Below are positions 1 to 64,000 of a DNA stretch of 64,000 nucleotides, in pieces. Both the position numbers and the translations under genes were made by a program. Position 1 is the stretch's first letter. Every line of letters starts with the position of its first letter. A model generated the notes under the pieces. It did not search any database, was not told the DNA's origin, and was given only the letters and a program-made list of their open reading frames with translations. Where the stretch lies: sequence record SRR31156797_986; one strand, written 5' to 3'.

Positions 1-114
1 CACGCTTTATTCCGGGAATTTTCAATCACATAGCACACATCAAACATCATACATCTGATATCCAGCTGATCTTTCTGCGCTTTGTGCTAATCGCCATGCG
101 CCACGCTCCTATCC

Positions 115-1239
115 TCAATGCTTCCACTTTTTCACCCCGGCCTCAACCCTGATGCTCAAATCATTCTCAGCCGGAGGGATCGGGCAGGAGTATTTTTTGT
201 TGTAGTGGCAAAGCGGATTGTAGCATTTATTGAAATCCAATATAATGGTTGAGCCTTTTTCGGGAATTTCCATATCCAGGTAACGGCCACCGTCATAGGT
301 GGTTTCGCCGTTGGTTAGATCGGTGAAAGGCAGAAACAGGTAGTTGCTGTATTCCGGCCGTTTGGCAATCAAATCCAGATTTTGATAGACGCTTAGCGTG
401 TGATTCTCGCCTTCATATTCAAAAGTTACTGTTCCGTATTTTTGATATTTCACTTCATCTTTTGTACGTTTCATCATAAACGGCACCGCCTGCGGAGTGC
501 GTTTTATCTCCACCTCAAAGATCAATTCTTCATTGATGGGAAAGAAATCGAGGGATTCGAAGTTCTCCCTGTCTTCGGGTAATAAAGGCGATTGATCCGG
601 ATCGGCATATTCCCTGTTGAGTTCCTGCTGATATGCCCACGCATCCAAAGCGAAATCCTTTTCCCGGTTGGCGGCGTTGATAACTTCATCGGAAACCGGT
701 CCACGATCCATGGCTTTCGCTCCCACATACCAGAAGCGGTATAGCGAATAGGTGGCGCCTGTTACGGCATCCATTTCAAGCAGGTTTTGTTTTGTGGCAA
801 ACTGTTTTTCATAATCCGGGTAAACGCTGGAGGGTGCCGAACCGGGATGATGCTCATTCATCTCATCACAATAACTTTGGTCATCGGTTTTACTGTGGCC
901 ATTTTTGAATTCGTCATAGGAAATTTCTGTGGCCTTACCCTCATTGACCGTAAACCGGATTTCGTGGGTATAACCGAAATCGTCAACCGGAGAAGCAGCA
1001 TAATACTGCCCGTCTTTCAGTTTTTCGGGTGATATGGGTAACTGGTATTTGTTGATGAAATAGCGGAGGTATTTATTTACGGTATCGGGCCGCGAACGTT
1101 CGATGACCAGATTCATCATACGGTAATCATCAGGTTTTGGATCGGCGTTTTGGCTGGTGCATCCTGCAATGATTAACAACAGCAGAGCCATCCCAGGAAT
1201 AAGCTTTTCGAGTGGCATAAAATTCCATTGGTTTTTCAT
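115..1239 (-). CDS. Lipoprotein: N-terminal FMN-binding (flavinylation) domain fused to a C-terminal DUF1684 domain
   Basis: Lipobox LLIIAG-C; DAVTGAT flavinylation-type motif; DUF1684-like motifs LFLPFTDLTNGETTYDGGRYL and LDFNKCYNPLCHYNKKYSCPIPPAENDL. Start codon uncertain (1239 or 1218). Confidence 0.75.
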   Translation of the reverse strand: MKNQWNFMPLEKLIPGMALLLLIIAGCTSQNADPKPDDYRMMNLVIERSRPDTVNKYLRYFINKYQLPISPEKLKDGQYYAASPVDDFGYTHEIRFTVNEGKATEISYDEFKNGHSKTDDQSYCDEMNEHHPGSAPSSVYPDYEKQFATKQNLLEMDAVTGATYSLYRFWYVGAKAMDRGPVSDEVINAANREKDFALDAWAYQQELNREYADPDQSPLLPEDRENFESLDFFPINEELIFEVEIKRTPQAVPFMMKRTKDEVKYQKYGTVTFEYEGENHTLSVYQNLDLIAKRPEYSNYLFLPFTDLTNGETTYDGGRYLDMEIPEKGSTIILDFNKCYNPLCHYNKKYSCPIPPAENDLSIRVEAGVKKWKH

Positions 1240-1289
1240 GTGAAACAAATTAACGCATTTTCCCCGAACAACACGGAATCATGGGATTG

Positions 1290-4200
1290 CTATTTTGTTT
1301 TTGTAACTTTTTTGATCAACACCTGGTTGCCTGTCCTGATGTTTAAAACGTATATGCCGTCCGGTTCGCTGGTGAGGTCAAGTTCGATGTTGCTACCGCT
1401 TTGCCTGTCGGTCTTTACCGTGAATAGTTCTTTTCCCTCGCTGTTATACACCATGACAGCTGATTTTTCGCCCTTTGGTAAATTGATGATAAACCTGCCG
1501 GTAGTAGGATTTGGGAAGATGGAAATTTCATGCCTGGCGGTAATATCTTCATTGGAAATGAGATAATCTACCGTTAACTCAAAGGCGCTGTCGGTTGGTT
1601 GAGGGATTGTTTTTGCATGGATGATCCCATTACGGTCTTCGGGATCAAAATAATACCCTTCCTGGGCAGCATCGTATTCTTCAAAAGAAAAATAAACAGG
1701 CAGCAGTTCTCCATCAAGCTTCACACCATCAGGATTTTCAGGAAAATGAATCTCGAAGTGGTTGCTCCTGAAATCCAACTTGCCTTCAAATTCCCCGATA
1801 CTTGCCCCCACGTTTATTGTAACAGGGCCAGGAAACCCGTGTTCAGGGCCATCGCATTCAACGTTGGTATAAGCAAAGGCACCATCCCGATGTTCGCGCG
1901 AAACGCCATCATCCTCGTAAAGGGTATACGATGTGTTTCCATCCGGGTAAATATCCCAGGTAATCGGGTCTTTAATTTTCTCCCGGTCGTGTAGCATTTC
2001 AGGATACATGGGGATAATAGCTCCGGCCTTTACAAACACCGGTAATTTATCGAGGGTAACCGGATAATCGTTTATCCACATGGGGCCGTTATAGATCGTG
2101 CCGTCCCAGTAATCCACCCATTTTCCTTCCGGAAAATAAATGCTGTCGCGCTGGCTGCCGGGTGTGTAAACGGGGGCTACCAGGAAACTTTCACCGCTCA
2201 TGAACTGATAGTGGGTTTCGGGGCCCAGACAAACCGGGTCATCGGGGAATTCCATGATCATAGCCCGAACGGTTGGCGTGCCGTGGATGTATGCCTCATT
2301 GCAGCATGTATAGAGATATGGTGTGAGTCTCATTTTGAGCTTAAGATATCGCCTGTTTATATTGGTGATGTAGGTTCCGTAAACCCACGGCTGCTTGTTG
2401 GAGGTTGCCCATCCTGACATGGCATAGGTTACCGGAATGAATGTTTTCCACTGCAGGTCGCGGGTGTAAGTTGATGAGGATCCGCCAAAAATCCCATCCA
2501 GGTCACTCGATGCAAGATTATAACCAGAAAGCCCTGAACCGATTATCGTTGGGATATGAAAACGGATGTATTCCCAGTTACCGGACTGGTCGCCCGACCA
2601 GACCACCGAATAGCGTTGTGTTCCGGCCCAGCCACAAACCGACCACACATAGCCGCGCTCGTCACAGTTTTCTTCGATGCCTTCATAAGCTGTTTTGCAG
2701 GCATTCAGGGCATATTGATAACCTGAGCCCACCCAGGCCACGTCGAGTTTACAGGCCCGTGTTCCGGCAACACCCACTTCCCATTCAATCTGGCTCACGC
2801 CATTCTCAGTCCAGAGTCCTGTATAAAATCCACGTTCATGCAACTCTGAAACCACCGAATCCAGATCGGTATATCCGCAGCCATAACCATCGTTGGGGAG
2901 AATCCATCCTCCAGGAAGGTCCAGGTCACGATACGTATCAGCAATTTCTTCGATGACCACAGGAGTGGTCTGGCCTTCGTCGTTGTAGCAATCCGCGTCT
3001 CCTAATTCCAGCCCCCAGCGTGGTGGCAGGGTGGGGCGGCCGGTGAGTTCGGTATACAGATCAAGAATGCCTTTTAAGGATTCATCCACAAAATAAAAAC
3101 AATCGAAACGGTTTTCGCTGTGGCCGTTTACCACAGGATCACGAAAATCATACGTTCCCGTTGCAAATGTATTTCTGAATGCGCCGTAACCATTGGTGCT
3201 CATGTAAAACGGAACCGGATTGGGTACGGCACCGTCATCCCAGTTCTGGATTTCCTTGGATATTTTGATCTCTTTACCACGATGCGAAAAGTATCCATTC
3301 TGCATGCCCCCACCATAAAAATGTTCATCTTCCTGCCGCGAAAGTTCCTGGAAAGTGCGTAAACCAAAATCCAGTTCTGCTGTCTCTTCCCAGATCAGTG
3401 TTGAATTGTCAGATTTGTAGAGGGCAAATTTGAGTGGGGTTTTATATGCGCGTAGCACCATTTCACCGCTCATGATTTTGTAGTGGTCTCCCTCATCTGT
3501 CCAGGTGCTGTTCACCGGTGGATAGTCATAGCTCACCACAATATGATCTCCGGCAGGATTGCTAAAAGCGCCACCCGGCCCGAGCCAAATCCTGAACATG
3601 TCATCTTTGTAAATGATCACCCTTACTTTATCATTGCCACAGGAAATGGTGTAGGTGTCATCGGCTTCTTCAAAATCGGTAACCTCCCCGATCATCGTTG
3701 AATAGCTGTTGAGGGTGACCGAAAGTGTATCGTTTGAATGATTTTCATCCTGGGGTAATGAGGTATAAAACCGGAATTGGTATGATCCTGAAGTGTTCAG
3801 GTCAACAGGGGGGAAGCTTACATCTATCGATTCGCCGGATTGCAGGGGATCGGTAGAAGCTTCAATGGTTTCCACAACAGGTTCACCGCCTTCAAGGGTG
3901 TAGCTCACATTAAAATTTTCCTGGATATCGTTCAGTCCGTTGTTTTTAACCCTGATGGTTAAAACCTCACTGGATGAGAAATTGTCATTGGTATTTTCGG
4001 GATAAACCAGTTGGGTGATGGCTGCATCCCAGTCTGTTTCGATGTAATACACCGGGCCGTACAAAATGCCATCAAGATCACCTTTGGAATCATAACAAAC
4101 ATTGCCTTCGCCTTCATCAAATTTGTAGTAATGTAGGAGTGCTTCATATTGCGGATGTGATGGGTCCACACCCTGGCTCATATATTCCTCTATTTCCGCC

Positions 4201-4691
4201 TGTGAAAGGGTTGTGTTCCATAGTCGCAATTCATCAATTTTGGCTTTCATGGAGGCGTCATCGGTATTTTTACTGATCCATTTCAGTGGCATATTTATAG
4301 AAGCTCCCAGGGTTTGTTTGAAAACTCCATCCACATACAGACTGGTTTCGGTGCCGTTGTTCACCATGGCCAGATGCACCCACTGGTTAAGGGGCAGGAT
4401 ATAATTGAAGGTGTAGTCGGCGTATCCCGAAAGGGTAAACCCCACCTTGGTACCCCACCATTGTTCAATGCGGATGCCGCTGTTACCGTCAACTCCCGTA
4501 AGGAGGTGCTGATAGTTGTCAGACTCGGATTTGTTCACCATCACTTCCATGGTCCATGGTGGCGCAAAATCCTGTCCGTTCAGGGCAACATAATCGCTAC
4601 TGCCATTAAATTCCAGGGCATACTGACCCATTAATGTCGTTGAAACCAGGAGTATGCAGATGGTTAAAATTGTGGATAGATTTGATTTCAT
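1290..4691 (-). CDS. GH31 glycoside hydrolase (Nag31-like alpha-N-acetylgalactosaminidase) with N-terminal LamG/ConA domain and T9SS type A CTD
   Basis: Signal peptide; LamG motifs (QWVHLAMV, IDELRLWN); GH31 motifs WILPNDGYGCGY, KLDVAWVG, WSGDQ, SDLDGIFGG; C-terminal IFPNPTTG...GIYVLNI...KVTK. Confidence 0.85.
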   Translation of the reverse strand: MKSNLSTILTICILLVSTTLMGQYALEFNGSSDYVALNGQDFAPPWTMEVMVNKSESDNYQHLLTGVDGNSGIRIEQWWGTKVGFTLSGYADYTFNYILPLNQWVHLAMVNNGTETSLYVDGVFKQTLGASINMPLKWISKNTDDASMKAKIDELRLWNTTLSQAEIEEYMSQGVDPSHPQYEALLHYYKFDEGEGNVCYDSKGDLDGILYGPVYYIETDWDAAITQLVYPENTNDNFSSSEVLTIRVKNNGLNDIQENFNVSYTLEGGEPVVETIEASTDPLQSGESIDVSFPPVDLNTSGSYQFRFYTSLPQDENHSNDTLSVTLNSYSTMIGEVTDFEEADDTYTISCGNDKVRVIIYKDDMFRIWLGPGGAFSNPAGDHIVVSYDYPPVNSTWTDEGDHYKIMSGEMVLRAYKTPLKFALYKSDNSTLIWEETAELDFGLRTFQELSRQEDEHFYGGGMQNGYFSHRGKEIKISKEIQNWDDGAVPNPVPFYMSTNGYGAFRNTFATGTYDFRDPVVNGHSENRFDCFYFVDESLKGILDLYTELTGRPTLPPRWGLELGDADCYNDEGQTTPVVIEEIADTYRDLDLPGGWILPNDGYGCGYTDLDSVVSELHERGFYTGLWTENGVSQIEWEVGVAGTRACKLDVAWVGSGYQYALNACKTAYEGIEENCDERGYVWSVCGWAGTQRYSVVWSGDQSGNWEYIRFHIPTIIGSGLSGYNLASSDLDGIFGGSSSTYTRDLQWKTFIPVTYAMSGWATSNKQPWVYGTYITNINRRYLKLKMRLTPYLYTCCNEAYIHGTPTVRAMIMEFPDDPVCLGPETHYQFMSGESFLVAPVYTPGSQRDSIYFPEGKWVDYWDGTIYNGPMWINDYPVTLDKLPVFVKAGAIIPMYPEMLHDREKIKDPITWDIYPDGNTSYTLYEDDGVSREHRDGAFAYTNVECDGPEHGFPGPVTINVGASIGEFEGKLDFRSNHFEIHFPENPDGVKLDGELLPVYFSFEEYDAAQEGYYFDPEDRNGIIHAKTIPQPTDSAFELTVDYLISNEDITARHEISIFPNPTTGRFIINLPKGEKSAVMVYNSEGKELFTVKTDRQSGSNIELDLTSEPDGIYVLNIRTGNQVLIKKVTKTK

Positions 4692-4712
4692 AGCATGATG
4701 TTTATTTCCAGA

Positions 4713-4720
4713 CAAATTTA
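4713..4720 (-). promoter_or_regulatory. Bacteroidota -7 promoter element (TAAATTTG) for the GH31 gene
   Basis: Matches TAnnTTTG about 20 nt upstream of the ATG at 4691. Confidence 0.5.
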
Positions 4721-4826
4721 ATTGTTTTTAGAAGCTGAGCCGTCTATCAAAAATAATTTATAAAGTTGCTAAGTTTAAGTTTATGTAAGTTCGATACTTT
4801 CACACATGATTTGGCCGTTTTATGGT

Positions 4827-4834
4827 TAATTTTG
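4827..4834 (+). promoter_or_regulatory. Bacteroidota -7 promoter element (TAATTTTG) for gpmA
   Basis: TAnnTTTG upstream of the ATG at 4890. Confidence 0.5.
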
Positions 4835-4889
4835 CGGCTGAAAGGAAAATGTAAACTTTAAATAGAAGAAACGATTAAAATCATTGATT

Positions 4890-5636
4890 ATGAAAAAATT
4901 AGTGTTGCTCCGTCATGGACAAAGTGTGTGGAACGAAGAGAACAAATTTACCGGTTGGACTGATGTGGACCTTACCCAAAAAGGTGTTAACGAAGCCAAA
5001 GAAGCCGGAAAGGTACTGAACGAAAAGGGATTTAAATTTGATATGGCGTTTACGTCCTACCTGCGGAGGGCCATCAAAACATTGTGGCTGGCACTGGAAG
5101 AGATGGACCAGATGTGGATACCGGTTTATAAAAGCTGGCGACTCAACGAAAAACATTATGGTATGCTCCAGGGTTTAAACAAAGCCGAAACTGCCGAAAA
5201 ATACGGCGATGCCCAGGTATTAAAATGGAGGCGCAGCTTTGCTGTTCCACCATCAGAAATTCCTGCTGACGATAAGCGCCATCCAAAATTTGATCCGCGT
5301 TATGCTGAGCTTATGCCTGAAGAAATTCCTGCAACAGAGGCATTGAAAGATACCATCGACCGGTTGATTCCCTACTGGGAAGGCGAAATTAAACCTGCGC
5401 TTGAGCAAAATGATACCATTCTTGTAGCAGCCCATGGTAACAGCCTCCGCGGCATAGTCAAATATCTGAAAAACATGACCGAAGAGGAAATCATTGCTTT
5501 CAACATTCCTACCGGGATTCCATATGTTTTTGAATTTGATGACGACCTCAATCTGCAAAAGGATGAATTTATCGGAGATCCTGAAGTCATTAAAAAACTC
5601 ATGGATGAGGTGGCAAAACAGGCCCAAAAGAAATAA
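4890..5636 (+). CDS. gpmA: 2,3-bisphosphoglycerate-dependent phosphoglycerate mutase
   Basis: LVLLRHGQSVWN, FTGWTDVDL, WRLNEKHYG and AAHGNSLR motifs. Confidence 0.97.
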   Translation: MKKLVLLRHGQSVWNEENKFTGWTDVDLTQKGVNEAKEAGKVLNEKGFKFDMAFTSYLRRAIKTLWLALEEMDQMWIPVYKSWRLNEKHYGMLQGLNKAETAEKYGDAQVLKWRRSFAVPPSEIPADDKRHPKFDPRYAELMPEEIPATEALKDTIDRLIPYWEGEIKPALEQNDTILVAAHGNSLRGIVKYLKNMTEEEIIAFNIPTGIPYVFEFDDDLNLQKDEFIGDPEVIKKLMDEVAKQAQKK

Positions 5637-5657
5637 CGATTTTTTTAACTATAATTG

Positions 5658-5688
5658 AAGGCTGCCCAAAACCAGGGCAGCCTTTTTT
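5658..5688 (+). terminator. Intrinsic terminator after gpmA
   Basis: AAGGCTGCCC-loop-GGGCAGCCTT hairpin followed by a T-run. Confidence 0.85.
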
Positions 5689-5764
5689 ATTCACCGGTCG
5701 TAAACTGGCGTTGGTAGTGGAGTTTCATCTTTTCTTGTTATTTTTGCCAACTAAACTTCAGGAA

Positions 5765-6478
5765 ATGAGAAAGTGGGTAATACCTGATTTACATGGATGT
5801 GTTAATACCTTGCGGGCGGTCATCGAAAATCATATCAAGCCTGAAAAACAGGATTTGATTTATCTGCTGGGTGATTATATCGATCGTGGGCCTGACCCCA
5901 AGGGTGTGTTGGATTACCTCATGAAACTTGAAAATGATGGGTACGCCGTTAAAGCCATCAGGGGAAATCATGAGGAATACCTGATTATGGCCTACAATAG
6001 CGCCAGGAAACAGGAACGTAAATTCCTGTTCTGGAAGAAGCCGAATAAACTTTTTAATGAGTGGGTAAGGCACGGCGGAAATTACACACTTAAAAGTTTC
6101 GGGGTGAAAAATGTGCTGGACATTCCTGAAAAATATATCCTTTGGCTGGAAGCGTTGCCCTTTTACTACGTGGAAGAAAAACATGTGATCGTTCATGCCG
6201 GCCTAAACTTTAACCGTCGTGATCCTTTTGAAGATACACACACCATGCTTTGGGCCAAAGCATTCGATCCTGAACCGGAAAAAATCCAAAACAAGGTTGT
6301 TGTGCACGGCCACGTTCCGGTAAGTTTTCAGTTTCTTAAGACGACCCTTGCCAACCCTGCACACAAATACATCGCGCTTGATAATGGCGTGTATCTGCCA
6401 CACAAACAAGGCATGGGGCATCTGGTAGCTTTGGAACTCAACTCCATGGAGCTTGCTGTACAAAGGACATTGGATTAG
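5765..6478 (+). CDS. Metallophosphoesterase (PPP/ApaH-like Ser/Thr phosphatase family)
   Basis: DLHG, GDYIDRG, GNHE, VHAG and HGH motifs; TATTTTTG at 5739-5746 supports the ATG at 5765. Confidence 0.88.
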   Translation: MRKWVIPDLHGCVNTLRAVIENHIKPEKQDLIYLLGDYIDRGPDPKGVLDYLMKLENDGYAVKAIRGNHEEYLIMAYNSARKQERKFLFWKKPNKLFNEWVRHGGNYTLKSFGVKNVLDIPEKYILWLEALPFYYVEEKHVIVHAGLNFNRRDPFEDTHTMLWAKAFDPEPEKIQNKVVVHGHVPVSFQFLKTTLANPAHKYIALDNGVYLPHKQGMGHLVALELNSMELAVQRTLD

Positions 6479-6643
6479 GATTTTACCATTGCTAAGAATC
6501 TCCTTTGTTTGGTAATTGTCAATGAAATATTACCTGTGATTAACCTGGATATGGATTTTGATAATCTTAACCAATTCTAAATTTCAAATCTCTTAATTTT
6601 ACAGCCATATCAAATTTATTCAATCATAACTAAAATAAAGATC

Positions 6644-8902
6644 ATGAAATTCGTTCATCTGATTGCTGCAATATTCATTTCTCTGCATGTTTTTGCAATC
6701 CCGCTAAATGCTTTTTCTCAAGAAGAAAGTGACCCTTCAAAACTTACCATCGACAGGATTTATAAATCACCTGAATTACGTGGTGATTTCTTCAGGCAGC
6801 CGCGATGGATTGATGAAGGAAAGGCTTACACTGCCCTTGAATCTTCCGAAACTCTCGAAAGCGGTCGTGACATCGTGCAATATAAAACTAAAAAAGGCAA
6901 GCGTTCCATTCTGGTTTCTGCCGAACAACTCATTCCCAAAGATCAGGATGCTCCTTTGAATATTTCAGATTATCAATGGTCATCCGATAAAAACCTATTG
7001 CTGATCTTTACAAATACCCGGCGAGTTTGGCGCTATAACACCAAAGGCGATTACTGGGTGCTAAACCTCGAAACCGGTAATCTTCACAAGTTAGGCGCCG
7101 GTCTTCCGGAATCCTCATTGATGTTTGCAAAGTTCTCCCCGGATGATTCCCGGGTTGCATATGTGAGTAAGCATAACCTGTATGTTGAAGAGCTGGCAAC
7201 AAATGATATTAAACAACTCACTTTTGATGGAACGGAAGACCTGATCAACGGCACATTCGATTGGGCTTATGAAGAAGAGTTTTTCTGTCGCGATGGTTTC
7301 CGGTGGAGCCCGGATGGGACAATGATTGCCTTCTGGCAGATCGATGCATCGGAAATTAAGGATTTTCTGATGATCAACAATACGGATTCGCTGTATTCAT
7401 TTACCATTCCGGTTGAATATCCTAAAGTTGGTGAGGATCCTTCTTCAGCAAAAATGGGTGTGGTACCGGCCACTGGTGGCGAAACCGTTTGGATGAACAT
7501 TCCGGGCGATCCCAAGCAGCATTACCTCGTGAGAATGCTCTGGATGAAAGATTCGGAAGCGTTCCTGGTTCAGCAACTCAACCGCAAACAAAACACCAAC
7601 AAGATATGGTATTGCAAACCCAAATCCGGTCTGGCACAAAATGTTTACACCGGCCGTGACGAAGCCTGGCTCGATCTGGTTGAGGATTGGATGTGGCTGG
7701 ATGACAAACACTATACCTGGCTCAGCGAAAAAGACGGATGGCGGCATCTTTACCTCGTTTCAGCAACCGGTGATTCGGAGCAAATGCTCACAAAAGGTAA
7801 TTACGATGTGGTTTCGATAGCCGAAATTGATCCCAAAAGCAAGTACACCTATTTTATAGCTTCGCCTGATAACCCAACTCAGCGCTACCTCTATCGGGTA
7901 AAGATGGATGGCAAAAGCCGGGCAGAACGCATTACTCCTGAAGATCAGCCCGGAACCCACAGCTATAATGTGGCTCCGGGTGGAAAATATGCATTCCATA
8001 CCTGGTCGGATATCAACACACCTCCGGTTACCGAACTGGTTTCTTTGCCAGGGCATAAGGTGATTCGAACACTCGTCGACAATGCAGAATTAAAGAAAAC
8101 CGTTGCCGCACTCGATCTGAATCCTGCGGAATTTTTTAGTGTTACAACAGAAGATGGAATCACCATGGAAGGGTTCATGATTAAGCCTCCTGATTTTGAT
8201 CAGGTCAAAAAATACCCTGTGCTGTTTTATGTTTATGGTGAGCCCTGGGGGCAAACTGCCACTGATGAGTGGGGTGGTCCGAGCATGTGGCATAAAATGC
8301 TCGCACAGGAAGGCTACCTTGTAATATCAGTAGATAATCGCGGAACACCTGCCCCAAAAGGGCGGGAGTGGCGAAAAAGTATTTATCGCAAGATTGGCGT
8401 CATAAATTCCCGCGATCAGGCCATGGCCGCCAAAGAGATCATGAAATGGGATTTTGTGGATTCGGATCGTACTGCTGTTTGGGGATGGAGTGGTGGTGGC
8501 TCCATGACGCTGAATCTTATGTTCAGGTATCCGGAAATTTATGAAGCCGGAATGGCAGTTGCACCCGTGAGTAACCAGTTTTTCTACGACAATATTTATC
8601 AGGAACGATACATGGGTTTGAAATCAGAAAATCCTGAAGATTTCGAGGAAGGCTCGCCGGTTACTTATGCCAAAAATCTGGAGGGTGATCTGCTAATCGT
8701 TCATGGAACAGGTGATGATAATGTGCATTATCAAAATACGGAGGTGCTGATCAATGAACTCGTGAAACACAATAAAATGTTCCAGGTAATGCCTTACCCT
8801 AACCGTTCGCACAGCATTTACGAAGGCCCAAATACCACCCGTCATGTCTTCAGTTTGTTGAGGCATTACTTGCATAATCATATTGAGGCCGGAGGAAAAT
8901 AA
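6644..8902 (+). CDS. Dipeptidyl peptidase IV-like S9B peptidase
   Basis: Signal peptide; DWAYEEE; GWSGGG nucleophile; HGTGDDNVH; C-terminal His (RSHSI). Confidence 0.92.
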   Translation: MKFVHLIAAIFISLHVFAIPLNAFSQEESDPSKLTIDRIYKSPELRGDFFRQPRWIDEGKAYTALESSETLESGRDIVQYKTKKGKRSILVSAEQLIPKDQDAPLNISDYQWSSDKNLLLIFTNTRRVWRYNTKGDYWVLNLETGNLHKLGAGLPESSLMFAKFSPDDSRVAYVSKHNLYVEELATNDIKQLTFDGTEDLINGTFDWAYEEEFFCRDGFRWSPDGTMIAFWQIDASEIKDFLMINNTDSLYSFTIPVEYPKVGEDPSSAKMGVVPATGGETVWMNIPGDPKQHYLVRMLWMKDSEAFLVQQLNRKQNTNKIWYCKPKSGLAQNVYTGRDEAWLDLVEDWMWLDDKHYTWLSEKDGWRHLYLVSATGDSEQMLTKGNYDVVSIAEIDPKSKYTYFIASPDNPTQRYLYRVKMDGKSRAERITPEDQPGTHSYNVAPGGKYAFHTWSDINTPPVTELVSLPGHKVIRTLVDNAELKKTVAALDLNPAEFFSVTTEDGITMEGFMIKPPDFDQVKKYPVLFYVYGEPWGQTATDEWGGPSMWHKMLAQEGYLVISVDNRGTPAPKGREWRKSIYRKIGVINSRDQAMAAKEIMKWDFVDSDRTAVWGWSGGGSMTLNLMFRYPEIYEAGMAVAPVSNQFFYDNIYQERYMGLKSENPEDFEEGSPVTYAKNLEGDLLIVHGTGDDNVHYQNTEVLINELVKHNKMFQVMPYPNRSHSIYEGPNTTRHVFSLLRHYLHNHIEAGGK

Positions 8903-8917
8903 AATAAGTCATTCAGG

Positions 8918-9382
8918 ATGGACCAACAGGAAATTATTGGAGCAATTCTGGTTTTATTAACGGCCATTACCGGCATCTGGAAGGCTGTTCCACTCGGCCT
9001 GGTTATGAATCTGCACCCCGTTGTCATTTTCCTGATGACAGCATCCGGTGCTACCATCAGTGTATTCATCATGTATTTTTTTGGCAACAAACTCAAGCGC
9101 TGGATTTTTAAACCAGGGAACCAACCTGAATCTTCAAAAAAAGGAAAACGTATCCGGAGAATTTTGGATAAATACGGCCCGGCCGGACTTGGGATCATCG
9201 GTACGTTGATCGCCGGACAAATCACCACAGTAATTGTTGGAATGGCACTGGTAAAATCACAAAAAAGGTTCCTTATCTGGATGATCGCCGGATCGGTGTT
9301 TGCAAGCTTTTGCATAACGATATTAGGTGTGTTCAGTGTGGATTTGTTTAAGCAGGTAGGTGATTCATTAAGACTGTTTTAG
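8918..9382 (+). CDS. Small membrane protein (small multidrug export-like)
   Basis: Several hydrophobic segments with a basic loop and a KYG motif; co-oriented with the DPP-IV gene. Confidence 0.6.
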   Translation: MDQQEIIGAILVLLTAITGIWKAVPLGLVMNLHPVVIFLMTASGATISVFIMYFFGNKLKRWIFKPGNQPESSKKGKRIRRILDKYGPAGLGIIGTLIAGQITTVIVGMALVKSQKRFLIWMIAGSVFASFCITILGVFSVDLFKQVGDSLRLF

Positions 9383-9383
9383 C

Positions 9384-10160
9384 TTGGAAAGTTCACGCAT
9401 TTACGGAAAGGAACCCATCGGGCTGGTGCTTCTGCATGGAGGCCCTGGTGCGGCGGGGAGCATGGCTCCGGTTGCCAAAAAATTGTCCTCCAGGACGGGT
9501 GTTTTGGAAGTGCTTAACCAGGGACACTCCATCGACGAACAGGTTTATGAAACCTATGAAGAAATCCTCCGCTATTGTGATCTTCCGGTTATTATTGCCG
9601 GCCACTCCTGGGGAGCCTGGCTGGGTTGGATTTTTACGGCAAAATTTCCAAATTTGATCAGGAAATTGATTTTAATCTCTACCGGCCCTTTTGAAGCCAA
9701 GCATGCTGCTGAGATCATGGCAACCCGCTTAAATCGTTTGGACGATGAAGAAAAAGTTGAAATTCGAAAATTGGGGCAGCAATTGTCGGAAGCGAACCCG
9801 GCGGAGGCCAATGATGTTTTTAAAGCGATTGGTAGGATTATATTAAAATCTGATCAGTTTAAATCCATGGATTTTGCAGATGATGAGTTGTTTAACTATG
9901 ATGTATATCGTGAGGTTTGGCCCGAAGCCGAGCAATTGCGCAATAGTGGTGAATTGTTAAAAATGGCCCATCAAATCACAGTACCGGTTGTAGCACTGCA
10001 CGGAAATTATGACCCGCATCCATTCCAGGGTGTTTTCGAACCCCTGCGAAAAAACCTGGTTGATTTCAAAATGCATATCATCGACAAATGCGGTCACTAT
10101 CCCTGGCTGGAAAAACAGGCTACCGGGGATTTTTATACGAAGCTGCTAGCTGAGCTTTAA
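9384..10160 (+). CDS. Alpha/beta hydrolase (prolyl aminopeptidase-like fold)
   Basis: LHGGPG, GHSWG nucleophile elbow, HGNYD, CGHYPWLE; TTG start. Confidence 0.85.
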   Translation: MESSRIYGKEPIGLVLLHGGPGAAGSMAPVAKKLSSRTGVLEVLNQGHSIDEQVYETYEEILRYCDLPVIIAGHSWGAWLGWIFTAKFPNLIRKLILISTGPFEAKHAAEIMATRLNRLDDEEKVEIRKLGQQLSEANPAEANDVFKAIGRIILKSDQFKSMDFADDELFNYDVYREVWPEAEQLRNSGELLKMAHQITVPVVALHGNYDPHPFQGVFEPLRKNLVDFKMHIIDKCGHYPWLEKQATGDFYTKLLAEL

Positions 10161-10236
10161 CACTGAAAGGTATTGTAAACCAAGTAGTTTGGTGTCAGAT
10201 ATTGCGTATTATAGTTTTGTCATATCAAAACAAAAA

Positions 10237-10896
10237 ATGGAGGCAACAATGAAGATACCATTCACCACCGAACAGTTCTTCGAAGTTATCCGAAACTACA
10301 ACGAATCTGTTTTTCCAGCGCAAATTATTCTTCTGATTCTGGCAATTGCTGCACTTTGGCTCATCTTTAAACCGAGGCCTGCTTATAGCAAATGGGTTGG
10401 TGTGTTTTTGGGGCTGCTCTGGCTCTGGACCGGGATATTCTATCACCTTGCATTTTTTACCACAATTAACAAAGCGGCTTACATTTTTGGCGGCCTGTTC
10501 ATCATTCAGGGCCTGCTGTTTCTTATGGAATCATACGGTAGAAAAAAGGTTGAGTTCGTTTACAAAAAGAACGCCATCGGAGTACTGGCTTTATTTTTTA
10601 TTCTTTTCGGAATTTTTATTTATCCGGTCCTGATTTATTTAAGTGATGAATCGATATATACGACGATCACTGTCGGACTTCCTTGTCCTTCAACCATTAT
10701 AACCTTTGGCTTTTTAATGCTTACCAACCCAAAATTCCCAAAATATTTACTGATAATTCCCGTGTTATGGACAATAGTTGGCACAAGCGCTGCCTATAAT
10801 TTTGGCGTTTACCCTGACTACATGATGCCTGTGGCTGCACTTGTTGCTGTTGTTTACCTCTTGGGCAGGAAAGGGAAAGCGGTAAAAGCCGGGTAA
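10237..10896 (+). CDS. Integral membrane protein (DUF6064-like)
   Basis: MKIPFTTEQFFEV..YN start, multiple TM helices, GLPCPSTIITFG motif; start at 10237 or 10249. Confidence 0.7.
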   Translation: MEATMKIPFTTEQFFEVIRNYNESVFPAQIILLILAIAALWLIFKPRPAYSKWVGVFLGLLWLWTGIFYHLAFFTTINKAAYIFGGLFIIQGLLFLMESYGRKKVEFVYKKNAIGVLALFFILFGIFIYPVLIYLSDESIYTTITVGLPCPSTIITFGFLMLTNPKFPKYLLIIPVLWTIVGTSAAYNFGVYPDYMMPVAALVAVVYLLGRKGKAVKAG

Positions 10897-11024
10897 ATAA
10901 TATTGAAATCAAAGATTACGCAAACTGACCAGGATATTCGGGAATATTATGATCAAGGTCAGGCAGAATGAAGTTATTATTTTAACTGAATGACTTAATT
11001 TTGTTTTCCTTTAAAGTTAATAGC

Positions 11025-11777
11025 ATGAATAAAACTCAAGGGAAAATCCGCTCCGATCTTTACCAGATCAACTGGCACGAAAGTGATTTTAAGGGGATGG
11101 CTTCCCCGGCAGCCATCTGCAATTTCCTGGGTGAATCAGCCTGGCGCCAGGCTGAGGAACTGGGATTTGGATACAAGGATGCACGCAAGCACAATCAGTT
11201 TTGGGTGGTGTTGCGTTGGTATATCAAAATGGAGAAATATCCCCAATGGCAGGATGAAATCATTATGGAAACCTGGCCGCGTATGCCGGAGCATTTATAT
11301 GCTTTCCGCGATTACAATATAAAATCAGGCAAGGGTGAAATGCTGGGAAAAGCCACGTCAACCTGGATGGTACTGGATGCCAAAACACGACGTCCGCAAA
11401 GGCTGGAACTGGTTGAAGGTGCTCTTGATACTACCCTTGATAAATCAGCCCTGGGTGAAAATGCACAAAAGGTTCGGATACCGCAGAATGCTGAATCTGC
11501 AGGAAAAATCAGGGTAGGGTATAGCCAGGTGGATTATCACGGGCATATCACCAACCCAAAATATATAGAATGGGCTTTGGATTTGTTTGATGAAGTTTTC
11601 CACAAATCACATATGCTTTCCGAACTCCGGGTAAACTTCCTGCACGAGTGCCGTTTTGGTGATAAAGTGGAATTGTTTGTGGAGCATAATGACAATCTGA
11701 ATCAAACCGTTTTTGCTAAAAATACAGAAACAGGAAAAGCTATTTTTGCTATCGAAATGACCTGGAAGAAAATTTAA
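11025..11777 (+). CDS. Acyl-ACP thioesterase family (double hot-dog)
   Basis: FWVVLRW, ETWP, STWMVLD..RRP, DYHGHITN..Y, NFLHEC motifs. Confidence 0.8.
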   Translation: MNKTQGKIRSDLYQINWHESDFKGMASPAAICNFLGESAWRQAEELGFGYKDARKHNQFWVVLRWYIKMEKYPQWQDEIIMETWPRMPEHLYAFRDYNIKSGKGEMLGKATSTWMVLDAKTRRPQRLELVEGALDTTLDKSALGENAQKVRIPQNAESAGKIRVGYSQVDYHGHITNPKYIEWALDLFDEVFHKSHMLSELRVNFLHECRFGDKVELFVEHNDNLNQTVFAKNTETGKAIFAIEMTWKKI

Positions 11778-11800
11778 CAGGGTAATGTATTTAAGTTATT

Positions 11801-12958
11801 CTATCTCTTCTTCCTGCTTCCCTGATACAACTCATACTTCACAAACCTGCACTCCAAAGGGCCGTTATATAACTTGATCTTTTTTGAGGTTCTCAACCCA
11901 ACAGATTTCAATGCTTCAGCATGAGAAGTAATGAGCCAGGCTTCATAGCCGGGATATCGGTTTTTTAGGGTATCCCCAATCATTTTGTAAAATGCAAGGA
12001 TGTCCGATTTTTGGATGCGTTCCCCATAAGGCGGGTTGGTAATGATGATGCCACCCTGATCGTTCGGAGGCTTACTGTTTTCGAAGGCTACCTGCTTTAA
12101 TTCAATCGCATCTTCAAAAGCAGCTTCAGCAATGGTTTCGCCAGCCACTTCAAGCATATTTTGATTTACATCGTTACCATAGATTTTCACTTCCTGAGCT
12201 TTAATCTTTGCGTTTTCCGCCTCTTTGATTCTATGCCAGAGGCCTTCATCAAAATCAGGCCATTGCATAAAACCCCAATCCTTACGGAAATAGCCAGCCG
12301 GCATATTCCGGGCAATCATAGCTGCCTCGCAAAGTATTGTTCCGGAGCCACACATTGGATCAATTAGGGTTGTGTTTGCATCCCAGCTTGAAAGCCTGAT
12401 CATCCCGGCCGCAAGCACTTCATTGATGGGGGCTTTGCCCTGCCTGATTCTGTAACCGCGCTTATGCAGGGAGTCTCCTGAACTGTCGAGCAGCAGAGTG
12501 CACTTTGTGCCGGTGATGTGAACCTGGATGCGAACATCAGGTTGGTCGATGTCCACATTTGGCCTTTTACCAGATTCCTCCCGAAAATAATCCGCAATGG
12601 CATCCTTTGTTTTTAGTGCCACATAATGCGAATGTTGCATCTGGCTGTTGCTCACCGTTGCATAGATGGCAAAGGTCTGGTCAGGTGAAAGGAAATATTT
12701 CCAACTGAACTTTTTCACCCTGCTGTAAAGGTCGTTTTCAGTTTCAACTTCAAAGGTTTTGATTTCCCGTAAAACCCTGAGCGCAAGTCTTGATGTGTAA
12801 TTAAGCCGGTAGATCACCTCCCTGCCTCCCTTGCATTTTACTGCCCGGTTCAGGATTTCTACGTTTTGGCCGCCACAAGCGGAGACTTCATCGGCAAGCA
12901 GTTCCTCCAGGCCGGCCTGGGTTTTAATAACTAGGGTATACGTCTGAAGTTCTGACAA
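11801..12958 (-). CDS. THUMP-domain class I SAM-dependent RNA methyltransferase (RlmL-like)
   Basis: THUMP N-terminus, SLHKRGYR, APINEVLAAG, DPMCGSGT, NPPYGER. Confidence 0.9.
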   Translation of the reverse strand: MSELQTYTLVIKTQAGLEELLADEVSACGGQNVEILNRAVKCKGGREVIYRLNYTSRLALRVLREIKTFEVETENDLYSRVKKFSWKYFLSPDQTFAIYATVSNSQMQHSHYVALKTKDAIADYFREESGKRPNVDIDQPDVRIQVHITGTKCTLLLDSSGDSLHKRGYRIRQGKAPINEVLAAGMIRLSSWDANTTLIDPMCGSGTILCEAAMIARNMPAGYFRKDWGFMQWPDFDEGLWHRIKEAENAKIKAQEVKIYGNDVNQNMLEVAGETIAEAAFEDAIELKQVAFENSKPPNDQGGIIITNPPYGERIQKSDILAFYKMIGDTLKNRYPGYEAWLITSHAEALKSVGLRTSKKIKLYNGPLECRFVKYELYQGSRKKR

Positions 12959-13013
12959 GGATATTTAGTTTAAGGTTATTTCATTTAGGTGTTGAGACGC
13001 AGGCGGTGCGTAT

Positions 13014-14123
13014 TTACGTAATATTTTTTCTTTTAAGGAAACGTTTGATTTTCTCAACCCTTCGCTGATAAGGTTCGTTTTCCGGGCGAGCCAGTAAAAA
13101 TGCAATAGCTTTTGTGGATTGATAGTTTTCGAAAACGATCTTTACACTGGCTAAAAACGGTATCACCAGCAACATTCCGGCAACGCCCCAAACCATGCCA
13201 CCGGCAATCAACCCTAAAATTGTAATGAACGGATTTAGGCGTACATAACCGCCGGTTATATTTGGCGTGAGAATGTTATTTTCAATAAACTGAATGAGAG
13301 CGAAAAATGCCAGTACCCACAATGCCATGTTTGGCGTATCACCGGTTAATAATGCAAACATAAACGGAAAGAATGCCCCGATCCAGGTGCCGAAGTACGG
13401 AATAAAATTGAAGAACGCTGAAATTACTCCAAAGAGAATGGCGTATTTTAATCCGATGAAATAAAGGCCGGTTGAATTTAATACTGACAGGATCATGACC
13501 ACCACGAAAGCGCCGCCCAAATATCGTTGTGAAACAAATGAAACCTCCTCAAGAATTTTATTTGTACGCAGCTTTTCTTTTGGTGGTACGATGCGCATGA
13601 TAAAAAAGTTGAATCGGTCGCGGTAATAAAGCAGATAAAAAACAAAAACCGGTAGGATAAATAACTTAAAAAACGTTCCGGCAGTTGCATTTAAAACATT
13701 ATTCAGCATCTGGCTTCCCGAGGTAAAAATGTTTGAAACCTGATCCCGAACCCAATTTTTTTGTTGATAGGTTTCAATCCCAAAATTGTCTTCTATAAAC
13801 ACCGACATTTGATTGACATTATCGAGAGCTTTGTCTTTTAAAGCAGGAAAATCACTGGCCAGGTTTGATATTTCATCCACAAAAAACACGGAGATGCCAG
13901 CAACAAAAGCCATCATTATGATGATCGTAATAAAAATAGACAGCCCTTTGGGAACGCCCATTTTGCAAAACCACCGGCAAACAGGGTAAAGCAGTGAGCT
14001 AACCAATAAACCAAATGATATTGTGACCAGGAAATTTTTGGCGATGATGATGATAAAGGTGAAGGCAATTAAAAAAATCAATAAGAATGTTGCCTTAACC
14101 AGAAAAGATTGACTTTTTATCAT
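13014..14123 (-). CDS. AI-2E (PerM) family transporter
   Basis: Multiple TM segments; FNFIPYFG, IQFIENNILTP, WGVAGMLLVIP. Confidence 0.88.
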   Translation of the reverse strand: MIKSQSFLVKATFLLIFLIAFTFIIIIAKNFLVTISFGLLVSSLLYPVCRWFCKMGVPKGLSIFITIIIMMAFVAGISVFFVDEISNLASDFPALKDKALDNVNQMSVFIEDNFGIETYQQKNWVRDQVSNIFTSGSQMLNNVLNATAGTFFKLFILPVFVFYLLYYRDRFNFFIMRIVPPKEKLRTNKILEEVSFVSQRYLGGAFVVVMILSVLNSTGLYFIGLKYAILFGVISAFFNFIPYFGTWIGAFFPFMFALLTGDTPNMALWVLAFFALIQFIENNILTPNITGGYVRLNPFITILGLIAGGMVWGVAGMLLVIPFLASVKIVFENYQSTKAIAFLLARPENEPYQRRVEKIKRFLKRKNIT

Positions 14124-14216
14124 GTTTTAAGGTTTTAAAAATACGGATGATAAACAATGAAATACCAAAAAAACACTCAACGGTATTCCCTACATTTGCC
14201 AAAAATACGAAACATT

Positions 14217-14543
14217 ATGACAATTGACGAGGCACAAAAACTTGTTGACGCATGGATTAATACTACCGGTGTACGGTATTTTAACGAACTCACCAATATG
14301 GCAATCCTTACTGAAGAGGTTGGAGAAGTGGCCAGAATTATTTCAAGGAAATATGGTGAACAATCGTTTAAAGAATCTGATAAAGAAAAGGATCTGGAAG
14401 ATGAATTTGCTGATGTGCTTTTTGTGCTGATCTGTATGGCCAACCAAACTGGTGTGAACCTGACTGAGGCCTTCAGGAAAAATCTGGAAAAGAAATCGAT
14501 CCGCGATAAAAGCAGGCACCTGAACAATCAAAAGCTTCAGTAA
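14217..14543 (+). CDS. MazG-like nucleotide pyrophosphohydrolase
   Basis: EEVGEVAR and EFADVLFV motifs; TACATTTG at 14191-14198 supports the ATG at 14217. Confidence 0.9.
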   Translation: MTIDEAQKLVDAWINTTGVRYFNELTNMAILTEEVGEVARIISRKYGEQSFKESDKEKDLEDEFADVLFVLICMANQTGVNLTEAFRKNLEKKSIRDKSRHLNNQKLQ

Positions 14544-14699
14544 GTATTAGCCTGTTCATAGCTGAAAAATTGCTGTCCATTTGCGAACATTATAAATCAA
14601 ATACAATTGTTTAAAAAAGAGCAATGGTTGTTATTAGCGATTTTGCAACTTTTGTATAGTTTTTGATAAGGTCACAACTTTAAATTTAAAAAGGATAAC

Positions 14700-16229
14700 A
14701 TGTTATTGAAATGGTTTACAAAAAATGAGTGGCGGGAAACCCGCCGTTCGTCAATGTGGGAACAATCCGTGGGGATTAAAATATTCCTGGGTTTTTTGTT
14801 TCTGATCATCTTTGCCGAGATACTCATCGGCAGTATATTTCTCGGTTTGGAATTCCAGGAAATTGCCGCCAGCGATGAAGTTATCAAGTACTTTGGAACC
14901 GACAATCACATCGAGATTTTCAATTCCCTATTGCTTTATGGATTTTCGCTGGGATTTTTTGTGCGGTTTTTCCTGCAAAAAGTTCCGGTTCTATCTGTTC
15001 AGCCTTACTTACATTTGCCCATTAGCAGGTCCAGGTTGGTAAATTATGTGCTGGGAAAATCCATTTTTGCCATATTTAATTTCATCCCGGTGCTTACCAT
15101 TACGCCATTTATTATTTTTCAGATGGTTCCTGAGTACTCGGGGTTTCAGATTGCCGGATATGTGTTTGCCATTATTTTTACAATACTGGCGGTGAATTTT
15201 CTGGCGCTGATGTTCAAACGAAACCTCTCGGGAAATACTTTGGTAACCATCATCATGATGTTTTTGATAGGCTTTCTTGCTGCGGCTGAGTATTTCGGTT
15301 TGATTTCCATCGCAAGGTTTTCTTCGATGCTTTACACAGGTGTGCTAACAAACCCACTTTGGCTTTTAGGCCCTGTGGCTGTGGCTGCTTTTGCTTATAC
15401 CTACAATTTTCGCGACCTGATTTCTCACCTGTACCCTGAAGACAACCTGCACCTCAAAAAATCATCAAAACGAAATGTTTCAGATTTTAAATACCTGAAG
15501 ACACTGGGGCAAATGGGTAACCTGATATCATTGGAAATGAAGCTGATGATACGAAACAAAAGGCCTAAAAGTACCGTAGTGTTTCTGCCAATTTTCCTAC
15601 TTTACGGCCTCATTTTTTACCCCAACCCTGAACTATATGGCCAAAACGGTTGGCTTATTTTTGTCGGGATTTTTATGACAGGCGGTGTTACGTTAATATA
15701 CGGGCAGTACCTTTTAAGCTGGGAGAGTAGCTATTTTGATGGCATCCTAACCCACATCGATGATTTTTATCTGTACTTCAAGGCCAAATACAATTTGTTG
15801 ATGGTGGCTACCATTGCTTCTGCAATTATCACCATTCCTTATGCATATTTTGGGATGAAGATCATTTTTATAAACTTTATGGCGGCCCTGTTCAACATGG
15901 GTGTAAGTTCCATTTTTGTGATTTATATGTCCACCAACAATAAAAAGCGCCTCGACCTATCAAAAGGTGCGGCATTTAACTACCAGGGTGTAAGCGCAAC
16001 CCAGTTCCTGATTTCTTTCCCGGTCATGCTGATGCCGCTGATCATTTACCTGCCATTCTGGGCGTTGGGAAATATTTTTGGTGACCATCTTTACGATATC
16101 GGAATCCTGTCCATCGGACTGGTTGGTTTGTTGGCGCTTATTCTGCACAGGCCACTGCTTAAAGCAGCCGTTAACCGGTTTTTGGAGCGCAGGTATGAGA
16201 TAGGCGATGGATTCAGAAAAAAATATTAA
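14700..16229 (+). CDS. ABC transporter permease (DUF5687-like)
   Basis: Polytopic membrane protein with PYLHLPI and RNKRPK motifs, directly upstream of an ABC ATPase. Confidence 0.75.
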   Translation: MLLKWFTKNEWRETRRSSMWEQSVGIKIFLGFLFLIIFAEILIGSIFLGLEFQEIAASDEVIKYFGTDNHIEIFNSLLLYGFSLGFFVRFFLQKVPVLSVQPYLHLPISRSRLVNYVLGKSIFAIFNFIPVLTITPFIIFQMVPEYSGFQIAGYVFAIIFTILAVNFLALMFKRNLSGNTLVTIIMMFLIGFLAAAEYFGLISIARFSSMLYTGVLTNPLWLLGPVAVAAFAYTYNFRDLISHLYPEDNLHLKKSSKRNVSDFKYLKTLGQMGNLISLEMKLMIRNKRPKSTVVFLPIFLLYGLIFYPNPELYGQNGWLIFVGIFMTGGVTLIYGQYLLSWESSYFDGILTHIDDFYLYFKAKYNLLMVATIASAIITIPYAYFGMKIIFINFMAALFNMGVSSIFVIYMSTNNKKRLDLSKGAAFNYQGVSATQFLISFPVMLMPLIIYLPFWALGNIFGDHLYDIGILSIGLVGLLALILHRPLLKAAVNRFLERRYEIGDGFRKKY

Positions 16230-16251
16230 TCAATAGAAAAACATAAAAACA

Positions 16252-16947
16252 ATGATAGAAACTTTTGACTTAACCAAGCAATACAACGAGCAGGTGGTGC
16301 TTAACCTGCCCAAAGTAAAAATTAGTAAAGGCGAATCATTTGGACTTGTTGGAAACAATGGTGCAGGTAAAACCACCTTTTTCCGCCTGATCTTGGATTT
16401 GATCCGGCCATCATCCGGAGAAGTAAAAATTAATCATGAAAATGTGGCGGAAGATCCCGCCTGGAAACTGATAACCGGTTCGTACCTGGATGATAATTAC
16501 CTCATCGATTTTTTGACACCTGAAGAATATTTTGAATTTATTGCCGGAGTTTACAAGCTACCAAAGGGCGATCTGGAACAGTTTTATGCGGAGTATGAAA
16601 CATTTTTCAACGGTGAAATATTGGGTAAAAAGAAATATGTACGCGATCTTTCCCGAGGCAACCAGCAAAAAGTAGGCATTGCAGCAGCACTGCTTCCCAA
16701 ACCCGAAATCCTGATCCTGGATGAACCATTCAATGGCCTCGACCCAACCACACAAATCCGGTTGATTAAGTTACTGAATGAACTCAAAGAAAAAACGGAT
16801 ATCACCATGCTGATCTCCAGCCACGACCTGAACCATGTTACAGAGGTTTGCGGTAGAATTCTGGTTTTGGACAAAGGTGAAGTTTACAAGGATATCATCA
16901 AATCCGAAAACACCATGAAGGAACTCGAAGAATACTTTGCGGCTTAG
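16252..16947 (+). CDS. ABC transporter ATP-binding protein
   Basis: Walker A GNNGAGKTT, signature LSRGN, Walker B ILILDEP, SSHD. Confidence 0.95.
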   Translation: MIETFDLTKQYNEQVVLNLPKVKISKGESFGLVGNNGAGKTTFFRLILDLIRPSSGEVKINHENVAEDPAWKLITGSYLDDNYLIDFLTPEEYFEFIAGVYKLPKGDLEQFYAEYETFFNGEILGKKKYVRDLSRGNQQKVGIAAALLPKPEILILDEPFNGLDPTTQIRLIKLLNELKEKTDITMLISSHDLNHVTEVCGRILVLDKGEVYKDIIKSENTMKELEEYFAA

Positions 16948-16985
16948 GCTGTTTTGGTATTTTTTTCTTTGTTGTTGGGGCATTC

Positions 16986-17582
16986 ATGAGAAAGGATTAT
17001 TTTCGGGATTCGAAAAACGATATGATCATGCATGATTTTAAGTCCCTTGTTGTTAATATTCAAAATATTCATCAGGAGTTACAACGTTCCGCAGTAAACA
17101 CGGTAAACCGGATGCTGACCATCCGTAATTGGCTGATTGGTTATTACATTGTTGAGTTTGAGCAGAATGGGAAAGATAGAGCGGAGTATGGCACAGCCAT
17201 GTTAAAACAGCTTTCAGATAATATAAACATTAACGGGCTTACTGCGCCGGAACTATCGCGATGCAGGCAGTTCTATAACACATATCCTCAAATTCTTGGG
17301 ACACTGTCCCAAGAAAAAGTACTGCCCGCATCAGATGAAAAAACTAATTCACTTTCTCCTTTCAGTGTTATCTCAAAGCTTTCTTTTTCGCATATCGTTG
17401 AATTAATTAAGATTGAGGGTTCACTTAAACGCTCATTTTACGAGGTTGAATGTATCAAAGGTGCCTGGAGTGTTCGTGAACTGCGCAGACAAATAACCAG
17501 CATGTATTTTGAACGAAGTGGTTTATCGAAAGTGAACTGGAAAAAAAATAGTGGCATTTATCCAAGTTGTAAAACAAGATAG
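16986..17582 (+). pseudogene. Truncated YhcG/DUF1016 protein (N-terminal domain only)
   Basis: RNWLIGYYIVEFEQNGKDRAEYG, LSFSHIVEL, WSVRELRRQI..YFERSGLSK; ends without the PD-(D/E)XK C-terminal domain. Confidence 0.7.
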
Positions 17583-17584
17583 CT

Positions 17585-20005
17585 GTGAATAAATATATTA
17601 TTTCACTCTTTTTGATGATTGGTCTGTCTGCGGTTGCAGCAGGGCAAAATATCGTATCCGGAAAAGTATTCGATGCTGAAACCAGGCAACCCCTCGCTTT
17701 TGTAAATATCATTACCAACAGCAACAATGTTGGTACTGCAACAGATATCGACGGAAAATTCAGGATGACCTCAAAGGTGCCCATTGAATTTTTGAGCTTA
17801 TCCTATGTAGGTTATCAACCTCATACTTTTTATGTGAAAGATAAATCTCAAGGGCTAAAAATTTACCTTGAAAAATCAGCGGTTGAGCTCAGTGAGGTGG
17901 TAGTAGTTGCGGGCGAAAACCCTGCCCATCGAATCATCAGAAATGTAGTTGCCAATCGCGACCGGAACAACCCGGAAAAGATGGCTTCGTTTGCATACAC
18001 CTCCTACGAAAAGCTTGTTTTTACCATCGATACGCTGGAGATCAACGAGGAAGAAATTGACCCCACTGATTCATCGTACATCAACCTGAAGCAATTCCTG
18101 GACGACAAGGATTTCTTCTTGCTCGAAAACGTGACAGAACGCAAATTTCTGGCGCCTGACCGAAATCATGAGAAAATAATTGCTTCAAGGGTGTCAGGTT
18201 TCAAGGATCCGATCCTGGTTTTTTTGAGTACGCAGTTGCAGTCGTCCACTTTTTACAATGAGTTGATCAGGATTTCTGATAAAAACTATATCAATCCCAT
18301 TTCGAAGGGGAGTACCAATAAGTACTTTTTTCAAATTGAGGACACCACCTATTCGGCCCGGGGTGATAGTGTGTTTATCATTTCATACCGGCCGCGTATC
18401 AACACCAATTTTGATGGATTGAAGGGGGTATTGTACATCAATGCTTTTGGATGGGCCATCCAGAATGTAATTGCAGAACCTTCACGCGAGGAAGATGGCC
18501 TGACCATTAAAATCCAGCAAATGTATGAATTGGTGGATGATACAACGTGGTTTCCTGTGCAATTGAATACCGACATCGTTTTTAACAATGTGAAGGTGAA
18601 TAATTTTATTCCGGTGGGCAGGGGCAAGCACTACATTCAGGATATTGTTTTGAATCCAGATCTGGTAAGGAGGCAATTTAATCAGGTCTCTATCGAGTTC
18701 GATCCCAATGCCAACAGCCGTTCCGAAGATTTTTGGCTGGCTTATCGTGGCGATTCACTCAACAGCCGCGAACGGCGGACGTATGAATTCATCGACAGCG
18801 TAGGGAAGGAGGCTAACTTAGACAGGATGGCTTACACCGTAAAATCGCTGCTTAACAACAGGCTGCCTTTAGGTATGGTTGACCTGGACCTGTCGAAAAT
18901 TGGCAGATATAACAATTATGAAGGGCTTTATCTCGGGCTAGGGCTGCGCACCAACCGAAAGCTTTCGCAGATGTTTGAGCTTGGTGGATACTGGGGGTAT
19001 GGTTTTCGTGATAAAAGTGCAAAATACGGTGGCGACCTGTCATTTACTGTCGATCGCTACCGGGAGATCAACCTTAACCTGGCCTACTTTAACGATGTTA
19101 CAGAAAGTGGAGGAGTTAAATTTTATGGTGATAATAACAACGTGCTCAATCCGGCCAATTTCAGGAATTTTCTGGTCAGGAATATGGAACATACCGAGCG
19201 GATGCATGCTTCATTGCGTTTTCGGGCACTCCGATACGGAACATTTCACGCCGGGTTGACCCACGACAGGAAATCCATCACCGATAATTACTATTTTGAT
19301 CCCGGAAATATGGAACCACCGGCAGAAAAACCGGAGTACATTTTCACTGAGTTTACCGCCGGATTCCGTTATGCGCATAAGGAAGATTTCCTGGAAATGC
19401 CGGATAGCCGTATTTCTTTGGGAACGAAATATCCGATTATATGGTTTCAATATACCCGTGGGCTGGAGGGTACGCTCGACGGAGCGTTCGCCTACAATAA
19501 GTTTGACCTCAGGATTGAAAAATCAATTTACCTGAAATACCTGGGAGAGTCAAAATTTGAAGTGCTGGCTGGATATGTAGATAATCCAATTCCGCAAGCC
19601 AACCTTTACAATGGGCGGGGGTCATACCGGGTTTTTACCATTTATGCACCCACAAGTTTTGCCACACAGCGCATGAATGAGTTTTTATCCAACCGCTATG
19701 CTTTCCTGTTTTACACCCATAATTTTGGGAATCTGCTTTGGCGCGGAAAAAAATTCAGCCCTGAATTTGCCATAGCCACCAACCTCGGCTTTGGTGATCT
19801 GGCTCATCCCGAATTCCATAAAGAAGTGGATTTTAAGACCATGGAGAAGGGCTACTTCGAATCAGGGTTGCTCATCAACAATCTGCTCAACATGAGTGGA
19901 ATTTACACCATTGGCGTAGGAGCATTTTATCGTTATGGCGCTTACCATTTGCCAAAAACGGCCGATAACTTTGCCTATAAAGTTGCAATTGTATTTCCAT
20001 TTTGA
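17585..20005 (+). CDS. Outer-membrane protein with carboxypeptidase-like regulatory domain and DUF5686-like beta-barrel
   Basis: Signal peptide; GKVFDAET..PLAFVNI..GTATDIDGKF..SYVGY; ENPAHRII; YNNYEG; terminal Phe; GTG start. Confidence 0.8.
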   Translation: MNKYIISLFLMIGLSAVAAGQNIVSGKVFDAETRQPLAFVNIITNSNNVGTATDIDGKFRMTSKVPIEFLSLSYVGYQPHTFYVKDKSQGLKIYLEKSAVELSEVVVVAGENPAHRIIRNVVANRDRNNPEKMASFAYTSYEKLVFTIDTLEINEEEIDPTDSSYINLKQFLDDKDFFLLENVTERKFLAPDRNHEKIIASRVSGFKDPILVFLSTQLQSSTFYNELIRISDKNYINPISKGSTNKYFFQIEDTTYSARGDSVFIISYRPRINTNFDGLKGVLYINAFGWAIQNVIAEPSREEDGLTIKIQQMYELVDDTTWFPVQLNTDIVFNNVKVNNFIPVGRGKHYIQDIVLNPDLVRRQFNQVSIEFDPNANSRSEDFWLAYRGDSLNSRERRTYEFIDSVGKEANLDRMAYTVKSLLNNRLPLGMVDLDLSKIGRYNNYEGLYLGLGLRTNRKLSQMFELGGYWGYGFRDKSAKYGGDLSFTVDRYREINLNLAYFNDVTESGGVKFYGDNNNVLNPANFRNFLVRNMEHTERMHASLRFRALRYGTFHAGLTHDRKSITDNYYFDPGNMEPPAEKPEYIFTEFTAGFRYAHKEDFLEMPDSRISLGTKYPIIWFQYTRGLEGTLDGAFAYNKFDLRIEKSIYLKYLGESKFEVLAGYVDNPIPQANLYNGRGSYRVFTIYAPTSFATQRMNEFLSNRYAFLFYTHNFGNLLWRGKKFSPEFAIATNLGFGDLAHPEFHKEVDFKTMEKGYFESGLLINNLLNMSGIYTIGVGAFYRYGAYHLPKTADNFAYKVAIVFPF

Positions 20006-20046
20006 GGGTGGTGAAAATTGATTATGCCGGAGTGTGATATTGGAAA

Positions 20047-20094
20047 GTTATTGAGTTACTGGGTTATTGAGTTGCTGGGTTATTAGGTTGGGTA
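20047..20094. repeat. Degenerate tandem repeat (16-bp unit, 8-bp periodicity)
   Basis: gttattga gttactgg gttattga gttgctgg gttattag gttgggta. Confidence 0.7.
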
Positions 20095-20124
20095 GTGCAA
20101 AGCTTTTGCGAAAAATAGAAGTCT

Positions 20125-20132
20125 TAACTTTG
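20125..20132 (+). promoter_or_regulatory. Bacteroidota -7 promoter element (TAACTTTG) with upstream TTTG at 20105-20108
   Basis: Consensus match upstream of the ORF at 20204. Confidence 0.55.
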
Positions 20133-20203
20133 TACGTGATCGATTTGAAAAAGGAGAATGAGAAGAACCGGAAGGAGATTAAAAATTTTAAGAAAAAATA
20201 TAA

Positions 20204-21202
20204 ATGCAACTAATGAAAGAGATTAGGGTAATTGTAATTGTTGTTTTGATTGGTACATATCTATTTGGCAATGATCTGAGTGGGCAGTGCGAATCAAGAT
20301 TTGTAATGGATATTGGTGGAGGTGCAACAATTACTAACAGGATAAAAACACCCTACTTTGTTGATGATTGCGTGGAAATTTTCACAAATACTGACCCACC
20401 TTTTTTTTTGTTCGATTCTTCATATATTCTTGAGGATATAATTAGTATTGAGAAGAATTATCACCTAAATTCAAGTTGTAAACAATTTAAAATAATTCCA
20501 AAGTATGAAACATGTGTAAATGAACTTGCTGAAAGTAATGATGCTAAACGTTTAAAAGCAGTGCGGAAACTAATTTGCTTTTACGATTCATACGATTCAA
20601 CTTTTGTTAAATTGCAAGACCAATTACCATTTATTAAGAATGAAATAGTAAAATCGCATATTGCTTTACATTTGGGCTATTCCAATAATCCGGCTGTAAT
20701 ACAGATTTTAAAAAGCATGGCTGAAGATACATGTGAATACGTGCGTTTAGAAGTTGGGCGTAGCCTGACAATACTCGGCGAAAAAGAAGTAAGTTATAAT
20801 TTATTATCCCAGATATGGCAAATGGGAATTTACCCCATCAATGTTGACAGGTTTCATTATTTCACATCCGGAATGCGTAACATTAATTCACCAGAGGCAA
20901 TTGATTTTTTAATCATGCTATCAGCAGACACAAATCAATATTGTGCTTTGGATGCTTCCATTTGTTTGTTACAATTGGGTAAACGCACAGAAGGTTTGAA
21001 TGGGATTAAACGAATTTTACACACTGATAATCCAACAATTTATAAATCCTTAACACGTGCTATACATAATTTTTACCCAACAAGTATTCTTATAAGCCTT
21101 GTTAATAGCCAGGTTGAGCCAAAAAACAATGAAATTGCACGTTTTAGGGAATGCATAATAAGTAAATATGGAGGTGAGGATGAAAAAATTTACAGTGAAT
21201 AA
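20204..21202 (+). CDS. Putative secreted HEAT-repeat-like protein, AT-rich orphan
   Basis: Hydrophobic N-terminus; HEAT-like units (ALHLG, D..EYVRLEVGRSLTILG, D.NQYCALDASICLLQLG); visibly more AT-rich than its neighbours. Confidence 0.55.
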   Translation: MQLMKEIRVIVIVVLIGTYLFGNDLSGQCESRFVMDIGGGATITNRIKTPYFVDDCVEIFTNTDPPFFLFDSSYILEDIISIEKNYHLNSSCKQFKIIPKYETCVNELAESNDAKRLKAVRKLICFYDSYDSTFVKLQDQLPFIKNEIVKSHIALHLGYSNNPAVIQILKSMAEDTCEYVRLEVGRSLTILGEKEVSYNLLSQIWQMGIYPINVDRFHYFTSGMRNINSPEAIDFLIMLSADTNQYCALDASICLLQLGKRTEGLNGIKRILHTDNPTIYKSLTRAIHNFYPTSILISLVNSQVEPKNNEIARFRECIISKYGGEDEKIYSE

Positions 21203-21317
21203 TTCAAATTGTAGTTCTGGAAAATAGAGTATTGTTGCACTTAATCAAAGAGATGACTTATGGGATGATGTTATTATGGATTCATTCTGTAATTATTACC
21301 GGGTGAGTTTTAAGTTT

Positions 21318-23678
21318 TTAAAACGGATACCCTATCCCGAAATTCCACACCACTTTTCTCAGCCCCAAGTTGTTGAACTGCCATCGGCTACCGGCAGGGT
21401 AGGAGGGATCACGGAAAGGTGTTGCTGCATCAATCCTGAAGATGAAGAAGGTGAGATCAAGCCGTAACCCGAAACCTCCATTGATGGCCAATTGATTGTA
21501 AAACTTGCCGAACCTGAATTCACCGTCTGGAATAACATCGCTGGGTTCCAGGAGCCAGATATTTCCGATATCTGTAAAAACTGCGCCCTTAAACCACTTG
21601 TAAAGCGGGAATCGGTATTCCAGGTTGGCCTCGAGGATGATATCTCCCATGCGCTCAAAATTACCATTTGAAATGCTGTCGCTGTATGCGCCCGGCCCGA
21701 GGGTGCGGTAGTTCCAGCCCCGCATATCGTTTGAACCGCCCGCATAAAACCCCTTTTCAAACGGGAGGGATGATGAATTTCCGTATGGGATACCAACTCC
21801 CAGCAAGTTCCGGTAAACCAGTGTATGATCTTCGCTAAGGGCAAAATAATATCTGAAATCCACATTGGTTCTTACATACTGGGCAAACGGAATATTCCAT
21901 ACGGTGTATTCTCCGTGTTCGGTTTTTGGTGCGGAGGTGAGGTTGCTTACGGCATTCAGGATGTTTCCTGCCGATTCGATGTTCCACCTGAAAAAGGTGA
22001 AATCCTGCACTTTGTTCCGTTCCTGGTTGTTGTAGATATAAGTGTATTTGGCCGACATAATGAAATGATCGGTATACTGGTTGAGCAACCGTTGATCGTT
22101 CAGGTCTTCCAGGCGCCTCAAAAATGTTGAATCCGGGAATATGGAAACGGAGTTGATTTCCAGCGGAATAAAGCTATGGCGAACAAAGGCATTTTTTTGC
22201 CAGCTGTAACCAAATGAACCATTTGTAACGTATCGCTCATAGTCAGGCCGGTTTTGGTAATTCACCCCGGTCTTTATTGTGGTTCTGGGCCGCAGCACAT
22301 TTCTGGTTCGCAATATGCCAAAAGGCAAAAGGAATTTTGGGAAGTCGATGGACGCTTCGGCACCGGTTTGTACGGTATTGAAAAACAGGAAAACAGCATC
22401 ATTGTTTCCACCGCCGGCCTGCCATTCGACCCCGCCGGTGAGTTTCAGGCTGAGTACCTCACCACCCCTGAAAATGTTGAGATTCCGATAAACCAGGTTC
22501 CCTGCTACTCCCAGGAGGCTTCCTGACGTGGTCCCTTCAGCCTCGATCGAAAACGACTGCACCGGCCGGCGGGTTAGTTCTATAAAACAATCCACCAAAT
22601 TTCTTCCGGTGTCTGTGGCCTGTTGAACTTCTCTGAAATTCAGTGATGTGAAAGCAAATAGTGGGAAACCGGAAAGCTGACGATAGGTACGTTTTTCATC
22701 TTTTTCGCGGTATAAGGATCCCGGTTTAAGGAATATGGATCTACTAAGAATCCCTTGCCTGACCTTTAGTTTGTCGCGGTAGTAAATACTAAAATTTCCC
22801 TTCCCGGCAACCCCCGCAGTATCCACGATGCGCTGCATATTGGAAGTGTCGGTTTTTACCGGGTTAAAATCGGGATCAATAGAAATCTGGTTCAGGTGAT
22901 ATTTTTGAAAACTCCGGTTTGGGAGTCTGGTTTCCAGTGAATCGCCGGGAACTCCCGAAGGCTGAATATTGGGATAAATTTTCAGTGTATGATTTCCGAA
23001 AGCACTGTCCACTTCAAAGTATACCAGTTCAGGAGCAAAAAAGTAATAGCCTTCATTTCGAAGCAGTGATGAAATGCGGTAACGCTCATCGTCCAGATTT
23101 TCGGTATTATAAATATCACCTGTTTTTACGAATGATTCCATCTGGTTTTGAGTAACAATAGTTCGTATTGTTGAATCAAAAATCTCAAATTCGATGTCAT
23201 TTATACGGTAAGGTGTTGCCAGGTCAACCTGGTATTCTACAATTGCCTTTTTATTTTTTCTGAAAATCTCCGTGTTTATTTTCGAATTGAAGAAGCCGTT
23301 GTTTTGGAGGAACAGGTTTATTTGTCCAATTGATCTGTCAATTTTATTCTCCTGGAGGATTACGGGTTCCTGGCCAATACTTTTGTTAAGCCATCTTTTA
23401 AACCAGTTGCTTTTGCCTTTGCTGGTGAAACTGTTTACCCACAAGCCGATTTTAAGTGAACCGAGTAATTTATCATTGGGTTGTTGGTCAAGGATTTCAT
23501 ACAAATCATCTGTGCTGAAGGGAATATCTTTTTCACCAGATGTTTCGTAATTGATATCGACAACATTTTTGCGTAGCAGGTATTCATTTTCAGGAACATT
23601 CCGGGTGGTGTTGCAACCCGTAATTACGGCAAAGCTTATCAGCATAAATGCCAAATGAAGAATTCCGTTATTTTTCAA
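21318..23678 (-). CDS. tamL: Omp85/TamA-family outer-membrane lipoprotein (TamL-like)
   Basis: Lipobox AVITG-C; POTRA-like NNGFF and NEGYY segments; FYAGGSNDMRGW; C-terminal FGIGYPF; TAATTTTG promoter at 23711-23704. Confidence 0.85.
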   Translation of the reverse strand: MKNNGILHLAFMLISFAVITGCNTTRNVPENEYLLRKNVVDINYETSGEKDIPFSTDDLYEILDQQPNDKLLGSLKIGLWVNSFTSKGKSNWFKRWLNKSIGQEPVILQENKIDRSIGQINLFLQNNGFFNSKINTEIFRKNKKAIVEYQVDLATPYRINDIEFEIFDSTIRTIVTQNQMESFVKTGDIYNTENLDDERYRISSLLRNEGYYFFAPELVYFEVDSAFGNHTLKIYPNIQPSGVPGDSLETRLPNRSFQKYHLNQISIDPDFNPVKTDTSNMQRIVDTAGVAGKGNFSIYYRDKLKVRQGILSRSIFLKPGSLYREKDEKRTYRQLSGFPLFAFTSLNFREVQQATDTGRNLVDCFIELTRRPVQSFSIEAEGTTSGSLLGVAGNLVYRNLNIFRGGEVLSLKLTGGVEWQAGGGNNDAVFLFFNTVQTGAEASIDFPKFLLPFGILRTRNVLRPRTTIKTGVNYQNRPDYERYVTNGSFGYSWQKNAFVRHSFIPLEINSVSIFPDSTFLRRLEDLNDQRLLNQYTDHFIMSAKYTYIYNNQERNKVQDFTFFRWNIESAGNILNAVSNLTSAPKTEHGEYTVWNIPFAQYVRTNVDFRYYFALSEDHTLVYRNLLGVGIPYGNSSSLPFEKGFYAGGSNDMRGWNYRTLGPGAYSDSISNGNFERMGDIILEANLEYRFPLYKWFKGAVFTDIGNIWLLEPSDVIPDGEFRFGKFYNQLAINGGFGLRLDLTFFIFRIDAATPFRDPSYPAGSRWQFNNLGLRKVVWNFGIGYPF

Positions 23679-23816
23679 TTCCTGATTTTTGAATAATAAT
23701 GTACAAAATTAGGGTTTATTTGGCTGACAGGAACATCAAAAATAACCAGGCAAGCATGAAGTATCTGTTGAAATTAAGCATTACAACTTTACCATGGTGA
23801 AATTAACGTGGGATAA

Positions 23817-25253
23817 TCAGGCTTGCTTTTTCAGAAAATTGAACAGGAGTCTCACTCCAAAGCCTGTCCCTCCAATGTTGCGGTAGCTGTCACGCTTTTC
23901 GGCGAAAGCCACGCCGGCAATGTCGAGATGGATAAATGGATAATCGGTAAATTTTTCGAGGAATTTACCGGCGGTAATCATGCCTGCTTCAGGTGGGCCG
24001 GCATTCACAAGATCAGCTATGGGCGACTTCATCATATCGGCATATTCGTCCCAGAAAGGAAATTCGGCCACACGTTCGTATACGCTATTGCCACTGGTTT
24101 TTAACTCTTCCATAGCCTCTGCAGCCCTGGTATGCATTGCAACCACACCATATTTTCCGATGGCCCGTTGGGCTGATCCTGTTAGTGTTGCCGCATTGAT
24201 AACAAGTTCAGGATTGTATTTTTTGGCATAGCTCAGCGCATCAGCAAGAATCATGCGGCCCTCTGCATCTGTATTGATGATTTCTACAGTAAGGCCGTTA
24301 TGCATTTTAATCACATCGCCCGGAGCATAGGCATTTCCATTGAGCCTGTTGTCGGTTGCCGGTATGAGCGTAATAATGTGCAAGGGTAGTTTTGCCAGGG
24401 CGGCAGCATAAATTGTGGAGGCCATCATGGCGGCACCGCTCATGTCGGATTTCATGTCTTCCATGTATTTGCCAACCTTAATGTTGAGGCCGCCGGTATC
24501 GTAGGTTACGCCCTTGCCCACAAAAATGAGGGGTTTTTCGTTGAGTGCATTGTCGGGTGCCCATTCCATCACGGTGAAAGTTGGCGGATCTTCGCTGCCA
24601 ATATTTACCGCCAGCAGCCCGCCCATTTTCAGGCTTTCAATTTTTTTCTTGTTAAAGATCTCAATCTTTATTCTGGCTTCTGTGGCCATTTCATGGAACT
24701 GCTGGCTCATCTTCGTGGCATTGAGGTACATCACAGGTTCGTTTACCAGGTCGCGTGCCTTGTATACGGCTTTGTTCAGGATGTTGAGCTCCTCCACTTT
24801 TGTGGCCTTAATGCTATCACCATAAATTATAATTGACCGGAGTGTGTTCTTTTTCTCCGAACCGACCTTAAAATATTTGATAAACTGGTAGTTACCCAGC
24901 GCCATACCTTCGGCGAAAGCCAGGGCCTGGCCGGGTTGCAATTCATGGTTTACGATCGTGATCTCTTCAAGTTTAATTTTGTTCAAAAAGTTCTGAAAAT
25001 CATCACCACTTTTACGCCCATTTTCCAGGGTCTTCGAATCATCACTTTCCTGTCTGATAACCCTTACGAAAACCCAATGGCTCAGCCTGTTAAAATCAAA
25101 TTGTGATATTTTGTGCGTTTCATATTCCTTCCTGATATAGTCCTTCTCCTCATCAGAAAGGTAATTTTCGTTCATTTCCAATGCATCTGAAACCAGTATT
25201 AAAATGTTGGTTTTTGCCCTGAGCGCGTCTGTTTTGGTGATTTTCACTGTCAT
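23817..25253 (-). CDS. pepA: Leucyl aminopeptidase (M17)
   Basis: VGKGVTYDTGG, MKSDMSGAA, NTDAEGRM, ATLTG, HLDIAG. Confidence 0.93.
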   Translation of the reverse strand: MTVKITKTDALRAKTNILILVSDALEMNENYLSDEEKDYIRKEYETHKISQFDFNRLSHWVFVRVIRQESDDSKTLENGRKSGDDFQNFLNKIKLEEITIVNHELQPGQALAFAEGMALGNYQFIKYFKVGSEKKNTLRSIIIYGDSIKATKVEELNILNKAVYKARDLVNEPVMYLNATKMSQQFHEMATEARIKIEIFNKKKIESLKMGGLLAVNIGSEDPPTFTVMEWAPDNALNEKPLIFVGKGVTYDTGGLNIKVGKYMEDMKSDMSGAAMMASTIYAAALAKLPLHIITLIPATDNRLNGNAYAPGDVIKMHNGLTVEIINTDAEGRMILADALSYAKKYNPELVINAATLTGSAQRAIGKYGVVAMHTRAAEAMEELKTSGNSVYERVAEFPFWDEYADMMKSPIADLVNAGPPEAGMITAGKFLEKFTDYPFIHLDIAGVAFAEKRDSYRNIGGTGFGVRLLFNFLKKQA

Positions 25254-25385
25254 ATTGCTAAAATTGTTGGAGAGAAGAACAGAATATTTCTTGCTTCATT
25301 GTTTGAAGAATGCACTTTTTTACCGCAATTTTTAAATATTAAGAGCCATCATAAAATGGGATGGCTCTTAATTAGTTGTGGATGC

Positions 25386-25898
25386 CTAACTCAATTTTTT
25401 GACAATCTCAAGGGCTTTGTCGTAATCAGGCTGGTTGGAATTATTTTCAACATACTCAACATGTTTGATTATGCCATTCTTATCAACCACCACCACACCA
25501 CGGTTCAGCAACCTGAGTTCGTTCATCAGGAAACCGTACTTCTTTCCAAAATCTGCTTCTTTATGATCTGAGGTTGTTATAACAGCTTCGATGCCTTCGG
25601 CGGCGCAAAAGCGGCCCAGCGCAAATGGAAGATCCATTGAAACTGAGATGACAACAGCATCGCCAAGTTTGGCGGCTTCCTCGTTAAACCTCCTCGTTTG
25701 TGCAGAGCACACATCTGTGTCAATGGAAGGTGCTACGGAAATAATCCTGATTTTGCCATCGTATTTGCTAAATTTTAACGGATTCAGATCCTTACCAACA
25801 ACGGTAAAATCTTGCACTTTGTCACCAATTTTTACTGCTTCACCAAAGAGTGTGGTGATGTGCGGTCCAAAAATTCCAATTCTTTCTTTTTGTGCCAT
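25386..25898 (-). CDS. tpx: Thiol peroxidase (atypical 2-Cys peroxiredoxin)
   Basis: PSIDTDVC, QTRRFN, SMDLPFALGRFC, PDYD. Confidence 0.93.
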   Translation of the reverse strand: MAQKERIGIFGPHITTLFGEAVKIGDKVQDFTVVGKDLNPLKFSKYDGKIRIISVAPSIDTDVCSAQTRRFNEEAAKLGDAVVISVSMDLPFALGRFCAAEGIEAVITTSDHKEADFGKKYGFLMNELRLLNRGVVVVDKNGIIKHVEYVENNSNQPDYDKALEIVKKLS

Positions 25899-26078
25899 TC
25901 TAAATATGATTTAATAAGTTAAGTATTAAGATTAAAAATATTTCCAATTGATACGCCTGGATGTTGCTGAAACAAGCAATTCAGTTCAATGTTCAACTAT
26001 ACAAATACCTGCTCTGGTATGGATACGGACAAAGCCTGATTTTATTTCCGGGTTAAGATATTTTGAGTTGTATGGTCG

Positions 26079-26501
26079 CTACAAAAATCTTTTCATCACC
26101 TTTGGAGTTGGGATCATACAACTGTCTTTTTTGCCAAACCACATGTATCTGTTTCGGGCAACAAAATCATAAATTGAGTCGCGGAATGATCGTGGTAGAA
26201 ACCTGAAGTATTTCAGTGCCCTCCATGGCCAGGGCAGGTAAGCAGCAATACGCAATACAGCTTCTGATTTCACGGTTATATTTTCTACTTCAAGTAGAAT
26301 TACAGTGGACGGGTCTGATGGCAATTCATAAACCACATCATCTAAAGCTGAGTATTTTTTAATCTTATCAGACTGTAGTGGAAGGAATTTAAAAACTGCT
26401 TTCTTATCCAGGCGAATCAGCAGGTTAACGAAACCATTGCAAAGGTTGCAAACGCCGTCAAATAGGATGATAGGATGATTATTTTCCTGATGTGTTTGCA
26501 T
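26079..26501 (-). CDS. DCC1-like thiol-disulfide oxidoreductase (DUF393)
   Basis: FDGVCNLCN, RDSIYDFVARNRY.WFGK..SC motifs. Confidence 0.88.
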   Translation of the reverse strand: MQTHQENNHPIILFDGVCNLCNGFVNLLIRLDKKAVFKFLPLQSDKIKKYSALDDVVYELPSDPSTVILLEVENITVKSEAVLRIAAYLPWPWRALKYFRFLPRSFRDSIYDFVARNRYMWFGKKDSCMIPTPKVMKRFL

Positions 26502-26541
26502 AAAAAAGGCTTTGATTTTATAACGATATCAAAGCCTTTTT
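26502..26541 (-). terminator. Intrinsic (possibly bidirectional) terminator after ricT
   Basis: AAAAAGGCTTTGAT...ATCAAAGCCTTTTT inverted repeat with A/T runs on both sides. Confidence 0.8.
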
Positions 26542-26549
26542 GTTAAAAA

Positions 26550-27989
26550 TTATTCTTTTGGAGTTTGACTGTCGCGGTTGCCTCCGCCCCGGTTATCCCC
26601 GTCACGTTTGTTTTGCCGGTTGTTGTTATTTCTCCTGTTACGATCGTCCGGACTGTTTCTTTGTGGCCTGTTCCCACCCTGGTTTTTTTGTGGTCCATCT
26701 TCGCGGCGTTGGGGCCTTTCACGGCGTTTTTCACCATCTCTTCTTTTGGGGCGGCTATCAGTTTTTTGGCCCTGCGGACGTTTATCTTGTTGATCTCTAC
26801 CACTTTGTGGTGGCCTGTTACCCTTTCTTCGTGATTTTTTACGTTTACGTTTTCCATCATCAGCCTCATCCATTTTATCAAACCTGCTGATATCCTCTTC
26901 GGTGAGCCCGCCATTGCCAACATCCGTTTTAATTTCCTTGGTAAGGGCAATATCTTCCAGCTGTTGAGGCAGCTTGTTGTTCTTATTGGCCTCAATAATT
27001 TCATTCACCCTGTCAACGTTGAGTGCCATCATATTCGATTGGTCATTTTTGTAGGCGTACCACATAACACGCTTAAAAACGTCAGATTTCTGGTGAATGG
27101 CTTCTCCTTTTTCGGTTTTTAAAATGATGTTACTATCCGGGAAATCCTTGAGTGCATCCAAGTAGATATCGTTTTCATAGTTCAGGCAGCATTTCAGCTT
27201 TCCACATTGCCCGGCCAGCTTTTGCGGGTTGAGCGAAAGTTGTTGGGTTCTGGCAGTATTTGTGGTTACGGAAGTAAAATCGGTAAGCCACGTGGCGCAG
27301 CACAACTCTCTTCCACAGGACCCGATGCCGCCAACCCTGGCAGCTTCCTGACGTGCACCAATCTGGCGCATTTCAATCCTTACCTTAAACTCATCAGCCA
27401 AAACCTTTATCAATTCCCTGAAGTCAACACGTTCGTCGGCAGTATAATAAAAAACGGCTTTGGTTTCATCACCCTGGTATTCCACATCGTTGATCTTCAT
27501 GTCAAGATTCAGTTTACGGGCGATAACCCTGGTCTTAATTTTAACACGTTCTTCCAGGTCAACTGCATTGAGCCATTTTTCGATATCAGAAAGCCGTGCC
27601 CTGCGATACACTTTCTTTACATTTTCGCTATCAGGATCTACGCCCTTATTGCGCATTTGAAGTCGCACGATTTCACCAGTGAGGGTTATTATTCCGATGT
27701 CGTGGCCAGGAGATGACTCTACAGCGATGATGTCGCCGGTTTCAATTTTCATTTCCGGTGGTACTTTAAAAAAGTCTTTCCGGCTGTTTTTAAATCTTAC
27801 TTCAACACAATCAAAAGGCTTTTGGCCCTCGGGTATTTCCAAATCTTTTAGCCAGTCGTAAACATCAAGTTTACAGCAGCGGTGGTTGGCAATTTTACTG
27901 TTATCCTGATAAATTTGGGGTGCATGACAGCAGCCCCTTGACAGGAAGTTATTGGTGGGTTTATCGTTTTGAGTTATATCGTTTTCCAT
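26550..27989 (-). CDS. ricT: PSP1-domain regulatory Fe-S protein RicT/YaaT with long charged C-terminal tail
   Basis: RVDFRELIK, RIEMRQIG, GGIGSCGRELCC, KLAGQCGKLKCCLNYE; downstream of holB; TAGCTTTG at 28036-28029. Confidence 0.9.
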   Translation of the reverse strand: MENDITQNDKPTNNFLSRGCCHAPQIYQDNSKIANHRCCKLDVYDWLKDLEIPEGQKPFDCVEVRFKNSRKDFFKVPPEMKIETGDIIAVESSPGHDIGIITLTGEIVRLQMRNKGVDPDSENVKKVYRRARLSDIEKWLNAVDLEERVKIKTRVIARKLNLDMKINDVEYQGDETKAVFYYTADERVDFRELIKVLADEFKVRIEMRQIGARQEAARVGGIGSCGRELCCATWLTDFTSVTTNTARTQQLSLNPQKLAGQCGKLKCCLNYENDIYLDALKDFPDSNIILKTEKGEAIHQKSDVFKRVMWYAYKNDQSNMMALNVDRVNEIIEANKNNKLPQQLEDIALTKEIKTDVGNGGLTEEDISRFDKMDEADDGKRKRKKSRRKGNRPPQSGRDQQDKRPQGQKTDSRPKRRDGEKRRERPQRREDGPQKNQGGNRPQRNSPDDRNRRNNNNRQNKRDGDNRGGGNRDSQTPKE

Positions 27990-28046
27990 TTAATTTCGGA
28001 GGTTATTCATGAGTTAAAAAATAATCTGCAAAGCTAACATTTTCTG

Positions 28047-29216
28047 CTAAGCCGTTGTCTTTTCCTTGATTCTAAGCAGTTTTGAAATGGTTAGTGAGAG
28101 GTCGAGGTAGATCATGCCACCATGTACGTTTCGCTCGATATGATAGATGGCTTTGTTGAATTCTTCTGCAAACTGACTGATGTTTGCCGGGTTGACAAAG
28201 GGAGCAAATTTGGCGTAAAATTCCGCTTCACTTTCTATCATCCTGACCAGGGTTTTCTGTTTTAGATTTAGCATGAGGCAGCTTCGCAAAGCTTCGAGGC
28301 CAAAGTGTAAAAAATGTTTGCTTTGTTCACGGTTTTCTTTGCCCTGTTCTGTTGAAAAATCAAGAATAGACGGAACATCCGGAGCCCAGCACATGCGCAT
28401 CCATTTAACAAATTTACTGAAGTTTTTCTCAAAAACATCGGCCTGATGCTGCACTTTCATGGCTTCCTTAAAACTTCCTTTAGCAAGGTGGCTCACCTCC
28501 CTGGCCCTGTCATCAGGCAGTTCGAGCCTTTTACGGCAGGCTTCCAGCATAACTGCATCCTCAATTTTTGGGATTTTCACCTGATGCAGCCTTGAAAGAA
28601 TGGTTGAAATGATCTGGTCGATTTGTTCGGCAACAAGCAGAAAAATTGTTTTTTCGGGTGGCTCTTCAAGAATTTTGAGCAGTTTGGGTGCTGCCTGGTA
28701 ATTGAGTTTTTCGATCATCCAGATCAGCATGATTTTGTATTCTGATTCGTAACTGCTGTAATTGAGCGTCGTAATGATGTTTCCGCAGTCCTGAACATTA
28801 ATGGAGGCTTGTTTGCGCTCTATTTCCAGCTTTTGATACCAGTCGTTGAGCGAAATGTAGTAGTCGTTCTCAAAGATCATTTCGCGCCATTGTGTGATAA
28901 ATGTGCTACTCTCAGGCTTTTTACCTGATGGTAATTTCACAATCTTGCTTTCGGCAACCGGATAAATAAAATGAAGATCAGGATGGATCAGTTTATTGTA
29001 TTTAATACAAGATGGGCAGGAACCGCATGAATCTTCCCTCGAAAATTTCTCCTTATCCCTGCAACTGATAAACTGTGCATAAGCCAGTGCGAGGGCAAGT
29101 TTGCCATGGCCTTCCCTGCCGTAAAAAAGCTGGGCGTGCGCCACACGGCCTTCTGCCACTGTACGTACCAATCTGCGCTTTATATCTGTTTGTCCGATTA
29201 CCTCATTAAATAACAT
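28047..29216 (-). CDS. holB: DNA polymerase III delta' subunit
   Basis: HAQLF.G, SCGSCPSC, HPDLHF, LLKILEEPP, TILSR; TATTTTTG at 29250-29243. Confidence 0.93.
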   Translation of the reverse strand: MLFNEVIGQTDIKRRLVRTVAEGRVAHAQLFYGREGHGKLALALAYAQFISCRDKEKFSREDSCGSCPSCIKYNKLIHPDLHFIYPVAESKIVKLPSGKKPESSTFITQWREMIFENDYYISLNDWYQKLEIERKQASINVQDCGNIITTLNYSSYESEYKIMLIWMIEKLNYQAAPKLLKILEEPPEKTIFLLVAEQIDQIISTILSRLHQVKIPKIEDAVMLEACRKRLELPDDRAREVSHLAKGSFKEAMKVQHQADVFEKNFSKFVKWMRMCWAPDVPSILDFSTEQGKENREQSKHFLHFGLEALRSCLMLNLKQKTLVRMIESEAEFYAKFAPFVNPANISQFAEEFNKAIYHIERNVHGGMIYLDLSLTISKLLRIKEKTTA

Positions 29217-29271
29217 TCCGGTCGTTTGAAAATTTTATCCGGCAAAAATAGGGCTTAATAGCTTACAAAAT

Positions 29272-31749
29272 TTATTCGCAGGGGGGAAATGTAATGGTCT
29301 TGGAACTGAAAATTTTCACCATATAGGCTTTTCCCGGTTCGAGTACCGGAAGTGTATTTATATCCTTATCAGGCCAGTAAACACCTGATCCCGCGGCGTC
29401 TTTAACCACCCTGATAAAACTTGTAACACCGGAAAATAATTCTTCTGTGTTTACCGCACATTCTGACAGGACCGGAATCAGGTTCCATCCATTTTCGAGG
29501 GTGATCGTCCTGTTTGTATTGGTTAATCCCGGGAAGTTTAAAGAACAGGGTTCAATAACTTTTATAAAATAGCCACTTTGCACACTCCAGCTTTGAAGTG
29601 TATGGATATTCATGCCCGGGCAAAATTGTCCATCCAGGTTTTGGATCATCACCATATCATCCATCACCGGACTGCAGATTACCTCTAGGTTCGGGTTGAG
29701 CGGTACAAGCAACGAAGAAATGCTATTCCATCCTGCTTCGAACTGGAATGTATTAGATGTCAAACCGCTCGTTGCTGAAACTGTGTTGCTCGGGCCGGAT
29801 TCACCGGCATTGTAAACTGAAGTTACATAATATTCGTAGGTTCCGGGCTGTACATTTTCGTCGGTATAAATTTGGCCGGGTATTACCGTTTCGTTGATTT
29901 TTGATCCGTTACGATACACATTGTATCCCATCAAATCACGGTTGTCAGGATTGTTGATTTGTGACCCTGGCTTCACCGGGTAGGGAACAAGCAGTCCGGT
30001 TGTGTTTTTCGTGAGAATATTTTTCTGTAATATTCCTGTTGCAAATGTTTTTCCGTCCGGGCTGGTGTTGACGAACGCCTGGATGTTCCAGTTAAAATTC
30101 ATTCCAAAATCCGACAATTTTGCCCAGGTCACCCCGTCAAATGAGATCAAATCTCCAAACCCTTCCACGGCAGGGCCATTATCTCGCCCCAGAGCACTTT
30201 CACCATTGGGTTGGTCAATTACCGCTACACCAACCCACAACTCATCTGAGGCATCAATCTGAATGATTTCATCAAGCTCAATGAGGTTCCAGCTGTTTTC
30301 AACCATGTTTGTTACAGGTTGGCTAAAAGTAAGATCACCAGCATCTTCACCTGTCCAAATTTTAATTTCATATCCGGCAAGGTCAGTTCCCAGGAATACA
30401 GATACTTTGGTGATGTAAAGCCCGTCAAATGAGGTCAGGTCATCTGATGTCCAGCGGGCCGCAGCATCAAATGAGCCGCCACCAAGCAGTGAAAGAACGC
30501 CTCCTGTGGAACCATCGTCCCGGTGTATCCATTGTGGTTCCAGCGGCTCATCCCAGCTAAGCTGAACATCCCCGCCATTTACCTGGGCCTCAAGGTTTCT
30601 TGGCGGTTCAACGATAGCCTCACCCGGGATTATTTTCATGATTGCACCCTGGTAAAAATTAAAATTTTGTCCGGCAGGATTAAGGTTGGATAGATAAAAA
30701 TAACCATTGGCATAACCACCCCATCCCCAGTTCATGTGAAAATAGTCATCAGCAGCATAGCCATCGCAAACCCAGGCATGGCCACCTGAGCCCTGGCCCC
30801 GATAAATCATAGGCCTGCCAAGATCGAGTTCTTCCCTGAGCATTGCCTCCCAAACCTCATCGGAATAGGAATTTTTATTGTAATACTGTCCTTGTGGATC
30901 GTAATTGAAATAGTTTTCGAGTGCATTAATTGCATCACCAGTGTAGGCGCCTGAGCCGTTCGGGCCAAATTGCATATCAACGCTCACGGCACAATGGTAA
31001 ATCAATGTGGCTACAGCAGGATTGCTACTGTATACACTGTTGGTCATATTATCCCATTCGTACGTAGTATTGCCAAAATCAGCCGATTGCCAACCATAGG
31101 GTGAAGCATAGTAGGAATGTGATCCTGTTCCTGTTGAAGGGTAGTCCCAGTATTTCATAACCTGTGCCATTGCCAGGGCAACGCATCCGGCGGGTACCCG
31201 TCCGCAATAGCCGTTTGGAGCACCTTCGTCCTCCGGGCACAATTCGTTGTAATAGCAGCTTTGGTTCCAGGTTGTGGAAAGCAATGGATTCACTGACCTT
31301 GCTCCGTCCTGCTGCTGTGCAGGATCAATGAGTTCGTCCCATGAGGCACTTATTTCAGGAGTTGGTTTTACATCATCTGCTATGGCTTCCTCAATTTGTT
31401 TTTCAAATGTGCCAAGCATCATCCTAAATGCTTCTGGTTGATTTTCTTTACCGACAGGAAAAATGCCATTATCAGAATAGCCTGCAACAGGGATCACACC
31501 ATCCCATCCCGTTACCAAAACAAAGCCTTCGTCATTTATATTGAATATATAAATCAGACTCTGATCGCTCCGTATCCTGGTTTCTGCCAGTTTTACCACA
31601 AGATCCAATGGGTCATGTTCCTGTGATTGTATGCTGTAGAAATTTTTTGCTACCTCCCTGGCATCATCCGGCGTTATATGATCAGCATATGTTTGAAATG
31701 AACTGAACAGGAAAATCAACAATATGGAAAAGTGAGTAATGTATTTCAT
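29272..31749 (-). CDS. C10 (streptopain/SpeB-like) cysteine protease with I69-type prodomain, FN3-like region and C-terminal GWN double module; no T9SS CTD
   Basis: Signal peptide; prodomain YIFN..GFVLV; WNQ, AGCVALAMAQ (Cys), GHAWVCDGY (His), HMNWGWGG (Asn); own TATTTTTG element at 31800-31793. Confidence 0.9.
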   Translation of the reverse strand: MKYITHFSILLIFLFSSFQTYADHITPDDAREVAKNFYSIQSQEHDPLDLVVKLAETRIRSDQSLIYIFNINDEGFVLVTGWDGVIPVAGYSDNGIFPVGKENQPEAFRMMLGTFEKQIEEAIADDVKPTPEISASWDELIDPAQQQDGARSVNPLLSTTWNQSCYYNELCPEDEGAPNGYCGRVPAGCVALAMAQVMKYWDYPSTGTGSHSYYASPYGWQSADFGNTTYEWDNMTNSVYSSNPAVATLIYHCAVSVDMQFGPNGSGAYTGDAINALENYFNYDPQGQYYNKNSYSDEVWEAMLREELDLGRPMIYRGQGSGGHAWVCDGYAADDYFHMNWGWGGYANGYFYLSNLNPAGQNFNFYQGAIMKIIPGEAIVEPPRNLEAQVNGGDVQLSWDEPLEPQWIHRDDGSTGGVLSLLGGGSFDAAARWTSDDLTSFDGLYITKVSVFLGTDLAGYEIKIWTGEDAGDLTFSQPVTNMVENSWNLIELDEIIQIDASDELWVGVAVIDQPNGESALGRDNGPAVEGFGDLISFDGVTWAKLSDFGMNFNWNIQAFVNTSPDGKTFATGILQKNILTKNTTGLLVPYPVKPGSQINNPDNRDLMGYNVYRNGSKINETVIPGQIYTDENVQPGTYEYYVTSVYNAGESGPSNTVSATSGLTSNTFQFEAGWNSISSLLVPLNPNLEVICSPVMDDMVMIQNLDGQFCPGMNIHTLQSWSVQSGYFIKVIEPCSLNFPGLTNTNRTITLENGWNLIPVLSECAVNTEELFSGVTSFIRVVKDAAGSGVYWPDKDINTLPVLEPGKAYMVKIFSSKTITFPPCE

Positions 31750-31841
31750 GATTACATGGTTTTTGATTGAATCCTGGTTTACTTGTCAGGAACAAAAATA
31801 ATCAAATCATTTAAGAGATTGAAACAAAGGTGGAAAAGATG

Positions 31842-33098
31842 CTACTCGCAGGTATCGAAGTGAATGGTGAAATTTCCTGTGGATTTTAACAGGTAGGCTC
31901 TTCCCGGTTCAAATGTTTGCAGGGTGAAGATGTTGAATTCAGGCCAGAAGATTTTATTTCCGGCTATTTCCTGGACAATTAAAACGCTGTTAAGGTGGCC
32001 CTGGCATAACTCAGGGATAGCAAATGTGCAATTAGACGGAACCGGCACAATATTCCATCCGGTTGTGATATCGATGGATTCTTCCTCAATAACATATCCT
32101 TCAATTTCCAGTGAAATACTGTTTTTGAGTTTTATTTGATATCCATTATTTTCCCAGGTTCCGATCGTATTTAGGTTTCCTGCCGGCATAAAACACCCTT
32201 CACCATCGAAGATCATTTCAACATCATCGAGGTGTGGCGCAAACAATTCATTCAGGTTGGCAAACCATGGTTGTACAAAACTTGATATACCCGACCAGCC
32301 TTCCGGAATTGTTATTGAGATGACTGTGCCGGCGGACAAATCCTGTGTAACGCTAATGGCATTGGGAATGAATGTGTCCAGTTGCATTAAAGGATCGTAT
32401 GTTGCCAGGGCTGTAAACTCTTGCTGGTACTCCCAGGAATATAATTTCCAGGCAAAAGTCTCACCAATCATGAAACCATCTTTTTCTGCAGTGAGATAGT
32501 TGTCCCCCTGTGCAACTACTGCCGTGTTGCCTGCGCCTTCCCATTGTATTGCACCGCCACATTTCTGAATGCCATTATTGTCCTCATAAAAAACACCAAT
32601 AAAATCTCCGGGCTGGATTGGCGTTTCAAAAATCCGGGGATTCGATTCATACATTATGATGATGGTATGCTGTGTAAACGAAGGATTATATTCCCAGCCA
32701 GGGGGAATCAGTGATGGTTCTTCAATTACGTGGATGTAGTCATTTTTTACCAGGGTATCGGACCCGGTAGATCCGGAAACAATGAGTTGTACATCGTAAA
32801 CACCCGGGAAATTATAAATAACAACTGGATTTTCTTCATACACTATAGAGGGCGATCCACCTTCAATGTTCCACTGGAAAAAGTTAGGGTTTCCTGTTGA
32901 AAGGTTCGTAAACGCCAGTGGATGGCCGACCGTTACAACGGTATCTTCAGCCATAAAATCTGCAATGATTAATTGCCTGCCGGCCTGGGAGGGGTTCGGT
33001 TTTTCAGCCGGTAAAGATTGTCCGAAAACATGGATTCCACCCACAAGTGAAATCATGAATGCTATGAAAAAGAGCCTTAAATTCATTTTTTTATTCAT
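31842..33098 (-). CDS. Secreted PKD-domain protein with two uncharacterised modules shared with neighbouring secreted proteins
   Basis: Signal peptide; PKD (ADF..FTNLSTGNP..W..EGGSP..NP...Y..PGVYDVQL); ends in DTCE; TATATTTG at 33220-33213. Confidence 0.8.
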   Translation of the reverse strand: MNKKMNLRLFFIAFMISLVGGIHVFGQSLPAEKPNPSQAGRQLIIADFMAEDTVVTVGHPLAFTNLSTGNPNFFQWNIEGGSPSIVYEENPVVIYNFPGVYDVQLIVSGSTGSDTLVKNDYIHVIEEPSLIPPGWEYNPSFTQHTIIIMYESNPRIFETPIQPGDFIGVFYEDNNGIQKCGGAIQWEGAGNTAVVAQGDNYLTAEKDGFMIGETFAWKLYSWEYQQEFTALATYDPLMQLDTFIPNAISVTQDLSAGTVISITIPEGWSGISSFVQPWFANLNELFAPHLDDVEMIFDGEGCFMPAGNLNTIGTWENNGYQIKLKNSISLEIEGYVIEEESIDITTGWNIVPVPSNCTFAIPELCQGHLNSVLIVQEIAGNKIFWPEFNIFTLQTFEPGRAYLLKSTGNFTIHFDTCE

Positions 33099-33305
33099 TC
33101 AAAAATGCAAATGTCTTAAAATACGTTGCCTGGTATCGAGCGATAAATTTTGCCTGGTAATCATTTTCTGAATAATCGACCAAACCACAATCCCAGCCCA
33201 ATACCATGGGCGCAAATATATCACTTTCTGTCTGAATTTAAGAAGGATAGGCCGGGAATTTTTGAGGTGGCCCCGAAAGGCTAAAATTTATCTTATGCCC
33301 AATTT

Positions 33306-34112
33306 TTAAGCAGGGTCATTTGATGGCATTTGAGAAGCATTTACAAATGCATCCAGGTCAGGTGGCAGATAGTTATCAATGATCGAATCGATAAGTTTGA
33401 TGTATTCATCTCCCTTTTCTGAGTACCGGGCAAGGCCATGTGCCAGTTCTTTGGCGTCGGGCCAGGCATTTTGATCGCGAAGTTCTGTTCTGGTTTTTCT
33501 CAGGCCTTCGTATGCAAAACCAGTATTTAACAGCCACATGTATTCTTCAATACAGGCTTCGATGGTTGGAAATGCTTTAACCCAAAAACTGGGGTTTTCA
33601 ACACCTGAGGCTGCCCGGCCGCATCCGGGAGTGTGGCAATGTATCCCAAAATAATTGTTGATTTCCCGGGCGAATTTTGATTTTCCCCAACCTGATTCGA
33701 TAATGGCCTGTGCCATAACCAACTTTTCAGGGATGTAATCCACATGATAGAGCAGTGTGTCCATTTTTCTGGAATAAGAAGCTCTGCTGGTAGTATCTGT
33801 AAAAAAATTTTCACCAAAACGGTATTCTTTCGCCAGATCATTTAACCGGTCCCGCTTTCTGTTTTTTACGATCACATGCCGGTAATCATCTTTCAGGTTT
33901 ATGAGCATAGATCGCTGAAGTTTGATTTTTTCGTTGGCTTCAACAGCGTTGGGATAAAAAGTTGTAATAAAATTTTTATGGCGTTCAGTTAATTGCTTTA
34001 CCGTTTGTATGGATTCAGGATCTGGGGGTGATTGCTTATCGGACTGGCATGAACTTATTACCAGCACCAGTAATATTATTGATATTATTTCCGGAAGAAT
34101 ATTTCGACCCAT
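33306..34112 (-). CDS. GH73 glucosaminidase (Bax-like), lipoprotein
   Basis: Lipobox VISS-C; IPEKLVMAQAIIESGWGKSKFA..NNYFGIHC; YMWLLNT...Y; RYS motif. Confidence 0.85.
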   Translation of the reverse strand: MGRNILPEIISIILLVLVISSCQSDKQSPPDPESIQTVKQLTERHKNFITTFYPNAVEANEKIKLQRSMLINLKDDYRHVIVKNRKRDRLNDLAKEYRFGENFFTDTTSRASYSRKMDTLLYHVDYIPEKLVMAQAIIESGWGKSKFAREINNYFGIHCHTPGCGRAASGVENPSFWVKAFPTIEACIEEYMWLLNTGFAYEGLRKTRTELRDQNAWPDAKELAHGLARYSEKGDEYIKLIDSIIDNYLPPDLDAFVNASQMPSNDPA

Positions 34113-34114
34113 AA

Positions 34115-34825
34115 TTAGTAGTTGTGAAAGTTTGTTTTCATGATCAGAATCAGGCTATTGATGTATTTTTCCTTTTTAATGGAATAATTCTTTAGCCCCT
34201 GTACCACATAAAACGGATCCGGCAAGTCAGTGTTCAACCGGTTAATAATTCTCAGGTCCCGGAAATCCTGGTAATACTTGCTGGAATTCAACAACAACAT
34301 GTAATTACGAATGCAATCAGTTGGGGAGGAAAATTTTTTCACCCAAAAATTTTTCTTTTTGGACCTATGTGCCTCAACTCCACACCCCGGAGTGTAGCAC
34401 TGTATTCCATAATAATTGTTGCACTCTTTTACAAACCTTGATTTTCCCCAGTTGGATTCGATGGCCGCCTGTGCAAGTGCCAGTTTCTGCGGGATGATAT
34501 CAACCCTTTTTAAAAGTTCTTTGAAGTGCTGATCTGTGATAGTAATTCTGGCTGAATCGTCCTGAAGCGATACCTTGTACAACCTGGCATAATTGATTAT
34601 GAGTTTCTTTTCATGGGAAGATAGTTGGCTGGTAGCTTTAAAATTTTGATAAATGGTGTAAATACCTGACCGCTGTTGCGCAATTTCATGATTTACCTGT
34701 TTGATTGCCGGAAGTATTGAATCGGTAAATTGCTGTTGTTCATCTGACAGTTTCTGTTGTGCAGATATCAGGGACGGGATCAGCAGAATGACAGTTAACA
34801 GGTAAATGAGGTGATTCTTATCCAA
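34115..34825 (-). CDS. GH73 glucosaminidase (Bax-like), SPI signal peptide
   Basis: RVDIIP.KLALAQAAIESNWGKSRF..NNYYGIQC; YMLLLNS; NYS; TTG start; TAGTTTTG at 34920-34913. Confidence 0.85.
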   Translation of the reverse strand: MDKNHLIYLLTVILLIPSLISAQQKLSDEQQQFTDSILPAIKQVNHEIAQQRSGIYTIYQNFKATSQLSSHEKKLIINYARLYKVSLQDDSARITITDQHFKELLKRVDIIPQKLALAQAAIESNWGKSRFVKECNNYYGIQCYTPGCGVEAHRSKKKNFWVKKFSSPTDCIRNYMLLLNSSKYYQDFRDLRIINRLNTDLPDPFYVVQGLKNYSIKKEKYINSLILIMKTNFHNY

Positions 34826-34980
34826 TTGAGTTAGAATTGGTTAATAATTGTTTTTATGGTGATGTAGATTTTTCGACTGCCACAAAAAGTTTGGAACAGG
34901 TTTTGAAAGGGGCAAAACTACGAATTAACATCATGCAACTTTTGATTTGAATCGTTGTTATTATTAACAATACATAAGTT

Positions 34981-35856
34981 ATGACTTCTAGCATAAGAAA
35001 TTCTGAACTTGATGCACTTGTGAGTTTACTTGACGAGCCTGATGATAATATCTTCGGCCAGGTTCGTGATAAAATCTATTCATACGGTCTGGACGCCATA
35101 CCGGTTCTCGAAAATGCCTGGGATGGGTCTGCAGATAATCACCTTCAGGGTCGCATCGAAACGATTATTCACCAGATTCAGTTCGATCATGTACTTCAGG
35201 AATTTAGCCTGTGGAAAACAAACTTGAGTCATGATTTGCTGAAAGGCTTTATCCTTGTGGCAAATTATCAGTATCCCGAACTCGACGAAAAATCTATCAT
35301 TACACAGGTTGGAAAAATCATCCAGGATGTATGGCTGGAATTAAATAACAACCTCACGCCTCTCGAGAAAATTAAAGTGCTCAATCACATATTTTTTGAT
35401 GTTAATGGATTCAAGGATAACAGGAAGGATCTGTATTCACCCAACAATTCGTTCATCAATAATGTGCTTGAATCCAGGAAGGGCAATTCGGTTTCGTTAA
35501 GCATTTTATACATGGTTGTGGCACAGAGCCTTAAGGTCCCTGTTTACGGCATCAATCTGCCCCAGGAGTTTGTTATGGCCTACATGGGTACAATGATACT
35601 CGATCAAAAAAGTATTACGGCGAAAGATGTTCAGTTTTACCTGAATGCCAAAAATAAGGGTGCAGTTTTTACTAGAAGGGAAATCGAGCGATTTTTGATG
35701 CAACTCAACCTGGAAGCTGAGGATAAATATTTTTTGCCTTGCGATAATATTACCATCATCCGGCGGGTACTGAATAACCTGTTGTTTTCCTATCAGCAAT
35801 CAGGCAATACGGAGAAGGCATTGGAGATTAAAAAAATTCAGGATGTTCTTGGCTAA
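34981..35856 (+). CDS. SirB1-like transglutaminase-fold protein
   Basis: LVSLLDEPD, NSFINNVLESRKGNSVSL, YGINLP, RRVLNNL. Confidence 0.82.
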   Translation: MTSSIRNSELDALVSLLDEPDDNIFGQVRDKIYSYGLDAIPVLENAWDGSADNHLQGRIETIIHQIQFDHVLQEFSLWKTNLSHDLLKGFILVANYQYPELDEKSIITQVGKIIQDVWLELNNNLTPLEKIKVLNHIFFDVNGFKDNRKDLYSPNNSFINNVLESRKGNSVSLSILYMVVAQSLKVPVYGINLPQEFVMAYMGTMILDQKSITAKDVQFYLNAKNKGAVFTRREIERFLMQLNLEAEDKYFLPCDNITIIRRVLNNLLFSYQQSGNTEKALEIKKIQDVLG

Positions 35857-36305
35857 GCCAGATTAGCATAATCCGGAATGTCATCAAGGAAAGAAAATGT
35901 ATTTTCACCAAAGTCAATTCGTGCACAGTAATGATTTAATCCGTTCGTAACAACCAGGAATTCAACCTGGAGGGTCATATTGTATCTCCCGATCTGTTCA
36001 AAAACTGCCTGTGATACTTTTACCGAAGGGGCTTTACACTCCACAATCATTCGTGCCCTGGCTCCGGAGCCATAAACGACAATATCAGTTCGTTTGGTGA
36101 GCTTATTCAACGACAATGATTTTTCCACAGCGATCAGGGAGGGCGGCACATGCTTATATTCAACCAGGTACCGGATAAAATTTTGCCTTACCCACTCTTC
36201 CGGTGTAAGGGCAACAAACTTTTTTCTGACTGAATCAAATATCTCCATTAGATTGTCTGATTCCCTGATCCTGAATTTAAATTCCGGTAAGTGGAGTTGT
36301 TGCAT
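35853..36305 (-). CDS. Stand-alone HsdR N-terminal-domain protein (HSDR_N_2)
   Basis: IFDSVRKKFVALTPEEWVRQ, RTDIVV, IVECKAP, QIGRYN, VTNG. Confidence 0.88.
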   Translation of the reverse strand: MQQLHLPEFKFRIRESDNLMEIFDSVRKKFVALTPEEWVRQNFIRYLVEYKHVPPSLIAVEKSLSLNKLTKRTDIVVYGSGARARMIVECKAPSVKVSQAVFEQIGRYNMTLQVEFLVVTNGLNHYCARIDFGENTFSFLDDIPDYANLA

Positions 36306-36323
36306 TGTTGATTATTGTTGAGG

Positions 36324-36361
36324 CAAACTTACACATTATCGCGTGGTTTGGCTTATTTTTG
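36324..36361. promoter_or_regulatory. Back-to-back divergent -7 elements (TAAGTTTG minus 36331-36324; TATTTTTG plus 36354-36361)
   Basis: Two TAnnTTTG matches in the 74-bp gap between the HsdR_N gene and amn. Confidence 0.55.
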
Positions 36362-36379
36362 CAATCAAATCCTAAAGCA

Positions 36380-37150
36380 ATGAAAACCAAAAAAGAAATA
36401 GTCCAAAACTGGCTGCCACGCTACACAGGCTTGCAACTCGAGGAGTTTGGAAAGTACATTTTGCTCGTAAATTTTCAAAAATACCTGGATATGTTTGCCG
36501 AAATGCACAATGTTGAAATTGTTGGTATGGACCGTGCAATGCCCTGTGCTACTGCTGGTGATATTACCATGATTAAATTCGGAATGGGCAGTGCTAATGC
36601 CGCTACGATTATGGATTTACTGAGTTCTATCCACCCCAAAGCGGCACTTTTCCTGGGCAAATGTGGTGGGTTGAAAAAGAAAAACCAGTTGGGCGATCTC
36701 ATTCTTCCCATTGCTGCCATCCGTGGTGATGGGGTTTCAAACGATTATTTCCCCATAGAGGTGCCTGCACTTCCGGCGTTTAGTTTACAGAAAGCCATCT
36801 CAACCACCATCCGTGAGCACAACAGCGATTACTGGACAGGCACTGTTTTTACCACAAACCGAAGGGTTTGGGAACACGACGAAAAATTTAAAAAGCATCT
36901 CCGCAAAACACGTTCGATGGGGGTTGATCTCGAAACAGCCACCATTTTTATTGTGGGGTTTGCCAATGAAATTCCAACGGGTGCACTGCTTCTGGTGTCA
37001 GATCAGCCCATGATCTCGGCGGGTGTTAAAACCGAAAGCAGCGACAAGGTGGTTACCGATAATTACATGGACAAACACCTGAGATTTGGCATCGAATCGT
37101 TGAACCAACTCATCGAAAACCGGCAAACAGTAAAGCACCTACGTTTTTAA
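36380..37150 (+). CDS. amn: AMP nucleosidase
   Basis: MKTKKEIVQNWLPRYTG, FGMGSANAAT, LFLGKCGGL, TTNRRVWE, DLETAT, LLLVSDQP. Confidence 0.92.
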   Translation: MKTKKEIVQNWLPRYTGLQLEEFGKYILLVNFQKYLDMFAEMHNVEIVGMDRAMPCATAGDITMIKFGMGSANAATIMDLLSSIHPKAALFLGKCGGLKKKNQLGDLILPIAAIRGDGVSNDYFPIEVPALPAFSLQKAISTTIREHNSDYWTGTVFTTNRRVWEHDEKFKKHLRKTRSMGVDLETATIFIVGFANEIPTGALLLVSDQPMISAGVKTESSDKVVTDNYMDKHLRFGIESLNQLIENRQTVKHLRF

Positions 37151-37167
37151 CCTTTTAAAATCAGGCC

Positions 37168-38178
37168 ATGGATTTCCAAAATATCGTTAGCAAGATAAAC
37201 AACAGGATATTTTCACCGGTGTATTTTTTGGTTGGTGAAGAACCTTACTTTATTGATAAAATAAGCAAGCTCATCGAAACCACAGTGCTTGATGAGTCAG
37301 AGCGCGATTTTGGATTAAATGTGGTTTATGGCCGCGATGTAGCCATCGACCAGGTGCTGGCACTGGCAAAAGAATATCCAGGGTTTGGTGAGTACAAGGT
37401 TGTGATAGTGAGGGAGGCACAACACATGCGTGAACTGGAGAAAAACGAGTACCTGAAAGCGTACCTTAAAAAGCCGGTGGAATCAACCATCCTGGTTTTT
37501 GACTACAAATACAAGAAACTGGATAAACGTACCGAATTTGCTAAACTGGTAGCCAAAAACGGTGTGTTGTTTCAGTCGGAGCCCAAACGTGATTATCAAA
37601 TTCCCGATTATATCGAAAAAAGTTTACAGGCAAAGGGGTTTCGGGTTACGACCATTACAAAAACCCTGCTTGCTGAAAACCTGGGAACAAACCTGAGCAA
37701 GATTGAAAATGAGATCAATAAACTGTTGCTGAATGTGGAGCCCGGGGCGGAAATCACGCCGGAAATTGTTGAGGAAAATATTGGGATCAGCAAGGATTAT
37801 AATATTTTTGAACTGCAGCGGGCGCTGGGTAAACGGGATGTAGTAAGGGTGAATAAGATCATCAACTATTTTGGTTCAAACCCCAAAGAATATCCGGCTA
37901 TCATGCAAATCGTACTCATCTACAATTATTTCAGAAAGATTTTCCATTTTCATTTTTTAAAAGATAAAAATGACCAAAACCGTGTAGCTGCCGAGATTGG
38001 GGTAGCTCCATTTTTTGTGAAGGAATACAGGGCCGCTGCAGGCGTTTATAGCCCCAAAAAACTCCGCAGAATTTTTTCCCTTCTTCGCCAATACGACCAA
38101 AAAGCAAAAGGCGTTGAAAGTACCCCGATAGAACATGGAGAACTGATGAAAGAGCTGGCATTTAAAATTATGCACTAA
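37168..38178 (+). CDS. holA: DNA polymerase III delta subunit
   Basis: PVYFLVGEEPYFID, VVIVREAQ, IGISKDYNIFELQ. Confidence 0.93.
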   Translation: MDFQNIVSKINNRIFSPVYFLVGEEPYFIDKISKLIETTVLDESERDFGLNVVYGRDVAIDQVLALAKEYPGFGEYKVVIVREAQHMRELEKNEYLKAYLKKPVESTILVFDYKYKKLDKRTEFAKLVAKNGVLFQSEPKRDYQIPDYIEKSLQAKGFRVTTITKTLLAENLGTNLSKIENEINKLLLNVEPGAEITPEIVEENIGISKDYNIFELQRALGKRDVVRVNKIINYFGSNPKEYPAIMQIVLIYNYFRKIFHFHFLKDKNDQNRVAAEIGVAPFFVKEYRAAAGVYSPKKLRRIFSLLRQYDQKAKGVESTPIEHGELMKELAFKIMH

Positions 38179-38335
38179 GACGATCGAAGTGAAAAAGTGA
38201 GTAGGGAGGCGAGCTGAAAGTTTTGAGCCGAAGCCTGTTTAAAGCAAGAAAGTTACTTGCCCGTTGCCAAAAAAATTACGGATATTCAAAGCCGCCTTTA
38301 TCAAAATAAATCACCGGAAAATTCGAGGTGGCAAT

Positions 38336-38698
38336 CTATTCAGGACTGTTATCCAGAATTTCACGCTGCTTTTTGCTCAGGCCTTTCACCACCATGTCCC
38401 AGGAATGGTCGATCCATTCGATGATTAATGATCTGCTAACCGAACCATCAATAGAAATTGTATTCCAGTGCTTTTTGCTGGTGTGATATCCAGGCTTAAC
38501 CGATGGATATTTTTCACGCAACCAAATAGCCTTGTCCGGATCGCATTTTAGGGTTATTGACAGGTCGGTTTCATCAAGCGGTATGATAGCAAACATTTTC
38601 CCGGCCACTTTAAAAACCAATGTAACATCGTCAAATGGAGTACTTTCGGTAACGGCCCTTTTCGACAAACAGTAGTTTCTTATTTCTTCAACGTTCAC
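38336..38698 (-). CDS. MmcQ/YjbR family DNA-binding protein
   Basis: PFDDVTLVFKVAGKMFA, LKCDP, PGYHTSKKHWN; GTG start. Confidence 0.9.
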   Translation of the reverse strand: MNVEEIRNYCLSKRAVTESTPFDDVTLVFKVAGKMFAIIPLDETDLSITLKCDPDKAIWLREKYPSVKPGYHTSKKHWNTISIDGSVSRSLIIEWIDHSWDMVVKGLSKKQREILDNSPE

Positions 38699-38847
38699 AG
38701 CAAATCTGTTTTATGATTGATATTGTAAAAATATAAATACGAATGTATTAAAATATGATTTACTTTTGCAAATATTTTAAGAAGTTTAAGTAATGTCGTT
38801 GTGGCATAAAAATTGTAATTTTAGAACTATATTTAAAGTTTAATACG

Positions 38848-39582
38848 ATGAAAAAACTCCTACTTTTATTACTCGTTTTCACAGGCCTTTCGATGGCTTC
38901 AACTGCTCAGGTCCTGGAGCTGTTTCACGACGAAGAACCTTTTCCAATGGGTGGTACTTTTGAAGTTCAGGGATACCCCAATGATTTTGAAATTGTTTCA
39001 CACATCACCGTAAAAAATGTTTCCAGCCAGGAAGTAGTGGTGAAGTGCAGAAAAATTGAAATTGAGTTGGTTCCCGAAACAACCAATGTATTTTGTTGGG
39101 GACTGTGTTATGCACCTTCTGTTTTCCTCTCACCACTCACTATTACAATCGCTCCTGGTGACACTACCCAGGAATTTAGTGGACACTACATGCCCGGAGG
39201 AAACGAGGGAGTCACAAAAATGTGCTATAGTTTCTTTGATGTTGACAACCCCAATGATTCCACCTATTTCTATGTAAATTATAATGGAACATACAGTGTA
39301 GGAATTGGTGACCGGATTGCTGAACCTACATTCGTTTCACTTCCATATCCAAACCCGGCGAGTTCAATGGTAAGTTTTGATTACCAACTTCCTGCCGGAA
39401 CAACCACGGCAAGGATCAATGTACATAATCTTCTTGGTGCAAAAGTTAAGGAAATTAATATTTTAGGTATGGAAGGAAAAGTTACTGTAAATATTGATGA
39501 TCTGAATGATGGTATCTATTTCTATTCAGTGAATGTAGATAATGAAGTTGTTGAAACCAAACGGCTCGTGATATCCAGATAG
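38848..39582 (+). CDS. Small T9SS cargo protein (Ig-like domain plus type A CTD)
   Basis: Signal peptide; FCWGLCY; CTD YPNPASS...GIYFYSV...KRLVISR; TACTTTTG at 38761-38768. Confidence 0.85.
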   Translation: MKKLLLLLLVFTGLSMASTAQVLELFHDEEPFPMGGTFEVQGYPNDFEIVSHITVKNVSSQEVVVKCRKIEIELVPETTNVFCWGLCYAPSVFLSPLTITIAPGDTTQEFSGHYMPGGNEGVTKMCYSFFDVDNPNDSTYFYVNYNGTYSVGIGDRIAEPTFVSLPYPNPASSMVSFDYQLPAGTTTARINVHNLLGAKVKEINILGMEGKVTVNIDDLNDGIYFYSVNVDNEVVETKRLVISR

Positions 39583-39612
39583 ATATAGATATAAAAATAT
39601 AAGAAATTTTCC

Positions 39613-39647
39613 AAAAGCCTTCATCTAACGATGAGGGCTTTTTTTTT
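39613..39647 (+). terminator. Intrinsic terminator
   Basis: AAAAGCCTTCATC-taac-GATGAGGGCTTTT hairpin plus T-run. Confidence 0.85.
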
Positions 39648-39919
39648 GGATTCCCGGATGAATTTAAGCATACCTCTCACAATCATTTTTGATGTTTCAG
39701 GCCATTTGGTCGAAATACCGTAGCCCTTGTTATTCCTGCCTTTATAAAGTCATCAGATTGAAAATCAGTTAAAAGCTTGCATTACATCTATATTTTGTGT
39801 ATATTTAGGGCTTCTATATTTTAAAAACCAATTCTGTTGCCTATGAACCAAACAAACTAACCTCAATACATGGAATCCATCCTCTTGCAAAATATTTAGT
39901 AACTTAAAAACCCAAAAAA

Positions 39920-42900
39920 ATGAAAACATTTTACAAAATTTTGTTTGCAATGATTTTTCTATTTCCGGTAATCACTGCAGATGGTCAAAATCTAACCGGA
40001 TATCCTGATAAGAGCAGTCCTCAAACACTCCACAACAGCAAGTATCAGGTTGAAATATCGGTTACGGAAATACCGGATGAACTATCAAAATCGAAAGGCG
40101 CAAATACGCTATCCCGTGATGCAAAGGCCCGATATACCGGATGGGAAAATGACCCGGACAGCCTGGATGTGTATATTGATGATAACTGGACAGAAGAAGA
40201 GAAAGATTCGGTGAGGGCAGGTATAGCAAGGTGGAATGCTGCAGGGTGTGAGCCTGCTTTAAGGGAATCGTCCACATCCTCCGGAGCGGAAATCACCATT
40301 GCGAAATCATCAAGCTTACCGGATAACAATGCTGGAAGTTGCAGAACAATTTTTGATTCAAGTTCAGGAAAAAACATCAGTTGCGAGATTCAGGTCAACG
40401 ATGATACTTCTCCGCTGAGTATTAAAGAGGTTGTAGCCCACGAACTTGGACACGCGTTGGGATTAAAATACACAGACGCCGAGGCCGACGACAATGTGGG
40501 TGATGTAATGTTCGCAATAGCCCCTTTGGCTCATCAACTAAAAGATAAACCTGAAGATGGGGCAAAGAGATTAAATAGTGATCTTATCAAAGCACAAAAC
40601 GACAGTTATAGCAAAACGGATACAATTATTCGGGAGTTGGATCAATCGCGTGATCCATACGATTGGTACAAAGGATGGGTAGGAGATCCGGATTCTATCA
40701 CGGTTTACATCGATCCGAATTTTACTACTGCGCAAAAGGCAGAAATCCAAGCAGCAATCGATCGATGGAATAATGAGGGCTGTGTTCCTGCATTGAAAAC
40801 GGTGACCACATCGCCGGCCAACGTAAATATTACAAGAAATGATGCATTGGGTGGTGGTGGAAAATGTACCCTGTATGGTAATGCTGCTACCGGCGAAGTT
40901 TCAAGGGCTGAGATTGAGATTGACACGGATGGCGAGCCTGGATATGCAAATACAAGTGTTGGCGAACTTACTACGCACGAGTTGGGGCATGCGCTTGGAC
41001 TGGATCATACTAACAATGCCGCTGATGTTATGAAACCGGTTGGCTCCAATGGCAATAACGGAGCGTTATCGGCGGAAGATAAGCGCGAATTGCAGCGGGC
41101 AGGCACTCAGGCTGTGGCCTATGTTCCACCGGATAAAGCAGAAGCCCCGGCAAATGCGATGGCCCCGGGAGAATCGCAAATTGTCAGTTTCGAACTGGTT
41201 GATTATTATCCTCCTGAAATCCTGTCACAAACCTATGCCGAAGTTTACCCATTTTATGATCCACAATTATTTGTTGATTTTGCAGAAATTGATTTTACAA
41301 TTCTCAATGTAGCTGTAACTTCAGATATTACGCATCCAAATAGTACTATGTACCTCATGGTAGAGTTATTCCCTCCGGCACCATACGAACCGGTCAGTTT
41401 CTTGGGTTATCATTTCATACACACTGATCCGGTTGACCCGGTTGCGTTTGAGTGCCCGTTTGAAGTGATCCAGGAGGGTGAAAACGTTTACGTTGACTGG
41501 ACAGATATGTGTACCTATCCGTTTGAAAATAATTTGCGATCCAAATTGACAATTGATGGCGATATCAAATGCCTGGTCAAGGAACAGGAAAATTATAACA
41601 TCCAGCTATCGCCGGGCATGCATACACTTGAATTAACTGTTGATGACTTCCAGGTAAACAGTGCTTCTTATAACATGGAAGTTTTTGTCGAGTCTACCAC
41701 GCCCCCATGGGAAGACGGTTTTGAAATCTATCCACTGAATACCGATATTGTTGGACAAGGTGGATGGGAATTTTGGTTCGGAGGGGAATCGTCACCAAGT
41801 GCAAGGGTAACGGAGGAGCAGGTACACACAGGAGAGTTGGCACTGAAAATACTCGGCAAACCCGATATGACAGGCGATGATATTGTGCATCAGTTTTCGG
41901 AGTGTAATTCAGGAAAGTGGAATCTTAAGCTATGGCAATACATTTCGCCATTTGCCACCACAGGATCTACTTATATTACCCTGCTGAATGATTATGGTTA
42001 TACAATGGAAGAATGCAACTGGTCAACCCAACTGATGTTTAACGCAGCCGATGGCATCGTTGAAAGCCAGTTTGAAGGAGCCCAGCTACCTTTGGTAAAA
42101 GGAGAATGGGTCCCCCTTGAAATCCTCCTCGATTTTGATAACGACCTGCAAACCATAAACTACAATGGTGAAATGTTGACATCCAAGAGCTGGACCGAAG
42201 GCCTGGCGCCCGCGGGAAACATGGAGTTGGCTGCGCTCAACCTGTTTTCCGGAGATATGACTCAGGTGGTTTATTATGATGATATTTCGCTATTACCTGA
42301 AGATAATTTTGGGCTGGAAGATATGGATGCATTTCAAATCAGTTATGATTGGGGTGACTGGAGCGAAGAGAACAGCCGGGTTGGTTTGTTATCCTGTAAA
42401 TATACTCCACAAGAACAGGCAACCTATTTAAATGCATTCACCGTAAATAATAATGGTGAAATATATTGGGTTGGTCAAAATTATCTTCCATCTGCAGAAT
42501 TTTCTTCGGTTGTTCAAAAAACAACCATTTTATTTGATCTGGAACCACTTGGAATAAGCCCAGGTATTACTTTAGAAAGTTTGCCCTTATGGATTACTAT
42601 AAATTCAGAACCGGTGAATGACCTCGCATTATTTGATTTGCCTGATCCAGCCACCTGGCCGGAAATTATGGTGAGTACTCTGGTGGACAATACTTATAAT
42701 GGGTGGATACTCAACTCTAGTATTCCAGGCTATATCGTTGAGCCACCATTCTTTTTTGACCCGAACTGGTGGGATGGAATTTTTGACGAATTCGTTTACA
42801 GAGGGTGTAACGTTCCTGAGTTTGACCTGGATTACACAAATCACCCAGCTGTAGCTGGAGGGTATGCCGGTGATTCCAATGCTTGTGCCCCGGCAGCGGT

Positions 42901-45900
42901 ATCCAGTAGCCTCGAATGGCTCGAGGATGTTTATGAGGATTCTGTTCCAAATTGTAACAACAACCAAACGCACAGGGAAGTATTGGAAGATTTAAGTAAT
43001 CAAATGAACAGGCAGCCAAATCAACCACCTCCCACCTGGACTGATTATATTGGTGGAAAATTAAAATACACCCAAAAACATAAGCTTCCAATAAGGACTA
43101 AATTTCAGTTGGTTACAAATGATGAAATTGCCGCCGGAGCTGATATTCGACCGCCCGGATCGAATTATGAGGCGGATAACCAAACCGGTCCTACAGGAAT
43201 GCCCGATTGGAACTGGCTGGTTAATGAGATGAATAATGGTGAAGATGTTGAAATTAACGTAAATTTCTGGGATGGAACCAAATGGAATGGTGGGCATGTG
43301 GTTGTATGCACCGGACTTTATCAAACAGGAAATGGATCAAAAGGTATTTGGTTTAAGCACGACCGTGATCAGAAAGTAACTGATGCCGATTCAGTATTGC
43401 AGGAACCCTCGGAAATTTTGGAAGGTGGTGGGTGGCTTCGGATTCCTAAACTCAACGGACCGGCAGGTACTGCTTATGTTACAAATTTCCTTTCTGAAAG
43501 TTATGATAATACTGTTGATTATGAAAAGGCCTCCGGAACTTTAGAAGATTCGGATGGCAATCCTGTCGACCCGACAAAGTGTAAAATTAAAGCAAGGCTT
43601 TGGAATAATCCTGACGACAGCTTATCCTCCAGCAGTGGAACCATAAAGTATAAAATCATTGGTGGCAAAGGGTTCTGGGACATCGATTATGATGATTTTG
43701 AAACTCCGCCTCAACCGGGAGATCGGATAGTAGTTACGTTTTGGGATGGCGAAAAGTGGGTAACAAAAGTTTTCAGGGTCCCCGAAGATGGCGGGCCAAT
43801 TTATGAAGATGTTACAATTGAAGATCAGATGATAGTTCATCTTGATTTTACAGAGTGGATACAAATTACCATTCCTCCGCACAAAACCCTCAAAGTTCAT
43901 TGGGACAGCGTTACAGGATGCGGCAATGCCGACATCGTCCAGTGGAATGGTGAAGATTGGTATGTACCATCTTACGGTCATTGGAATTTCAATCCTACCT
44001 GCACAGTCAAGGAAATTTCCAACGACACGGATGCGCCACAGTATAAACGCTTCCATTGTGATGACCCCAATGGCTTTTATCTTGATTTTTCACTGGTTGA
44101 ATCCACCGGCGTTACCACAGGCAGTAATCAATCCGAATATGCAACTGTAAACCTGGGAGGCATGGATATGTCCAATGATGAATTCGGGGATATCATTGAA
44201 GTGCAATATGATTTCAACTACGAAACAAATGCACAACTTGGTGAGTTCCCCGGTACTATTGGAGAAGAAGGTGTGCAGGAGCTATCCGTAAATTTTGAAT
44301 CGTTTGACAATATTTACTGGGAAGATATGATGCTCACCATCGATGTGGCAGATGTTTGGCAGGAAGGATTTTTGGAAATCGAACTGGATGGGAATCCTGA
44401 CAAAGCCCTTGCCCCGATTATTCCCGGCGTACCAACCGTTACAGTAAATATCGGGGCTGTTTTACCTGCCGGAATTCACACCCTCACATTAACCGCCATT
44501 TCAAACGTGTTTTTTGATATTGATTGTTTCAATATCACAACAATGGTTCCTATACCAACGGAAAACTACGACTTGGGCGATTGCCCCGACGATCCGTATC
44601 CAACTCTGTTGGCGAATGATGGCGCACGGCATATGGTTGATAACCTGACCTACCTCGGTGCGTTGATAGATGCAGAAGCTGATGGGCAGCCAAATGCCAC
44701 GGCAACAGGTGACGATATTTCAAATCTCGCCGATGAGGATGGCATCACTTTCGGCCCCATCATGCCGGGAAGTCCTGCTCAAATTACCATCGATCCCAAA
44801 ATTAATCCTGATCCTGATCTAGTAGGATTCCTGCAGGGCTGGATTGACTTTAACAGGGATGGCGACTGGGATGATCCCGGTGAGCAGATTTTCAAGGATG
44901 AAGTGCTGCATTTTTCATCACCCGTATGTTTGCTCTATAATGTGCCTGCAAATGTTACGGCCGGTTCAGTTTATGCCCGGTTCAGGTTCAGTACGGTTCC
45001 AGGACTGAATTATTTCGGCCCCGCACCCGACGGTGAGGTTGAAGATTACCTCGTTGAAGTTGTCGAAGATCAGGGAATGAAATGGTTACAAGAGCCTTGC
45101 CCTGAACTTTCCGGACTGCATTGCCACGACTATGTTAGCGATGGTGAGTACAATTATACAACGATTGCCGACGACTGGCAATGCAACGGTGGCATGGTTA
45201 CAGATATTCACTGGTGGGGTAATTACGAAAACGTTGGGTCGGGGATAGATCACTTCCATTTGAGTATTCACGAAACCCAGCCCGATGGATGTTTGCCCAT
45301 GCAACAGGAAATCTGGGGTATGGATGTTCCGTTAGATATGGCCAACGAAACTTTGTGGAGTGGTCAAATCTTCAGTTACGAATATGTGCTGGATGTACCC
45401 TTCGAGCAGGTTGAAGGGAAAACATACTGGCTGGATATCACAGCCTATGCTAACGATCCACTTGTTCCGGCCATCTGGAGGTGGCAGGAGTCCGACAGAT
45501 CCACGGTTCCATATCATATTTTGTGCCCGGCTGTATCAAGGTCAGCTACTAACCCGCTATGGAACAGTATTATTTGGACCGATTTACAACCCGTCCGCTA
45601 TTCGCAAATGGCTTTTGCAATAACCTCGATAGCTGAAATTGATATTGATTTTGGTGATGCACCGGATGATCCATATCCAACTTTGTTGGCCAGTAATGGA
45701 GCCCGACATCTAATTGATGGCATTACCTATCTTGGTGATTTGATTGATGCTGAAGCCAATGGCCAGCCCAATATTTCTGCTACAGGTGATGATATTGCTA
45801 TTTCCGACGATGAGGATGGGGTTGTATTCCGCGGGCCTCTTGTTGCCGGATCACCAACAATACTTAAAGTAAAAGCATCAGTTGATGGTAAACTGAATGT

Positions 45901-48391
45901 GTGGCTGGATGTCAACAGGAATGGTTTCTGGGGTGACCCTAGTGACCATGTATTTGTTGATTACAACCTGGTAGCCGGCTGGAACTCGCTCATACTAAAT
46001 GTTCCGGCAAATACTAAAGTTGGTATTTCTTACATGCGTTTCCGGTTTAGTCAGGAGGGTGGTGAAACTTATTACGGGCCTTCTACCTATGGTGAGGTGG
46101 AAGATTATCTTGTGAAAGTCTATCCTGAAAACTGGGGATTTATCCCGACTCCGACAACCCACACTATTCTGGTACCACTGAATGTATTATTAACAAATAC
46201 TACGCTGGCTGCCAACGACGCCATTGGTGTTTGGTATGAGGATGATAACGGCAACATGGTTTGTGGTGGGGCAGAAATCTGGGATGGTGCAACGGACCGC
46301 ATTGTGCTGGCTTATGCCGATGATAATACCACCCCTGATAAGGATGGGTTTGATGACGGCGAAATTCTCACCTGGAAAATCTATCATACCGGATTGGCAG
46401 CCGATGAGGTTGTTTCGGTGTTGTATGATGCAACCTTCCCGCAAAGCGATGGAAAGTTTACCAGCTACGGGCTTTCTAAACTTACGGAAATAAATGGCCT
46501 TTCAGCAATTGCAATTGCTTCGCCAGCTGCAACATGTGCCGGCGATCCGGTACAGCTGGATGTGATTGTAACAGGTGGCTCAGGAAATTATACCTATAGC
46601 TGGAGTTCCAACCCAACCGGCTTTACCTCCAACCTAAAGAACCCGGTTGACAACCCAGTACAGGATATTGTTTACACAGTGGTAGTTGATGATGGTGTAA
46701 CTTCTGTTAATTCGTCAGTAGGTGTTTCTGTGCAGGCTGGTCCAACTGCAGATGCGGGCTCAGATGCCACCATTTGTGAAACGGAAACTTACCAATTGGA
46801 CGCCACTGCAACCAATTATGCCACTTTGCAATGGACAACCGATGGTGAGGGTGTATTCAACGATGCTACAGCCGAAGACCCTATTTATATTCCGGGAGCA
46901 AATGATATCGCCCATGGGAATGTGATTTTAACATTAACTGCTTTCCCAATCTTGCCATGTACAAATGTGGCTTCTTCATCAATGGAGTTAACTTTCACCT
47001 ACAACCCAATTGCAGATGCTGGTACTGATGGTTCAGTTTGTGCCGATGGCACTTATCAACTGGATGGTGAGGTTGGCAATTCCAATGTTTATTACTGGTC
47101 AACAGCCGGTGATGGAACCTTTGATGATTCCACACTGCTTGATGCCATGTACGCACCGGGCAGCGGCGATGCACAAGCCGGACAGGTAACGCTCACACTT
47201 ACTGCCAACGCCATTTCTCCATGCCAGATTGATGCAACTGCATCGATGACCCTGATCGTACTGGATACCCAAAAGGTGAGTTTGTTCACAGGTTGGAACG
47301 GGCTTTCCAGCTATCTTTCCCCCATCAACCAAAACAACAATTATCAGCTGTTCAGCTCTGTATTGGCTAATCTTGTTTTGGTTTACAATTTTGATGGAAC
47401 ATTCTGGCCCGACCAGGGAACCAACAGTTTAGTGTGGGATGAAGAATCTGGTTATGTAATCAAGCTCGAAACAGACGATGAAATGATATTCTGTGGTGAT
47501 GATCTGGCAAGTTTGGTAGTTAATTTAAATGAAAACTGGAATATTATCCCTGTGCTAAGTGATACGGATGTTGATGTGTCTTCAGTTTTTGATGCTTCCG
47601 TAGATGTAAAACTGGTGCTTGAAGTGGCCGGATGGAAACTTTTCTGGCCGGAGTACAACATCAATAGCATACTGAACCTCGAAACCGGGAAGTCCTATTT
47701 CGTATTCATGAACGCTGCCGGATCGATAGATTATGCCAATGCATCCAATAAATCAGGTGAAACCAGCAAACCTGTGCTGATCACAGAGACCCCATGGAAT
47801 GAAGTTAACCAATCCCCTGCCGGACATGTGGTTGCATTTACAGGCGCTGCCTGCGAAAAATTTGTTTCCGGAGACGTGATCGGTGCATTTACAAATGAAG
47901 GCTTGTGTGCCGGTATTTCACCGTTTGAAGCTGTTTCAACAGGCATTATCCTTAAAGGTGATGATCCGTACAACTGGCAGGCTGATGGTTTTGCCAATGA
48001 GGAAACTGTGGCTTATAAGCTTTACAGGCCAACTTCAGGTGAGCTTTTCGATATGCAAGTGAGTTACGATCCCGGTTTGGATCATTCAGGGCGTTATCAC
48101 GATTTTGGAATGTCGGCAGTAACCGGATTGAAGTTGCAACCAACAGGCATTTCAGATCATGCGTTATCCACAATCCGAATCTATCCAAATCCATCTCATG
48201 GTATTTTTAATATTGATGGTATTTCAGGCGAAACAGCAATTACGGTTTATGATGCCTATGGAAATATGATTCGTGAAATGATAACGAATGAAAAAGCGAG
48301 GATAAATCTGTCGGAACAAGCTGATGGCATTTACCTTGTGAAGGTCAAAACCTTAAATGGTACACATTATCAAAAAGTGGTTATCAACTGA
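39920..48391 (+). CDS. Giant (2823 aa) T9SS cargo: two matrixin-like metzincin domains, ConA-like domain, putative C39-like cysteine peptidase, two GEVED repeats, Ig-like repeats, shared modules and CTD
   Basis: Signal peptide; HELGHALGL twice; NACAPAA/GGHVVV/KHD; GEVEDY twice; ADAG.D..IC/VC repeats; C-terminal IYPNPSHG...GIYLVKV...KVVIN. Confidence 0.85.
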   Translation: MKTFYKILFAMIFLFPVITADGQNLTGYPDKSSPQTLHNSKYQVEISVTEIPDELSKSKGANTLSRDAKARYTGWENDPDSLDVYIDDNWTEEEKDSVRAGIARWNAAGCEPALRESSTSSGAEITIAKSSSLPDNNAGSCRTIFDSSSGKNISCEIQVNDDTSPLSIKEVVAHELGHALGLKYTDAEADDNVGDVMFAIAPLAHQLKDKPEDGAKRLNSDLIKAQNDSYSKTDTIIRELDQSRDPYDWYKGWVGDPDSITVYIDPNFTTAQKAEIQAAIDRWNNEGCVPALKTVTTSPANVNITRNDALGGGGKCTLYGNAATGEVSRAEIEIDTDGEPGYANTSVGELTTHELGHALGLDHTNNAADVMKPVGSNGNNGALSAEDKRELQRAGTQAVAYVPPDKAEAPANAMAPGESQIVSFELVDYYPPEILSQTYAEVYPFYDPQLFVDFAEIDFTILNVAVTSDITHPNSTMYLMVELFPPAPYEPVSFLGYHFIHTDPVDPVAFECPFEVIQEGENVYVDWTDMCTYPFENNLRSKLTIDGDIKCLVKEQENYNIQLSPGMHTLELTVDDFQVNSASYNMEVFVESTTPPWEDGFEIYPLNTDIVGQGGWEFWFGGESSPSARVTEEQVHTGELALKILGKPDMTGDDIVHQFSECNSGKWNLKLWQYISPFATTGSTYITLLNDYGYTMEECNWSTQLMFNAADGIVESQFEGAQLPLVKGEWVPLEILLDFDNDLQTINYNGEMLTSKSWTEGLAPAGNMELAALNLFSGDMTQVVYYDDISLLPEDNFGLEDMDAFQISYDWGDWSEENSRVGLLSCKYTPQEQATYLNAFTVNNNGEIYWVGQNYLPSAEFSSVVQKTTILFDLEPLGISPGITLESLPLWITINSEPVNDLALFDLPDPATWPEIMVSTLVDNTYNGWILNSSIPGYIVEPPFFFDPNWWDGIFDEFVYRGCNVPEFDLDYTNHPAVAGGYAGDSNACAPAAVSSSLEWLEDVYEDSVPNCNNNQTHREVLEDLSNQMNRQPNQPPPTWTDYIGGKLKYTQKHKLPIRTKFQLVTNDEIAAGADIRPPGSNYEADNQTGPTGMPDWNWLVNEMNNGEDVEINVNFWDGTKWNGGHVVVCTGLYQTGNGSKGIWFKHDRDQKVTDADSVLQEPSEILEGGGWLRIPKLNGPAGTAYVTNFLSESYDNTVDYEKASGTLEDSDGNPVDPTKCKIKARLWNNPDDSLSSSSGTIKYKIIGGKGFWDIDYDDFETPPQPGDRIVVTFWDGEKWVTKVFRVPEDGGPIYEDVTIEDQMIVHLDFTEWIQITIPPHKTLKVHWDSVTGCGNADIVQWNGEDWYVPSYGHWNFNPTCTVKEISNDTDAPQYKRFHCDDPNGFYLDFSLVESTGVTTGSNQSEYATVNLGGMDMSNDEFGDIIEVQYDFNYETNAQLGEFPGTIGEEGVQELSVNFESFDNIYWEDMMLTIDVADVWQEGFLEIELDGNPDKALAPIIPGVPTVTVNIGAVLPAGIHTLTLTAISNVFFDIDCFNITTMVPIPTENYDLGDCPDDPYPTLLANDGARHMVDNLTYLGALIDAEADGQPNATATGDDISNLADEDGITFGPIMPGSPAQITIDPKINPDPDLVGFLQGWIDFNRDGDWDDPGEQIFKDEVLHFSSPVCLLYNVPANVTAGSVYARFRFSTVPGLNYFGPAPDGEVEDYLVEVVEDQGMKWLQEPCPELSGLHCHDYVSDGEYNYTTIADDWQCNGGMVTDIHWWGNYENVGSGIDHFHLSIHETQPDGCLPMQQEIWGMDVPLDMANETLWSGQIFSYEYVLDVPFEQVEGKTYWLDITAYANDPLVPAIWRWQESDRSTVPYHILCPAVSRSATNPLWNSIIWTDLQPVRYSQMAFAITSIAEIDIDFGDAPDDPYPTLLASNGARHLIDGITYLGDLIDAEANGQPNISATGDDIAISDDEDGVVFRGPLVAGSPTILKVKASVDGKLNVWLDVNRNGFWGDPSDHVFVDYNLVAGWNSLILNVPANTKVGISYMRFRFSQEGGETYYGPSTYGEVEDYLVKVYPENWGFIPTPTTHTILVPLNVLLTNTTLAANDAIGVWYEDDNGNMVCGGAEIWDGATDRIVLAYADDNTTPDKDGFDDGEILTWKIYHTGLAADEVVSVLYDATFPQSDGKFTSYGLSKLTEINGLSAIAIASPAATCAGDPVQLDVIVTGGSGNYTYSWSSNPTGFTSNLKNPVDNPVQDIVYTVVVDDGVTSVNSSVGVSVQAGPTADAGSDATICETETYQLDATATNYATLQWTTDGEGVFNDATAEDPIYIPGANDIAHGNVILTLTAFPILPCTNVASSSMELTFTYNPIADAGTDGSVCADGTYQLDGEVGNSNVYYWSTAGDGTFDDSTLLDAMYAPGSGDAQAGQVTLTLTANAISPCQIDATASMTLIVLDTQKVSLFTGWNGLSSYLSPINQNNNYQLFSSVLANLVLVYNFDGTFWPDQGTNSLVWDEESGYVIKLETDDEMIFCGDDLASLVVNLNENWNIIPVLSDTDVDVSSVFDASVDVKLVLEVAGWKLFWPEYNINSILNLETGKSYFVFMNAAGSIDYANASNKSGETSKPVLITETPWNEVNQSPAGHVVAFTGAACEKFVSGDVIGAFTNEGLCAGISPFEAVSTGIILKGDDPYNWQADGFANEETVAYKLYRPTSGELFDMQVSYDPGLDHSGRYHDFGMSAVTGLKLQPTGISDHALSTIRIYPNPSHGIFNIDGISGETAITVYDAYGNMIREMITNEKARINLSEQADGIYLVKVKTLNGTHYQKVVIN

Positions 48392-48416
48392 TTTTACACT
48401 GCTTTCGACGGTTGAT

Positions 48417-48451
48417 AAGAATCCCGTTCCTGAAAAGGAGCGGGATTTTTT
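48417..48451 (+). terminator. Intrinsic terminator between the convergent giant gene and ald-like gene
   Basis: AATCCCGTTCCT-gaaa-AGGAGCGGGATT hairpin plus T-run. Confidence 0.8.
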
Positions 48452-49649
48452 AATGGAAAGCAGCCATCAATAAATCTATGTCCTGGTAGGAGATGTCAAA
48501 GCAATCGCCGATGACCTTGTTTGTGAGGGTGCCGTTGTAAAGGTAAACCCCCTGTCTGAAATAGAAATCTTTTGTGAGAAGATTTTCTATGCCACCTAAT
48601 TCACCGGCTTTGATGAGGAGCGGAGCAAAGAAATTGCTGATCGCTTTTGCCGCCGTTTGCGGAAATCGTGATGCAATATTGGGTACGCAATAGTGAGTTA
48701 CTCCTGCAAAGCTGAATACAGGATCATTGTGTGAGGTGATACGGGAGGTTTCCACACATCCGCCCTGATCGATGCTCACATCAACAATCACAGATCCTTC
48801 CTTCATGCCACCTACCATCTCTTCGGTGATGATAATGGGCGATCGCTCGTATTTTGAATGAATGGCACAAATGACAACATCGGCAGTTTTTAGTGCACCG
48901 GCCAATTCTGATTGCTGAAGTGTGGAGGTGAAGATATTTGGGTTGAGTGTGGATTTTATCCGATTCAGTTTATAAATTGAATTGTCGAAGAGTTTAACCA
49001 TAGCGCCCATGCCCATCGCCATTTTGCACGCATATTCGCCCACCGTTCCGGCACCAACAATCACCACCTCCGAAGGCGAAATACCGGTGAAACCGCCCAA
49101 CATGTTCCCACTACCAAACTTTTCATTCGACAGGTAATCGGCAGCAATATGGATGGCGGCTGTGCCGGCAATTTCGCTGATGGATTTTATAACCGGTGAT
49201 GCATTGGACTTATCCTTGATATACTCAAAAGCAATTGCGGTAACCCTTTTTCCCATCAGGGTTTTGAAATATTCCTTTTTTCGGGTGGTAAGGTTCAGGG
49301 CACTCAGCAGTGTTTGCTTGCCTTTCATGTAGTTCACTTCGTTCATCGAAAGGGGTGCTACCTTAAGTACGATATCGGATTTAAAGATTTCCTCTGCGGT
49401 TTCCACAAGACGGGCTCCTGCCTCGCTGTAATCGCTGTCAGTAAAATGTGCGGCAATCCCGGCTTCACGCTGTATGATCACTTCATGTCCGTTTTCAACA
49501 AGCATGTTTACGGCGTCCGGAATTAATGAAATGCGTTTCTCCTGGAAGGAAGTTTCCTTTGGTAAACCAATCGAAAACTTTTTGCCTTTGTGAGCCACCT
49601 CTAGCATTTCTTCCTGTGGCATTAATTTTCCTTTGCTGCTTAAATTCAT
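48450..49649 (-). CDS. ald: Alanine dehydrogenase/PntA-family NAD(H)-binding protein
   Basis: IGLPKE..EKR, SEIAG, GAGTVG Rossmann motif, IVDVSIDQGGCVETS, THYCVPNI; the catalytic Lys and His appear substituted (see findings). TATATTTG at 49708-49701. Confidence 0.75.
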   Translation of the reverse strand: MNLSSKGKLMPQEEMLEVAHKGKKFSIGLPKETSFQEKRISLIPDAVNMLVENGHEVIIQREAGIAAHFTDSDYSEAGARLVETAEEIFKSDIVLKVAPLSMNEVNYMKGKQTLLSALNLTTRKKEYFKTLMGKRVTAIAFEYIKDKSNASPVIKSISEIAGTAAIHIAADYLSNEKFGSGNMLGGFTGISPSEVVIVGAGTVGEYACKMAMGMGAMVKLFDNSIYKLNRIKSTLNPNIFTSTLQQSELAGALKTADVVICAIHSKYERSPIIITEEMVGGMKEGSVIVDVSIDQGGCVETSRITSHNDPVFSFAGVTHYCVPNIASRFPQTAAKAISNFFAPLLIKAGELGGIENLLTKDFYFRQGVYLYNGTLTNKVIGDCFDISYQDIDLLMAAFH

Positions 49650-49739
49650 CACAAACTGTGTTTATCGGATGCAATACTTTCCCTGTGGGGAATTACTTTC
49701 CAAATATACAACAGATTGACAAAACTGCATCTAAGGAAA

Positions 49740-50159
49740 TTAAAAACGGAATATTCGGTTCCCGGTTTCGGGATCAACTTCTATCGAAACCTCCACAGCA
49801 TCTTCAGGCAGGATCTCTTTGGCCAGTTCAGGCCATTCAATAAAGCAGTAACTCCCACTGTAAAAATATTCTTCCGAGCCAATATCAGCAGCTTCAGATG
49901 GTTTCTTTATCCTGTAAAAATCAAAATGATAGATGCTTTGGTTTTCCCTTGTAATGTATTCATTGATGATAGCAAACGTTGGGCTGGAAACGGTATCCAC
50001 AACTTCCAGCTGATCGCACAATTGGTGGATGAAGGTTGTTTTTCCGGCACCCATAGCCGCATAAAAAGCAAAAACCTTTTTTCCTTTGTGTGCTTCAAGA
50101 AGTGTTTCTGCAACCACCGGAAGGTCATCCGGAGACTTTGAAATTATCTTGTGTTTCAT
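49740..50159 (-). CDS. tsaE: tRNA threonylcarbamoyladenosine biosynthesis ATPase
   Basis: MGAGKTT, VSSPTF, YHFDFYR, FIEWPE. Confidence 0.95.
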   Translation of the reverse strand: MKHKIISKSPDDLPVVAETLLEAHKGKKVFAFYAAMGAGKTTFIHQLCDQLEVVDTVSSPTFAIINEYITRENQSIYHFDFYRIKKPSEAADIGSEEYFYSGSYCFIEWPELAKEILPEDAVEVSIEVDPETGNRIFRF

Positions 50160-50182
50160 CGCTCAAAAAATTCTTCCCCGAA

Positions 50183-51736
50183 TTATTTCGCTTTCAGTTT
50201 TATAAAAGGAATAAGCATTTCTTCAAGTGAAATACCGCCATGCTGGAAAGTGTTGCGGTAATAATTTACGTAGTAGTTGTAATTGTTCGGGTAGGCAAAG
50301 AAATCGTTGCCCTTACAGAAAATATACGATGAACTGACATTTAATTTTGGCAGGTAAATGTCGTCTGGGTTACGCACCTCAAAAACTTGTTTCTTGTTGT
50401 AGTTCAGGCTTTTTCCGGTTTTGTAGCGCAGGTTGGTGTTGGTGTTGCGATCGCCAACAACTTTTACCGGATCCTGCACCCTTACCGAACCATGGTCTGT
50501 GGTCAGTATCAGATCAAGGCCTTTGCCGGCAATGAAACGCATAATTTCGTAAAGCGGTGAGTGTTCGAACCAGGAGATGGTAATGGAGCGGTATGCAGGT
50601 TCGTCATCGGCCAGTTCCCGAATAATCTCCATCTCGGTGCGGGCATGCGAAAGCATATCTACAAAGTTGTAAACGATTACGTTCAGGTTGTTTTGCAGCA
50701 GGTTGGAAAGGTTGTCAACCAGCTTACGGCCTGCATTTAAATTCAGGATTTTATGATACGACAGCTTAATGTCTTTGCCATGGCGTTTTAGTTGCTCCCG
50801 CAGAAGTTCTTCCTCGTACTGGTTTTTGGTGCCTTCCTCATCTTCGTTCACCCAGTATTTGCGATACTTCCGTTCTATCTCCGATGGAAGCAGCCCAGAA
50901 AACATCGCATTTCTTGCATACTGCGTGGTGGTTGGCAAAAGGCTAAAATAAATATCATCATTTTCTATGCGATAAAACTGCTCAATGAGTGGCTGCAGCA
51001 CTTTCCACTGATCATATCGCAGGTTATCGATCAGGATAAGGAATGTATTTGAATCTTTTGAAACATTGGGAAGCACGCGGTCTTTTAGCAGGGTATGCGA
51101 CAAAACAGGCTTATCGGCAGCATTGCCACTAATCCAACTGAGGTAGTTTTTCTCGATGAACTTCGAAAACACCTGGTTGGCCTCTTCTTTCTGCATCTTT
51201 AAAACTTCCATTATGCCCTCATCTTCTGATCTGGCAAGGTCGAGTTCCCAGCGTGTGAGCTTTTTATACACATCAACCCACTCGTGGTGGTTCAGGTTGT
51301 TCGACAGTTCCATGCCGATATTCCTGAAATCCTGCTGATAGGCATGGGTTTTCTTTTCGCTTACAATCTTGCGGTTTTCCAGGTTCTTCTTCAGGCTCAA
51401 TAATATTTGGTTAGGCTTAACCGGTTTAATCAGATAATCTGCAATGTTCGAACCAATGGCGTCTTCCATAATGGTTTCTTCTTCGCTTTTTGTGATCATT
51501 ACTACCGGAAGGTTTGGCTGTACCTGCTTGATCTCGGCCAGTGTTTCGATACCTGACATCCCCGGCATATTTTCGTCCAGAAAAACAATGTCGAAAGGGA
51601 CGTCTTTCATAATATCCAGCGCCTCATCACCATTGTTGGAGGTGTGTACTTCGTAGCCTTTTTGTTCAAGAAAAATGATATGCGGTTTCAGGAGGTCAAT
51701 TTCATCATCTGCCCACAAAATTTTGATTTTGTCCAT
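50183..51736 (-). CDS. porX: T9SS response regulator PorX (receiver plus PglZ/alkaline-phosphatase domain)
   Basis: ILWADDEID, FLDENMPG, MITKSEEE, IDNLRYDQW, LPTTTQYARN, TTDHG, FQHGGIS. Confidence 0.93.
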   Translation of the reverse strand: MDKIKILWADDEIDLLKPHIIFLEQKGYEVHTSNNGDEALDIMKDVPFDIVFLDENMPGMSGIETLAEIKQVQPNLPVVMITKSEEETIMEDAIGSNIADYLIKPVKPNQILLSLKKNLENRKIVSEKKTHAYQQDFRNIGMELSNNLNHHEWVDVYKKLTRWELDLARSEDEGIMEVLKMQKEEANQVFSKFIEKNYLSWISGNAADKPVLSHTLLKDRVLPNVSKDSNTFLILIDNLRYDQWKVLQPLIEQFYRIENDDIYFSLLPTTTQYARNAMFSGLLPSEIERKYRKYWVNEDEEGTKNQYEEELLREQLKRHGKDIKLSYHKILNLNAGRKLVDNLSNLLQNNLNVIVYNFVDMLSHARTEMEIIRELADDEPAYRSITISWFEHSPLYEIMRFIAGKGLDLILTTDHGSVRVQDPVKVVGDRNTNTNLRYKTGKSLNYNKKQVFEVRNPDDIYLPKLNVSSSYIFCKGNDFFAYPNNYNYYVNYYRNTFQHGGISLEEMLIPFIKLKAK

Positions 51737-51764
51737 GTAATAGAGGAGGTTAAATTATTAGATG

Positions 51765-51789
51765 TATTTTTGCTTTTTTCTCAAAGTTA
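51765..51789. promoter_or_regulatory. Overlapping face-to-face -7 elements (TATTTTTG plus 51765-51772; TAACTTTG minus 51789-51782)
   Basis: Two TAnnTTTG matches pointing at each other between porX and the HD/lpx operon. Confidence 0.45.
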
Positions 51790-51945
51790 GTATTAAACAG
51801 GCTTTTAACGTCTATTATTTCATGGTCTTAATAATTTTTAACCTGTTTGCCCGGTTGTATCTTCCTAAGCTATTTTTACTGAATGGATAAGCGTGGAACA
51901 TCAAAATATAATTGGCCAACTTTTTCTCTTTAAACAAACTGAATC

Positions 51946-53202
51946 TTGAATCTTCGACAACAGAATAAAAAAAAGATTATCAACGACCCGGTTTACGGTT
52001 TTATCAATCTGCCCAACGAGATTATCTTCGACTTAATTGAACACCCTTTCTTTCAGCGGCTTCGCCGTATTAAACAGCTTGGTTTGACGCATCTGGTTTA
52101 CCCGGGAGCCTTGCATACCCGGTTTCATCATGTAATTGGATCGATGAATCTGATGATGCAGGCAGTGGATGTGCTTCGCTCAAAAGGCAACGAAATTACG
52201 GATGATGAGGCCCTGGGAGTGTACATCGCGATTTTGTTGCACGATATTGGCCACGGGCCCTACTCACATACGTTGGAAAGATCTCTTGTTGCAGGCCTTA
52301 GCCATGAAGACCTCTCCCTGTTTTTTATGGAAGCATTCAGGCAGGAATTCGGGAATGTGATGGATAATGCGATTGATATTTTTACCAACACCTACCCCAA
52401 AAAATTCCTTCACCGCCTGGTTTCGAGTCAACTGGACATGGACCGGCTGGATTATTTGAGACGAGATAGTTTTTTTACCGGTGTATCAGAAGGGGTGATC
52501 AACACGGAGCGCATCATAAAAATGCTGGATGTGGCTGACGATGACCTGGTGGTGGAAGCAAAAGGTATTTATTCGATCGATAAATTTATTGTTGCGCGCA
52601 GGTTGATGTACTGGCAGGTTTATCTGCATAAAACAGTGTTGGCGGCAGAGCATATGCTGATTAAAATTATTCAGCGCGCCGTGCACCTGACTCAAAACGG
52701 ACGTCACCTTTTTGCTACGAGCGCACTTAAACCATTTCTTCACAACAAATATTCAAAGCAGGATTTCGAAACTTCAACTGCGCCTTTGGAGTCGTTTTCA
52801 CGCCTTGATGATTTTGATATTTTTAGCTGTATAAAGGAGTGGGCCTTCGATAGCGATGAAATACTTTCGTACCTGTGTAACGGCATCGTGAACCGCCAGC
52901 TATTCAGAACAGAAATATTATTGTCTCCTGTAGAGGAGAAAATGATTAATGGCCTGAAACATCAGATTGCAAAAACGTTTGGGCTGCGTATTGAAGAGGC
53001 CGCTTATTTCGTGGTTTACGATGAAGCGCACAACAGCGCTTATAACATCCGTCACGAACGGATAAACATACTTTTTAAGGATGGGAAAATCAAGGATTAT
53101 TCGGAGGTTTCGGACCAGGTCAACAGCGAAGTGCTTTCAAAAACCGTAACCAGGTATTTTATCTGTTATCCCAAGCAATTCGATGCCTTCGTTCAATTTT
53201 AA
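51946..53202 (+). CDS. HD-domain phosphohydrolase (dNTP triphosphohydrolase-like)
   Basis: INDPVYG, FQRLRRIKQLG, HTRFHH, LLHDIGHGPYSH, DMDRLDYL.RD, MYWQVYLHK. Confidence 0.9.
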   Translation: MNLRQQNKKKIINDPVYGFINLPNEIIFDLIEHPFFQRLRRIKQLGLTHLVYPGALHTRFHHVIGSMNLMMQAVDVLRSKGNEITDDEALGVYIAILLHDIGHGPYSHTLERSLVAGLSHEDLSLFFMEAFRQEFGNVMDNAIDIFTNTYPKKFLHRLVSSQLDMDRLDYLRRDSFFTGVSEGVINTERIIKMLDVADDDLVVEAKGIYSIDKFIVARRLMYWQVYLHKTVLAAEHMLIKIIQRAVHLTQNGRHLFATSALKPFLHNKYSKQDFETSTAPLESFSRLDDFDIFSCIKEWAFDSDEILSYLCNGIVNRQLFRTEILLSPVEEKMINGLKHQIAKTFGLRIEEAAYFVVYDEAHNSAYNIRHERINILFKDGKIKDYSEVSDQVNSEVLSKTVTRYFICYPKQFDAFVQF

Positions 53203-53273
53203 ACAATTGAGCCCGGTTATTTGAAATATCCGTAAATTGCGCGATTTTTAGACATTAAAATTATCATAAACAT

Positions 53274-54302
53274 ATGATTTTCAAAGCAAAAGAGATTGCA
53301 AAATTGCTTAACGGAAAAGTTGAAGGTGATGAAAATGCAGAGGTATTTATGCTGGCAAAGATTGAAGAGGGTGAGCCCGGGGCATTGTCATTTTTAGCCA
53401 ATCCAAAATACACGCAGTTTATTTATCAATCTGATGCCACGGTAGTAATTGTTTCAGATGATTTTGAAGCCGAACAGGAGGTAAAGCCTACACTGATCCG
53501 TGTAAAGGATGCATACGGTGCTTTTGCCACTTTATTGGAGGTTTACAATAAAATTAAGCTGGATAAAAAGGGAATTTCTAAACAGGCTTCCATTGCTGAA
53601 TCTGCCAAAATTGGCAAAGATGTTTATATTGGTCCTCAGGTAGTTATTGGCGAAAATGCCGTTGTTGGAGATAATTCGAAAATCTATCCCCAAACGTATA
53701 TCGGTGATAATACCTCGATCGGTTCAGACACCACCATTTTCGCAGGTGTAAAAATATATTCTGATATAAAAATCGGGAATAATTGCGTAATACACTCCGG
53801 TGTGGTGATTGGTGCCGACGGTTTTGGCTTTGCTCCACAGGCGGACAACAATTATCGCAAGGTGGCCCAAATTGGGAATGTGATCCTTGAAGATCATGTG
53901 GAAATTGGAGCAAATACCACCATCGACCGGGCTACACTTGGGTCTACCATTATCCGGAAAGGGGCCAAACTGGACAACCTCATCCAGATTGCGCATAATG
54001 TGGAGGTGGGTGAAAATACGGTGATTGCAGCACAGTCAGGAATTGCGGGTTCTACCAAGGTTGGTAAAAACTGTATGATCGCTGCCCAGGTTGGCATTAT
54101 CGGACACATCACCATTGGCGATAATGTGAAGATTGCAGCGCAATCAGGAGTGAGCAACAGTGTGAAAGAAGATGCGGTTATTTTTGGCTCTCCTGCGTTT
54201 GATGCTAAAAATTACAGGCGGTCTTATGTGTATTTCAGGAATCTTCCAAAAATCGTAGAGCGTCTTGAAAAACTCGAAAAAAATCAGGATTTAAAATCTT
54301 AA
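53274..54302 (+). CDS. lpxD: UDP-3-O-acylglucosamine N-acyltransferase
   Basis: SFLANPKY, hexapeptide repeats, [27 protein letters not shown]. Confidence 0.95.
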
Positions 54303-54360
54303 ATAATCCTATTTATTTCATCAAATCATCACCATAAAATCCTAAATTTTAAAATTTTAA

Positions 54361-54368
54361 TACTTTTG
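54361..54368 (+). promoter_or_regulatory. Internal -7 promoter element upstream of lpxC-fabZ
   Basis: TAnnTTTG-type match about 190 nt upstream of the ATG at 54559. Confidence 0.45.
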
Positions 54369-54558
54369 CACACCAAATTTTGAGGCCTCAAACTTCTCAT
54401 TTGGGCGGTTAAAATTCTTGTGGGTTCAATTGAGAATTTTTGGTAGATGTAATTAAAGATAAAATGGTTTGAACGCCTGCTCGGCTTTAAAATCAAAAAT
54501 GTTGAGGATCAAAACAGTGAATGAGTAAAAAGCATAATAAACCTATTCGAGTATATTC

Positions 54559-55947
54559 ATGACACTTCAAAAAACCATTAATAAGCCTGTAACAGTCTCA
54601 GGACTTGGACTACACACAGGCGCCTCCGTAAATCTCACCTTTAATCCTGCCCCTGAAAATACGGGTTTCGTTTTTAAACGTGTTGATGTTGAGGGGCAGC
54701 CTGAAATTGAGGCTTCCGTTGACTTTGTTGAAAGTACGGATCGGGGAACATGCCTGTCCAAAAACAATGTAAAGGTTCACACCGTTGAGCACGCACTGTC
54801 GGCATTAACTGGTATGGATATTGACAATTGCCTGATTGAGGTTGACGGACCGGAAATGCCCATTAAAGACGGAAGTGCCAAATTCTTTGTTGAGGCGATA
54901 AAACAGGCAGGTGTTGTAGAGCAAAAAGCTGAACGGGAATACCTGGAAATCGACACTGTTTTAACCTGGACAGATCCTGAAAGTAAAATCGAACTGATGG
55001 CTGTTCCGGCTGATGATTACAGGCTGTCTGTAATGATTGATTTTGGAACACAGGTATTGTCTACGCAAAATGCCCAACTCGATAAAATCGGTGATTTTGC
55101 AGATCAGATTGCCCTTTGCCGGACATTTGTTTTTCTGCATGAACTTGAGTATCTTTTACAAAACAACCTGATTAAAGGCGGCGACCTGAGCAATGCTATC
55201 GTTTTTGTAAATAAGACGGTTAGCCAGGATGAACTTGACCGATTGGCCGAACTATTCAACAAACCTAAAGTAGCTGTAAAACCAGAAGGTGTGCTCAACA
55301 ATCTTGATCTGTATTTTAACAATGAGCCCGCCCGTCATAAACTGCTTGATGTTGTTGGTGATCTCACACTAACCGGAAAGCGTATCAAAGGACATATTGT
55401 TGCAAATCGCCCAGGCCATGCTGCCAATGTTGCATTTGCAAAAGTTATCAAAAAACATTTCGAAGAAAAGAAAGATAACGACATCCCTGTTTACGATCCT
55501 TCAGCAAAGCCACTGTATGATGTAAACGATATCATGGGTTTTCTGCCACACCGCCCGCCATTCCTGTTTGTCGACAGGATTATGGAAATGAGTGAAACGC
55601 ATGTTGTTGGTGTGAAAACAGTGACCATGAACGAGTCTTTCTTTGTTGGGCACTTTCCAGGAGAGCCGGTTATGCCCGGTGTAATCCAGGTTGAAGCGAT
55701 GGCTCAGGTTGGTGGTGTATTAGCTTTGAATAGTGTCCCGGATCCTGAAAACTACCTTACTCTGTTTTTGAAAATTGAAGAAGTGAAATTCAGGAATAGG
55801 GTTGTGCCAGGCGATACCATTGTATTTAAACTGCAACTGGTTAATCCAATCCGTCGCGGACTGGTATATATGAGTGGCACAGCCTATGTAGGAAAAAATG
55901 TTGTAATGGAGGCGCGCATGTTAGCACGGCTTGTAAAAAAAGATTAA
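54559..55947 (+). CDS. lpxC: Bifunctional LpxC-FabZ fusion
   Basis: GLGLHTG, TVEHALS, HKLLDVVGDL (LpxC); LPHRPPFLFVD, GHFPGEPVMPGVIQVEAMAQ (FabZ). Confidence 0.96.
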   Translation: MTLQKTINKPVTVSGLGLHTGASVNLTFNPAPENTGFVFKRVDVEGQPEIEASVDFVESTDRGTCLSKNNVKVHTVEHALSALTGMDIDNCLIEVDGPEMPIKDGSAKFFVEAIKQAGVVEQKAEREYLEIDTVLTWTDPESKIELMAVPADDYRLSVMIDFGTQVLSTQNAQLDKIGDFADQIALCRTFVFLHELEYLLQNNLIKGGDLSNAIVFVNKTVSQDELDRLAELFNKPKVAVKPEGVLNNLDLYFNNEPARHKLLDVVGDLTLTGKRIKGHIVANRPGHAANVAFAKVIKKHFEEKKDNDIPVYDPSAKPLYDVNDIMGFLPHRPPFLFVDRIMEMSETHVVGVKTVTMNESFFVGHFPGEPVMPGVIQVEAMAQVGGVLALNSVPDPENYLTLFLKIEEVKFRNRVVPGDTIVFKLQLVNPIRRGLVYMSGTAYVGKNVVMEARMLARLVKKD

Positions 55948-55951
55948 AACT

Positions 55952-56749
55952 ATGAATCAACCACTCGCATACGTTCATCCCCAGGCCAAAGTGGCCAAGA
56001 ATGTTGTTATTGAGCCATTTGTGAACATCGAAAAGAATGTTGAAATTGGAGAAGGAAGCTGGATCGGCTCAAACGTAACCATTATGGAGGGTGCACGTAT
56101 TGGCAAGAACTGTAAAATTTTTCCCGGGGCTGTAATATCGGCCATTCCGCAGGATTTAAAATATGCCGGTGAAGATACCCTTGTGAAAATTGGCGATAAT
56201 GTAACGGTGAGGGAATTTGTTACCATCAACCGCGGTACTAAAGCCAATTATGAAACTGTGATTGGTGATAATTGTCTGTTGATGGCTTATGTGCATATTG
56301 CCCACGATTGTATCATAGGCAACAACGTAATACTGGCCAACGCAGCCACGCTGGCAGGCCATATAACCATAGACGACTGGGCCATTATTGGTGGTATGGC
56401 GGCCATCCACCAGTTTGTTCAGGTCGGAGCGCATAGCTTCCTTTCCGGTGGTGTACTGGTACGTAAGGATGTTCCGCCTTTCACAAAAGGTGCCCGTGAA
56501 CCATTATCATACGTTGGGGTAAACTCGATCGGATTACGGAGACGCGGTTTTACAAACGAAAGGATTAACGCCATTCAGGATATTTATCGCATGATATACC
56601 TCAAAGGTTACAACGTAACCCAGGCCACCTCAATCATCGAAGCAGATGTGCCGGCTACACCCGATCGGGATGAAATCCTGGCGTTTATTCAAAAATCAAC
56701 CAGGGGGCTGATGAAAGGTTATGGTAAACTGGATCGAAATAAAGGGTAA
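55952..56749 (+). CDS. lpxA: UDP-N-acetylglucosamine acyltransferase
   Basis: PQDLKY, REFVTINRGT, HIAHDC, LAGHI, HQF, KDVPPF, GLRRRGF. Confidence 0.96.
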   Translation: MNQPLAYVHPQAKVAKNVVIEPFVNIEKNVEIGEGSWIGSNVTIMEGARIGKNCKIFPGAVISAIPQDLKYAGEDTLVKIGDNVTVREFVTINRGTKANYETVIGDNCLLMAYVHIAHDCIIGNNVILANAATLAGHITIDDWAIIGGMAAIHQFVQVGAHSFLSGGVLVRKDVPPFTKGAREPLSYVGVNSIGLRRRGFTNERINAIQDIYRMIYLKGYNVTQATSIIEADVPATPDRDEILAFIQKSTRGLMKGYGKLDRNKG

Positions 56750-56801
56750 TTTATTTCAAAAAGCGATTTTAAACAAAAACAAAAATATTATTGACTAAAT
56801 T

Positions 56802-57368
56802 ATGGCAACAACATCAGATTTCAAAAACGGCCTTGTAATTAATTTTAATGGTGATCTATACACTATTGTTGAATTTCAGCATGTTAAACCAGGAAAAGGT
56901 TCCGCTTTTGTTCGTACAAAACTTAAGAATATTAAAACTGGAAAGGTGCTGCCAAATACCTTTAACGCAGGTGTTAAAATAGATGTGCAGCGTGTCGAAA
57001 GGCGTCAGTATCAGTTTTTATATAAGGATGGTCAGGACTATCATTTTATGAATGCGGAGACGTTTGAACAGACATTTATTGAGGAAGGGCTAATTGAATC
57101 AGCTCAGTTTTTGAAAGAGGGAGCAACCGCCGATATTCTTTACCATGCCGACACCGAAACACCATTACTTTGTGAATTGCCGGCAAATGTAGAACTTCAG
57201 GTTACTTATACTGAACCTGGTGAAAGAGGAAATACTGCCACAAATACCTTTAAAGATGCCACTCTGGAAACAGGTGCAGTAGTAAAAGTGCCGCTGTTTA
57301 TTAATACTGATGAAGTGATCCGCGTTGATACACGAACCGGAAACTACCTGGAACGTGTTAAAAGCTAA
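56802..57368 (+). CDS. efp: Elongation factor P
   Basis: FQHVKPGKGSAFVRTKLKN, PGERGNTA, VPLFI, VDTRTG.Y. Confidence 0.97.
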   Translation: MATTSDFKNGLVINFNGDLYTIVEFQHVKPGKGSAFVRTKLKNIKTGKVLPNTFNAGVKIDVQRVERRQYQFLYKDGQDYHFMNAETFEQTFIEEGLIESAQFLKEGATADILYHADTETPLLCELPANVELQVTYTEPGERGNTATNTFKDATLETGAVVKVPLFINTDEVIRVDTRTGNYLERVKS

Positions 57369-57390
57369 AACCCGGTAACAATATTTTCAA

Positions 57391-57425
57391 AAGGCTCAAA
57401 TCATTTGGTTTGGGTCTTATTTTTT
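57391..57425 (+). terminator. Weak hairpin/terminator after efp
   Basis: AAGGCTCAAATC/GGTTTGGGTCTT stem with G-U pairs, followed by a T-run. Confidence 0.45.
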
Positions 57426-57455
57426 ATCTGAAACAAACATGTTAACATTATAACA

Positions 57456-58385
57456 ATGAAATTTGACAGGGAGTACAAACTACACGAAATTGCCGAAATG
57501 ATTGGTGCAGAATTGGTTGGGGATGAAAATCATTTGGTTAGAGGTATTAACGAAATCCATATGGTCGAACCCGGGGATCTCACTTTTGTGGATCATCCAA
57601 AATATTATGATAAAGCCCTTAATTCTGATGCCACCACGATACTGATCAATAAAAAGGTAGAATGTCCTGAGGGAAAAGGGCTACTGATATCTGACGACCC
57701 GTTTGCCGGATATGTTGCTCTGGTGAAGCGATTCAGGGCTTTTGAACCTGCAACGGCAAATATAAGTTCAAGCGCTGAAATAGGTGAGGGCACCGTAATT
57801 CAGCCAACAACTTTTGTGGGCAACCATGTTAAGATTGGCGAAAACTGCATCATTCACTCCAATGTGAGCATTTATGACCATGTGGAGATTGGTGATGATG
57901 TGATCATTCACGCCAATTCAGTTTTAGGTGCAGATGCCTATTATTTTCAACGGAAACCAGCGGGTTATCGGAAACTGGAATCCTGTGGTAATGTAGTGAT
58001 TGGTAATCGTGTTGAAATCGGGGCGCTGTGTTCTATTGATCGTGGCGTGTCAGGAGATACTGTCATTGACGAGGGGACCAAACTGGATAATCACTGTCAG
58101 ATTGGCCATGATACCTACATCGGGAAAAACTGTCTGATCGGTGCGCATGCTGCCATTGCAGGAGTAACGAAAATTGAGGATGATGTAATCTTGTGGGGCA
58201 GGGTTTCGGTAAATAAAGATCTGGTAATTAAAAAAGGTGCTATTATCCTGGCCACCTCTGCAGTTGATAAAACCATTGAGGGAGGCGGGAAAGTGTATTT
58301 TGGTGCACCTGTGGATGTTGCCCGTAAAAAATGGCGTGAGATGGCTGCTGTGCGGCAATTACCGGATATTTTAAAGAACCTTTAG
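57456..58385 (+). CDS. lpxD: Second LpxD-like acyltransferase
   Basis: TFVDHPKYY, hexapeptide repeats, LGADAYYF, IDRGVSGDT, KLDNHCQIGHD. Confidence 0.85.
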   Translation: MKFDREYKLHEIAEMIGAELVGDENHLVRGINEIHMVEPGDLTFVDHPKYYDKALNSDATTILINKKVECPEGKGLLISDDPFAGYVALVKRFRAFEPATANISSSAEIGEGTVIQPTTFVGNHVKIGENCIIHSNVSIYDHVEIGDDVIIHANSVLGADAYYFQRKPAGYRKLESCGNVVIGNRVEIGALCSIDRGVSGDTVIDEGTKLDNHCQIGHDTYIGKNCLIGAHAAIAGVTKIEDDVILWGRVSVNKDLVIKKGAIILATSAVDKTIEGGGKVYFGAPVDVARKKWREMAAVRQLPDILKNL

Positions 58386-58422
58386 CATCTTACGAGCCAG
58401 AATCAGGATATTGTCTTATCCG

Positions 58423-58652
58423 GGTTATTTTTCGATCTTGAAAAGTCCGGGACCCGTCAACCTAAAAATTTTTTTATCAGAATGGAACTTTAGTGAAAAC
58501 ATGGATCCATAATGTAATGCAATCCGGGAGGCATTCAGTTATTTGGGATACAAAAGATAATAAAGGAGGCCGGGTATGAAAGTGGGGTATATTTTTACGT
58601 ACTCACTACATACTCCGGGTCCTGTTCAGATAAAATGGTAGTCATTCGCTAA
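58423..58652 (+). pseudogene. Frameshifted remnant of an FlgD-Ig/T9SS C-terminal domain
   Basis: Across two +1 shifts it reads ...SPGPVNLKIF/YQNGTLVKTWIHNVMQSGRHSVIWDTKDNKGGRV/ESGVYFYVLTTYSGSCSDKMVVIR*. Confidence 0.65.
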
Positions 58653-58720
58653 AAACTGAGCTTCGATTGAAATTGGTGTGAATTATCGGAGGAGTCTTAA
58701 AATCCGGAAAAAAATCACTG

Positions 58721-60151
58721 TTAATATTGTTCTCTTGTTGCTTTCTTATGATAAAGGTCAAGCGCTACAATAAGCGCAAACATGCCCCAAACAGGAACAG
58801 AGGCCTTGTCGGTGTCCAGGAAATTATTGAGCAATCCATGTGTAAAATAGGTAAGCAATGACAGGACGGCAATGAGCGACATCATTTTTACACGTTTATC
58901 CTCAGCCTGTTTGTGAACCTTCAATCCAGTATAAATACCGATGATAACAACAATTAAAATGGTTATCATCCCAAAAATACCTTGCTCAGCCATGGGCCCG
59001 ATGAACTCACTGTGAGCGTTTCCAAGATCACCGGCATTGGTACTGATGATGGTTTTTTCTTTGCTTCGCTGGAACGGTGCATACAAAAACTGGTATGTCC
59101 CAGGCCCCCAGCCAAAAAACGGACGTTCATTAAACATCCTGATGCCTGCCTGCCAGCGGTTGATCCGTTCCAGATTTGATGCATCAGAAGAAATATTGTA
59201 GATGGAATGGACGTGCTCGAGCAGGTCTGTTGATGAGTCCTGCTCATTTCGTTCCAACACTTCGATGATCTGGTGCTGGAAGCTAAAAAATGAGACGACC
59301 AGAAAAATAACCACTGTTGCTATCCATTTAAATTTGATTTTCAACATCACAGCACCATAAACACCAAGTACTGCTATCAAACTGATCCACGCTGCCCGGC
59401 TATAGGATAAAATCACAGCAATGATCAAAATCGAAAACACAATCATACTTGTAGCCCTGATGGAAAACCGATATGATTTATCAAAACTAAAAGCCGCCAT
59501 AAACGGAATAAACATGGCGATGGCAGCCCCATAAGCTGTATGGTCGTTGTAAAACGGATCCATAACCCAGTGGCCGGTTTCCTCATCAAAACCATATCCC
59601 GCATGACGAAAAATGGTGTATCCGATAACGATGAGCAAGCTTATGGTGTAAAGCCAGATGAATTTTCTGGTATTGCTGAATTTTCGGAACAGCATCACTG
59701 CAACGAAAAAGAAAGGCACTACAAACCACAGCCTGGCAATCAAAAATTTAATCGAAACCCACGGCAATTCACTTGTGAAGGTAGTGACGAATATCCAAAT
59801 CAGGTTCACAATTATAGCCAGCGAAAGCGGGTGTTTAAAAATATTACGATCATAACTAAATCCACCTGCCATTTTAACAACGAAAATGATGAGTACACCA
59901 AACATCATGGGTTCAGTAGGAAGGGAAACCCCGAGGTTAGCCTCAAAGCTTCTGATGTTTATTGCCAGTGGTGTGAGAAAAGTGATGAGAAGTATAACTT
60001 TATCAAGAGAGAAAATATACAGCATCACCACCACGGCCGCAAGTGGTAGCAACAGCGACCAGTAAAACTCTTTAACGATCAGTACTGCGTTTAGTAAAAT
60101 AAACAGCAGACTGAGCCCGTAAACCCAATATAGTTTTACTTTTTCTGTCAA
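58721..60151 (-). CDS. O-antigen ligase/Wzy-family membrane protein
   Basis: About 12 TM segments; SYSRAAW, ERINRW, PFFGWGPG, AHSEF..AEQG motifs; TTG start. Confidence 0.85.
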   Translation of the reverse strand: MTEKVKLYWVYGLSLLFILLNAVLIVKEFYWSLLLPLAAVVVMLYIFSLDKVILLITFLTPLAINIRSFEANLGVSLPTEPMMFGVLIIFVVKMAGGFSYDRNIFKHPLSLAIIVNLIWIFVTTFTSELPWVSIKFLIARLWFVVPFFFVAVMLFRKFSNTRKFIWLYTISLLIVIGYTIFRHAGYGFDEETGHWVMDPFYNDHTAYGAAIAMFIPFMAAFSFDKSYRFSIRATSMIVFSILIIAVILSYSRAAWISLIAVLGVYGAVMLKIKFKWIATVVIFLVVSFFSFQHQIIEVLERNEQDSSTDLLEHVHSIYNISSDASNLERINRWQAGIRMFNERPFFGWGPGTYQFLYAPFQRSKEKTIISTNAGDLGNAHSEFIGPMAEQGIFGMITILIVVIIGIYTGLKVHKQAEDKRVKMMSLIAVLSLLTYFTHGLLNNFLDTDKASVPVWGMFALIVALDLYHKKATREQY

Positions 60152-60162
60152 ATCGGCGCAGC

Positions 60163-62448
60163 TTAGAAATTACGTTTAATGGATTCGTAATTTTCGATTA
60201 ATAGAATAACAAGGAATGAAACAAACCAAACGCCCAGTGCGGTTAAGACCACTATTACCCAACGAACCGGATACGACTTTTTATCCGCCGGATAAGGCGT
60301 TGAGAGTACATTGGCATAAGTAATCTCTTTGTTGTAATTCATTAAAGCATCATCGTAGAGCATTTTAACTTTGCCGTATTCTGCAATCAGGTCGAAATAC
60401 CGGTCATTGTAGTAGGTATAGATACCACCATATTTTTCGATGTTTTCTTTTAGTTTCAATACTTCTCTGGTATTGATATTTCGTGCAGCATTATCTCCGT
60501 CAACTGTACCCAGGAATCCACGGGCAACCTCGCGTGATTGGTTCGGGTAGTCGATAATGCCATATTCAGTGCGTATCTCGTAAAGTTTGTTTTCTACCGA
60601 ATCAATTTCCTGTTGCTTTAATTTTAGCCTGTGATCCATAAAATCAACAACCTCTCTATACTTAGCGCGGTGTACTTCCAACACTTTTTTATCATAAAGT
60701 TCAATGATAGAATTCACCATATCGCAGGCCACCTGCGGGTCGGCATCAGAAACTTCAATCCTGATGGTTTCAAATGGGGTTTTACTGACAACCACATTTT
60801 TGCCATACAGGTAATTCATCGTTGATTCATAATATTTGTATGATGGGTCAATACCATAACGTTCTGACAAATCATACATCCTGATGATCTCATTACGGAT
60901 CTCGTTTGATTGCAAAAACTGTAACATTTGCTCCGACTCACTTTCCTCCGAATAGGGTTCGATGTTGGAAGGATAAATTAGCGCATATGATTTAAATTTT
61001 GGTGTGATAAACCAAGGTGATGAAAAGATAACAGCAAGGATTACACCTAGCAGAACAATCACACCTAGATGAAACTTCCACTTGAAAAGCAGCTTGAGAA
61101 TATTAGTATTTGTGAAGTATCTGGCCATTTGACTTTCTTGTTTTTCAGTTGTTTCAATCGTTGTTTTATCTTCGTCTAAGTTGTTATCAGTATTGTGTTT
61201 TTCAATGGGTGTTTTTTTTAGCTCGTTTTGATTATTATTCTGGTCATTTACTGCACTGTTGTCGCCCGGTATTTTTTTTTCCGGGGTTTTTAGCGGCGTT
61301 TTTTCCACGGCTTTCTCCTCATAAACCCGCTGGGGAGGTTCCTGGGGTGGAATTGGTGGATCTTTTCCTTGCGGTGTATTTCCTCGTTTTACATATTTTT
61401 TTGATTCCAGTGCACTAAGATTTAAGGCACCTGGAAAATATGAATTTATGTTTTCGATAATCAATAAAAATACCAGTGTAAAAAGGAATGCTGAAATTGT
61501 GGTTACCACAACAATGAGCCATCGAATCGGGTATGATTTCTTTTCAGCTTTATAGGCACTGTTTACAACAAATTTCGTGGGTAAAACCTCTACTGCGTCT
61601 GTTTTGGCTTCTTCGAATTTGGCACGGAGCATACTCAATTGCTTTTTTTCGTGCTCAAGTGCATCACGCAACGAAACGTAAGGTCCGCCATATTTGGCAA
61701 GTACCTCAAGTTTTTCTTCAAGCCGCTTTACCCCGGGAGTATTGCCCTTGGCAAGTTCGATGGCAAGCTGCTGGTTGATCATCTCAGCCTGGGATTCGTA
61801 ATCATGAACACCGAATTCACGCAATACTGAGAGCGAATCCTCCATCTGTGCCACCTCATCGCGTAGTTTGTGATATTGTTCCCTGACAATTTCAAAGGCG
61901 CGCTGGGCCCGTTTTTTTTGCATTTCGTTTTTGGTCGAATCAAGTAACTCAGCAATATCGTTGGCAATATCAGCGGCCATTTGAGGGTCTTTATCCAGCA
62001 CAGAAATCTTTACGGCCATAAACTCCGTACGTTTAAACGAGATGTTATCCTCGTACTCATTGTAAAGCCTGGTATGTTTAAATTTTGATTCTTTGTCGAT
62101 GTCGTAATGGTTCATCAGGTTGTACTTGCTGATGATTTTATCACGAATCCGGTTAGAGTGCAAAATTTGAAGAAGCTGTTCTGTTTCCTCATCTTCACCA
62201 AATTTCAGGATATCATCCTGTGCGCCTGTATTTTCGGTCAGCAAAGCTTTGGAAATGGCATTGGAAGCTGCCGGATACAGGATTACAGTTGACTTGTATT
62301 TGGGTGTGATGAAAATGGTTGAAGAGAAGATCACCGAGGCCAGAATAGCCAGGGCTGTGACAGTGATCAGTGGTTTTCGCCACCTGTGCAGAAACAACAA
62401 AATGTTTGTTGAGTCAAAGTTGTTGTTATCGGTTTTCCAAAGCGTCAT
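60163..62448 (-). CDS. wzz: Tandem Wzz-like polysaccharide co-polymerase (two complete units in one ORF)
   Basis: Two copies of TM1-FITPK(Y/F)KS...YP, D.DPQ.A.D..N, coiled coil, KKSYP.RW-TM2, joined by a hydrophilic linker; TATTTTTG at 62481-62474. Confidence 0.8.
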   Translation of the reverse strand: MTLWKTDNNNFDSTNILLFLHRWRKPLITVTALAILASVIFSSTIFITPKYKSTVILYPAASNAISKALLTENTGAQDDILKFGEDEETEQLLQILHSNRIRDKIISKYNLMNHYDIDKESKFKHTRLYNEYEDNISFKRTEFMAVKISVLDKDPQMAADIANDIAELLDSTKNEMQKKRAQRAFEIVREQYHKLRDEVAQMEDSLSVLREFGVHDYESQAEMINQQLAIELAKGNTPGVKRLEEKLEVLAKYGGPYVSLRDALEHEKKQLSMLRAKFEEAKTDAVEVLPTKFVVNSAYKAEKKSYPIRWLIVVVTTISAFLFTLVFLLIIENINSYFPGALNLSALESKKYVKRGNTPQGKDPPIPPQEPPQRVYEEKAVEKTPLKTPEKKIPGDNSAVNDQNNNQNELKKTPIEKHNTDNNLDEDKTTIETTEKQESQMARYFTNTNILKLLFKWKFHLGVIVLLGVILAVIFSSPWFITPKFKSYALIYPSNIEPYSEESESEQMLQFLQSNEIRNEIIRMYDLSERYGIDPSYKYYESTMNYLYGKNVVVSKTPFETIRIEVSDADPQVACDMVNSIIELYDKKVLEVHRAKYREVVDFMDHRLKLKQQEIDSVENKLYEIRTEYGIIDYPNQSREVARGFLGTVDGDNAARNINTREVLKLKENIEKYGGIYTYYNDRYFDLIAEYGKVKMLYDDALMNYNKEITYANVLSTPYPADKKSYPVRWVIVVLTALGVWFVSFLVILLIENYESIKRNF

Positions 62449-62544
62449 ATCTTACCAGATAAAAATAAGGGCACAAAAATATGCTTTTTATGATTACTAC
62501 GATGTTTAGGTCAATTACCACAAAGATCATTAATCAGCCTGTGG

Positions 62545-63999
62545 CTAAAGTTGTTCCTTGCTTTTTAAAATTTCAATAAATCCTTTGATGTTTAAAAGTC
62601 GCAAACCCATGGCCAGAGCCATTGAGGCAACACACATAATTAAAAAATTAATGGTCCATTTGTCCATGATCATCTTCGAAAAGTAATTAATAATGATGAC
62701 CCCGGCCAGGAAGATAATTACAGAAATTATGAATTTGATGTCAGGTTTAAACTTAAATAATCGAACTGCGATTATGGTTTGAATAACCGCCATGGTCATT
62801 TGTGTGATTAAGCTTGCCCATGCTGAGCCAACAGCCAGGTAACGAGGTACCAGGATGATGTTGATAACAAGGTTGAGTAACATGCCACCTGTTGCAACAA
62901 TATTCAGGGTCTTTAGATTGCCATTGGCAGTTAGTAATGTTCCAAAAACATAGCTTGTTGAAACACCCATAAATCCCAGCATCAATATCCTGAAAACTTC
63001 AGTTGACTCTTCCACATGATGGGTATACATCAGGTCCATGATCTCGTAGCTGTAAAAATGCGCACCTATAGCTACAGTTGCTGAAATTATGATTAGTAAT
63101 GTGAATCCGAGTTTCGCAATCTGTTCAATGGATTCTTTGGCCTTGATCATTTTTGCAAAAAGCGGAAGCAATAGCACCGAAAACAAATAAGCAATGTTGT
63201 TGCCGGCATCCAACAACCTGAAAGCTGAGGCATAAATACCAGCTTCCGATTCGCCAATGCCTTCAGGAAGCAGGCGTTCTATCATAACCGGGTCGATGCG
63301 ATTGTAAAACACCATGAGCATGACCAGGATTGCGAAGGGAAAGCTTTGCTTGATGATCATTACGAAAAAGGGCCAGTTCCAGTTGAGTTTTTTAAAGGCG
63401 GCCTTTTTGATTACAATAATCAGTGCTGTGAGCGCAGTCAGAAAATATGCAGCCGTTTGTGCGTAAACAAACCATTCGATCTGAAACGGTGTTGAGGTAA
63501 CATGTCCCCATATTAAAACACTACAGATCAGAATCATCAACACCCTGTCGAGAACTGACATTATACTATCGGTGCGGAAAAGTAAAAGTCCTGAAATGTT
63601 TGACCGTAAATACAGGATGAATGATAACAGGAACTGGTTGAAGCACAATATGCCAAGCAAACCCAGCTGCTCGGAATTAAAACCGATGATGAAACCTGTA
63701 CCCAGGGTAACAATTGTAAAAAGGACTGCCAACAACAGTTTGATGATGACAATCCCTGAAAAGTGTTTATTGAGCAGTTGGCTGTGCTGGGCAATGTTTC
63801 GGTTGTTATAGTTGGTGATGCCGAAATCCAGGGCGATGTTAAAGAGGAACGAAAAATTGAAAACAACGAAGTAAAATCCATACTCTTCGGCACCCACCAG
63901 ATTTTGAACGGTACGGTCGATGCCAAAAATCCAAAACGGCTTCACCAGCAGGTTCAGAAAAAGCAAGAGTAAAAGATTGGATAAAAATTTTTTTCGCAT
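62545..63999 (-). CDS. wzx: Wzx-type polysaccharide flippase
   Basis: About 14 TM segments; NLLVKPFWI, EEYG, DFGI, YNRID, GIYASAFRL. Confidence 0.85.
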   Translation of the reverse strand: MRKKFLSNLLLLLFLNLLVKPFWIFGIDRTVQNLVGAEEYGFYFVVFNFSFLFNIALDFGITNYNNRNIAQHSQLLNKHFSGIVIIKLLLAVLFTIVTLGTGFIIGFNSEQLGLLGILCFNQFLLSFILYLRSNISGLLLFRTDSIMSVLDRVLMILICSVLIWGHVTSTPFQIEWFVYAQTAAYFLTALTALIIVIKKAAFKKLNWNWPFFVMIIKQSFPFAILVMLMVFYNRIDPVMIERLLPEGIGESEAGIYASAFRLLDAGNNIAYLFSVLLLPLFAKMIKAKESIEQIAKLGFTLLIIISATVAIGAHFYSYEIMDLMYTHHVEESTEVFRILMLGFMGVSTSYVFGTLLTANGNLKTLNIVATGGMLLNLVINIILVPRYLAVGSAWASLITQMTMAVIQTIIAVRLFKFKPDIKFIISVIIFLAGVIIINYFSKMIMDKWTINFLIMCVASMALAMGLRLLNIKGFIEILKSKEQL

Positions 64000-64000
64000 A

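Follow-up and report, generated by a model that had tools for sequence, protein, structure and literature searches.

Dockerins, the small, helical, Ca-binding modules of the cellulosome, occur duplicated at the C-terminus of secreted enzymes, and their cohesin partners are repeated on non-catalytic scaffoldins. A cellulosome-like complex with annotated dockerin and cohesin domains and a CTD-bearing scaffoldin is described for Ca. Stygibacter (Cloacimonadota) in excerpts of PMC8542988. The available sections of two papers (PMC10994853, PMC9251779) state that T9SS moves folded proteins CTD-first, and three T9SS CTD types, A, B and C, are distinguished in the accessible part of PMC10202324. In gingipains, according to passages of PMC10319874, the paired motifs ABM1 and ABM2 keep the fragments of a cleaved T9SS polyprotein non-covalently associated.

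The locus described here lies in a window (the whole stretch of DNA that was analysed) of 64,000 nt and encodes three proteins sharing a module, A, two of which also carry a second module, B. It seems reasonably probable that A and B are a dockerin/cohesin-like non-covalent pair, unrelated to it in sequence, which docks CTD-less enzymes on T9SS cargo. Like a dockerin, A is a duplicated module at the C-terminus of secreted proteases and CAZymes, but it is ~160 aa long and mostly beta in the model. B, a predicted beta-sandwich, is like a cohesin repeated on non-catalytic CTD scaffolds (2-4 B, no A). Adaptor-like proteins carrying both modules and anchoring by a surface-sorting domain are likenesses to the cellulosome; A and B differ from it in being very often in cis, as an A-linker-B-CTD tail, and in that A-tagged cargo must cross the outer membrane without an export signal of its own. 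The gingipain motifs are a precedent, by analogy only, for a clasp in cis across the A-B linker (median 15 residues; Lys or Arg in 141 of 150 linkers), but they are short motifs inside one precursor, whereas A and B are full domains found also on separate genes. A resembles the CTD types in that dozens to >100 unrelated secreted proteins of a genome carry it, mostly close to the C-terminus; unlike them, it has no CTD-model match, coexists with a type A CTD and is not always terminal.

Proteins of the locus

The same two-repeat module was found at the three places given for it in the earlier note, i.e., in a C10 protease, a PKD protein and a giant protein (Table 1). Pairwise identity among the three copies was 30-35% (BLASTP E 1e-19 to 1e-28), and no fourth copy was found within the window. 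The C10 and PKD proteins ended at one aligned column (FPPCE* and FDTCE*) and lacked a CTD, both as previously noted: Pfam gave no CTD match and NCBIfam, searched at E 0.1, gave no match for either protein. The giant protein comprised two M10-like metallopeptidase domains, two GEVED domains, DUF7901 and a free module B, followed by module A and, behind it, the linker, second module B and type A CTD (PF18962, aa 2754-2822) that agree with the module and classical CTD read there before. Among the three proteins, only the last 70 aa of the giant matched CTD models.

Table 1. Positions of the three proteins and of their modules in the window.
Feature	Position	Strand	Details
C10 cysteine protease; likely cargo	29272..31749	-	signal peptide, I69 propeptide, C10 domain, Fn3-like region, terminal module A; no CTD
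C10 module A, terminal, two ~80-aa GW repeats, with stop codon	29272..29757	-	aa ~665-825; pLDDT 95.9
PKD protein (signal peptide-PKD-B-A, no CTD); likely monovalent adaptor	31842..33098	-	
PKD protein module A, terminal, with stop codon	31842..32324	-	aa ~259-418
PKD protein module B, immediately N-terminal to A	32319..32708	-	aa 131-260
Giant protein, 2823-aa T9SS cargo; candidate scaffold or carrier	39920..48391	+	
Giant 'free' module B, no A adjoining; candidate docking site in trans	46121..46510	+	
Giant module A, internal, without both Cys	47267..47749	+	aa ~2450-2610
Giant A-B linker, Lys/Ser-rich, low-confidence	47750..47782	+	pLDDT under 50 at model residues 166-171
Giant module B, post-A copy, predicted beta-sandwich	47783..48148	+	
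Giant T9SS type A CTD	48179..48388	+	PF18962 E 4.6e-13; TIGR04183

The intergenic gaps behind the C10 and PKD stop codons were about 55 and 92 nt, which leaves no space for a lost CTD. Truncation or pseudogenisation of T9SS cargo as the origin of the short genes, for which one split copy in genome G002 could be cited, retains virtually no probability and was refuted by conservation. All nine aligned C10 orthologs (51-73% identity) ended at the same column, in keeping with the previous argument that identical end points speak against random truncation; the two-gene arrangement was kept, with the PKD gene directly upstream of the C10 gene in four of the eight closest loci, and 154 distinct terminal copies of module A were found. 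Several of these eight loci were labelled Lentimicrobiaceae.

The middle of the C10 protein (29770-30600, minus strand; aa ~383-660) looked like a split Fn3 domain with an inserted domain, and had only weak fn3 and RGI_lyase matches in Pfam. Its layout presumably resembles the gingipain ABM1/cleaved-adhesin/ABM2 arrangement. Two tandem glucosaminidase (PF01832) genes (33306-34825, minus strand) lay upstream of the PKD-C10 pair, and ORFs matched to them by size lay upstream of the pair also in loci L001, L003 and L004. Just upstream of the giant gene, a small 244-aa protein (38848-39582, plus strand) had a type A CTD but neither module. The same held for a GH31 protein (1290-4715, minus strand), which also contained a LamG domain; the modules are thus not used by all T9SS cargo of the window.

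Module A as a family

Module A is a real, unnamed module. The earlier note had proposed comparing it with Pfam and with known structures: no characterised Pfam family and no clear structural match was found, and NCBIfam gave no family either. The AlphaFold model had two beta-rich repeats with short helices (pLDDT 95.9). Foldseek at E 0.001 gave no match for A or for A-B, the best VIA-align result for A had a Z of 4.6 with no clear PDB match, and the ESM Atlas search returned unnamed clusters only, both for A and for B. A PDB sequence search gave only partial matches of 44 residues (WD40, ferredoxin), which were judged to be chance. Dockerin (PF00404) and cohesin (PF00963) were not matched in Pfam by A or B, and no dockerin was among the fold matches listed for A; the Pfam search that found no family for A did detect a true dockerin in protein P0072. 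Two B copies tested alone and the tandem-B proteins had no Pfam family, and the B region, folded within a longer chain, had no clear match (best VIA-align Z 6.9, rmsd 3.6, 100 aligned; 5ek8_A).

At E 0.001 the module A profile matched 21,890 representatives, and at 1e-30 it matched 1,501. Four related genomes had 44, 84, 105 and 135 matches. The module was carried by 53 of the 251 genomes sampled at order level, and in Cloacimonadota by 30 of 41. Both modules recur in little-studied Bacteroidales and Cloacimonadota. No description of either was found in the literature that was searched, where unnamed domains are hard to find by words.

Terminal and internal positions of module A

Among 211 proteins with module A, the module was terminal in 85, followed by linker, B and CTD in 102 and otherwise placed in 24, in a set biased to relatives of the query that may include fragments. 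The architecture of A was largely two-state, i.e., at the end of a CTD-less protein or within an A-linker-B-CTD tail, which supports docking. In G002, module B lay downstream in frame in 56 of 84 A matches; of the remaining 28, 24 were confirmed as terminal and CTD-less, and the other four were a split copy, the second A of a long protein, a match at a gap and one without assignment. By the tabulation proposed earlier, terminal copies were thus common, at 85 of the 211 proteins and 24 of the 84 G002 matches.

The terminal-A set of G002 included C10, two C25 and two M14 peptidases and a starch-binding protein. In G040 and G168, all 26 A copies examined (of 49 matches) were terminal, on GH5, GH9, PL1, PL11, PL14 and pectinesterase enzymes without CTD. 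The cargo of A was very diverse, with proteases as well as CAZymes. The N-termini of 49 terminal-A proteins resembled ordinary signal peptides by eye, with two weak lipobox matches. Three Cloacimonadota proteins had C10 cargo with an A-B-CTD-like tail of its own; the occurrence of the same cargo in this second form favours docking.

Module A might instead itself be a novel signal for T9SS export that a PorV-like shuttle of its own recognises, B being incidental. The 26 strictly C-terminal copies of the two CAZyme-rich genomes, often with basic ends, would fit such a signal, as would the signal peptides seen by eye and the three CTD types that T9SS already has (PMC10202324, in part). It would be redundant, though, in the 102 of 211 proteins that already had a CTD; CTD-less proteins also had A at the N-terminus or internally, in front of Fib_succ_major domains; and no PorP, SprF or PorV match was obtained at E 1e-30 for 44 of 82 neighbouring ORFs, the 38 left out being mostly A- or B-bearing proteins and recognised housekeeping neighbours. 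An export signal is accordingly considered unlikely. The same N-terminal and internal copies in CTD-less proteins do not agree with the earlier description of A as standing in place of a CTD.

In many cases a Fib_succ_major (PF09603)-like domain came next after module A (L291-L306 in G224 and G114, and P0155, there without CTD); G224 and G114 had 164 and 206 candidate sites at first look. In Cloacimonadota (L100 and L192, G005:C55), an M14 carboxypeptidase ending in A directly followed a large gene that had a B close to its C-terminal end. Across the sample of this phylum, ORFs of ~615-650 aa with terminal A recurred.

C-terminal residues and the cysteine pair

The '-CE-stop' ending had been put forward in the earlier note as part of a sorting signal, and this did not hold: CE closed no more than 22 of the 154 terminal copies and 13 of the 85 terminal proteins, and many terminal copies ended in FP or basic residues instead. 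Of 336 copies, 189 had the last Cys of A together with a Cys of repeat 2 (Cys824 and Cys764 in the C10 protease), 130 had neither and 17 had one of the two. These residues were the top covarying pair of A (z 12), and both were present in 114 of 182 internal copies, including CTD-bearing ones. Most simply, the pair is likely a disulfide that closes the domain, as its covariation suggests; -CE would then mark a domain boundary and not a signal. Both window proteins and most C10 orthologs did end in CE or CD, as a short terminal sorting or lipidation motif would have it; against the 22 of 154 terminal copies with CE and the covarying Cys pair of internal copies, such a motif is extremely improbable.

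Module B apart from module A

Scaffolds with a CTD carried 2-5 copies of B, and B also stood at the N-termini of long CTD stalks. In G163, CTD proteins that lacked A bore 2, 3, 4 and 4 copies of B, mostly on SprB-repeat stalks; CTD-less terminal-A proteins were present there as well. G002 had N-terminal B on large CTD proteins, together with CTD-less B-B-B-A and B-B-A proteins. In Cloacimonadota, tandem-B genes adjoined B-A-B-CTD genes. The PKD protein of the window is likely a CTD-less (B)n-A adaptor.

G040 and G168 both had SprA. In both, B was encoded by a signal-B-CTD gene of 222-223 aa, by a gene for a lone B and by a long B-stalk gene, the last of them CTD-ended where read whole. The divergent B copies of these genomes were found by broader profiles, the first, shallow B profile having missed them. 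A ~3985-aa CTD protein of G040 (CotH, LTD and Big_2 domains) was rejected as a scaffold, as it contained no B. Of 24 genomes of the G040 family, 23 had A and all had B. The short B-CTD gene was present in 7 of 7 genomes with at least 11 A matches and in 2 of 17 with 0-4 (Fisher p 1e-4, which overstates the evidence because the genomes are related and incomplete). Its relatives in the database were all of 210-224 aa with PF18962 (14 of 14). The co-existence in this family of terminal-A enzymes and a separate signal-B-CTD gene supports docking in trans.

Genes of 126-128 aa in L193 and L196 encoded a signal peptide and a lone B; such genes occurred in each of the seven A-rich members of the G040 family and in two further genomes. 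Their products are possibly caps or chaperones.

G040 and G168 had few detectable B copies (6 and 3) against 28 and 21 A matches, and two proteins of the G040 family had an internal B-A plus a CTD; both count against docking.

Predicted contact between modules A and B

The AF2 model of the giant A-linker-B segment (294 aa, 22 sequences) had a pLDDT of 90.3, a pTM of 0.88 and a disordered linker. For two independently placed domains we would expect pTM to be capped near 0.55, and the value obtained, with the linker unstructured, points to a fixed A-B arrangement in cis. From this one cis model, A is predicted to pack on B. Covariation between A and B in 215 cis chains did not exceed that of within-cluster shuffles (top z 5.2 vs. 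5.1-6.3 shuffled; pairs over z 4.5, 6 vs. 5-16); at this low depth the result is weak either way, and as it stands it counts against docking. B-A junctions with a zero-residue gap were also common (51 cases) and are not explained by a single A-B interface.

The two modules could be a cis superdomain only. More broadly, A, alone or with B as such a superdomain, may be a ligand-binding or structural accessory module, with CTD-less A proteins periplasmic or vesicle-borne and the genes ending at A simply as a domain boundary. The lack of A-B covariation and the predicted cis packing are consistent with this, and the aromatic residues conserved in both repeats of A could bind glycans; according to parts of PMC6247017, other Bacteroidota keep CTD-less cellulases in the periplasm or release them in vesicles. 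An accessory module leaves unexplained, however, the conserved signal-B-CTD and signal-B genes and their link to A-rich genomes, as well as the (B)n-A adaptors, and the great diversity of the cargo (proteases, CAZymes) speaks against it. We regard it as improbable, though as deserving consideration.

Among the 251 order-level genomes, 53 had A, 62 had B and 50 had the two modules together, counts inflated by cis linkage and kinship in genomes that are incomplete. The joint occurrence in 50 genomes supports docking.

Proposed docking and export

Modules A and B form a real, widespread, unnamed two-module system whose putative docking role has strong genomic support. The suggestion of a dockerin-like tag made in the earlier note is upheld in part, by the genomic architecture (terminal A common, B on CTD carriers and scaffolds) and by the cis A-B model. 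Docking is favoured because the parts list, with tagged enzymes, minimal carriers, multivalent scaffolds and adaptors, fits the logic of the cellulosome.

By the docking reading, terminal A would bind a free B after Sec export, probably already in the periplasm; the CTD of the partner would pull the A-B complex through SprA, and the docked enzyme would stay surface-bound via that partner. In the cis tail, an A-B clasp would keep cargo attached if the Lys- or Arg-containing linker were cut. At the locus, either the PKD adaptor or the giant protein would offer the B to which the C10 protease attaches, and the adaptor would in turn use its own A to dock on a CTD-bearing B. Periplasmic docking with piggyback export through T9SS is the simplest route, since terminal-A proteins have no export signal and T9SS pulls CTD-first; we infer it tentatively, and rate it at somewhat less than an even chance. 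The literature held no precedent that we found for piggyback export through T9SS, which, if confirmed, would be categorically new.

Uncultured Bacteroidales and Cloacimonadota may possibly have an independently evolved cellulosome-like assembly, made of two domains for which no clear relative has been solved, with piggyback export, B-CTD carriers and branched adaptor and scaffold display, a reading that is again held with some doubt; that display would include a whole cellulolytic and pectinolytic enzyme set. If docking is true, T9SS cargo need not carry a CTD of its own, and secretome predictions for these abundant anaerobic degraders would overlook a sizeable fraction of the surface enzymes (in G002, 24 of 84 A proteins; in the G040 family, all 26 examined). 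It would also place a cellulosome-like mechanism within Bacteroidota, whose cellulolytic members Cytophaga and Sporocytophaga are described in the available part of PMC6247017 without dockerins and scaffoldins, and would add an orthogonal tool for pairing proteins. At 220 aa, the carrier gene is short enough for the docking idea to be examined with two small constructs in a laboratory T9SS host.

Protein P0072 (3424 aa) had five A copies, several B copies and PKD domains, with the true type I dockerin at its end, which suggests that the two docking systems can be linked.
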